Shown here piece by piece: positions 1 through 64,000 of a stretch of 64,000 bases of DNA. The DNA is from Adineta vaga (Eukaryota; Animalia; Rotifera): positions 4,960,001 through 5,024,000 of the forward strand of contig CP075494.1 in the NCBI GenBank assembly GCA_021613535.1, given 5' to 3'. The position numbers and the translations under genes are program-made. Under the pieces are notes generated by a model, which saw nothing but the letters and a program-made list of their open reading frames with translations, did not search any database and was not told the origin of the DNA. Position 1 is the stretch's first letter; each line of letters begins with the position of its first letter.

Positions 1-5
1 GAGAG

Positions 6-923
6 ATGGAAATAATTACTTTTATTATTAATGAAATTTGTATTTCAACTGATATTAATGATGAAACATATTTTCTTAATCTTGAATCGAAATTAATCAA
101 TGAAACAACAGTTAAAGTTGAAAATCTTCATCAAAATACCTTTGATCGAATGAAACATTTAGGTCGATGTAATTTTCGTACTTCCGTAAATGATTTCAAT
201 CGAGGAGTTTTAGATCTTTTGAATAATATTCCAATTACTATTTCTATCATGGAAAATTTACTTCATTGGTTAATACCAAAAATGATTCATTTCAAAGAAT
301 TTGAAGATTCTCTCTATTCATTATGGACATGTAACAATGTATTATCATTAATGGCAGCTTGTGTTCAAAAAGAAGATTATCTCTATCGAAAACTAACAAA
401 TTCTCAAAAATTTGATAAAATTCAATTGATTAAACTGTTGGAGAAAATGATCAATCAACATCCATATTTTCCTGCACGTGGAAGTGCATTTATTTTACTT
501 GCTGCAATGGATTTATCTGATCATAGAATCATTATTAGCGCTTTAAATACATTATTTGATGAAAATCTTGTTAAAGAATATACAACCATTGGTATTCCAT
601 TGATTCATTTATCATCTAACGAATTCATCGATGATTTATTAAAATCTCTAGTAGATGAAAGTGCAATTAAAGTTTATGAAACATTGAAAATCATTACAGA
701 ATTTGCTCTTGATGAAAAAATTGATGCAAATACAAAATCAAAAATCATTCATTATTTAGCACAAGAAATTGGACAATTTAAATCGAAAAAACTTGTCAAT
801 TATTATTATACTGATATTAGAATTCCATTTACAACAACAATAGAAAATGAATTGTACACAACATGGACAAAAATACAAGGACTTTCAGGTAAAACACAGT
901 ATGCTATCACAATTGAACAATGA
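6..923 (+). CDS. 3' terminal exon of a larger uncharacterised alpha-helical protein (gene probably starts upstream of the window)
   Basis: 305-codon ORF at the window edge, preceded by AG (possible splice acceptor); helical-repeat-like composition; no recognisable motif. Confidence 0.6.
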   Translation: MEIITFIINEICISTDINDETYFLNLESKLINETTVKVENLHQNTFDRMKHLGRCNFRTSVNDFNRGVLDLLNNIPITISIMENLLHWLIPKMIHFKEFEDSLYSLWTCNNVLSLMAACVQKEDYLYRKLTNSQKFDKIQLIKLLEKMINQHPYFPARGSAFILLAAMDLSDHRIIISALNTLFDENLVKEYTTIGIPLIHLSSNEFIDDLLKSLVDESAIKVYETLKIITEFALDEKIDANTKSKIIHYLAQEIGQFKSKKLVNYYYTDIRIPFTTTIENELYTTWTKIQGLSGKTQYAITIEQ

Positions 924-1803
924 TAAAAAGATTTTTTTAATATATTCTATTAAATTATGATTATAAATATAAACATCAATCATATCAACTAAAATACTTA
1001 GTTGAGCTAAAAGAGATAGGATTCGTAGAATATTGACATTCACTGTCATATAATTCAATAGAATTGATATTATATAAATCGGACACCAACCGATGACAAA
1101 AACTAGTAACATGAGAATCATATGTCGAAGTAGATGGATATCTCGACGACTGATTCTTTGTTGATTTGAGACAGGTGTTATTTCGGTATGAATTCGATTT
1201 GTTGATGAGCGAACATGAACAAAAATAATTGAATTGATAATTATACTGAGACATAACGGTAAAATAATCATTATAATGAATGTGTAATATCGCATCCATG
1301 TTGGTACAAAACAATTCTAAACATCAACAAAATTATTTGATAAAATTATGCTAAAAATAAATTACCGTGCGATCACGTATAAGTAGAACAAGTGGAAGAA
1401 TAATTCCAATCATCCACTGTGATATAAGACTTATGAATATCGAATATTTTTGTTTGAAATAAATTCCGATATTATAGCGAATGAAACAAAGACGATTGAT
1501 GGAAACAATGATAAGTGATAATGGAACTTGAAGAGTAAACATTGTTTCACCATAGAGTGTAAATACACATAATTTAATTGAATAGAAATATCGTGGATTT
1601 ATTCGTGTTATGATATAAACAAACGTCCAATAAGAACAACATAATATAGTTGATAAACCAACATTAAATGAAAACAAATGAGTACGATGATGAAAACGAT
1701 TGATTAAAAGTACTGAAATACAATAAATTAAACATAGAATAATAATTAAAATTAATACAGTAATTTGAATATAACTCAGAACTTTTCCAATCTCCATATG
1801 CAA
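885..1803 (-). CDS. Divergent rhodopsin-like 7TM GPCR (2 exons)
   Basis: Exons 1803-1366 and 1316-885 join in frame (RDRT|NCFVPTWMRYY) across a GT-AG intron at 1317-1365; SINRL (DRY-like) motif, FVIGWCPIY TM6, seven hydrophobic segments. Confidence 0.85.
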
Positions 1804-3329
1804 AAAAATGATTATGATTATAAATTAAACACAAACATCAATTTCATTCTGTTGTCATCTCTAACTTTGACAGTTGACAAAGTGATAAAGACTTTTCTAA
1901 AGAAATATTTATTAATTATACGATCTTTCAATCTAAATGATCGTTCAAGTACAGGAAAAGTTGACAAATTATTAATTTGTTGCATTTAAAAAAGAAGAAC
2001 ACTTCTAGATCATTCGTTCATATGTCAGAACGATGAACTAAAACTTTGATATCAATGTTCCTCACTGTATTCTAATATTTTATTCATAAAAATGATGAGT
2101 CAACCGTTCTCGTATCTGAATAGTCTCGAAATTTTGAACAAATAGATCGGTAACACGCATTCATTGTTTTGTATGCTGTTCTATTGCACTTGATAACAGC
2201 ATCATGAGAAAAGTTTCAGTGATTTATAATGTATCTTTATAAGGACATGGAATTCAAACTTGATAAGATCGTTACGAATGTCTTTGTCTGATGGTAGTGA
2301 ACACAATGTCAATATTCTCTTTCAATTGTTTTCTGATTATTTGGCAAGTGATATGATGAATTGAAAATCTTTTCTCGAGAATTGACAATCAATAAAATTT
2401 AGCAATTATAGTCGTGTAGATTTAAAAAAAAATATATTTTAATCTATACACAATCAGAAGAGATTGTTAATTCTTGTTTTTTAGTAATAGATTGATTATT
2501 TTCATGAGCAACAGAAAAACTATTCACAAATAGATAATTTACATTCGTCGTACCGAAAAGCAAATCTAAGTACAAACATTATGATGAGAACCTGCATAAA
2601 AAGATAATAAAGCTATTGGATGTTGTTTAGTTAGATATATTTCTGAATGAAATTCATCTACTGGCAATGAAATCTTCATAAATCTGGATTATAGTGAATT
2701 GAATAAACATCTTGAGATTGTATGTCATTGTTCTGATAGTGTAATAAACGTTCATCGACTAAGTTTCTCACATTTTTAATAATCTATAAATTATAGCTGT
2801 TGTTTGAACTTGCCGCATGGTATGAAGATCTCCATTACTTTTTGTAGCTATGTATTCGATGAATTTTCTTGTACTTTTGTTTCAAAATCGAACGTACATT
2901 AACCTAAACGATCTTTATCTAGTATGTGATGTCCTTGAAACTTACTAAATTGACTAATAAATACGTCTTGCAGAAATGAAACATTCGAAACAATATAAAC
3001 TGGACTTGTACCTATATAAATATGAGTCAATTAAAACAATACGAAGGAATCAGTCTTTCTTTCAGTTGTTACAAACAGTTCTTCAATCTGCGATGATAGA
3101 GTCAGAGAGAACGCAAGTATTCAGTGATTGCTTTTTATCCAATAATTGAAACGCTAGCACCAGATGATGTGCCGTAATATACGCCTGTTAGTGATATACT
3201 TACGCCATCTGTTAATGCTAACATACATAATCGTTCGTTTATTATCGATCTACGATAGAACAGGGAGAAAAAATGATTCTTGTTTTTTTTTCATCCTTAT
3301 TTCTAGTTCTACACGTGTAGCCGAGAAAA

Positions 3330-4043
3330 ATGGCTAATTCATCAGTTTGCTTATCAACATTATTTGAAAATAATATAAAACATGGTTTAGTTTTCCAAGA
3401 AAGAGTAAATGAACATTTAATGGGATATATCATTGATATAAATCATGTAGAAATTGATAGAATTTGCGAATTAGTTATTCAATGTCAATCAAATTTATTA
3501 TTAGAAAACTTACGTAAACAATCCAATGATTATAAGGAATTTAATCAAGGTTTTCTCATTCATCATTGGTCATTAGAAAAACTCAAAGATATTCTATCAT
3601 CTTTAAAATCATTATTAATTTGTATTATTGATACGAATAAAAATAATTTAGCTGGTTATTTATTATTAACATCGTCGACATATTTTCATGAAGATACAAA
3701 TTCTCAATATGGAGATCTTATTTTGGATAATAATTTAATAACAAATCAACAATGGATACAATTTATTTCATCTCCGGATATTCATTATATAAAACAAATA
3801 GGTGTTGATAAAGATTATCATCGCCAAGGTATAGCTACATATTTAGTTAAACTTTCAAAAACTCAAAGTAATCAAGGATTATGTACGCTCGTTATGTTAT
3901 CACCGTTTTCGAATATGGCATCAGAAAATTGTTTTCGAAAAAGCCAATTTCAATCTATTGCCATTTGGAATCAGAGAATTTCAGAAGGATTTGGCCCATT
4001 TAAAGCAACACTTTTTATTTGGCCTTCATTCGATTCATATTGA
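3330..4043 (+). CDS. GNAT-family N-acetyltransferase, intronless
   Basis: Motif A QIGVDKDYHRQGIATYLV (acetyl-CoA binding R/QxxGxA) and motif B NMASENCFRK. Confidence 0.8.
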   Translation: MANSSVCLSTLFENNIKHGLVFQERVNEHLMGYIIDINHVEIDRICELVIQCQSNLLLENLRKQSNDYKEFNQGFLIHHWSLEKLKDILSSLKSLLICIIDTNKNNLAGYLLLTSSTYFHEDTNSQYGDLILDNNLITNQQWIQFISSPDIHYIKQIGVDKDYHRQGIATYLVKLSKTQSNQGLCTLVMLSPFSNMASENCFRKSQFQSIAIWNQRISEGFGPFKATLFIWPSFDSY

Positions 4044-4530
4044 CATAATCTATTCCTTTATTCTGACGTATACTAAAAAAAGCTTCATTGGTAAATTTGT
4101 TACGAAAGTAACATGTATTCCAAACTATAAATTCCAAATATATTGTTAGTCACATATACTTCAGAAGAAAATGTAGAGAATGGCTGTTTGAATGAAATAA
4201 TTATCTGCGTGTCTATAATCATAAAACGTTACAAGATCAAAAACAGCTAAAGGCATGCAGCATATTGAAGTGCACACATCTTAAATTACAAGAAAAAAAC
4301 ATGCGACTGATATATTTTTTTGTGCTATAATACTTTTTCGTTCTGTATAAATTGAAGAAAAAATATGTAGATTATGAGAGTGAGTCGCACACACACACAA
4401 AAATATACAGAAATTCGGAAAGTGTAATTTCGTATTTAGATTATAGCACGTCGATATTGCTTTCAATCAACTAAAATCTAGTATAAGTTATCATTTCAAT
4501 AAATTACTATACTGTTGCTAATTCTGAATC

Positions 4531-5616
4531 ATGGCACATGATATACGAAAAGTGTTCATTTTCTTTCTGACATTTATTATTTCTAGTATGTCAATCCCAT
4601 CGACAACACCTATCAATGGTCTAATTGAAGGATTTTATTGGTCTGTTTCGAATGCAGTAAATGGCGAATATGATCTTTTTACGAAAAAACAACGTGATCA
4701 ATTAATTTCTTTAATGGATACAAATATTAACTATTATTTTCATTGTCCTCAAGATCGTGAAGATGATCCATTTACAATGAAATTATGGAATACACAGACA
4801 GTTATCGATTGGTCTGATACAATTTCTAAAGCATCGAATATTTCTATTGTTATCGGTCTACGACCACGTTGGATTGAAACTGTTCAAACTTCACTAAAAT
4901 CAATTAAAACAAAATTAACACAGTTAGCATCAATTGGAATTCGTTATTACATATTGTGTTGGGATGATGTATCAGGTGCTGGAACAACTGCACAAATGAT
5001 ATTACAAAGAGATCTTATTCATGCTCTTGTGTATGAAGTAACAAATATAGAATTAATAGGTCTTATACCTGCTTACTATGCTCGATCTCAGATATCTGAT
5101 GATAATAGTACTACTTGGGCCAATCAACTTTCCATTTTAAATCAAATACCTCGTCATATTAGATTTTTTGCGACTGGGGTAGCAGTTGTACCATCATCTA
5201 TTCAAATACATGAGATTCCAGCATTGACAAATCGTCAATTCATATTTTTTGATAATTGGATTGCAGTTGATTCAAATTCTAAAGTAACAATGACTTGGCC
5301 ACCCAATCGTCATCCAGATATTTACAATGCAAGTGAATTCATTTCGGGATCCGTTTTAAATTTAGCATTTCCACCTGAAAGAATAATTCATCAGATATAT
5401 GCTTTAAAACAACGCATTATGAATACAGATTCAACTATGAATTCACATTTAGCAGCTGAATATTGGGCAAAATATCTTGTAAACAATAACTTTTATGATT
5501 GGAATTCTTTGAAACAAGTACAAGACACTTTAAAGTCACTGTTTGATCATGGCTATGAAACTAATTCAGACATTATTCGACATTATCCAATACTTCACAA
5601 AATTCTTACAAACTAG
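4531..5616 (+). CDS. Secreted GH84-like beta-N-acetylglucosaminidase/hyaluronidase catalytic domain
   Basis: Signal peptide; GLIEGFYW, YFHCPQD, ILCWDDV (catalytic DD pair) and FFDNW match the GH84 motifs GVIEGFYG / YAPKDD / LFDDI / WDN. Confidence 0.75.
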   Translation: MAHDIRKVFIFFLTFIISSMSIPSTTPINGLIEGFYWSVSNAVNGEYDLFTKKQRDQLISLMDTNINYYFHCPQDREDDPFTMKLWNTQTVIDWSDTISKASNISIVIGLRPRWIETVQTSLKSIKTKLTQLASIGIRYYILCWDDVSGAGTTAQMILQRDLIHALVYEVTNIELIGLIPAYYARSQISDDNSTTWANQLSILNQIPRHIRFFATGVAVVPSSIQIHEIPALTNRQFIFFDNWIAVDSNSKVTMTWPPNRHPDIYNASEFISGSVLNLAFPPERIIHQIYALKQRIMNTDSTMNSHLAAEYWAKYLVNNNFYDWNSLKQVQDTLKSLFDHGYETNSDIIRHYPILHKILTN

Positions 5617-5815
5617 ACTAATATGACTTTGAAGAAAGAATGAAACATCAGAGACTTTTGTAAATGAGTTTTCTATCATTCTGAAAACAGAAACTATTTC
5701 TGGTTGATTAGTTTAACGTTTATCTTCACTCTTTCTCACATCGGCACCTATATTTATATGAGAGAGAAAGAAAAATAATTTCAATATCATTACATCATTC
5801 TCTGTAACTGTCTAT

Positions 5816-6858
5816 TTATTCGCCACCAGTGATAAGAACCTTGCCTGAATTGAGCAAGGTTGCAGTATGATAAGTACGTGGTCTTAACAAGCGTGCACTT
5901 GGATTCCATTTACCTGTTGATGGATCGTATATTTCAGAGGTAGCTACAGTACCATGATATCCATATCCACCAATGGCAAGAACTTTCCCTGACTTCAGCA
6001 AGGTTGCAGTATGTTCAGAACGTTCTTCCGTCATACTAGTAGCATCGTTCCATTTGCCAGTTGACGGATCGTAAATTTCACAATCAGCTAAATAACTGTT
6101 ACCATCTCCATCACCACCAGTGACAAGAACTTTGCCAGAAACGAGCACAGTTGCAGTATGAGCAGCACGTCCGTTTGTCATACTTGCAATAATATCCCAT
6201 TGGTCTATTGATGGATCATACAGATCGCAATTAGTCTTGTACTCTTCTGCTCGATAGCCACCGGTGACAAGAACTTGGTTCGACTTGAGTAAGACTGTAA
6301 TAGGATAAAAGCGTACTGTCGATTTCATGGTAGCGGCAGACGTCCATTGGCCAGTTGTTGGATCGTATATTTCAGAAGTGGCTCCATTACCAGAAACAAA
6401 TACTTTGCCCGATTTCAATAGAATTGCACTATGTTCAAAACGTTCTACTGTCATGTGTCCTGCATCACTCCATTTGTTTGTTAACGGATCATAGATTTCC
6501 GAACTATTCACAGGAAGATCTGTCTCAGTAGTGATGCCACCTGTGACAAGCACTTGACCCGAATTAAGTAAGGTAGCAGTATGATACCTTCGTGTTATCG
6601 ACATGTTTGCAACAGGCTGCCATTGATCAGTTGATGGATCATATATTTCACATTCAGCTAAATAACCTGTAGGTCCTTGACCACCAACGACGAGAACTTT
6701 GCCAGATTTGAGCAGAGTTGCAGTATGAAGTTCACGTGATATTACCATGTTTCCAGCAGAGTCCCATCGATCTTCTATTGGATCATATATCTCAGTACTA
6801 GCTAGATAAGTGATGTCTTTGTAACTACCAGTGATTTTACGCGACTTGAACAGTTTGC
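5816..6858 (-). CDS. Kelch-repeat beta-propeller protein (main exon; small upstream exons likely to ~7438)
   Basis: Repeated R..HTATLL.SGKVLVxGG...EIYDP.T.KW units. The frame stays open upstream of the ORF start to an acceptor at ~6859; a micro-exon at ~7039-7061 and a signal-like MFVNYFVKFLLFIW at ~7438 are possible. Confidence 0.85.
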
Positions 6859-7893
6859 CTTAGAGGAAAAAAAATCATAAGTAAAAGTTAGTATTTTAAT
6901 ATTAGTAATATAAAGATAATTTCGATTTTATGTTGTTTTAAGTTAAGTTCAAAAAAAAGTTTACGTTTCTTGCTCTTAACGTAAGCTTCTAAAAACCTTA
7001 AATGTAAAGAAAACGCTCTAGAAAATCGGTAAACATACTTGATTCAGCTGTGTTTGTAACTCTGAAATGAAATGAAAAATACATGTAATTAGCGAAATCT
7101 CATACATGAAGAAGTTCAATTCTTTTACAGTATCTCTCTCTTTCTAACTTTGATTATTTTTTAAACTTCAATTACTTATCTGTCCTTCTTCTATTTTAAT
7201 TAACTGCGATTAACTGCAGATTCACGTATTTTTATCTTCTAGAATCAAAACAAAGATAGATTTTGTACAATGCTAAACTCTGTTTGAAACTACTTCTAAT
7301 AATCTCTTATCTGAAGTAAACTTGTTTATTATCGTATTACATCTGTGAGAGAAAAGAAAAACCAATATAATTATGTCGAAGAATAGATACTCACATCCAT
7401 ATAAACAAGAGAAATTTAACAAAATAATTGACGAACATAATTCCAAATCACCACTCTTTTCTTTCGAAAAATAAGTACTGAAAAAATGTATTCACTATAT
7501 CGTAGTACAAAATCAAAATAAAAGAGAAATATATAAATATTTAACGCTTTTTAAAGATGACATATGCAATAAATATAGATCAGATTTAAATTTTCTCATA
7601 TTGGTGACAATGATTTTTTCATGATAAAAAAATTGTATTGTCCTCAAAATACATAAGAATAGATTAAGACATTGATTTCAAGGACAATAACAGATAGGAA
7701 TAGATACTTTAGCAGAATTGTAGAGATTCTTTGCTTTATTTTTGATTTTATTCGTCTAAAAAACGCCATATAATTTCCTTCACTACACTTCAAATAGAGA
7801 GTACATCATAACAGTTGGGTGTGAGTATGAATGAAGGTATATTTGAATAACATACAAATTCAACTGATTGGCACTCACACTCTCCAAATGGTT

Positions 7894-10575
7894 TTACACA
7901 CGGTTATATTGTCCAATAAAAGGTAGATGATGAGCGTATGCAGGATTATGAATAATCGCTCGATCTCTTTTTCGTTTTCTAATTCTTAACATACGTCTAC
8001 ATGATAGAAGTTGCCATATAATAGCCCGTCTCATACATAAAAACACTAATAATGACAAGAGACTGATTCCTCCGAAGATAATAAATATACCAGTTAAAGA
8101 TTCATATGAGAAATTCGAAGTTGTCTCCATTGGCATATCTGTGCAATGATTTGGTTGAAACCATTTACTCTTTAAATCATTAAATACTCCAGATTCACGT
8201 AAAGCTAATATGGACACATCTAAAATTTGTTCAAATAACCATTTCTTTTGATAAATTATTCCAAATGCACTATGATCAAAACTTGCACCGACCATAGTCA
8301 AATCGCAATGAACACTATTTGTTTCATATTCAGCGACACCTGAATCCATTATAGAAGCATCAATTGCTCCACTTGATAATTTTTCAAATATATCTTGTTT
8401 GGATTTTAATACATAATAAGTTCGACTACCATCAGTAATTTCTCGAAGAAAATAATCTTCAATCGATGAACCAACAACAATACCAACTCGATTAGGAGTT
8501 ATTTTTCCATTTTTAATATCATCGATTCCTGATATGAAATATTGTGATTGTGCAACAGTTAAATTTGCTGTTAAATTAGCTTGATATGCTGAAATTAAAA
8601 CTATACTTACAAGATATATACCAATCGTTAAACATCGTCCAGCGGCTGTTTTTGCATGAAAATCGACACCATACCCAACAAACGTACCAATGGAAAACCA
8701 AATACTCATTCCTATACGAGAAATACATGATTTACGTCGTAATCCAGCACGTACAAATTCTTCATAGAAAAGAAGTAAAATGGCAGACCATGCCATACAA
8801 CCTAGAATAATTATCCATAGAATAAGTGGAAATGTCTTGAAAAAACCAAAAAGATGAACACTTTGCACGGGTTTCTTTCTGACAAGAACGCGTAATGAAT
8901 TATCATAGATAGAATCAGAAAATGCAACTTTTTCTCTTCGTGCTGCGAGAATTGTTATATCACCTATTATCATATCAAAAGTATTATTTGTTACGAAATC
9001 TGGCAAATCGTTGTATGTTGTATTTTTTGGTAATACTATTATATTTGCAATAAATCCCATTTTTTCTCGCAAACGATCAATAAGATCGGGAATATATCCA
9101 GCTAATTTCATTGTAGAATTGCCATATGCATCTGTTATTTCTTTAACTATAGTGAACGGATCAGTTTCTATAACAGCAATACGTAATGTAACACCACGAA
9201 TTGCTGCATATCCTGATGGAATAGTTAATGATTCTCCCGGCCAAATGATTGTATTTGTTTGACCATTTGACGTCCAATCGGCTGAACCTGATGAGACTAA
9301 AACCGGAACATAATTTAAATTATTTGAAAAGCGTTGAGCATTTTTCACCACATAATAATTTCCATTGAGTCGATCGGTTGTATTCGAATTAAATTCAATC
9401 TGACCAGAAACACCGAGAAATGTATTTGTATTAATGATATCATATAATGATCGAATATTTAAAGCACGTCGATCAAAACAAAATGATGTGTTCGTTAACG
9501 AAATACATGATGAGTTAGTTTTTGTTGAACATAATTGTGCATATGATTGAATTAATGCCCACGTTGCATCAAATGTAAATAATGCATAATAATCGATATT
9601 TTTTACACCAGGAAATGATTCAGGTTCATATTTTTGCCATATACTTAAAGCATCATGCAATAATTTTTGATTTATTAATGCATTTGCAATATTTGCGACG
9701 ACAGGACTAATTTTTAACATTCCTATTAATTTATTATACCATTTTCTATCAAATGCTGTCAACAAAACATCTGAACCTAAAATCCAGGTAAATTGTGGTC
9801 CAACTACATCCAATTCAAGCGCATTTTGTAAGATTAATGCTGCAGAACTTTCATCTGCCCATACGATTACAATTCGTGTTAAACTACGAGTTAAAATACT
9901 TTTTAAATCACCTCGAATCATCTTTGTATTCATATCGAAAACTAACATTTCTGTAACAGTTAAATTATTTTGATTAAATGCTTCACTAATTGCTTTCGCA
10001 CCACCATTTCCAAATGCATCATCTTGATAAATAATAATACATGTTGCCCAATTAAATTTAACGAAAAGTTTTGCCATAGCCAATCCGGCAACATCATCAG
10101 AAGGAACTGTACGATAAAAGGTTGGATATGTTTTTCGATCGGATAATTGAGGATCAGTGGCAGCATAGGATATAATTGGAATATCAATATTAGCAGCGAA
10201 AGATGCAAGTACATGAGCTTCTCGAGAAATACTTGGTCCAATAATACCAATAATATTCGAAGTCGAGATTACTTCGCATGTACTACGAAGAGCATTTATT
10301 GCATTACCTGTTGTTAAAGCTAATTGCCAATCAAGATATTCTCCTCCAATAGTTATATTATATTGTTGAGAGAGTAAGATTGCTGAGATAAACATTGCAC
10401 GAGTTTGATAAAACCATGATTTCATCTCAGTTATATTCATTTCATCTCGTATAACACCTAATAATTGAATTGTAGATCCATTTGACGAAGGCCAAATACC
10501 TCTAACATTTCCTATATGTTGGTGAACAACGATGAAGTAAAAACAGAACCATCGAAAACTGCACAAGAACATCAT
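7894..10575 (-). CDS. Ionotropic glutamate receptor with K+-channel-type selectivity filter (AvGluR1-like)
   Basis: Signal peptide, ANF-receptor ATD (IIGPSISREA, PTFYRTVPSD), S1 (GDITILAARREKVAFS), pore GTFVGYG, M3 AYQANLTANLT, S2 and M4; 893 aa, intronless. Confidence 0.92.
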   Translation of the reverse strand: MMFLCSFRWFCFYFIVVHQHIGNVRGIWPSSNGSTIQLLGVIRDEMNITEMKSWFYQTRAMFISAILLSQQYNITIGGEYLDWQLALTTGNAINALRSTCEVISTSNIIGIIGPSISREAHVLASFAANIDIPIISYAATDPQLSDRKTYPTFYRTVPSDDVAGLAMAKLFVKFNWATCIIIYQDDAFGNGGAKAISEAFNQNNLTVTEMLVFDMNTKMIRGDLKSILTRSLTRIVIVWADESSAALILQNALELDVVGPQFTWILGSDVLLTAFDRKWYNKLIGMLKISPVVANIANALINQKLLHDALSIWQKYEPESFPGVKNIDYYALFTFDATWALIQSYAQLCSTKTNSSCISLTNTSFCFDRRALNIRSLYDIINTNTFLGVSGQIEFNSNTTDRLNGNYYVVKNAQRFSNNLNYVPVLVSSGSADWTSNGQTNTIIWPGESLTIPSGYAAIRGVTLRIAVIETDPFTIVKEITDAYGNSTMKLAGYIPDLIDRLREKMGFIANIIVLPKNTTYNDLPDFVTNNTFDMIIGDITILAARREKVAFSDSIYDNSLRVLVRKKPVQSVHLFGFFKTFPLILWIIILGCMAWSAILLLFYEEFVRAGLRRKSCISRIGMSIWFSIGTFVGYGVDFHAKTAAGRCLTIGIYLVSIVLISAYQANLTANLTVAQSQYFISGIDDIKNGKITPNRVGIVVGSSIEDYFLREITDGSRTYYVLKSKQDIFEKLSSGAIDASIMDSGVAEYETNSVHCDLTMVGASFDHSAFGIIYQKKWLFEQILDVSILALRESGVFNDLKSKWFQPNHCTDMPMETTSNFSYESLTGIFIIFGGISLLSLLVFLCMRRAIIWQLLSCRRMLRIRKRKRDRAIIHNPAYAHHLPFIGQYNRV

Positions 10576-11633
10576 TGATATCTAAAGCAAAATGATCATA
10601 TGTTGAGGAGTTGTTAAAAATTTTGTTCTTTATTAAATATTGATCATTGAATACAATATATTTTCTCTCTACTAAATGCGCAAGAAACACTAAAGTAAAA
10701 AAATGTGTAACTTGATTGTAAATATGTAATATTTTTTATAAACCTGCGTATGGAGAAAGGTAAGCTTACTTCCTTTTTCGTTTTATATACAGAAAGAAAA
10801 AGTTTTGTATAGATTTTCTATTCGCCGTGGGTTTTTTATAACTATATCATTTAGTTGTTTTTCTCTTTCATTTAACCCGAAAGAACAGATCAATAATCAA
10901 GGATTTACTATTGAAAATATTGAATTTTTCCGAAGAAAATAATCGATTGAGAGTGTGGGCATAACCAAGAATGTCTGTTATTCCTTTACATCGACATCTA
11001 AATCCTCTTTGCCAACCACTTCCATTCAAATTCTTAGTTTCTTAGCATTCAATTATGTTGTAAATAATTAGTTTTTTCCTTTTATCATTCAAATAATTTA
11101 CAATTTCTCACTGCGTATTCTTATTTGCTTCACTACACATGTGTAACCTACATTTCTGTTACTCCTTATGTTAAAATGACCATGTAAATAAAAGTATTTA
11201 TAAATTTGATGCATAATTAAAAATTGTTGGAAAATGCATTTCTTTTCGTCTCCATTTATGCTTGTATTATGGCAAATATCTATGTAATTATTTCAGAATA
11301 TATATTAGTTAGATAAATATTTTCTATGAACAAGTATCATTAACAAGATCTTAACTAAATGTGTTTCACTACCAAGTTTTAAAACAATCATTTTCCATTC
11401 ATACTAACTCTGAAGATAGGTGTGTTCCATTATGAAATAAGCAGATGAAATCGATATCAAGTTAGAAATAATGCGTACTAAGTCTATAACGGAAAGGTTA
11501 TCTTTCTTCAGCGAATCACTGTTTTTTTTTATCAAATCTGATATTTTCTTTGTGCTCAAAGCTTAAATGAATCTTTACTTTAAAGATCTGGAAACACAAA
11601 TACATTCATCGACTCATCTTTTTTATCTGCACC

Positions 11634-14600
11634 ATGAGAATGAGATATTTAATTGATTGGCTTCGTGAATATATAGATGTTTACAATGTCTTTATACCCG
11701 AAGAAAATGAATACGGCGATAATGATAATGATGAACCAACAGATTCAGCAGCAACTACCAGATATCAAAGATACGCCACTCGATTATATGTTCCTCTTCT
11801 TATCGGTGAGTTTAGTAGATTCGAATGAATACATCTATTTCTTCGCTTGTATTTGTTTTAGTGATTCTCTACATACTATTCTTCATTACATTGATCTATC
11901 CACAAAGTGAAGTAGTGACCATCTCAAATATTACACCATCACTTTTTGTTCAACTTCATCGTGATCATGCTGAAACACTTTCATGTGCATGTACAAATAC
12001 GATTGTACCATATGAAGCTTTCGTTTCGAATACAATTAAATTTGATCCTGTATGTTCGAGTATTTTTATAAGCAATCCGTGGATTGAAGCACTCTACCTC
12101 TCATATGCAAGTGCCTTACTAGTGATGGATTTTCGAACAACAGCTAGTTCTCAGGTAGGGTGAAGGTATGATTGTATTGATTCTCATATCCACTATGTAG
12201 TTTAAATTGCTTGCTGCTTTTTGCTCCATGTGCGAAGATACAATTTATCAAGCCTTAATTGATCTTGATAATAACCAGCTTATCACTTTGCAACTCGTAC
12301 CCGAAGATGAACTTCGATCTCGAATTATAGCAACGATTGAGTTTACTCAAAGTACAATACCTACACAAATACTTTCACTTGTGACTTTTGTACAAATAAC
12401 AACTCGATCAAACTCGTTAACTTCTGCTCTCAATACAAACGCAATAATTTTGCTAGAGTAAGTAGGAGCAATCTCTTTGTTTCCTCATTATTTACTCCTG
12501 CTTACTCTATTAATGAATAGGAATCAATTACATGATTTACAGGTCAGACCTACGTATTATTTCGACAAAAATGCTCCCAACTATGTTGCCCTACAAGGTT
12601 CACCGTGTCATTTAAAGAGTTCAAAAACTCCAGCTGGTTTCTATCCTTTGGAATACGCCGAAAGTGCACGCATGCATGACATTTGGCCAGCTGATCCGCC
12701 TTACTTTGAGCCAATTGCTGCTGCAATGGTTGATGGCTTTTTTGGGGCATGTGATCCACTAGATGCTATTCTTGCAAGCACTCTTGATTGTCTTCACAAT
12801 AACACTTGTCTTGAACTCTTTATAGATTATTTTCCAAGTTTAAATCACGTATGCCTCATACAACCATATTTCTTATTAAGAAAAATCTTGTATTTGTATT
12901 CAGATAAATTTAAATTGGACTAGTGTTCTTCCTTATCCAAGCAAGTCGCCGATTTCTGTGAAGGAACGTTTAAGTCATATGTTCGTTGATGAATGGTCAA
13001 CAAACATCAATTATACACAATACTTTGCTGAATGTGCACCGACTTCATGCACTTATACAGAGACAGATCAATCTAATATTTCCTATACAATCACTCTTTT
13101 TTTGAGTCTCTATGGTGGTCTCACCATTGTTCTCCGATTGTTGGTAATTATTCTAATTAAGATCTTCTCAAAATACAAGCAGTTCGCACGAACCAATAAT
13201 AATATTAACAATGGTACTCTCTTGAATCGAATAAAAATGTCTCTACCAACACTAATCAATATTTTGATTTTTAGTCATTCGTACGATATTTATGCAAAAG
13301 TATGTTGAATACATAAAACAATTGAATGTGTTCAAATCAGCTAATAATAGAACAATCAACGATATCAAACACCAGCGCATTACTACACGTATTTATTTAT
13401 GGCTGCTCGGAGGTAAGTGCATTTGTCTCGTACATTGTCATGCACCCTTATTTGGATGATTTTAGCTTCAATTTTGGTTCTTTTAATGTTTACTTCATTA
13501 AATGCTCATACAATTATTATCAATGAATATAGTCCTTCATTAAAAAAATTTACGGAATTACATAATATCAGTTCGGAAGGACTCAAATGTCCTTGTCAAA
13601 ACGTAACTATTCAATATCAAGCATTCACTTCATTAACTCCAATCTTTCACCAAGTTTGTTCAAGTGATTTCGTTAGCGAATCTTGGATAAATATGGCATC
13701 AGTTCTGGATTCGATTGAGAATGGAGGTAGAGAATTCTTTTGGTTTGGTTTAGGAGCAAGACATTTGCAATTATTGTCTACTATTTGTCAATTGGCTAAT
13801 GATACTATCGATGATGCAATTCGTCGCTTCAATACGCAGTCATTCATTACTTCGAATGTTCTCATCCAATCTGATTTCGATGTTCAGTTAAACACAACTC
13901 TTGTTCAGTTCAAACAATCACTAATCATTTATTTTAATCTTCTCATCAAAACAATACATCTTTTTACTCGATCGGATCAGCCATACACAAGATTACACAA
14001 TGCAGAACTTAATATGAATACTATGACAAATGAAACTGATCAGCAACAGTTGATGCAGGTATATATCTTGGTTAAAGTTATTCGAGAGTAACGCTGTAAC
14101 GACAAAGAAGGCGTGTAAAAAATAGTTTTCAAGATTAATTCTAATATATGAAGAGTTTTATCGAAATCTATGCTTTGTATATCAATAAACGTATACATTT
14201 TTCTTCGTTTGTTTTTAGTTTAACTTCAATTTAACTGGTTGGCAAAATTCGAATTCTACAACTCCCGAATGTATTTGTGCCACTGATTATAATTGTCGCA
14301 CTGCACTTTCCCCATCTATAGTTCGAAAAGAATAGAAGACGAAAGCGGAATCGGCAATATAACTTATCTGGTGCCGGGTTCAATTTTTGGATGTTTTGTC
14401 ATCGATACTCTATTATTCTCAAGCCTTGAATGCTATTATTTGGATACTTGTCTAGCTAAGCAATATTACTTCATGAATTTATCATTTCTAGAATACGATC
14501 CTGGTTATGTATGGTTTAATGCAGATCTTCTTACTGATGACTCTGAAAGGAGTCGTTTCACTTCGAATACTTCATTCTCGATGATAGTAGAACAAATGAT

Positions 14601-17600
14601 GATTGAACGATGGAATTCATCATATTCATTTGAACATTATTATCATGCTTGTGCACCAATCTATTGTAGTTATTCTGTTACAGAACGTACTAAAACTTTC
14701 CTTGGAGTGATAATAACATTGATATCAATAATTGGGGGTCTTACAATTGTGTTACGTCTGATAACAGCTCAACTAGTTGAACTGGTTTTCAAAGTACTAG
14801 AACGAAAAGTTAAAAATCAACAACAAGGTAACTATCGGCTAATATTTGAGAGTATGAGAACACTGACTTCTAAGCTTGCAAACTGTGAGAAAGAATTAGA
14901 TATTAATATTATTCTCTTTTTATAGATCGTGTACACTTATTAGATCGAATCAAGATCAATTTACGCACATTAATCACATTTTTGTTCACTACTCTGATGA
15001 ATATGAATATGTTTCCTCTACGAACATTTAGTAGTCATATTGAACGAACAAAAGCAAAATATCTTGGTCAACTGGCCACTCGTCTCTATATTTTACTTCT
15101 TATCATCAGTTTTGTTATTCTTACCATTTACACCATTATTCAACCACGGATTCTTACAAAGACTTATGATAAACCATCTCTTAATATGTATCATCGACTC
15201 TTACTTAATCATGAAGACACACTCCAATGTCCATGTTCATCAATTTCATCAACATACGATCAATTTATTACTATAGAGCCAATATTTCATCAGGTAAGTA
15301 GGAACGATCATATACAAAGTCATCATTTGAAATAGTAAGAGCTAGTTAAATAAAACCATAGATAATAAACAATACAATTCAATAACTTCTCATGTTATTT
15401 ATGATTCATTATATAGGTTTGTTCAAGTTCATTTGTTGCCGATCAATGGCGAATGAATGTTACAGCGAAACTCGTTTTAGATCTTTCTATATATTCCAAC
15501 AAAGATTATCGTCGCTTTCTCTCAGCACATTTACAACTTCTCAAGGGATTGTGCGAACTTGCTAATCAATCAATGGATGATTCGATTAATCAGTTTCTTT
15601 CTTCATTTTTTGTTACAATTCAACTTCAATCACCAACGAATTTTCAGGATCGTATCAATTTGATTATTGAACAGAGTAAATCAAATGCTCTTAAAACATT
15701 CACTCGACTTCTGTCTTTACTTCGAGCTGCAAATCATGGTAATGCAATTATAACAGCATACGGAACTAATTTTGAGTATATTCCTTCATGGTATGATTCC
15801 GACGTTTCTACACTAATTACTCAACCAATCATTTATGACAATAATTGTTCGTGTGCATTGAATGCGAGCTGCACAACTCAAGCTGTCTTTATCAAATCAG
15901 ACTTGTCTCTAACTGTTTCAATCAATGGTTTCAAGATGGGATGTACACCAAGTGAATCATTTCTTGCTTCAACTTTGGAATGCTTTTATGATTCAACATG
16001 TATAAATCTTGTTCAAGAATATACAAGTAGTTTCAACAACATTGACGCAAAAGCTGATCCTCTTGTTATCTCACCAAATAGTAGTCAATTTTTGGCAAAT
16101 ACAACTATTAAAGATCTTGTTGGAGTTCTATTTATTGAAAAGTGGTCGACAAGAATCAATCATGCGGCATATTTTAAACAATGTTTACCAACTTCATGTT
16201 CATACAACTATATTCAAAAATTTAGCTCTATTTATATGGTGACTCTATTACTCGGTCTTTACGGTGGTCTCTCATTCGTTCTCAAATGGATATGTCCGAC
16301 AATACTGAGTTTAGTCTATAAACTATATCGACTTTATAAAACACGAAAAAATGTCATTGCACCTACACTTGCCATTGATATACCGGCAATGAACTCTACA
16401 CATGAAGGAAGTGCAATCAGACATGTTGGACATTGGTATCTACTTTGTTCCATTTATTCGTTTTTATTGTGATCTGTATAATGTCTTTTGTAGGAAACAT
16501 CATTCTAGAACATTGTTCAGTTGCTTCATCTTTGGACTCATCATATTTATACTAATGATTGTAGCTATGATTATTACTCTTGTTTATCTTCATCATCATG
16601 TGAAAGCAAACACCAAATTAGCAGGTATAATCCTTTTTTCACATCCTCCAACTTATTATATTTGTATTAAATGAATTCTGCATTTTTAAAATAATCTTGT
16701 TATTCCATTAGCTTCCTCAACGGCAATGAATACAACAACTCAAAAGTTAAATTTGACAACGACACTTCCAACATCAACAGGTCAGTATGTTATCTTAGAT
16801 CATAAACTGATTCTATTCATAGTAAATGCGAGCTAAATATTCATTGTTATCTTTTTCTTAGTATCAAATTGTCAATTGACGTTTGAACTGTTAGCTTCGT
16901 ATCATACCGATACTAGTCCAATGCGAATGGTTTCTAGTGATTTCAACGGCGATGGCTATCTAGATATTGCTGTTCCCAATTATGATGCAGATAACATCGG
17001 TATATGGTTTGGATATGATAATGGAACTTTTGTAGAACGAGTGACAATCTCAACTGGAGACAGCAGCTATCCACGTTCAATTGTCGTTGGTGATTTTAAT
17101 TATGATAGCTATTCGGATCTTGCTGTTTCTACCGACGGTTCACCTCGACTCGTTATACTATTGGGAGATGGTGATGGAGATTTTAGAATGTCAACGCCAC
17201 TCTCTGATATAATTGAGGATACCTTGCTATTGCTTGTCGTCGGTAATTTTAATAGTGATAGCTTTTCAGATCTGGCTGTTATCAACTGTAATGACAAGAA
17301 GTTAGGTATATTATTAGGGAATAATGATGATACTTTTGGAACACACGTTGCATTTAGCTATAATGAATGTGATGTACCGCTTGCCGCTGCTAATGATGAT
17401 TTCAATGGTGACGGCCATCCAGATCTTGTTCTTACCAATTGGCAAAACTATTTGTGCATTTTGTTTGGTGATGGTACGGGATATTTCAGGAAAATAATGA
17501 CATTTTCTGCTGGTCGATATAATGAACCAGAAGCGATCGCTGCTGCTGATTTGAACCATGACGACCGATTAGATTTGGTGACTAGTAATCAAGGGACAAA

Positions 17601-17952
17601 TACTTTAGGTATCATGTTGGGAAATGGCAATGGAACCTTTGGAGAACCAGTGTTATTTTCAACCGGTGCATACAGTCATCCAAGTTGGGTTGTTGTGAAT
17701 GATTTCAATAAAGATGGTCACATGGACATTGTTGTATGTAATGAATACACATCCAACATTGGAATATTAGCTGGTATGGGTAACGGCAGCTTTTTATCGC
17801 AAATAACCTTGTCAACTGGATAGGGTAGTTTCCCAGTTTCAATCGCCGTAGGAGATTTCAATTACGATGGTAAACTTGATCTTGCTATTACTGATTACTT
17901 GCAAGATTATTTATACATTTTATTGAACACATGTGATTGTTGTGACCATTAA
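11634..17952 (+). CDS. Multi-exon membrane protein: three tandem TM/Cys-rich loop/TM modules + extra TM + FG-GAP/VCBS propeller; in-frame TAG at 17821-17823
   Basis: Motifs (A/T)TR(L/I)Y, L.C.C, (P/Q)VCSS.F, L(E/D)C.(Y/H)...C, C.P..C.Y and GGL each occur three times across GT-AG-bounded exons; seven DxNxDG-type blades from 16862 to 17952. Confidence 0.75.
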
Positions 17953-19445
17953 AATGACAAGAAACTTTAACGCATGAATGACGGCTAATTTGCTTTTGAC
18001 ACATACCTATAGAATCTTTATTTTTATGTTGCTTCTGCTTTTTTTATTTACTTCATCGTCTTGCTTATTGTTGAATAAAATGGATAAGAGACACTCACAC
18101 CCACCCTCACTCAGCGCTTTATTTGGTTGTCATACAGCGCAGCGACGAAGAAAATAACTGCAATAAGCATAACAAATGTGTTTGAAACAGGAGGAAAAAA
18201 GTTAACAATTTCTTCTGTCGTTATATGCCTATTAAACGAATTCCACCGACAAAAACAGTGTTCTGCTTTAGTTATGAATAGATTGTATCTAATTTTGTTA
18301 TCCTAGAGTACCATTTGCACATGATGAGCACAGTCATACAATTGTTTTCTGATGCAAATTTTACCCATTTTACCAAAGAAACTGTTGTGGTCATAAAAAA
18401 TAATTAATCAAACCATATTGATACTGTTGAACGCTTTGAGTTCTTTCAACGTATGAAGATTTTACTTACAGAGGTGCCATTATACTCAACTTCAATGACT
18501 TTTTAAATTACTGGACAATCTCGTTTAGAAATTATGGGGAAAGATTCTACTTATGGTATTAATCAATAGAGTAACGCAATATCGAAATCCCTATTTACAT
18601 ATAGAACAGGTTGGATTTATAAAGAATTATAGGCATAACATAAGAACTACGTAATTGTTTCATTGATTTTCAAGATATGTTCGGTAAAGTCGAGTACAAT
18701 AATATTATTTAGATTTTTCTGGAATTCTATGGCATAGATAACAAGATCGTCACATTGTTAAAGACAACTTTATAAAAAAATTCAATCTCTATAACAAGCA
18801 TAAGGTGTTTTGATAAACAGTATATGTTCTTGTAAATACGTTCACATGTTCATTATCAATCATAAGAAAATTGTGATAGACAATATACTTCAGTCACTTT
18901 TATTATCGATACAATGAAGGAAAAATATGTACAAATTTGAACAGCATCTAGTGGTTTTCGTAAATGATTTTTTACTATTATTGTAGACAAAAAAGGCGCC
19001 GCTTCACCGCCCAGTCAACCCGTACCCTTACACCATTTTTTGTTGTTTTATGATATCGACGTAATGTGATGGTATCAATGTTACGCTAGCGCGTGAGAAT
19101 CAATATATATGCGATCAAATTTCGATGTTTTGTCATCTGTCTATCAACTTCAGTGAAAAAACATTTGTAATAAGCATGAACAAGAAATACTATGCCATAA
19201 TAATTGATAGTTAATGTCTTGTGTCAACCATAACTTTTTTCTACTCCTGTGTTTCTCAGATACATATACATGCTGGGTACTATTATTTGAGGGCAATAGT
19301 TAATTATTTCCGTCTCTTCAAAATTCAAAACAACTTTCTTCGTCTCTCTCTTTTTCGTGTGCGTATATATACCTGTTCTCATAGTTCTCCAAACCACTTT
19401 TCAACAAACTCCAATTTTACTAGATACCAAATCATTACTAGCAAT

Positions 19446-19802
19446 ATGTCAATCGTTTGCCGTTCACCAATTCGTGTTGCTTGCACCACTGCAAGCTGTG
19501 ATACTGCTTGTACTCCTACGTGTGCTCCTACGTGTGCTCCTACATGTGCTCCTACTTGTGATCCATGTTGTGCTCCTACCTGTGATCCATGCTGTGATCC
19601 ATGTGATGTACCATGTGCTCCCAAATGCGGTGCACCATGTTGTCCAAAATGTGTCGTAACATGTGCTCAGAAATGCGTGGTACCATGTGCTCCTAAATGT
19701 GTTGTACGTACCACTGTATGCTACAAACCTGTAAAAGTCGTCAAAGTTATTAAAAAAACAACCATTATTCGTAAATCATGTCCCAAAGTTATGTGCTGCT
19801 GA
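19446..19802 (+). CDS. Small Cys/Pro-rich repetitive protein (118 aa; keratin-associated/metallothionein-like composition)
   Basis: ATG at 19446 downstream of a TATA-like tatatata (~19364); CAPT/CDPC/CAPK tetrapeptide repeats; basic C-terminus ending in CC; AATAAA after the stop. Confidence 0.75.
   Translation: MSIVCRSPIRVACTTASCDTACTPTCAPTCAPTCAPTCDPCCAPTCDPCCDPCDVPCAPKCGAPCCPKCVVTCAQKCVVPCAPKCVVRTTVCYKPVKVVKVIKKTTIIRKSCPKVMCC
19496..19700 (+). repeat. Coding 12-bp tandem repeat (tgtgctcctacN / tgtgatccatgN)
   Basis: Directly visible periodic repeat that encodes C-x-x-x units. Confidence 0.8.
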
Positions 19803-20105
19803 AAACATGAACAATTTACTTTTTTCCTATAAACTGATTCAATACCATATAGAATAAACCCGGGTAAAACATATCTACATTTTTTGTAAAGATGAGTACA
19901 CATAGCTTTTTGAGGATGTGGGTTTGGATGAAGGGTGATGACGATAGTATATCTATCTCGTATGTAAACTCATTCTCACCCATACCATCAAAATTATACT
20001 TCTTTTATGGTTTCTTTGTTTTTACAAAAAAAATAGCTTTGTAGTGTTATCGTACACCTTCACTCATATCGTATTCTTTTTCTGTCCATAAATGAAATAC
20101 AATCT

Positions 20106-22577
20106 TCACATTTGATTTGCATGACCGGCGGATCCGGTGTGAGTCATTAGACCAGCAACGATACAGTGTGAACCAGGTTTTTTCGTTGTACTGGAACTAT
20201 TGGTGTCATCAGTCGTATTTGACGATTTCTTAGGAACATAGCTGTTCGTAGCAGCTAGACTAAAATCATTTGTCGTAATAGATTTTAAATTTCTCTCTTC
20301 AGAATTTGCTGGATAATTGTCGGTTTCCATATCTTTCTTCTGAACATTTTTCATTCGGTATCGTAAACGTTTGATCAACGATTTTTTCGACATACCAATC
20401 TGTTCAGATACTTTCGAAGCCATATAACTAACGTTATCATCATAAAGAATCACAATCTTGTTGTATAACAAATCTTTTATCCAAGATCTTTTAAAATTAA
20501 AATCGGGCTCGGTGGTTACAACGACTAAGCCTTTCGTTTCATGTCTAGATTTATTGGTAGAGATTATATAAGATAATTCTTGAAATTTATCAGTATTGTC
20601 TTCATAAGCAGTTGATATTAAAATAATTACCACCGTTGCCGATATAATAACTGGAGATATATATTCCCACATATCTTCACCTAAGTCAACTTTTTCATAG
20701 TCGACCCAAATTGGTACTGTTACTTTCTTACGTAATTCCTTGATGAATGTTTTGCAAAAGTCTTCATTAGTACTATCATAACTGATATAGATCATTGGTA
20801 ACATTTCTTTTTGCGGTTTGTTGGGCACAATAATTTGCTGAATGTTACACCAAATACGCTTGGCATCGTCTCGGTTAGGACGATTAGCAAGACTTTCAAT
20901 GATTATACAAAATTGATTATTGTCAATTAATTGCTTGACATATTCTGGATAACTAGAAATTTGTAATAGAATCTTCAGTAAGTATTTGACAGCACGTTTT
21001 TCGAGTTCATCTGGTTCCGGATCTAGTAAAGCTCCGTATAGAATTAAAAGAAGTTCTGCAAAATATTGTATGGCTGTTGGTTTTTCATCGATCTTATTCT
21101 CCAGAATATGTTTGATAACATATGTATTTATGAAAGCACGATGTAATAATTCAAGTAATTCAGACAAATGATATCCATCACAGTTTAATTCAACATTTGC
21201 TTCAGCAGTTTTACATAATTGATAGAGCTTTACGCTAGTATCAAGGATAAGCTTTTTATTTTCTTCCGATTGTTCATCACTAGTAGCTAATGCGATCAAT
21301 GCTATACCAAAACTTTTTGTTAAATCTTCATCGTTTGTCTCATTGATTAATTGACTACATTCCATTAAAACATCGAAAGCCTTTTCTGTACGAAACTGTT
21401 TTAGACCTTTCTGATCTCGTGATAAATTGTAAATGATAGATATTATCGGATTACACAGAGAATCGATATGAGACTTGAATGTATCTGTACGAATCCATTG
21501 GATCGTTTTTTGAACATAACCCAGATTAATAAATATAGGTATTAATGGAATTTTATCCGTTAAATTCCATATAAGAAGTAAAATGCTACTTGTTACCGTT
21601 AACCGACCTGAAGAGACGTTTTCATTTGGAATAGTTAAACAATCATTGATAAATTCTTTGAAAGATATCATAAGAGAACTGTAATGATTTCCAAATTCAT
21701 ATTTTGATCGAATAACTGCTGCACTAAGAAATATGTTAGTATGTTCGATGTATTGTTGTAAGATGTCATGAAATTGAATTTTATTATCTTGTGGAGATTT
21801 TCTATTAGTTGTAGTCGAATCTAAATAATTTCAAACATGAATAGAGCGACATTTTATATGAGGATGAGTGAATCATGAGTATTACTTTATCTTTTTCTTA
21901 TAAAGAATAAAGATAAAATGACATCCTTACAATTCATACACAGCTCAATAGTAAATATTAACATGATTATTACCTATTGTTGATACTACTTCAGTTGAAT
22001 GAAGACGTTTACGACAATTTTCAATCAAATCATCTTTAATTAGATTCATAAACATGGCATCCAAGATATTGCTGGCATATATTGGAGAACACTCTTTTCT
22101 ATTATAAATACGTATTATCAAGTCATTTAAACTATTATACATTGATTGAAAGGATTTTTGTGATATGAGTAAATCGGATTCATCTATAGCAGAGATGCGC
22201 ATGATTGTATTTGATATCGTAATAAGAAGCATTGAACTTTTCTCAAAAGTCATTTGATCCCATATTTGATCGATATTTTTTGTCACATTATTAAAAATAT
22301 TTTCTATTTTGGAAATATTCGGATTAGTCAAATGAGTTGATAAATTTGAGAGTTCATTAATTTCCCGAAGAAGATTCATATAATTCAACTTTGTTGTTTT
22401 CTGTGTTGCCAAATTATCTTCTTCCATCTGAAATAAAAACATTTCTGCAATATCCCCAATTAGAGAAGGAGAGACGAAAACAAGAGTGTTGGGTGAAATC
22501 TCATCCATATCAAAACTAAATATAATACGGTTGCTGTAATAGTTAGCGCTGCCAAAAGCTACATAATACTCATGCAT
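20106..22577 (-). CDS. ARM/helical-repeat + TIR domain protein (2 exons)
   Basis: Intron 21821-21973 (GT-AG) joins the two ORFs in frame (STI|DSTTTN...SSLMISF); TIR motifs IYISYD, IWVDYE, MWEYI, VVIILISTAY..FQELSY. Confidence 0.82.
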
Positions 22578-23112
22578 GTCAAAAGAAAGTGGAGAAAGAA
22601 CAGGCTAGAGCTTCATGCATGTCAATCAATAAAGCTTAGATACGATTATTAAACGTCGCTGGTATTAATATAGAAAGTTCTTAATTTTCTCATTCTCAAC
22701 TCTATGAGACGTATATAACGATGAAAAGTGAGAAGATGTTTTAGAATTTTATCGCTAATAGAAAATTCCAGAAACGTCATATATCAAATAATGGTTTAGG
22801 AAAAAAATTATTTCACTGAAGACTCTTTTAACCGACGAAACATATTTAACAGAAAGATTACCGAAAAGAAAAGAGAATCAAGATCCAAGCTTTGCTTTCG
22901 ACATAAACGATCGTCAACTGGAAGAAAACCATAGCAATATGTCTTTTCTTTTTTCACGTCAAATATGTACTATCAAATTGTCTTGATCAACATCGGGTAC
23001 GCCCGCTCGTAGTCAAAAAACTGGATTTGCGACCTGACGAATAAAGTATAATTATTTATTCACCCTAAACATCAAGAAAACAAAATGTTGAAAGGAAAAA
23101 AAAGAAAATCAT

Positions 23113-23124
23113 TCTGATTGGCTA
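23113..23124. promoter_or_regulatory. CCAAT box (ctgattggct) in the divergent TIR/TRPM intergenic region
   Basis: Consensus NF-Y element (reverse AGCCAATCAG) between head-to-head genes. Confidence 0.35.
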
Positions 23125-23297
23125 GAAGGAGACGGCATATTGAAATACGCATTTAACACTGATGTAAAAACGATTCACCAAGGAGAACGTATGTGTGCTG
23201 TTTTAAAATGACTGATGACATAGCTTGGAGGACGTTGAAGAAAAGAAAAAAAGGCTTCATTCTTTCTCTAATGTTCTCGTTCTACCTTCCACACGTG

Positions 23298-23348
23298 TTT
23301 CTCTCTCTCTCTGTCTCTCTCTCTGTCTCTCTGTCTCTCTGTCTCTCC
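23298..23348. repeat. (CT)n/(CTGT) microsatellite
   Basis: tttctctctctctctgtctctctctctgtctctctgtctctctgtctctc. Confidence 0.9.
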
Positions 23349-23498
23349 TAGAAGAATGGAAATACCGCAGACATTTATTACATCTCAAAGCTTTGCACTG
23401 TTTCATAAAACTTCATTAAATTGATAAAAAAAATAATTTATAGTTACATTTTTCAGAACTAATTTGATCTATGTCAATATTTCAATTCATCAACTAGA

Positions 23499-26400
23499 AT
23501 GTCGAACGATGTACGTATGTCTACAAATTTGTTACTATTCTCATGTTCCTTTTTTTATTTTGTTTAGTCAATACCTTGGAGTGCTGCTATAGATCGATTG
23601 AAATTTCAGAAACGAGTATGTACAACATTCATTCCAAAAGAGTAAGTAATATTCAATTAAATGAACATTTTGAATAGAGATATGATATTCTATGGTAATT
23701 TAGAACAAATAAAGAATGTTGTATCTGCAATTATAATCATTCTGAAAGTGATGTTCCACGATTCAATGAAATATGGAATTGCAAAGAACATACAAAACAA
23801 GAAACTACCGATTTTTATGGATTACTTCCTCAATCGTATAGTCCTGTACGTTAAAAATAAGAAAAAGAAAACGATTGCAAATATTTTCTTAATTCTAGTA
23901 TTTGAGATGTGATATTGACACAGACTACGAACAACTCTGTTACGTATTGTTAGGTGTATGGAATATGGCTGTACCTGGTCTTATCATGCGAATGATAGGT
24001 GATATAGATACGACACCAAATATCAAAATAGAAAAGGAGCTTCTGCAAAGTATTTCGGATGCTGCTATTGCATCAGGTAAGCAAAAGTATAATAAGATAA
24101 ATTCATAGAATAAATGGTTATAAATTTCTATTCAGACGCATGGATTATTACGAATGGTTATAAGGAAGAGAGTATTTCAGAATTAATCGGTGAAGTAATG
24201 TACAATTGTAAAATTAAAAATCCTAACATGGATTTCAATGCGATTGCTGTTGGTAAATGGGGCAATATACATGAATGTCATAAAATGAAGGACAAGTTGT
24301 ATCAATTAGTTTTTTTTTCATTCGAAATTATATAAATATATATAATGACAGCTTTAGAAATTTCAACATACAATCTACAACACGCCAAGGTCATGGACGA
24401 TACAAACTGGAATTAAATCACACACACTACATATTTTTTGATGATGGTACATGTGATTCAGTTGATACAGGCGAATTTGCTTCAAATCTTGCTCGACAAA
24501 TATCTCGTGGAGCAAGACGAAGAAGTTAGTATTTTTTTATATTAACCTTTTCTGTATATGTACATACTTAAATTGTTTTGATTTAGTACCATTGATTACT
24601 GTGCTTGTTGGTGGTACTCCATATTCACTTTCGTCAATATATACTGATTTGAAGAAATTAATTCCAGTCGTCATTGTTGATGTAAGCTACACATATCGAT
24701 ACTAAATATAACTATTTAGTTTTCTTTGAATTCGTTAGGGATGTGGACCGTTGGCTAATATATTGTATAAATATCTGAAATTAACCGAAAGTGAGTGAAT
24801 TTTGTTATAATATCACATCATTTCTGAATATATATGCTCGTATGTTATCATTGAAGGTTCTTATAAATCATCGAAAAATCTAAATGAAAAGAATGATGCT
24901 CAAGATGACGCATCTAGTGATGTGTCTGATGATGACATCGATATAGCAATGATCGATGAAAACATACTTCTGCAATGTGATGATGATGATAATGTTGATG
25001 AAATTCCATCTTCATCAGCTAATGAAACGTAGATTTATAGAGAAAATTTCAATAATTTAAAATATCCTATTTGTATATATAGGTTAAGACACGTTTTGCG
25101 ACCACTCGGTAAATATCGTCTTGCTTTTGTTAACGATGTTCGACAACTTTATAATATCATACGACAGCAAGAATATGAAGCTCAAGGCAAAAGATTACCT
25201 ATCGGTGAATTATTGAGTTGGAATGAAGAGAAAAATCTTGGAAAATATTTATATCAAATGGCGAGCTGTTTAAATGCACCTTTGCGAGAAAATATTCATC
25301 TATTTAATATCGATTCATCGAAATCTTTAAAAGAAACATTATACTATGCGTTTGTTCAAGGTAAACTTTGAAATAGTGTGACATAAGTTTACATTAAAAA
25401 ATAAAATCATACGATATTGTTTTCCTAATTATAGCAAGAGACAATCTTTCACAAACGAAGAAAAAATATCACAAAACTATCGATGAACAAGTACATTTGG
25501 CACTTCGTTGGTGTATTAGTGATGCAGCAGAAAATCAATCAACAGCTGCTACAAAGATCTGGAATGATACCAAAAAAGTATACTCTTCATCTTGATTTCT
25601 ATCGTTTATCGGTTTTCATTGTAGATTAAACAAAATCGATTGCTTCTCATTGATGCACTTAGCAAAAATATGCTAATGTTTGTTATGAATTTTGTAAAAC
25701 TCGATATTGATTTTACCATTCTCTTTGATTCTATCGGTGTTTCATCGACAAGAGTTGCTACTCAGTGGTCTCATAAATACCATTATCTACAAGAATTATA
25801 CTCCGATACAAAGCGCAAAAATGTGAGAATAACATATATTGTATACGAATTAATAATACTTTCTGTTTTTTTAGCCTGATCCATTGTATTTACTGGATCA
25901 GATCAGTAGAAAACTCACTTTTACAGAGGAGAAACATTTAGCGATTGTTTTAGAAAAACTCGTAGGAGATTTTATGGAACCATTATATGGAGAGAAATCA
26001 AAAGTTGTATTAACATCATTAGAAACAGATGTCGAATATATTTATCGTGATCTTTTTCTTTGGTGCATACTAACCTGTCGACTTGATATGGCTAAAATCT
26101 TTTTAAGTCAATTGAAAACTCGGATTTGTTCGGCATTGATTGCTTCGAAAATTCTTAAATCATTAGCAGATTATGCACCGGATCAGTTTGCAAAAGATGC
26201 ATTGTATTCTAAAGCGAATGAATTTGAAACGCATGCCATCGAGTTTGTACGATGTGCTTATACCAATGATAAACATCAAGCATGTGAACTGATTATACGA
26301 CAGACAAAACTCTATGGAAATACTACATGTCTTCAAATGGCAATCGCTGCAGATAATAAGAAGTTTCTTCATGAAGATGCTTGTCAAGCTTTATTAACGA

Positions 26401-28993
26401 ATATATGGTATGATAAAGCGGATCCTGTCCGAGAACAAAACCGTCTTATTATTAATATACTTACATTGGGAATCTCTCAACTTTTCATATCGTTTTATAA
26501 GAAACACTTTTTCAAATATACTAAAGTGAAACCGGAAAATCAGGTAGATTGAACAAAGAATATTTGAAATATTTCCCTTTTATTCAATGATAGATGAACA
26601 GATCAGAGCAGCCAAAACGACCGTATGAATTTAATAAAAATGAAATATGTAAGGACTTTGATTTCAATCAGATCTCTACTTTAGATTGAACAAAAAAGGT
26701 ATTGACTATACTGACGATTATGATAGTGATGAAACGGTATTTCAACATTTTTTTCATTTTCACAATCGACCCATCGTCAAATATTGCTATAGTTGTGTAA
26801 ATTTGATAATGTTCAATAATATATTTTTCTACATTGTTTATATGATCGATTTCAGTTTGGTTATGTTCTTTTCCTGTTTTTCTTCAGTTATTATATGCTC
26901 TTTGCATTTGTTCCACTATCAAAAGATGTGTCCAGCATTCATTGGACAGAAATATTAATTATCATTACTATTAGTACGATGCTCTTCGAAGAAATTCGAC
27001 AGGTTTGTATTTCTATATTTTTTTTTTAATAAAATTCTAAGTCTTTGTCGGATTATAGTTGCTTTCTCAAGATGATCGATCGTTGATTGGCAAGATAAAG
27101 TTCTATTTTAATTTGAATAATCGAATATCCAATTTATGCCTAGTTTTACCGGCATATCTTCTATTCTATATTGGACTTGCACTTCGTTTTACACAGAAAA
27201 GTCCGGAAACCTTTGCATATGCACGGTAAACTTCATGATCATTTTTATATTCCAAACATTTTTCACTTCATTTTTCTACAGGATCATATTAGCTCTTGAT
27301 TTAGAATTATCATTTATTCGTTCAGTTTTATTCATTGGTATTGCTTCAAATCTGGGTCCAAAAATTGTGATGATTCGAAAAATGGTAGGTTTATTGGATA
27401 TGAATGAATACGATTTTGTACACCGCTTCATGTAGACAAACGATCTTCTATTATTCATAACTATTATTGTTATATTCATTTTCGCCTATGGAATCACATC
27501 AAGATCCATGATAGCGTACGGTACCATTGATTTTGATGGTCGAAAAATATTTCGTGATATTGTCTATCCCGTATATTATTTCGTTCATGGCAGTTTCGAT
27601 AATGAACGTACACAATTAGAAAGTAAATATATATATATATATAAACTATCATTAAATATTTATTTCTTTATTTCTTTAGCTACACCCGACAATAGTACGA
27701 CTATCGCCACACAAATTATATTCGCTTTTCATATGCTTTTTGTTAATATATTATTGATTAATTTACTTATTGCTTTATTCAGGTATGTGAAATAGAGAAA
27801 AATTACTTGAAGTAAGTTTTTATTTACAGTTTTACAATAAATGATGTTCAAACACAAGCACGTTATGTTTGGGCTTATGATCGTTATGAAATTATTCGTA
27901 CTTATTACAGTCGGCCAGCATTGTTTCCTCCATTTACATTTCTTATTTCAATGGTGCAATGTTGTCAATGGTGGGGGGAAAAAATCTACCACAATCGCTG
28001 TACAAATAAAAATTCTTATGATGAACCGTCTCAATGTTTTAGTAAGATTATTTTCATAATTCAAAATGCATGTAATTACCTAACTATGTTTTTGTTTTAG
28101 AAATGATTCCACTTAATGATGATGTTGATCATACATGGTCACAATTCGAGCGATATTCAACGAATGGTTACATTCGACAATTACTTGATGATCAAACGAC
28201 TGTCCTTGCCAAAGGAATGACTAATGATATTACGTAAGTCATCCGACCTAACTCCAAGGTTTTAGCGACGATATTACCTTTTATATACGATCAGATAGAG
28301 TCTTGAAAACTATTTTTAGTAAAAATTTGTTGTAAGAAATAGAGAACTTGAATTTTTCTGATATGTTTAATTTCTATACATATGTAGATCTGAATCGGCG
28401 TCATCAATCAATGCAGACGAATTAAAACGTATGAAAACTTTCATAAATAATGTTAAATACGATTTAGAAGATTCACGTAATGCGAATAATACAAAATTGG
28501 AGTCGATGAAAACTACTATTACTGATCTTCAATCACGATTTGGTCAAATGGAAAGTCGTTGTGACCGATGGATAAAAGAAATGAAAGAGGTTAGTTGGAT
28601 CTATTTTTGTCGTTTCGAATATCTTTGTTCGAAATATGAATATAGATAAAAACATCATTGAATTGGATGATGATGGCAATGGTAAATGCAAACATGGGTG
28701 AACCGGAACCCCCACTCATTCAAGTCACATCTAGTAAGTTGTTAGACATTTGATTTCTTTTCAAAGTTATAGAAACTCATTTGAAGTTTTCTTGTACCTT
28801 ATGAGATGCTTTATCATTGATGTCATTATTAGGAACAAGTTCATTCAGTCAAACTCAACACAATTATACTATCGATAATCGATCTAATGAACGGTTAAAT
28901 AAAGAACAATCATCGTTACAACAACGACGATCACCAACATCTGAAGTTCGTATTGAAATAATTCCTGGTAGAAACAATAATAGTGATGTTTAG
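23499..28993 (+). CDS. TRPM: TRPM-family cation channel (many exons; SLOG/MHR N-terminus, no NUDT9-H domain)
   Basis: FQKRVCTTFIP, AWIITNG, AIAVGKWG, LELNHTHYIFFDDG, VLVGG, DLFLWCIL, ICSALIASKIL, TCLQMA, ACQALLTNIWY, LGPKIVMIRKM, NILLINLLIALF, TRP box WAYDRY..YSRPALFPPF, coiled coil; stop TAG at 28991-28993. Confidence 0.9.
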
Positions 28994-29151
28994 AATTTTT
29001 CTTCGTTATTCATTATTGTAGCTTTTAATATAATAATAAATAGTCTATTCTCATTTGAAACATATCATATTTATCAATGCTTTGAAAATCTAACTTGGAT
29101 TGAAAAAAGGATATCAATAATCTCATCCATACTATATTTCAAGATTTTATT

Positions 29152-30081
29152 TTAACTTTTAGTCAGCCAGTAATACCAATCAGTAAAAATATTTACAGGA
29201 CGCATAAAATATTTGTGAAGATAATAGAACATAGGCGTATATGCGACTTTTACATTTGGATTGATATAAATACGATCGAATCCTAATTTCCAAAAATCTT
29301 TACATATAAAATAACATTCTGATTCATCATTTTCACCTGCTTCAAATTGTCTAAATCGTACATTATATTTCATGAATGGAATTGCATTCATGACAACCAT
29401 TCCATTCCATCCACAGTATACACGAACTGGTAAACCATATTTGACTAGTTTTTGATTGATAGAATTTTGAAAATACGGATAGTAGTCCATCAAGCCCTTT
29501 CCGTTCGAATCTCTCGTTACTAATGTATCGTAGAAAGCATAGTAGAAGTCTAGGCCACAAGCTAAGTCATATTCCATGTTATTTGTATTGATCAAATTAA
29601 TAATATCTGACAGTTTGTAGTAAATATCATTGAAGAAGATGATTTTTGTATTGTCCGAGTTCCAACTTAAGTTGAATAATGGTTTCAATGCTTCATTGCG
29701 GATGGCCGATAAATATTCGAATCGAGCCGGTGGTCGATTAATAACATGTTTCGTAATAATTGTATTTTGAATGTTAGCTTGATCTAACTTTATCTTAAAA
29801 GCATTCAATTGTGTTAAAGTGTTGTCTGTACTATCACCGTTTTCCATGATAGAAACAAAAACATTATCAGGTGTGAGTTCATCAATCAACAAGAGAAGTT
29901 GCTGTGTCCAGTTATCAAGGATATTCGAATTATCGTAGAGACAAGCAGCAATAAACCAGTTATAATTCGTTCTTCGTTCAATTAGCGTATTTTTCGTATG
30001 CATCCAAACATATAATATGCAAAAACAAAACACTATGAAGACAGATGAAGCTATTCTTTTTCTACGCACTGTTACTCTCAT
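29152..30081 (-). CDS. CAP59/GT69-family alpha-1,3-mannosyltransferase-like type II membrane protein, intronless
   Basis: N-terminal TM; VSIMENGDSTDNT, YLSAIRNEALKPL, IIFFNDI, DLACGLDF..FYDTLVTRD, VYCGWNG, SECYFICKD, IYINPNVKVAY. Confidence 0.85.
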   Translation of the reverse strand: MRVTVRRKRIASSVFIVFCFCILYVWMHTKNTLIERRTNYNWFIAACLYDNSNILDNWTQQLLLLIDELTPDNVFVSIMENGDSTDNTLTQLNAFKIKLDQANIQNTIITKHVINRPPARFEYLSAIRNEALKPLFNLSWNSDNTKIIFFNDIYYKLSDIINLINTNNMEYDLACGLDFYYAFYDTLVTRDSNGKGLMDYYPYFQNSINQKLVKYGLPVRVYCGWNGMVVMNAIPFMKYNVRFRQFEAGENDESECYFICKDFWKLGFDRIYINPNVKVAYTPMFYYLHKYFMRPVNIFTDWYYWLTKS

Positions 30082-30932
30082 TGTAAACTATAATTATCGA
30101 GATATATTGTACTTTGACAAAATGTGTTTAATTAAGATAACACGATCGGAGTCAGTTGCACCAAAATTATCAGAAATAGTTAATGGTTGTAATTATTTCG
30201 ATTGTAATGTTATTCTTTATTGATAAAACTCGTATTTTGTTCTTAGAAAAATGACTAGTGTTATGAATTCTACACAGCAAGTGAAATAAAAAATTGAAAA
30301 TTTCGTGTCTTTCATCCTTGGTAGTCGTCACGTTGAAAGAACACTTATAAGTGTATAAACAAAATTCTACACTCAATTCTTTCAACGTTGCACAATAAAC
30401 AATCAGCTTGGAGCACATGACATCAACTTGTGATGATGTAGATGTTGGAAGGAGTGAAGTGTGGGTGTCATAGAGATATGTATCTCATACGTTCAATCAA
30501 CCACACCTACAACCATTTATGGGAAAATAGCGTTGATCATAATGAATGTAATCAAGACCTTTTTATTCATCAATGGCAACTAGACAAACTAAAGGATATT
30601 CTATCATTTTTGAAAATTTGAATAGTTTGTATTACTGTTACAGATACCAATCAATTAACATGTAAGGATACTAGTAAGATTTATATTTATATGAAATTCA
30701 TGCCATCAGTTCGCCATATTCTGTCTAACTATGGATGGGAAAAAGTGAATGAAGAAAACATTGTTGTTGCTTGCATTTATTTTGACAACATGCAGTTTCT
30801 TTCTTCTCAGCAAGCATTGTGTAGAGTTTTTTCTCATTGGCTGTTTTTGTTTGTTTCTGCTAATGTGAACTGGTAAAGTATGAAAATGAAAGTAAGAATA
30901 AAAATTTTACTCCACTTTCTATTGAGACAAAC

Positions 30933-33302
30933 ATGGCTGAATATGAAAACAATATAAGCAAGGATAATGATAAAGACAATGCCGATTTATTGAAAATTAA
31001 TCAATTAATCAATCGTTTGGATGTATGTACAAGTTCGTTGGAAGAAAATTTGAACGAATCTGAAATCAATACTATATTAAATACTATGAAAGATTCTCTA
31101 AACAATTTGAAAATTCGAAAACGCTTAGCATCCAACAAAGATATCATTCAACAAAAATTGACTGATCTATTTAATCATTTTTGTCAAATTATAATTAAAT
31201 TTTCTTCATTATTACATAACTACCCATTATTTTTGGATGTTTTCATTACTATGTGGAATTTAATCAGCACAAAACTTGATGAATCAATTGAAAAAGAAAT
31301 TCTCTCTGCAAAAGAATTGTACATGACAGCAATCAACGGTTTGAGTATAGATCAGATTTCGATATATTTTTCTGGCAATGAAGTAGAAAATATATTTAAA
31401 AGTTGTGCAAAAATATTTGTCAAATTAGCACAGATTGTCATATGGTCAGATACTCGACGAACAGAATATCTAAATCTGACCGATTATATGTCCTATAAAT
31501 GTATACATAAAATGAAATATGATAATATATTTCATAAAATTATTTTATTTGTGGATTATTGTTTCACTCAAATCAAAACTAGTACAGATCAAAATGATTG
31601 TATTGCAACAATATTCTCTCTTATCGTAACAATGTCGGACAGTAAAGGCTTTTTACCTACAACAATTCGAATTGGACTTCCAGCAAAATTAGTCGAATGG
31701 TTAAATATAGTCACTAAAAAATCAATTACATTTAATCCACTTTCATCAATTATTGTTTCAATAAGTAATATAAGCCAATGTGAGGAAGGTATAATCGCAC
31801 TGAACAAAGCTGATGCAATCACTGTTCTATGCACATCGGAAAAACTATTAGCCGAGAGACTACAAAAGTCTCCATTTATTTTATCGTTTTATCCTCGAAT
31901 CTATGCGATGCTAGCCACAACGGATCAACTCAAAACTTTACCAGTTCTCGAGCCGGCTATTGATCATTTACTGATGAAAATTCATGAAGCAAATGCGGCA
32001 AAAAATTTACGTTCATCCACCGGTCATCTCTATGAATATTTAGTGCCTCTTGCTAAACTTGTCATCAATGATAATATGGCGAAATATTTACTAAATAATG
32101 TTAAATTCGGAGGTCTTGCTTTTTTTATTGAACTTTTTCATAAACATAATCTGGTTTCAACGAATGATCTCTTTGTCAAACATCTTATTCGATTAGCACT
32201 GTATAATATCTTATGTAGTCTCTCGTTTCATCAAACTGTTCAACAAGAATTAAAAGAAAATCAAATATTCATAAAAGCTGTTATGGAAGCATCACATTCA
32301 TCAACATCAAATAATGAAGCATTTATTCCATCATCATTTAGAAATGATTTAATGACGGTTAAAGCTGCTGCTGACGGTATATTGGTCTATCTTGATCAAT
32401 TCAAGGCACCTACATCGGATAATAACAATGTTATTAGCAAATCTACAACAAAGATTCCGATGATATCCTATTCACATAAAGATGCTAATTTTTGTCGATC
32501 AATTGTCACTGCTCTCAAAGAACATTCTATTTCCGTCTGGATCGATGAAGATGGACATTGCTTGTCGGACGATTGTTGGGAAGAGATAGCAGTTGCGATC
32601 AAAAATGCTAGTATGGTATTGATTGTTGTCTCAGATAATTATTGCACGAAAAGTGATTCATGCCGTGTCGAAGCTACTTATGCTATAAAACTCAAGATTC
32701 CAATTGTTGCTCTATATATCGATGATAAATATCAGGCAGAACCTTGGCTCGACATTCATCTTACAGGATTACATGTTAAATTTGGTCAAAAATCATTTGC
32801 TGAAAGAATCAGTCGGCTCGCTAAATATATAACTGCGCGAAACAACACATCGGAAGTAACAGAAACATTACGAGCAGAACATCCGTCTCATGAAGTCAAC
32901 CTAGTACCTATCGAAGAATCAAAGCCGGCTATATTAACAAGCAAGAGGCCTGAAGATGTGATTGATTATTCAGTGCCAAAAACATCACCACACACATGGT
33001 CAGCCATTGAAGTACGATCTTGGTGGTGTAGCGAAAAGAAACTTGTACCTCAACTATGTAACTTTTGTGATGGTGAAGCACTTTGTGTATATGCTCGATT
33101 GTTTACAAGTTCCTATCAGGAAAATCCTTTGAAACATTTTCAAATACTTCAAGCACGATTAAAACAACAGCATAACATCGATTTCTACGATGATCAATAT
33201 GCAAATATCGTCAGTTCTATGATGTGGACCGTAAAACAATACGGAAAGTCAGAACAAATTGTACCTAATCGGCAACAATCGATTTCATGTATCCTCTTAT
33301 AA
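30933..33302 (+). CDS. ARM/helical-repeat + TIR + SAM-like protein with C-terminal CaaX, intronless
   Basis: TIR: MISYSHKD, VWIDE, WEEIAVAIKNA, VSDNY..SDSCRVEATYA; SAM-like PHTWSAIEVRSWW...DGEAL; ends in CILL*. Confidence 0.87.
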   Translation: MAEYENNISKDNDKDNADLLKINQLINRLDVCTSSLEENLNESEINTILNTMKDSLNNLKIRKRLASNKDIIQQKLTDLFNHFCQIIIKFSSLLHNYPLFLDVFITMWNLISTKLDESIEKEILSAKELYMTAINGLSIDQISIYFSGNEVENIFKSCAKIFVKLAQIVIWSDTRRTEYLNLTDYMSYKCIHKMKYDNIFHKIILFVDYCFTQIKTSTDQNDCIATIFSLIVTMSDSKGFLPTTIRIGLPAKLVEWLNIVTKKSITFNPLSSIIVSISNISQCEEGIIALNKADAITVLCTSEKLLAERLQKSPFILSFYPRIYAMLATTDQLKTLPVLEPAIDHLLMKIHEANAAKNLRSSTGHLYEYLVPLAKLVINDNMAKYLLNNVKFGGLAFFIELFHKHNLVSTNDLFVKHLIRLALYNILCSLSFHQTVQQELKENQIFIKAVMEASHSSTSNNEAFIPSSFRNDLMTVKAAADGILVYLDQFKAPTSDNNNVISKSTTKIPMISYSHKDANFCRSIVTALKEHSISVWIDEDGHCLSDDCWEEIAVAIKNASMVLIVVSDNYCTKSDSCRVEATYAIKLKIPIVALYIDDKYQAEPWLDIHLTGLHVKFGQKSFAERISRLAKYITARNNTSEVTETLRAEHPSHEVNLVPIEESKPAILTSKRPEDVIDYSVPKTSPHTWSAIEVRSWWCSEKKLVPQLCNFCDGEALCVYARLFTSSYQENPLKHFQILQARLKQQHNIDFYDDQYANIVSSMMWTVKQYGKSEQIVPNRQQSISCILL

Positions 33303-33878
33303 AATTTGAGAATGAATAAAATGACACATTTAGGAATCTCTTGACAGATAATATAGAACATAAGGAAGAATGTACCAATACTTGAATGAGAGTTACAATA
33401 TCATAAAGTATCATTTTGTATCAAACTATATATAATCTATCTTCAACAAGTCAACAACTTATTTTAATTATAACTAGATAACTTCTATTTACAAATTTCT
33501 ACATTCACATGCATCATACCGTTCGAATATCATTCATTCTAAACATTTAATTGAGAAAGACAACAAATGGAGATGTTTTAATGAATATCCTAATTGTGTT
33601 CTTTGCTTCAAAACAGCAATTATCTATTATTTTATCTTCTACTTCCTAGTATTCATTTTTTTTTCACCATGTTTGATGCAAAAACATGTGTGGAGAAGAT
33701 ACCACTTCAACTATTCGTCATCTCAGTTCAACTCTGAAACATACTATCTTAGTTAAAAGATATTAATTAATTTGCGTAGAATCATTAAATACATTAGAAA
33801 GTACATTGAAAGTTTGTTTTTTTGATGAAATCTCTATAAAAAGAAAATACTTTAGAATGAGATAATCAGAGATAAGAA

Positions 33879-34921
33879 ATGAATAATTCTTTATTTGACT
33901 TTTTATTCCAAAGATCAATGTTTACAAATACTTCACAGACAGAAAATTCAGATTCTTTTATAATTATAATCATTCCTCTATCTATTAAATTCTGGACATA
34001 TCTTATTTCCAATATTTTATCTATTTCATGTTGTTTATTTGTTCTCTTTCATCTTTGTTTCGATCGAGGGCTTCGTCAAGCACTCAATAATCATCTTATT
34101 ATTGTTCTTCTTATCGTTGATCTTACTTATGAACTCACCTATATTTCATGGACTCTTTATCAATCACATAATGGTGTATCTTGGATAAAAACCTCGATTT
34201 TCTATTTATTCACTTATTTTTTGATTATGGATCATTTTCAACACATGTAGGTTTATTTTGTTGGATGACTATCGAACGACATATTCTTATTTTTCATGAT
34301 CAATGGGTATCAACTCGACGAAAACGTTTCTTCGTTCATTATTTACCTATTTTACTCATTCTTCTCTATCGTTTACTTTATTTCTCCTTAGTTCTTTTTC
34401 ATTCATCTTGTATCAACGCATATGATATATTTGTCATTACTGGAGATTTTATACCATGTGCATTTGATAGAACAAATCTTGAAACATACGATTTATTTTT
34501 CCATCAAGTTATTCCAACATTAATTATTATATTTTCTGGTGCAATGTTCATAGTTCGTATTTTTTTACAAAAGCAAAGAGCAAGAGGAACAATGTCTTGG
34601 CGTCGATATCGAAAGATGATTATTCAATTGTTATCAATTGCAACAGTTTATTTACTTTTTAATTTACCATGGACAGTTGCAGCTATTCTGATACAATTCA
34701 TTATATCAGAAGTCGTTGGTCGAATAATAATGCCTTATGTCGTTTATTTTCGCGTGTATGTAATCTTTTCATTTCCATATGTATGTTTGGCATCATCATC
34801 AGAACTAAAAAAGAAATTGAAACGAATTCTATCTCGACAGCAACGACGTATATTTCCTGACAATTATTTAGACATGGCTAATCGAATCGTTCGACCAGCT
34901 GTCAATATTCAACGATTGTAA
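33879..34921 (+). pseudogene. Divergent 7TM GPCR interrupted by a 1-nt frameshift (pseudogene or assembly error)
   Basis: Two overlapping ORFs carry TM1-2 (RQALNNHLII) and TM3-7 (WMTIERHILIF, KMIIQLLSI, FNLPW); one extra T in the T6 run at 34217-34222 would fuse them. Confidence 0.75.
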
Positions 34922-35914
34922 TTTCTTTTGATTATGATAGTTGGAAATCTTTCACTGAAATTTATGACATATGAATTACATTTAGTCATGTATCTTTTAA
35001 TAATATTTCACGGAAATGTCTTTATTAGTTTATGTTCTGTATTATTTTGCATTGAAACCTGAAACTATATGATATTTTATTTGAAAGTTCGAATATAGAT
35101 TCATTCATGAAAAGAAAACTTTTATGATAAACAGTTTTCTTGTTCGTATTTAATGCTCGAGATATCGATAAAATTCAGTTATAAGAAAATCAATGCACTA
35201 TTTTGAATGGGTAACATTTGCTGATGGAGAAACAAGATGTATATCATTAACGTATTTTCCCTTATGAGACGAATGAATAGTTGACACAGAGCTTAATACA
35301 GGAAAAAATCTTTTTATTCTCAATAAAATGAGAATAAATAATCAATTATACCTTCTGCTGTCTCTTTAAATAACATATCTGTACTTATTTAAATTTTTCT
35401 TTTTTAAAACATGACTAAATGTTTGGTTTGTCTCTGTTTTGGAACTCAAACATATAAGGAGCTGATAAAACATCGCACTATCATGTATCTCTTGCAAACA
35501 TACATTCATATTCTCTGACGTATCCTATTAGATCTCATAAGTTCGCAAATATATATCTATCTGATTTGATACTGTTCAAAATCGTAGAATATTTTAATTA
35601 ATGACTCATGTGTTCCTATTGCAATAGTAAGAAATAACAGTTGCGTACGACACCACTGATCAGATTTCTGTTTTCCATTCGATCACAGTGATTGTTTATA
35701 ACAGAAATTAATCAATTTTCTTTCTTATTGTTGATCGTATTTTTTCAGATAGATTACTATATCAACAGAAGATAATTAGAGTAAGAGAATCAAATATCGT
35801 ATTTTCTGAAAAAACTTACAATAGCAAATAAAAATAAAATTATCTCTTATCGGAAATGTTAAACTTACCGAGTTCTGTTTTATTTTGCATTATTAAACGG
35901 TATTTGATCAATCA

Positions 35915-47521: not shown

Positions 47522-48718
47522 TACTTTTATTTTCTACAATACGGATTAATCTACGGAAAGTTATAGATAAGCGAACTTTGCGTTCACTTCAATCACAAGA
47601 TTTTGAAAAGAAGATTAAATAGAACGTTGTTTCTGTTCTGTAAATGTGTGACTTAATGTTCCAAAAAAACAAATACAAAAAACAATTGGTTTTACAATCG
47701 TTTTATGTACGCGTGATCAAAAATACTTAATAACGATAAAATCATTTGTGCTTCGCTAATAATGTGAAAAGAAGACATTATGTTGACATAAGAAACCCGT
47801 ATTTTAAAGTGAACAAATAAGAATTTCTAATTTTATTACTAATTGCTCCAGACAACTAATTTCTTTATGTATTTTTTCGTTTGCTTTCCTAACAAAATAT
47901 ATGCTCTGTATTCTGAACTATACATTATTATCCAATGTACATTAACGTTGACGAGTACAATTCCTGAGAATCCTTAAAAGAACTTAGTAAATCAACTTGT
48001 GGAATCCATATTTGACATGAATTGTATTTATTTGATTTTTCAGATAGTACTTATTCATATATTTATAAAATAGTCCGTCCAAAAGTAATAATGTTATTGA
48101 AGGAGAAAAGAGTATAATATCGAGAAAATATATCAGTTTGACAGTTGCTATTCGCAAGTAGTAAATCTCAATACATTAGTTCGATTATCACACTTAATTT
48201 CAGTTTTCTGTGAAATATTTTTGGACACGTAACATACAATCATATTTGCATACTTACTGAATTCAGCTCTAATGAACTATTAGACTTCCCGCGAGTTAAT
48301 CTGTTGTAAAATATATGAACTCTTTTCACCATTGAATAATCAAAACAGGTACTATAACATGTGAAAAAAGAAAAGAATATAGGGTAAACATATGTTAGCG
48401 ACGCTAATGACGGATACATTTCATAGTGCTTATGATTTCAAAAGAATCGATACTATATTATTTCTGAATTAGATTCCGAACAAACATTGTAAACAGATAC
48501 GTTTTACTTTTCATATAATATAGAATTAATCGTTATCCTTTCTGGACACTTCTTAGTCAGCATCAACCATATGAAATAGTATCAACAAATTGATTCATTA
48601 CAAACATTCATCATGTTTCTTGAATAGAAAAACTACAGATTGATTAAAATCATCAATCCGTAAACAGAATATGTATTGCTATAGTGCTTAATCGAATTTA
48701 AAATTAACCATGTAGAGG

Positions 48719-49287
48719 TCAAGTAGAGCTCGTAGTAGTAGTACTAGGACTTGTAACGGAAGAAGCTGTTGTTGTTGTAGACATGCTAGTTGTGCTCGTC
48801 ATAGTGGAACTTGTTGTTGCTTTCGATGTTGTTGTCGTAACTGAAGCAACATCTGTAACTAAATCAGAAACAGATAAATAACTGCAGCACGTTTCAATTT
48901 CAATCAGTCGATCATCTATTCATTCAGGATTGGTAATATCTCTTGCTCTTTGATTTTTACCTGTTGTGTCTTTTTTAATCATTGTTGGAATTATAATACC
49001 CACAGTTAATATAAAACACCAATGATAGCTAAAGCATAATGACTCATTTCTTTCGTGTCCAAAATCTAATCAGTAAAAATACATTATCATTAGTATTACC
49101 GAAATATCACATACATGGACCGTGATCTTTTCGATTCAACTACTCGAAGTTCTCTCATATTCGTACGCACTTGTATCGCTGCTTGCCGAGATTCCTACAT
49201 AACGATAGAATCAAAATGGTGATGAATGAGAGAAGTATGATGTAATCCAAAACTTCCCATGCTTTCTGCTTTTCTGCTGACTAGCAT
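48719..49287 (-). pseudogene. Pseudogene of the Thr-rich membrane protein family, paralog 2
   Basis: Aligns by eye to paralogs 1 and 3 but has CGA>TGA after FWTRKK, two 2-nt insertions, a 15-nt deletion in the TM, first donor GT>GG, and no Cys motif. Confidence 0.7.
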
Positions 49288-49613
49288 AATTGAATACTAG
49301 TAAGAATTATATCTGTTGATATCGAATGTTTTCAAAGTCAAAATGAAATGCTATTTGATCGCTGTTGGATATTTATATTTTTCTGGATGTGTATATCTCT
49401 AGAAATTGAATAAGAAAAAGAATGAGAGAGAAACTCCAAGAAGTATGTTTATGGAAAGAGACATCGTTATTGAAATAATACGATAAATAATTTTGTTTTT
49501 ATGGAGTTTATGCTTATGTGCTAGATTTTCATTTTTACTTTTTAAAACTGAACGTTTTATTCGATTAAGATAGACAATACATTCAACTATAGTATTGAAA
49601 AATGTTTCTGTTC

Positions 49614-50579
49614 TTAGAAATGAGTATTTCTAATAACTGCTGTTGAATAAGGTTGAATTTGGTTCGTTCCGTTAGGATCTTGTTTTTGACATGAGAAAAA
49701 TAATTTCGCTTCGTGTCGAAATGATTTCGATGATGTAAAAAATACAAAGAATGAACTTGCAAATGATATATAAAATAATAATGTAAGAACACTACTAGTT
49801 ATACTTTCAATCATTCGTTGTTCGGTCGTTTTCGGTGTTGTTGCAGAAAATACGGCATATTCTGTATAGATAATATACGGTATAGTAGAAAAAAGTATAA
49901 TGGGTATTTGTATAAGCATCATTCTTGTTAATTGTTTTTGAATTATTTCACGTTGACGATCACCTTGTAATTTATTAATATTTCTATATGTTAAAAAACC
50001 TGATATTGTAAGAATAAGAGTAGGTAATACACCAAGATAAATAGGAAGTGAAACATACATTCGATAATTTGTAAATTCTTGAGGTGAAACAACTGAACAA
50101 ACAGATAGTCCTGTAATCGGATTTGTTACTATAACACCATAGATAAATTCACAAGTAGAATGAGCTAACCAAAATAAACATGTTAATAAAACACCACATA
50201 TAGCATATGATAATCGACTTAATCGACGATAGTTTTCGTCTCGACAACTGGCAAAAAAACGATCAATACTTGCTAAACAGACACATGTTAATGACATGAA
50301 AAAACTTGCTTGAGTAAATGCAATACGAGCTTTACACCAAATTAGATTATTTGATGACCAATCAAGATTAAAACCAACACTTAATATTCGGGTAAATAAA
50401 CCATAGAATAAAACGAGACAATTGATTATTGATGAAGATAGAAATATAAATGCACATGGATTACGACGTGTTCGCCAGAGAAAACGAATATTGAGTAAAT
50501 TTCCTATTATACCACATGCAAATATAGGTATACCACCATATATTGTCATTGAACGTACTAATTCAGTAGTTGAAGACAT
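49614..50579 (-). CDS. Divergent rhodopsin-like 7TM GPCR, intronless
   Basis: GIIGNLLNI (TM1), CKAR, LASIDRF (DRY-like), FSTIPY (TM6), FFVFFTSSKSFR (TM7/H8). Confidence 0.88.
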   Translation of the reverse strand: MSSTTELVRSMTIYGGIPIFACGIIGNLLNIRFLWRTRRNPCAFIFLSSSIINCLVLFYGLFTRILSVGFNLDWSSNNLIWCKARIAFTQASFFMSLTCVCLASIDRFFASCRDENYRRLSRLSYAICGVLLTCLFWLAHSTCEFIYGVIVTNPITGLSVCSVVSPQEFTNYRMYVSLPIYLGVLPTLILTISGFLTYRNINKLQGDRQREIIQKQLTRMMLIQIPIILFSTIPYIIYTEYAVFSATTPKTTEQRMIESITSSVLTLLFYISFASSFFVFFTSSKSFRHEAKLFFSCQKQDPNGTNQIQPYSTAVIRNTHF

Positions 50580-51264
50580 TCTTTAATTTTACAAATGAAT
50601 AGAAAATGCGTGTATTGACTTTTATTTTAAAAAAGATCAAAAACGACCCTGGTATTATCTTTGAAGATAAAATCATTAAATAGATTAGTTTCTTGTTGAA
50701 AAATACGACATTAATATTGAATACATTATTTTGATTAAATACATGTCTAACGGATCAAGACAAAACTCTAAAATTCTACGATGATTTTAACAACTATTCA
50801 TATTCCAAACAATATATATGGGCAACGAATTCATTAATCCTATCGTTTAGAAAAGAAATCTTACATGTAGAATTTTTCTATCCAATTAATGAATATATTA
50901 CATTCACGGACGCTGATGCTGTGAATGTCGTTCTACATAAAGATTAAATAGTTCAACTTTCGAGTATTTCGTATATGTAGAATGAATGTACTTTTTATTG
51001 ACATACTATAGGAAACGTATATTTAATTATTCTTTTCTAAAATAAAACTATTTATAGATCTATAATCTTCTAAGCCATGTCTCTCTAAGACATAGATTTG
51101 TGCATGATTTTTAAAAAAGAAATTAAAATATGTAATAAAATGAAAGCAAATTATTGTTAATGATGAAATCCCTTCCTACGTTTTTTTTCTCTTATCTTTG
51201 TTGATTTATATCAAATACTAATTGATCGATCTAAACAAAAACAAAGATATGTATTTTGCTGTTC

Positions 51265-52181
51265 TTATTGAATATTTTTTGACCATTGTTCATAGTTTTT
51301 CTTTTGACGTTCCATTTCTTGATTTGTCAAAGTCCATACATCAATATCAGTCGTTATTGCATAAGGTGCTGGTCCATATTCAGGAACTATTGTTATCCAT
51401 GGTCGATCTTTCTGTGCTTCCCATATCATTTCCCACCATATTTGCATTTGTTTACATTCTTCTTCAGCTTCTTGAGGATCATGAATTTGTGGATGTTCAG
51501 CAGTACCGACACGTGCATGGAGATGATCAACTCGAGAAGCAAATAAACGAAAACGTTCATCGTCTGTTGAATGTTTTAATAAACGTTCGCAGACAAGAAC
51601 AAAATGTGAATAATCCGCTGTTATACGTAAATTAGGAAAACGCTTAATAAGATGCGCAGTAATAAATGGATTATAGAGCACACGTGTCCGATGTGTCTAA
51701 AAATAAATAATTCATCATCAAATAAGAAAAATCTAATCTATACCTCATGGGATGATGTTACTTCAGGATATTTTGCTTGTACGTGCAGTGCTTTTTCAAT
51801 GAATTCTTCATTTTCTTCGACAGACCAAGAATCTTGACCTCCTTGAATATTTATATGTATTGGTTTATATGGTATGAATTCTCTTAGATGAGTCTCTAGA
51901 TTAGTAATATGTTCGTCAATGGATAAATCTTGCCATACACCATCTTTGTAACTTGGATAGTTTGTTTGTACTAAACCAACCAATTCTAATTGATGAGTTT
52001 TTAAAGCTTGACTAAAAGCATTATGATCATTGGCGGAAATACGATGAATATCACTAAGTGTTGCTTCAATACCTGTATAACCTAACCGATGAATTTCAGC
52101 ACAAAGAACATTAATATCAGCAGAAAATTGTGCTTCAGCACCCCAAAGTGCTCGAATAAATTTCAATTGTGGCACGACCAT
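51265..52181 (-). CDS. Sugar-phosphate isomerase/epimerase (xylose isomerase-like TIM barrel), bacterial type, 2 exons
   Basis: A 47-bp intron at 51697-51743 rebuilds the HE|THR motif; GYTGIE, ITADYSHF..VCERLL, HLHARVG, PEYGPAPY. Confidence 0.82.
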
Positions 52182-52965
52182 TCTTTCTTTCTTTTTTTAT
52201 TTATCTGAGACAACGTGTGACCAACACGAATATATAAATATTTGAGAGTAGAAGCAACACTTTTTATCAAATTTTTTTAAGTAAGATAACACACATCTAT
52301 GTTGTTCTCCCTGGATTTTTTTTCTTAGATCTATTCGACCTTGAATAAAGCAGATGTAGAGGAATATAGAATCTTGCTTAACATCTTCATTTCGAACGTT
52401 ATTTGATAGGTTACATCCTTTGAATATAGAGATTTATCAACGTCTATCTATCTTGTTCTACAAAACAAGCATTCTTAAGTAATAACTGCCATCTATTCTT
52501 CTTATCTCGTCATTCTCATGTTTCTTTTTTTTCTTCTCCTTCTTTGTAATCAAATTTCATCACGAGAACAATCGACAAATCTTTTTTGATAATCGATCAC
52601 TTTCTTTCAACATCTTTACTTTCCAATTTTTGTTGTTGTTATTATACAAAGTAGATGCATTGACAAAATACCTCACATTACTACTAAGAAAGAGAACACA
52701 TAAACGAAATCAATATTGAAAATAAAACGACTTGTTTTTACTTTCCTCTCTCGTTTCCTTGGTAATGTGTTTCACAATGAAGTAGAACTCAAACTTTGAA
52801 TTATTGTTGATAGAGAAAAATAAAAAAAGAATCTTTCTTTTTTTCTTCAACATTATTAGTCGACTACCAGTCAATCATTCACATCAATTTTTTTTCTTTA
52901 TATTTGTTAGTAAAATAAAATATTATTCTTCAATCTGATCTGATTTGATTGTTTTAGACAATCTG

Positions 52966-53550
52966 ATGGATTTACCAGAAAGATTCCAAATCGATATAAC
53001 TGAACCTGTTGAAACATGCTGCTATCGACGTCCATGTACAGCAACAGTATCATATTATAATCCTTATCAAATCATGTACTCAGGCCATTGTTGTGGAAAC
53101 AATACTGTATTATCTGAAACAGCAGCGATTCGTCATGAATTAAGCGAACTTCGAAATGATATTGGAGATCTTAGACGACAACAATACTCTTATACTCCAT
53201 CGTATTATGTTGCTAAACAAGATAATAATTCGAATAGTTCATGTTCTGAATGTATTTCATCTGCTAATGCTAATCAATATCCAACATATGCTGAAGAACG
53301 ACCATACACAGCTGGACGTATGTCAAGTTCAAAAGCTCCTATTACGACTTATCAAGATCATTATCGTGGACCAGATCATTATGGATATACGACTAGTAGA
53401 CCACAACGACGCGCAACAATGAATGAAATGCAATCACAAGCAGCATCATCATCAACTGTTCAACATCCGAGAAATTGGGTTCCTGGTGGTCATAAGAATT
53501 CGTATCCTAATCGACGATGGAATCTTAGTGTTCCTCATCCTGAACCATAA
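52966..53550 (+). CDS. Uncharacterised low-complexity protein (short coiled coil, Tyr/Ser/Arg-rich)
   Basis: ATG at 52966 after an acceptor-like ttttag; open frame with coding-like composition; AATAAA after the stop. Confidence 0.55.
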   Translation: MDLPERFQIDITEPVETCCYRRPCTATVSYYNPYQIMYSGHCCGNNTVLSETAAIRHELSELRNDIGDLRRQQYSYTPSYYVAKQDNNSNSSCSECISSANANQYPTYAEERPYTAGRMSSSKAPITTYQDHYRGPDHYGYTTSRPQRRATMNEMQSQAASSSTVQHPRNWVPGGHKNSYPNRRWNLSVPHPEP

Positions 53551-53617
53551 TTTCCACTTTGAAATAATAAACATTTAATTTTTTAATGTGAAAAAGACAA
53601 ATACATGACAAAGATTT

Positions 53618-55408
53618 CTATAAATCATTTTCTAAGTTATGTAACTGAGGAGGATCTGTTGGTAGATGAAATTTAAAATGATTCCAAAATTTTCGATGAT
53701 AAATATTTGGTTGAGCGAAATATCTTGCACTAAAACTATTAAAAATATAATTCCATGATAAACCATTGATGAATATATGACGAATAACAGATGCACGAAT
53801 ACGAATACGTAAATAAGGACGATCTATTGGAAGTGATTGAGGAAATACGGGATATGAATTTAAAAAATCGACATAATATTCTCGAATTATTTCTGAAAAA
53901 TCATCATTGACTTCAATTACATGAAGAATAAGATTATAATTTTTGAATAATGTCCATTTAAAATACTCTTCAATGCCTTTCATTGTTTTTAACGATGAAT
54001 CAGTTAAGCATTGATCTAATTGATCAATATAATCTTGAAAATTCCATGATGTTGCTAAATATTCATTGACAGATTTTATTGATTCTTCTGCAATATGATT
54101 GCCAAGATCATATTTTCCATTTGGAAAAGGACACCATGTTTTTAAAAATGGAAAACGTAATTTTAATCTTTCAGCAACATCAGCTGGATTATTTTTCCAA
54201 TTTAAACGTCGAATTTGTTCATCATTAGGTTCTGCTTCAAGAAAATAACCACCGATAGGAATCCAAACAGTTGGATTACATAATTGAATAAGTTTGATAA
54301 TTGTTTTAATGAAATTTTCATCTTTTATTTTCGCCATTTCTAATATTTTTTCTTCGCCAAATTGATCAACGAAACACGAAGGATATGCATTTTTATTTGA
54401 AGTAAAGTTTGTTAATAGAACATCAACACTATATGGTAAATAATCTCCATTTGGACTTGAACAATCTACTAAATTTAATATTCGATGACCTTTATATTCA
54501 AATAAAAATGTCACATCATCATAAGGATGTTTATGATCAGGTAATATCATTAAACGACATTCACTTGTTTGTATATATTTCCAAATACCAAATTGAATTG
54601 AATGTATATTAATAAATCCGAATTGTTCAATTGTTTTCGATAACATTTCAGGAGCATAGATATGAATCGATGGATTGATTTGTAGAATACGTTGAAGAGT
54701 AAATCGATTGAAATGATCCGGAGTTGACTTTGAGAGGAAAATACCATCAGCATTTGCAATTTTTTCCAACCAATTTTCATCGATATCATGTAATAACCAC
54801 CAACTTCGATCATAAGCAGGACCTATTAACCATGGATCAATAATTAATCTTGTATTTCCACCTTTAATTTCTAGACAAGCATGACTTAGAAAAGTAATTG
54901 TTAATTCATCTTCTTGCAAAACGTCCTTTTCTTTCGAATCAATTGTCCATGGATCGTATAATGCTGGTTCTAATATGAAGAATTCATCGGAATTATTTTG
55001 ATGAATAATTAATTGTTTTTGTTTAAGACAATCCGCTGGTTTAATATATTCTAATGTTTGAACATTTAATTTCCATCCATGATAAGCACAACGAACAATT
55101 TCAGCTGCATCTTCAATATCATGAATAAAATTACCTCCTGCATGACGACATAAATTTCGACAAATAATTAAACTCTTATCATCATTTTGATAAATTATTA
55201 AACGAATCAATTGAGCTTTTGTCTTACTTTGATCTTTCGTTGGAAGTTCGAGAAAATTCAAACCATATTTCAATTTTTCTATACGGGTTAATGATAAACA
55301 ACATAGAATATTATAAGGAATTGGATTGGATGAAATATAATAGTATGAGGACATGTATGAGAAATGAACCGAAAAGAATGGAATGTCATTGATTTTTCTT
55401 TTCTTCAT
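53618..55408 (-). CDS. CMAH: CMP-N-acetylneuraminic acid hydroxylase-like protein (Rieske + metallo-beta-lactamase fold); start may be Met at 55354
   Basis: CRNLCRHAGGNFIHDIED..VRCAYHGWKL (Rieske), ITFLSHACLE, DPWLIGPAYDRSWWLLH, EYKGHRILNLVDC, NWKNNP, PNIYHRKFWNHF are collinear with vertebrate CMAH. Confidence 0.88.
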   Translation of the reverse strand: MKKRKINDIPFFSVHFSYMSSYYYISSNPIPYNILCCLSLTRIEKLKYGLNFLELPTKDQSKTKAQLIRLIIYQNDDKSLIICRNLCRHAGGNFIHDIEDAAEIVRCAYHGWKLNVQTLEYIKPADCLKQKQLIIHQNNSDEFFILEPALYDPWTIDSKEKDVLQEDELTITFLSHACLEIKGGNTRLIIDPWLIGPAYDRSWWLLHDIDENWLEKIANADGIFLSKSTPDHFNRFTLQRILQINPSIHIYAPEMLSKTIEQFGFINIHSIQFGIWKYIQTSECRLMILPDHKHPYDDVTFLFEYKGHRILNLVDCSSPNGDYLPYSVDVLLTNFTSNKNAYPSCFVDQFGEEKILEMAKIKDENFIKTIIKLIQLCNPTVWIPIGGYFLEAEPNDEQIRRLNWKNNPADVAERLKLRFPFLKTWCPFPNGKYDLGNHIAEESIKSVNEYLATSWNFQDYIDQLDQCLTDSSLKTMKGIEEYFKWTLFKNYNLILHVIEVNDDFSEIIREYYVDFLNSYPVFPQSLPIDRPYLRIRIRASVIRHIFINGLSWNYIFNSFSARYFAQPNIYHRKFWNHFKFHLPTDPPQLHNLENDL

Positions 55409-55507
55409 TCATTGATTCTGTCAAGCAGCTGTTGCACATTCTAACCAATCAAATTAAAACATTCATTTCCTTGATAGATTATATATCTTTTTTTTCTTTT
55501 TAAATTA

Positions 55508-56281
55508 TCATTTAGGTATAGAAAGTAGACAGAGAATAAAAGGTAAAAAATGAAAAAGAATTAGAAAAATAAGTACACCTAAATCTGCTTCTTCACCGAT
55601 GACGGCCGTTTTTTTCAAAAGAATTTGTACAATTCCTAAATATACCAAGTAAATCATACTAACAACAAAAAATAGAACAAAAGTATAGTTTAATCTGACT
55701 GATAAAGTTTCTTTTGACAATGAAGAAGATAATAAATGAATCCAAATAAATCCTAAAAATAATATCAATGTACAAGCACCGACAAAAACGACTGACAACG
55801 GTAAAAATGGTGGTGTTGGTTTTTTAAAATAACCAGTTGATAGAATCCATTGATAGAATTTATCTTGACCATTCTCTTCAAATATATGATCAATTTGAAA
55901 ATGTAATAAACAACCAGCAATAGATAATAAATAACAATTTTTTTTATTTAATGCTATTAAATTTGAATTCGAATATTCGATATCCATATTAGTCTTTGAA
56001 TGACTTAATTTCTTAAGAATTTTTGATGATAATATAGCAATGAGTGGTGCAATCAAAAGAATATAACCTCGTGTATCATGGATATAAGTCATAGCTGTAT
56101 CTGCAATTGAAGGAAATACTATTGATAAGCACCATCCAATAAAAGGTCCAATATCAGGTCCAAAAAAACCATTGATAGCTAATAGTAGACAATGACTAGC
56201 AGTAAAAGATCCTTTGGTTGCTGTCATAAGCAATGTTCCATATCCTAATGCATAACCTACATGAATTACAGGACTTGGCAT
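55508..56281 (-). CDS. Multi-pass membrane protein, putative membrane metal-dependent hydrolase-like
   Basis: Several TM segments; spaced His/Asp motifs (VIH, FFGPD, YIH, LHFQIDH); GEEADLGV. Confidence 0.6.
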   Translation of the reverse strand: MPSPVIHVGYALGYGTLLMTATKGSFTASHCLLLAINGFFGPDIGPFIGWCLSIVFPSIADTAMTYIHDTRGYILLIAPLIAILSSKILKKLSHSKTNMDIEYSNSNLIALNKKNCYLLSIAGCLLHFQIDHIFEENGQDKFYQWILSTGYFKKPTPPFLPLSVVFVGACTLILFLGFIWIHLLSSSLSKETLSVRLNYTFVLFFVVSMIYLVYLGIVQILLKKTAVIGEEADLGVLIFLILFHFLPFILCLLSIPK

Positions 56282-56549
56282 GTTTTATTTCCTACAAGGT
56301 ATAAAAGACAGTAAAAGATACGTTTATGCATGACAAGCTATTTGTAATACTTGAATATAAAAAGAAGAAAAAAATATACGGCTTCATTCATATAATACAC
56401 AGAACAAGAGGAGAATATGTAGTTTTCTTTTTCTTTGCTTGAAACTATTAATCATAGAGGTATTCGAGGTCTATAACCAATCAGGAGATAATATTTTGTT
56501 TTCTTTTCACGTCAGATGTCGTCGTTATTTTTGTCATTTTTAAGACAAT

Positions 56550-57527
56550 ATGGCGACAGAATCATCTACGGAAAATAATGATAATAAAACTCTTATAGTT
56601 TTAGCTTCACCGTCGATAAAAGATTCTTATTATTCAACAAAATTTAAAGAAATCATAGAATATATGATAAATTTTGCTAAATTAGTTCAAGGAAAAGATC
56701 AATTGGTAATTCTTGTCAATCCTAATACATTCTCATATTTTGAAGAAAAAATTGATTCAAATCAATTAATCAAAGCATATATTGATGATATTTGGATTCG
56801 TGATGTCTCTCCAGCAATTCCTGATAAACAAATTAAATTTAAATACTCACCATCTTATTTAAGTTCTTCATTTTCTAGTCAATGTGACAAAAGTTTTCAC
56901 AAGTGGATTAAACAAAATGATATTCAATATAATGAAATATCCGATATTATTCTCGATGGAGGTAATATTGTTGATAATCCTGCAGGAACACGTGTAATTA
57001 TAACTGAACATATTCTTCAAAGCAATCCCTTATTAACGAAAACAACTGCAAAAGAAAAACTCAAACAAATACTTGGAGTAAGTGAGATCGCTATTATTAA
57101 AGAGGTACCAGATGATACGACTGGTCATGCGGATGGAATGGTTATGTGGGCTACTGATGATCGACTTTTATACATGAAATTAGAGGAACCTTTACATTCT
57201 GAAATCATGAACGAATTGAAAACTTCATTTCCGAATGTAGAAATTATCGAACTTCCGAATTATTATGTTAGAGAAACGTGGAGAAATTTTGTTACAGCTC
57301 GTCATGTTTATGTCAACTCAATTGTGACCGATAAATACATTTATATGCCAACATTCGATAGTATACATGATATTGAAATGTTGAATCTATTTCAATCATT
57401 GACAGACAAGACTGTCGTAGGAGTACCAGCAGAAAGTGTTTGTATGATGGGTGGTAGTGTTCGATGTCTTAGTTGGCAAGCCAAAGGTTTGAATAAAAAG
57501 AAAATTTTACAAAGAATCAAACCATAA
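56550..57527 (+). CDS. Agmatine deiminase / Porphyromonas-type peptidylarginine deiminase, intronless
   Basis: DIWIRD, ILDGGNI, DTTGHADG, YVN, GGSVRCLS with catalytic Cys. Confidence 0.9.
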   Translation: MATESSTENNDNKTLIVLASPSIKDSYYSTKFKEIIEYMINFAKLVQGKDQLVILVNPNTFSYFEEKIDSNQLIKAYIDDIWIRDVSPAIPDKQIKFKYSPSYLSSSFSSQCDKSFHKWIKQNDIQYNEISDIILDGGNIVDNPAGTRVIITEHILQSNPLLTKTTAKEKLKQILGVSEIAIIKEVPDDTTGHADGMVMWATDDRLLYMKLEEPLHSEIMNELKTSFPNVEIIELPNYYVRETWRNFVTARHVYVNSIVTDKYIYMPTFDSIHDIEMLNLFQSLTDKTVVGVPAESVCMMGGSVRCLSWQAKGLNKKKILQRIKP

Positions 57528-58281
57528 TAAACAATAGAACAAAAGTTTATATCAAAATCGTTTTTTTTGTTCTTTTATTATAAGAAAATTTCGCCGATGT
57601 TTAAATCAGTAAAACGAACTTAAAGAGAAAAGAAAAAAAAGAATAATGTATTTAATGTATTTGAAATTCGTTGTATTCTTGATCAAAATACATATAAATC
57701 TGAAAAAACTTTTCAATTTATTTATTATATTGAAAAAAAAGAAAATTATTTTAATAATAAAATAATATTCAACAATTTGTTTTCTGATTACATTCAAAAT
57801 TTACAATAACAAAAATTCAGATGAAGAGTTGTTTTATTGAACTGACTTACATTTTGTGTGAAAAATAGGACAGAAAACAGACAGACTTTTACGGACAAAT
57901 TTTCTTTCGAATATGTATATTATTTTTGTCATAAACATAGCTTACTGTTTTTTTTCCAAATTTTGCGAATATTGATTCAAGCATTTGAAATAATCATTTT
58001 CGTGTAAAAACAAAAACGAAAGCTATTAACAGTTTCGAGACGAAAGAAATTTAATGAAAGGTGGACGATTATTCCAAAACGCCCGATTTGCTTTTCTCGA
58101 TGAGAGGAAAGCAAATTTCATGGACAGAAAAAGAAATCGAGAGATCCATTAACTGCTCAGCTTTTCTTCTAATTTTGTTTTGTTTTGAGAAATTTTGCTG
58201 ACGTCTACACACATATAAGTATACTATTAAAACATTTTCATCTCATTCAGTAAAAACTGTGAGTGCATTTTAGTTGCAACA

Positions 58282-59579
58282 ATGCTAACGAATCAAGGAT
58301 CGATCGGCATGGAGTCTCGCCAAGGAGCGAAACAAGTTCGAATGGACATGAGAGAACTTCGAGTTGTCGAATCGAAAAGATCCCGATCAACGTAGGTTTT
58401 TATTCATACTTTCAGATATCGTATATTCTATTTCAATTTGTTAATATGTTAGATTTTGGACACGAAAGAAACGATTCATTGCTTTAGCTATCATCGGTGC
58501 TTGTGTAGCTGGTGTTTTGTTAGCTGTGGGTATTATGATTCCAACAATGATGAAAAAAGATGCAGGTAAAGAATTCTACCATACATATATAGATGTATTT
58601 GATTGAGGAAGAAATAGGACGACATGAGATATTCTCTTATATTTTGACTGGCCTATTCAGATGAGACATATAGAATAAATTTAACTAATGGACAGAAAAT
58701 CTAGATGATATTATATACTGTTTCATTCACCATTTCTACGATCGCATTACAAAGCACCAACTATATTCGTATCAGTTAATGCTTTTGTTTCTAACATATG
58801 AAAAATTTGTTAGTTATCACTCAAAAATGCATAAATATCATAAGAGAATAAATTTTCTATCGATTGTGAATATAAATCGATACTTTGAAGCTAATTGTTT
58901 TCTTTTGTATTTAGAAATAACAGTTGACCCATCAGTTACAACAACAACGACAACAACATTAAGAACAAGAGCTACTGGGTCGACATCAACATCATCGTCT
59001 ACACCATCATCATCAACAACGACAAGCACTCCTCAGACTACACCAACTACTCCGACATCCACTTCATCATTATTACCAACAACAACGAGCACTCCTCAAA
59101 CTACAACAACTACTCCTATACCAACATCCACTTCCTCAACATCCACTTCCTCAACATCCACATCCACATCATCGTCGTCCACATCGTCAACATCCACATC
59201 ATCATCATCATCAACAACAACAAGCACTCCTCAAACTACAACAACGACTCCAATATCAACATCTACATCATCAACATCAACATCATCGTCGTCCACATCC
59301 ACATCATCAACATCCACATCATCATCATCAACAACGACAAGCACTCCTCAAACTACAACGACCACTCCGACATCAACATCGACATCGTCAACATCATCAT
59401 CATCATCAACAACAACAACCATGAGCACTAGCACTACAACTATAACAACGAGTACAACTACCACTCTTCCCTGTTGTCCCAATACGTGTCAGTGTTGTGG
59501 TAGTACAAGTACTTTCTTCAGTACTAGTTCTACGAGTATTGGTACTACGACTACCACAATTACTAATCCAAAAGGGTGA
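58282..59579 (+). CDS. Type II membrane Thr/Ser-rich protein with PCCPNTCQCC motif, paralog 3 (3 exons)
   Basis: MLTNQGSIGMESRQGAKQVRMDMRELRVVESKRSRS|FWTRKKRFIALAIIGACVAGVLLAVGIMIPTM|long Thr/Ser exon from ~58915. Confidence 0.75.
59010..59420 (+). repeat. Coding minisatellite: four copies of TTTSTPQTTxTTP separated by Ser/Thr runs
   Basis: acaagcactcctca(a/g)actaca-like units recur near 59022, 59085, 59220 and 59337. Confidence 0.75.
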
Positions 59580-59957
59580 ACCCATCAACCTGTAATTATA
59601 TTCATCATTATTGCTACTTTTTATTTCATACATTAAGGACAGAGATATCCTAAGAACGATAATAGCTAGTTTTTTTTCTCTTTTTATTGTCTCTTCACCT
59701 TTTTGTTCATTGATTCATTAATAAATCATAATTTAATTACTATGACTTTATTATTCAAACACAATTCGATTCTTCAGATTATTATTTCAAACACAGTATT
59801 ATAAAGCAGAAATGAGCTTAGTATAGAACTAACATGATAATATTTATAACTTTTCGAAAAATGTAGCACCGATTTATGAATAGGTTACAAAAAGAAGTCA
59901 TTTTTGAGAAGAAAAACGACGTAGAAATACGATGATCAATCAGCTACATTTGTGTAT

Positions 59958-62900
59958 TTAATTGAGGTCAGAAGTTGAACGACTTCGTTGTCGTCGAAAG
60001 TGAAATTTATGCTTCGAACGTTTTTTAAAATCTGTTGAAGGAGGTAGTACTTGTTTTTGTCTTGTTTTGATCTGATTGAATTCCTGTAAAATATCTTCAC
60101 AAATATCCGGAGTAAAACCTGAAACCGCCACTGCCGCTTTGATAAAAGCTGATATTTCATTGCTCTCTTTCTGTTCTTTTCCATCATATGAAACGTCTGA
60201 TGATGTTTCTGTATCGACTGTTTCAGAGCTGTGCTGCGTTTCATTGCTCTGAACTATTGCATTTACAGTCTTGTTTTCAGATAAAATTTTAAACCAAGGC
60301 GGAGATGTAGGAAGAGCGCAAACGGCAGGTTGTATTGCACATTTCGTAGTAGCAATCAAGGCATCAGCAGTAAAATGAATTTCACCGGAATCACGATGGC
60401 GAAGCCGAGTTCGCTTTAGAAAATTAACAAGATTTGTTTTTCGATTGTGACGTTTTGGTAACACATTTGTTTTTAAACTTATCTTAGATTCGCTGGCATC
60501 TGAATCTTGATTTTTATCCGTTTCACTGAAACAAAAATATAAAAATTAGCTAAGTAATACAGTTTTGTCTAATAACGCACCTGTCAACAGTGCCTACTGA
60601 AATCAAACTGTCAAATCGATCACTTATTTGATCGTATGATGGTGAAGAATTCATCGATGAATAGTCTGTACTACTCTCATTACTTAGTCTTGAATGTACA
60701 TCACTCCCAACCATTGTATGTGAATGAGACTTTGTATATTCGTCATCAGAATCATCAGAAGATCTATGAGATTTATGTTCATTTTTCAGTTGCCATTTTC
60801 GAGTATGATGAGAACGCAGTTGTGAACCATCTATGACACCTGCAGCGAGAAGAACATGTGCTACAGGACGAGATATTTGAATATGGAGTCCATCTATGCG
60901 ATAGCATGCAGAGAAGGTCGACTGAAGGTGACTTCGCATACGAGCGATAGGTAGATTGGAATGAAATGAACGAACAGCTGCTTGACAACCATTTTCTTTT
61001 AATATACGTTCACGAATACGTTCAGCTGCTTGTCGTGTAGTTGGACGATGTGCAAAATAAAATGCGTCAGCTAATTCGGAAGCTGTAATCGATTTTCCAG
61101 GTAATGGACGAGGACCAGCTCCACTTTTCTCGACAACATTACCCCAAAAGAATTGATCACCGAAAAATGGTACAATTATGGTAGGTTTACCAGCACGTAG
61201 GCCAGCTGCTGTTGTACCTGCTCCACCATGATGACAGACACCCGATACTAAAAGAAAAATCAATATGAATAATCGTTCGATTCACACAACATCAAGTGAG
61301 TATAAAATTTAAAAAATTTCAATTATTTATTTATTTAACTTACCATGTTGAAAAAGCCAATCATGTGGTACATTTCCAATTTTGAAAACATTCTTCGGCA
61401 CATGGTCAGCCTCTGTAGCAAGACCAGACAGTACAGCTCGATAACCTGTTAGATCAAGAGCATCAAGAACAACTCCGAGAAGACGTCGAGAATCATGTCC
61501 TGTAATTGAACCAAAGCCAATATAGATTGGAGATGGTAAGTTTTGTTCATCAGGATGATCTTTGTCAATACCCAAGAAATCAAGTAGATCTTGTGGTGGA
61601 TTATCATATGTAGTACAGAGATCAAGAAAGAAAAAACCTGATACATCAATATGTAATTCCCAATCGGATGGTTTGCAGACGAGTGCTGGTGACCAACAAT
61701 AAGTATGTGGAACATCTTGATCAATAAGTAAACTAGTCGCATCTTGTGCGTGTAATTGTGAAAGACCGAGAATTTTCTTACGAAAATGATTGATGATACC
61801 ATGCATTCCCGACCATGTCTATTCAATAAAAGAAAAAAAAATAACAACATGAATAAGTTTGTATTCATTTGAATTAAAAACTTACGAGCATTTCAACAAC
61901 ATGATATGAGTAGAAATTAAGTTTTCCTGATGGACCTCTTGAACAGTCAATATTACAGAATGGATGAGGAAAAGTGGTTGTCGGTGTCCATGGCATAGTA
62001 AACATCATATGTAAAGGAATTTGTAATTTTTCTGCACAATGTACATGACCAAACGATGGCGGATTCGCAATAATAGCTTCAGCTGTGAATGGTAATGATG
62101 TTTCATCATCATTCGCTGTACAGGCAAGCCAAGTAGATTCAAGAATTTCAGAAAGAATATGTCGATGTTTTTTTACATCGCCTGCAACAATACTACTCAT
62201 TGATGGAATAATACCTGCATTCTTTACCATAAATGACATTAAATCAGCTGGATTTCCAGCTAACGGAAAAAATTCCAGACCATTTTCACGAACGAAAGTT
62301 CGAAATACTTCATGAGTAGCTAATCGAACTCGATGACCAGCAGCTAGAAGTGTTTGGCCGAGTCTATTAGAGAACATTGATTTTAGAAAAGAATCTCAAC
62401 GATGAAAACAAAGTATATGAAAAAAGAACTTACGCAATAAATGGTTGAACATCACCTCTGGTACCAACAATAAGTATAACAATTGTAAGACGAGGTATTA
62501 ATGATGTATTTTCAAAAGTTTCTTTCTCTTCATCTACATGAATTTGATTAATAGAAGGTATTGATGGTAATGATGATTCAAAATCTTCTTCTGAATTTGC
62601 AAATACAACACTAATTCGTCGATCACCATCGTCAATTCGAACTGTATAATCAATAGCATCATTCTTTTTTTTCAAACTAGATTCATTAATTTTCAGTTGT
62701 TTCGACGTCCAGATCATTGTACCATGTACAATAAGACGAACATGAAGAGAAAGATTTGTATCAGTACAACGTATAATTAAGATATTATTAGATTTCTTAT
62801 TCTTCTCGATTGATTGACAGAAATTTAATAATTGTTGAGTCAATTCAATTGGTTCATCTTGTGATAACAACAAATTCGATATAAGTTTTTCTCCATTAAG

Positions 62901-63221
62901 CCAAATACTAGCCATGATATTCGATGCATTCGAAGTATATTCATCATCATCAGATGAATCAAATAAAAGATAAACTTGTTGCTCGTCAGACATTATCCAA
63001 TCAAATTCTTTTTGATACCAATAATCGTATACAAGAGAAGCGTGATGATTATCTTCCTTATTAGTTGTAATACTATGTGGTAATGATACAGATAACCATT
63101 GATAAACAACATCAGAATCATTTGAAAATAATCTATCAGCATGATCAGTTTTTGGTTGAGAACAATATTTCCAATTATAATTAAAATCAACGTATGTCAC
63201 ATCATTTTTGTCGGTATGCAT
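59958..63221 (-). CDS. Sterol 3-beta-glucosyltransferase-like (GT28_N + UDP-GT) with N-terminal GH2-type sugar-binding domain (5 exons)
   Basis: IVGTRGDVQPFIA|LG..L.AAGHRVRLATH, IIANPPSFGHVHCAEKL, YCWSPALVCKPSDW, IYIGFGSI, NVPHDWLF, VCHHGGAGTTAAGL, VPFFGDQFFWG; last intron ~60526-60580 joins in frame. Confidence 0.9.
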
Positions 63222-64000
63222 TATCTATTAAATAACTAGGAAATTATATAACAGAAAAATGTATTTTTCAATCGTTATTATCTTTTATTTTCTCGATCGT
63301 ACTCGACATAATGAAACAATAACTTTATCATCATCTTATTCTTGTCTTTCTATATACATGGTACAAACATAAAAGATTTATATCTCATCTCATAAGTATA
63401 TTTTCGTAAAGAATATTTGTTGAAAGTATATACATCAATACATTACCGTTAGAATGAGTCTCTTTGAAAATGTAAGAGTTGTCATGCGTATCTACGTCGT
63501 CATTGCTCGTTCTTTCGTTCTCTCTTTTGGTTTTACGTTATCGATTATAATACACAATATCTTCTTCATTCTTTCTTTTTCATTTCGTTTTGTACGACTT
63601 AATGTGTATGTCAAAGAGTATATGAAAACACGATTAAACAATATATTGCGTCATTGATAATTTTCAATTACTTTTTATATCCAAGTCAGTTACGAATATA
63701 CGACAACAGAGGTAAGATATATTACTCAACAATTACAATGATCTGGTTCATCACCTTATTTTGATGTCTATTTCTTTGAAGCTATATCTATAGTTCATAC
63801 TATTGTACCATTTGAAAACATATCAACGGTTTTGTCGATCGACAATTCCATGAGTTACTATTATATTTACAACATTACCAGGTCAAATCTATCTGAATCT
63901 TGTTTTCATCAGTTCTACTTCATATGTTACTTCTGTTATATCGAATGTACTACATATCTATCAAGTTTAACCTTTTTCTAACGAAACTAAAACAAATAAG

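What the first reader, a model, noticed from the sequence alone, without database searches (positions are those of the whole stretch)
20106..33302. Thoeris-like logic in an animal: TIR gene head-to-head with a SLOG-domain TRPM channel, with a second TIR gene on the far side
Seen: ARM-TIR (-) and TRPM (+) start codons face away from each other ~920 bp apart, and a second ARM-TIR-SAM gene starts ~1.9 kb after the TRPM stop. Both TIRs keep the catalytic-position Glu (FQELSY; SCRVEATYA). The TRPM keeps SLOG/MHR1-2 motifs (WIITNG, GKWG, NHTHYIFFDDG, VGG) and lacks NUDT9-H. Known: enzymatic TIRs (SARM1, ThsB) cleave NAD+ to ADPR-type messengers; ThsA senses them via SLOG; TRPM2 binds ADPR in MHR1/2. 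Inference: a linked sensor-TIR, nucleotide messenger and cation-channel effector module for immunity or cell death.
Basis: partly seen in the sequence, partly recalled or inferred. Interest (0 to 1): 0.85.

Follow-up and report, generated by a model that had tools for sequence, protein, structure and literature searches.

The report
Conserved rotifer TIR–TRPM channel gene pair
In bdelloid rotifers, a gene for a TRPM ion channel with an altered nucleotide-sensing domain is kept back to back with a gene for an armadillo-TIR protein (a likely NAD-cleaving enzyme). This gives a natural system for testing whether TIR enzymes signal to ion channels in animals.

Summary
The window is Adineta vaga, chromosome-scale contig C5.

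**What is real.** An ARM-TIR gene (-) and a multi-exon SLOG-TRPM gene (+) lie head to head. Both are transcribed and spliced.

- TIR1 has an extra 5' exon, so its ATG is at 22427.
- The TRPM ATG is inferred at 23499, so the starts are 1,072 bp apart, not about 920.
- A CAP59 glycosyltransferase gene lies between the TRPM and the second TIR gene.

**The pair is conserved.**
- It occurs three times in A. vaga, as mutually closest paralogues.
- It recurs in A. ricciae, A. steineri, Rotaria magnacalcarata and metagenomic bdelloid contigs. In all, 10 of 13 loci carry it.
- Flanking genes are not shared between these loci.

**The second TIR gene is not part of the unit.** Its orthologues have no TRPM neighbour.

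**Protein features:**
- The putative catalytic Glu of the TIR is kept in 62 of 63 homologues.
- The N-terminal domain folds as armadillo repeats.
- The channel has no NUDT9-H domain.
- All four TRPM2 ADP-ribose contact residues are replaced by clade-specific, conserved residues, while unlinked A. vaga TRPMs keep them.
- A complex prediction supports docking of the ARM domain onto the channel's SLOG region (score 0.66, best control 0.00).

**Verdict.** This is a real, apparently unpublished channel–TIR module. The Thoeris-like messenger step is plausible but untested. The scan had already noted the two paralogous loci elsewhere in this genome.

The parts
20106..21820 (-). TIR1 gene, 3' coding exon. 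It holds the C-terminal armadillo repeats, the TIR domain (putative catalytic Glu in FQELSY, E566 of P0001) and a low-complexity tail. The stop codon is at 20106-20108.
   Evidence: TIR_2 E 9.7e-10. The ORF is 100% identical to P0001, A. vaga I4U23_023373. Spliced RNA contigs cover 20106-21820. TIR fold pLDDT 82. ARM fold pLDDT 91.
21821..21973 (-). TIR1 intron, 153 nt, GT..AG on the minus strand.
   Evidence: The joint 21820>21974 appears in three RNA runs.
21974..22427 (-). TIR1 5' coding exon, with the ATG at 22427-22425.
   Evidence: RNA contigs. P0001 is 722 aa and starts MEEDNLATQ. The CAT at 22425-22427 was checked. The exon is conserved in the A. ricciae, Rotaria and A. steineri loci.
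22428..23498 (.). Shared divergent intergenic region, a candidate bidirectional promoter of 1,071 bp. It contains a CT-rich simple repeat at about 23288-23348 and, in one run, a possible TIR1 5'UTR exon starting near 22862.
   Evidence: Joint 22427>22862 in run X1 only, and the repeat note. ATG positions.
23499..23845 (+). TRPM 5' exons: inferred ATG exon (23499-23510), then 23568-23642 (conserved N-terminal motif WSAAIDRLKFQKRVCTTFIPKE), then 23705-23845 (Cys/His motif).
   Evidence: Manual GT..AG reading. Colinear tblastn with the Rotaria socialis proteins P0066 and P0226. RNA contigs from 23705 and the joint 23845>23899.
23899..24790 (+). TRPM SLOG / MHR1-2 exons: 23899-24072(+4), 24132-24295, 24352-~24523, ~24586-24681, 24739-24790. 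They carry the clade-specific YKEE loop, DDGTCDSVDTGEFASNLA, the basic GARRR loop, VLVGG and GCGPLA.
   Evidence: RNA joints. LSDAT_euk pieces. Orthologue P0066 matches LSDAT_euk at 2.6e-26. Residue mapping against drTRPM2, nvTRPM2 and TRPM8.
24857..26549 (+). TRPM linker and MHR3/4 exons: 24857-25358, 25433-25577, 25625-25822, 25875-26549.
   Evidence: RNA joints. TRPM2-like domain PF25508 at 1.9e-32.
26662..28646 (+). TRPM transmembrane, pore, TRP-helix and C-terminal coiled-coil exons. Exact splice sites and the stop codon were not determined; the stop lies at or before about 28993. There is no NUDT9-H domain.
   Evidence: Colinear tblastn with P0226 and P0227 up to 28234. Pore and coiled-coil exons match the orthologous loci. 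No NUDIX hit. Orthologue proteins of 1243-1342 aa have no NUDIX domain.
29152..30081 (-). CAP59-family mannosyltransferase gene, a single ORF. It is NOT part of the module. It lies between the TRPM and TIR2.
   Evidence: PF11735 at 4.6e-62. It is absent from all orthologous and paralogous pair loci.
30933..33302 (+). TIR2 gene, 789 aa: a helical N-terminal region colinear with the TIR1 ARM, a TIR domain with the Glu in RVEATYA, and a C-terminal region that may be SAM-like. It is NOT part of the conserved unit.
   Evidence: TIR_2 at 3e-17. 25% identity to TIR1. Orthologues at 58-72% identity in A. steineri and Rotaria spp., with neighbourhoods that lack a TRPM.

Best explanation
The TIR1 gene and the TRPM gene form a conserved two-gene module specific to bdelloid rotifers. 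It encodes a specialised TRPM-family cation channel and a dedicated armadillo-TIR partner protein.

**Shown**
- The genes are divergent, 1.07 kb apart, and both are transcribed and spliced.
- The pair was duplicated as a unit. It has stayed together in Adineta and Rotaria while the surrounding genes changed.
- The TIR domain keeps the Glu at the position that is catalytic in NAD-cleaving TIRs.
- The channel's SLOG pocket was remodelled in the ancestor of the TIR-linked clade and has been conserved since.

**Inferred**
- The ARM domain docks on the channel's N-terminal/SLOG surface. A conserved acidic loop (YG-LLDPEPDELE) faces a clade-specific basic loop (GARRR) next to the pocket.
- C-terminal CaaX or PDZ-ligand-like motifs keep the partner at the membrane.
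- A tetrameric channel would bring TIR domains close together. By established knowledge of SARM1, plant TNL resistosomes and SPARTA, such proximity is what switches TIR NADases on.

**Favoured direction, speculative**
- The TIR cleaves NAD+, and a product other than plain ADP-ribose binds the remodelled SLOG pocket and opens the channel. This would be a locally wired, Thoeris-like step.

**My odds**
- Any functional coupling of the two proteins: about 0.65-0.75.
- Direct physical complex: about 0.5.
- Catalytically active TIR: about 0.55.
- A TIR product gates the channel through SLOG: about 0.25-0.3.

The confidence value given for this explanation refers to the module being a physically or functionally coupled channel-TIR unit, not to the speculative gating direction.
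For: **Co-duplication**
- The closest paralogues of both TIR1 (39-40% identity) and the TRPM (62%) lie together at C1:16.63 Mb and at C5:2.09 Mb.

**Cross-species conservation**
- The pair is present in A. ricciae L007 (gap 438 bp), R. magnacalcarata L008-L010, A. steineri L011, and the metagenomic bdelloid contigs L012, L017, L018 and L019/L020. Counting the window, 10 of 13 distinct loci carry it, always divergent.
- No colinear similarity exists outside the pair.
- The TIR tree has two clades at 100/100 support. Both contain paired loci, and the TRPM tree is broadly congruent.

**Expression**
- Spliced RNA contigs of both genes occur in the same three runs.

**Protein features**
- Glu E566 is kept in 62 of 63 homologues.
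- The TIR fold's best matches include the SPARTA TIR, AbTir, plant TIRs and SARM1.
- The N-terminal domain has an armadillo-repeat fold.
- C-terminal CaaX or STWV motifs are present.
- The SLOG pocket residues are replaced and conserved within the linked clade, whereas the unlinked A. vaga TRPMs keep TRPM2-like Y, RxR and GSGR.

**Complex prediction**
- Score 0.66, best of 3 controls 0.00. The mark was reached by 51 of 78 solved complexes and 2 of 108 mismatched pairs. On eukaryotes it was 39 of 65 solved pairs and 2 of 126 unrelated pairs.
- The runs agree in at least 58% of their contacts, and the partner's pLDDT is at least 76.
- The interface includes the invariant residues H369, Y413, G414, E425, L462 and R465.

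**Precedent for the idea**
- It is already published that SLOG binds TIR-made gcADPR in ThsA, and that TRPM channels might respond to TIR products.
Against: - No biochemical or physiological data exist.
- A Glu at this position is also kept in some non-enzymatic TIRs (my knowledge of TLR TIR domains), so it does not prove NADase activity.
- All four residues that bind ADP-ribose in TRPM2 are lost. The pocket may therefore bind nothing, or something unrelated.
- 3 of 13 TIR1-family loci have no TRPM within 10 kb (L013, L016, L014/15).
- A shared bidirectional promoter could by itself preserve a divergent pair.
- The complex prediction has limits. It is a model's own confidence. It used congeneric rather than conspecific chains (R. 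socialis TRPM with R. magnacalcarata TIR). It was run without alignments. In addition, 7 of 44 blindly chosen neighbouring gene pairs also pass this test.
- Interface conservation is only slightly above the ARM average (0.72 against 0.67).
- The TRPM tree rests on one short exon and has weak support.
- Nothing links the module to immunity or cell death.
Confidence: 0.6

Rival explanations
1. The module is the same but the direction is reversed. The channel is the sensor and the ARM-TIR is the effector. Channel opening, Ca2+ entry or a conformational change in the MHR1/2 domain would release or assemble the docked TIR domains. These would then deplete NAD+ or start a kinase cascade, as SARM1/TIR-1 acts downstream of Ca2+ signalling in C. 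elegans (my knowledge).
For: - The evidence of linkage, co-duplication and docking is the same as for the best explanation.
- The ARM-TIR architecture recalls SARM1, where the ARM domain holds the TIR in check.
- Loss of the TRPM2 ADP-ribose contacts weakens the case for nucleotide gating.
Against: - The SLOG pocket region is strongly conserved within the clade. That fits a retained ligand site.
- There are no SAM domains to build a SARM1-like ring.
- The Ca2+-site residues were not resolved here.
Confidence: 0.2
2. The pair reflects co-regulation only. It would be held together by a shared 1-kb bidirectional promoter, or by being duplicated as one small segment. The two proteins might act in the same cells but would not touch or signal to each other.
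For: - Divergent orientation with a short gap in every species: 438-1,072 bp between annotated or inferred starts.
- Both genes are expressed in the same RNA runs.
- Three TIR1-family loci exist without a TRPM.
Against: - The pair is retained in two deeply split clades and two genera, while every flank differs.
- The channel has clade-specific changes, the YKEE and GARRR loops, exactly in the domain predicted to contact the partner.
- The complex prediction passes its controls.
Confidence: 0.2
3. One reading: TIR1, the TRPM and TIR2 together form one sensor-messenger-effector locus.
For: - TIR2 is 1.9-2.3 kb beyond the TRPM and keeps the Glu.
- A uniform expectation for a TIR gene that close is only about 1-2%.
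Against: - An unrelated CAP59 gene intervenes.
- TIR2 orthologues (58-72% identity) in A. steineri and Rotaria sp. Silwood1 sit beside other genes, and tblastn finds no TRPM there.
- No TIR2-like gene lies next to the pair in A. ricciae, Rotaria, the ENA loci or the two A. vaga paralogous loci.
Confidence: 0.05
4. The adjacency is chance, arising from two expanded gene families: at least 86 TIR loci and about 33 TRPM loci in 100.8 Mb.
For: - Both families are large.
- At family level only 3 of 33 TRPM loci have a TIR within 10 kb, against 0.56 expected. Those three are not independent of each other.
Against: - The same two subfamilies are paired at 10 of 13 loci across at least five species or assemblies, always in the same orientation.
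Confidence: 0.03

Closest known systems
Type I Thoeris (ThsB TIR + ThsA SIR2-SLOG) of bacteria
   Same: - A TIR protein is encoded next to a protein with a SLOG domain.
- In Thoeris the TIR makes a cyclic ADPR isomer that binds SLOG and activates the effector.
- As in many Thoeris loci, extra TIR copies accumulate beside the effector: the tandem TIRs in A. steineri and the partial copy at C5:2.09 Mb.
   Different: - This is an animal locus with separate, divergently transcribed, intron-containing genes.
- The effector is a tetrameric cation channel, not a SIR2 NADase.
- The TIR carries an armadillo domain that is predicted to dock on the SLOG domain.
- No evidence of common descent of the pair was found. 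Products, ligand and immune role are untested.
TRPM2 (ADP-ribose- and Ca2+-gated channel; invertebrate and choanoflagellate TRPM2 'chanzymes')
   Same: - TRPM architecture with N-terminal SLOG/MHR1-2, MHR3/4, six transmembrane helices plus a TRP helix, and a coiled coil.
- PDB matches to TRPM2 from zebrafish, Nematostella and human at about 1e-36.
- A channel coupled to an NAD-metabolite enzyme.
   Different: - No NUDT9-H domain.
- The equivalents of M215, Y295, R302 and R358 are S, V/L, A and P/Q.
- The SLOG region scores at least as well against TRPM8 as against TRPM2.
- The enzyme is a TIR encoded by a separate neighbouring gene, not a fused Nudix or kinase domain.
SARM1 / TIR-1 (ARM-SAM-SAM-TIR NADase)
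   Same: - An N-terminal armadillo-repeat domain and a TIR_2-type TIR domain with the conserved Glu.
- SARM1 chains are among the structural matches of the TIR model.
   Different: - No SAM domains were detected in TIR1.
- SARM1 is not among the top 50 fold matches of the ARM model.
- Sequence similarity is too low for any PDB sequence hit better than E 0.2.
- The family is restricted to bdelloids in the searches made.

Membership tests
TRPM channel family | N-terminal SLOG (LSDAT_euk) plus the TRPM homology region, an ion-transport domain, a TRP helix and a C-terminal coiled coil | tested here: met
   - PF25508 at 1.9e-32 on exon 25875-26549.
- Colinear LSDAT_euk pieces on the window exons.
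- Orthologue P0066: LSDAT_euk at 2.6e-26. P0067: Ion_trans at 2e-05, 24.4 bits, just under Pfam's 25-bit cut-off.
- S4-S6 and the TRP helix align to nvTRPM2, TRPM1 and TRPM3.
- A coiled-coil exon lies at 28371-28646.
TRPM2-type ADP-ribose-gated channel | ADP-ribose contact residues of the MHR1/2 site: human M215, Y295, R302 and R358 (PMC6759353) | tested here: not met
   - The HMMER alignment to drTRPM2 (7aov) places S, L/V, A and Q/P at these positions.
- The dr-to-human numbering offset is a constant 24.
- The unlinked A. vaga TRPMs keep Y, RxR and GSGR.
TRPM2-type ADP-ribose-gated channel | C-terminal NUDT9-H (Nudix) domain | tested here: not met
   - No NUDIX hit in the C-terminal frames at E<=1.
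- The annotated orthologues (1243-1342 aa) carry only LSDAT, TRPM2-like and a weak YVC1_C hit.
Enzymatic (NAD+-cleaving) TIR domains | TIR fold with the conserved catalytic Glu | tested here: met
   - TIR_2 at 9.7e-10.
- The model (pLDDT 82) matches the SPARTA TIR, AbTir, RUN1, L6, RPS4 and SARM1.
- The Glu aligns with the Glu of RPS4 'VRELEKI'.
- It is kept in 62 of 63 homologues.
- The Glu is necessary but not sufficient for activity.
Enzymatic (NAD+-cleaving) TIR domains | Measured NADase or cyclase activity, and identity of the products | not testable with these tools
   This needs expression, an NAD+ consumption assay and LC-MS.
Thoeris-like TIR-to-SLOG signalling system | A TIR gene genomically coupled to a gene for a SLOG-domain effector | tested here: met
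   A conserved divergent pair at 10 of 13 loci, across Adineta and Rotaria.
Thoeris-like TIR-to-SLOG signalling system | A TIR-made nucleotide binds SLOG and activates the effector; the system has a defence function | not testable with these tools
   Only indirect evidence is available: the pocket region is conserved within the clade but differs from TRPM2.
SARM1 family | ARM + tandem SAM + TIR architecture | tested here: not met
   - The ARM fold is met and the TIR is met.
- No SAM domain is found in TIR1 by Pfam at E<=1.
- In TIR2 a C-terminal SAM is only a weak lead.
Prenylated (CaaX) proteins | C-terminal Cys-aliphatic-aliphatic-X | tested here: inconclusive
   - Present in the clade B partners, including both A. 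vaga paralogues (CTLM, CILM, CTIM, CTVM).
- Absent from the window's own TIR1, which ends in ANQM. Its orthologues end in STWV.

The most novel reading that the evidence does not exclude
Bdelloid rotifers carry a natural, pre-assembled 'trans-chanzyme'. A membrane-tethered ARM-TIR NADase sits on the SLOG domain of a dedicated TRPM channel. Its NAD-derived product, not plain ADP-ribose, gates the channel through a remodelled SLOG pocket. This would be an animal counterpart of Thoeris signalling with an ion channel as effector. It would also be the first direct case of a TIR product acting on a TRPM channel.
Probability: 0.27. Interest if true: 0.9.

Novelty: new variant of a known kind. Interest (0 to 1): 0.78.

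Why it matters
**The open question.** It has been asked in print whether TIR-made nucleotides act on animal SLOG-domain channels. Examples are the discussion of SARM1 gcADPR products (PMC11025887) and the ThsA/TRPM2 SLOG superposition (10.1101/2021.01.06.425286). No natural system has pointed to a specific enzyme–channel pair.

**What this locus offers.** Evolution has kept one TIR subfamily and one TRPM subfamily together, through duplications and across genera. The channel's nucleotide pocket changed at the time of pairing. There is a predicted docking surface that can be mutated.

**How it could be tested.** Two cDNAs, a Glu-to-Ala control and a patch-clamp rig would make the question directly testable.

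**If coupling is confirmed.**
- It would add an ion-channel effector to the TIR signalling repertoire.
- It would show a new way of building a channel–enzyme unit, in trans rather than fused.
- It would inform the debate on how SARM1-type NADases connect to Ca2+ entry.

**If it is only co-regulation.** It remains a clean example of a deeply conserved bidirectional gene pair in genomes with otherwise little microsynteny.

Tried and rejected
1. **Short SLOG exon against PDB sequences.** No hit. I used the natural orthologue proteins P0066, P0067 and P0226 instead.
2. **Pfam search for ARM or SAM in TIR1 and TIR2 at E<=1.** Nothing found. ARM was then shown by fold for TIR1 only. SAM remains a weak language-model lead at 0.78.
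3. **Family-level TIR–TRPM adjacency.** Only the three co-duplicated loci qualify. Within 10 kb, 3 loci were observed against 0.56 expected. Within 20 kb it was 3 against 1.11, and within 50 kb 4 against 2.7. There is therefore no general enrichment.
4. **Extended synteny around the pair.** tblastx of the whole window against eight loci gave only noise outside 20000-29100. The exceptions were generic TIR and NHL-repeat similarity.
5. **TIR2 as a module member.** Rejected on the orthologue context.
6. **TIR1-family loci without a TRPM within 10 kb.** These are L013, L016 (ENA contigs) and L014/L015 (Rotaria sp. Silwood2). Linkage is therefore frequent but not universal.
7. **PDB sequence search with the TIR-family profile.** Only marginal hits at E 0.2-1: a SEFIR protein, RPS4 and L6.
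8. **Literature.** Four searches found no report of a TIR–TRPM gene pair or of bdelloid TIR/TRPM biology.
9. **Ca2+-site and selectivity-filter residues.** The alignment covered only S4-S6, so the Ca2+ site is unresolved. The filter residue after the conserved Gly is S or K instead of Q or E.
10. **Joined TRPM model.** I did not build or search one. Exons were searched by reference, one at a time. In one search, RNA-supported exons were concatenated inside a script only to check the reading frame.
11. **Tool limits.** Read laying was given 5,795 letters.

Full report
**Organism and setting.** The window is G000:C5:4960001-5024000 of a 100.8-Mb, six-contig assembly. The TIR1 ORF is 100% identical to 'hypothetical protein I4U23_023373 [Adineta vaga]', so this is the bdelloid rotifer Adineta vaga. 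GC content is about 31% and introns are about 50-75 nt.

**Checking the observation.** Pfam confirms two TIR_2 genes:
- 20106-21671 (-), E 9.7e-10.
- 30933-33302 (+), E 3e-17.

It also confirms a TRPM on the plus strand: exon 25875-26549 hits the TRPM2-like domain at 1.9e-32.

Logan contigs of three runs lie on the stretch with canonical GT..AG joints on the strand of each gene. The runs are therefore RNA, and both genes are transcribed and spliced.

The TRPM N-terminus was read exon by exon against Rotaria socialis proteins and by splice-site inspection. The ATG is inferred at 23499, followed by 23568-23642 and 23705-23845. The start codons are thus 1,072 bp apart, not about 920.

Between the TRPM 3' end (at or before about 28993) and TIR2 lies an intronless CAP59-family mannosyltransferase gene on the minus strand (PF11735, 4.6e-62).

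The quoted SLOG motifs are present. No Nudix domain is found.

Exons were searched by reference, and natural orthologue proteins served as proxies. A concatenation was used only to check the reading frame inside a script.

**Is the adjacency more than chance?** At the level of whole gene families, hardly. The genome has at least 86 TIR_2 loci and about 33 TRPM loci. Only three TRPM loci have a TIR within 10 kb, against 0.56 expected.

Those three loci are special, however. The closest paralogues of TIR1 (39-40% identity) are at C1:16.63 Mb and C5:2.09 Mb. The closest paralogues of the TRPM (62% in the MHR exon, the next best being 47%) are at exactly the same two places. The arrangement there is again divergent. 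None of the flanking genes (CAP59, TIR2, the GPCR, the Cys-rich ORF) is shared.

Across species, the TIR1 homologues that carry names come only from Adineta and Rotaria; the rest are unnamed metagenomic sequences. Their genomic contexts show a TRPM head to head with the TIR at these loci:
- A. ricciae (gap 438 bp).
- R. magnacalcarata (three assemblies).
- A. steineri (with two tandem TIR copies).
- Four metagenomic bdelloid contigs.

Three loci show no TRPM within 10 kb. Counting the window, 10 of 13 distinct loci carry the pair.

A maximum-likelihood tree of the TIR proteins splits into two clades at 100/100 support, and each contains paired loci. Clade A holds the window, the Adineta orthologues and R. 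magnacalcarata. Clade B holds the two A. vaga paralogues, a Rotaria sequence and metagenomic contigs. The TRPM tree rests on one exon and has weak support, but it groups the same loci.

The pair therefore predates the A/B duplication, and probably the Adineta–Rotaria split. It has been inherited as a unit.

**The second TIR gene.** TIR2 is a well-conserved gene: 58-72% identity in A. steineri and in several Rotaria species, plus an A. vaga paralogue. In A. steineri and Rotaria sp. Silwood1 it sits beside unrelated genes, and tblastn finds no TRPM exons there. No TIR2-like gene flanks the pair in any other locus. Its position here is best read as coincidence.

**The TIR partner.** Three features stand out.
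- *TIR domain.* The model (42-sequence alignment, pLDDT 82) is a canonical TIR. Its best matches are the SPARTA TIR-APAZ, MyD88, plant TNL TIRs, AbTir and SARM1. The Glu of FQELSY (E566 of P0001) aligns with the Glu of RPS4 'VRELEKI'. It is kept in 62 of 63 family members, which are otherwise 35-65% identical.
- *N-terminal domain.* The 280 residues before the TIR fold with pLDDT 91 as armadillo repeats. Pfam sees no ARM or SAM domain.
- *C-termini.* Clade B proteins end in a CaaX box (CTIM, CTVM, CTLM, CILM). Clade A proteins end in ...TGSxxxSTWV, which resembles a class-I PDZ ligand. The A. vaga copy in this window ends in ANQM. Both motifs suggest targeting to the membrane or to a scaffold.

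**The channel.** The Rotaria socialis orthologue P0066 matches LSDAT_euk at 2.6e-26. It also matches solved TRPM2, TRPM8, TRPM5 and TRPM4 structures at 1e-36 to 1e-28, so it is a TRPM but not clearly a TRPM2 orthologue.

The human TRPM2 MHR1/2 site uses M215, Y295, R302 and R358 (PMC6759353). In the HMMER alignment to zebrafish TRPM2 (chain numbering offset by a constant 24 from human), these positions in the TIR-linked clade are:

| Human TRPM2 residue | TIR-linked clade |
|---|---|
| M215 | S |
| Y295 | V/L/I/M/T |
| R302 | A (I or T in some) |
| R358 | P (Q in Rotaria, S in one contig) |

The glycine-rich loop is replaced by a clade-specific TNGYKEES loop. A basic GARRR loop follows the DDG motif. 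These features are conserved across both clades and both genera.

By contrast, three unlinked A. vaga TRPMs (C3:13.0 Mb, C6:1.88 Mb, C6:4.40 Mb) keep the TRPM2-like Y, RxR and GSGR motifs wherever the segment was found. So the pocket was remodelled in the ancestor of the TIR-linked clade and has been kept since. This argues against plain ADP-ribose sensing. It is compatible with a new ligand or with a new protein contact.

**Physical coupling.** I tested one pair: the R. socialis TRPM N-terminus (residues 1-470) with the R. magnacalcarata ARM-TIR (residues 220-659).
- The model supports binding: score 0.66, best of 3 controls 0.00.
- The mark was reached by 51 of 78 solved complexes and 2 of 108 mismatched pairs. 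On eukaryotes it was 39 of 65 solved pairs and 2 of 126 unrelated pairs.
- The runs agree in at least 58% of their contacts, and the partner's pLDDT is at least 76.
- The interface joins three channel surfaces to the last ARM repeats. The channel surfaces are the N-terminal motif (19-25), the start of the SLOG domain (94-112) and the GARRR loop (250-255).
- The ARM side includes the conserved acidic YG-LLDPEPDELE loop and the invariant residues H369, Y413, G414, E425, L462 and R465.

Caveats:
- This is a model's own confidence, not a measurement.
- The chains come from congeners, not from one species.
- 7 of 44 blindly chosen neighbouring gene pairs also pass this test.
- Interface conservation is only slightly above the domain average.

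**Mechanism.**
- *Shown:* a conserved, co-duplicated, co-expressed divergent pair; a TIR with the Glu at the catalytic position; an ARM domain; a SLOG-TRPM with a remodelled but conserved pocket.
- *Inferred:* the ARM-TIR protein is a dedicated partner that docks on the channel's SLOG region at the membrane. A tetrameric channel would cluster TIR domains. By established knowledge of SARM1, plant resistosomes and SPARTA, clustering is what activates TIR NADases.
- *Speculative:* a TIR product binds the remodelled pocket and gates the channel. The reverse direction (channel state or Ca2+ switching the TIR on) and mere co-regulation remain live rivals.

Nothing here bears on immunity or cell death.

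**Comparison and novelty.** The logic resembles type I Thoeris (TIR next to a SLOG effector) and TRPM2 chanzymes (a channel plus an NAD-metabolite enzyme). Membership of the TRPM2 ligand class fails on two tested features. SARM1 membership fails on the SAM domains. Common descent with Thoeris is not shown.

The idea that TIR products could act on TRPM SLOG domains is published speculation. I found no report of a conserved TIR–TRPM gene pair.

Earlier notes of this scan had flagged the two paralogous loci, and one follow-up reached a similar reading. I re-derived those loci independently.

I rate this as a new variant of a known kind, with high interest because it makes an open question directly testable.

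Noticed in passing
window 29152-30081 (-): An intronless CAP59-family (cryptococcal-type) mannosyltransferase gene (PF11735, 4.6e-62) lies convergent with the TRPM 3' end. It is a fungal-type enzyme in a bdelloid and a candidate horizontally acquired gene. It is absent from every orthologous or paralogous pair locus.
   Followed up: partly
P0051, P0055-P0063; L003:4716-6233; L004:4791-6305: TIR partners of clade B end in a CaaX box (CTIM, CTVM, CTLM, CILM), which predicts prenylation. Clade A partners end in a conserved ...TGSxxxSTWV, which resembles a PDZ ligand. The A. vaga copy in this window ends in ANQM instead.
   Followed up: partly
window 27436-27792 (+); P0067: In the pore loop, the residue after the conserved Gly is Ser in A. 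vaga (FVHGSF) and Lys in R. socialis (VLGKF). Solved TRPMs have Gln or Glu there. The ion selectivity of this clade cannot be predicted.
   Followed up: no
G000:C5:2093139-2093624 (L004); L011:3569-5092 and 10001-11518: Extra TIR copies accumulate beside the pair. There is a partial copy with four stop codons between the TRPM and the TIR at the C5:2.09 Mb paralogous locus. There are two full tandem TIR genes in A. steineri.
   Followed up: partly
G000:C3:13.0 Mb (L025), C6:1.88 Mb (L026), C6:4.40 Mb (L023): Unlinked A. vaga TRPM paralogues keep TRPM2-like ADP-ribose contact motifs: Y and RxR after DDGT, and GSGR. C6:4.40 Mb gives the best LSDAT/TRPM2 scores in the genome and may be the true TRPM2-like gene. 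The TRPM family is large here, at about 33 loci.
   Followed up: partly
window 19221-19802 (+) and 33879-34921 (+): A Cys-rich ORF with CAPTC-type repeats lies convergent with the TIR1 3' end; RNA contigs run about 690 nt past the TIR1 stop towards it. A rhodopsin-type 7TM receptor gene follows TIR2. A 7tm_1 gene also follows the TIR genes in A. steineri L011.
   Followed up: no
window 1-923 and 39058-41709 (earlier notes); L002/L006 region 1917-4329 of the C5:2.09 Mb stretch: According to earlier, unchecked notes, the window also holds genes that look immune-related: a SIR2-NLR-like gene and an MLKL-like kinase with an NHL propeller. NHL-repeat similarity also appears near the C5:2.09 Mb paralogous pair (tblastx up to 65 bits), but it is not colinear.
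   Followed up: no
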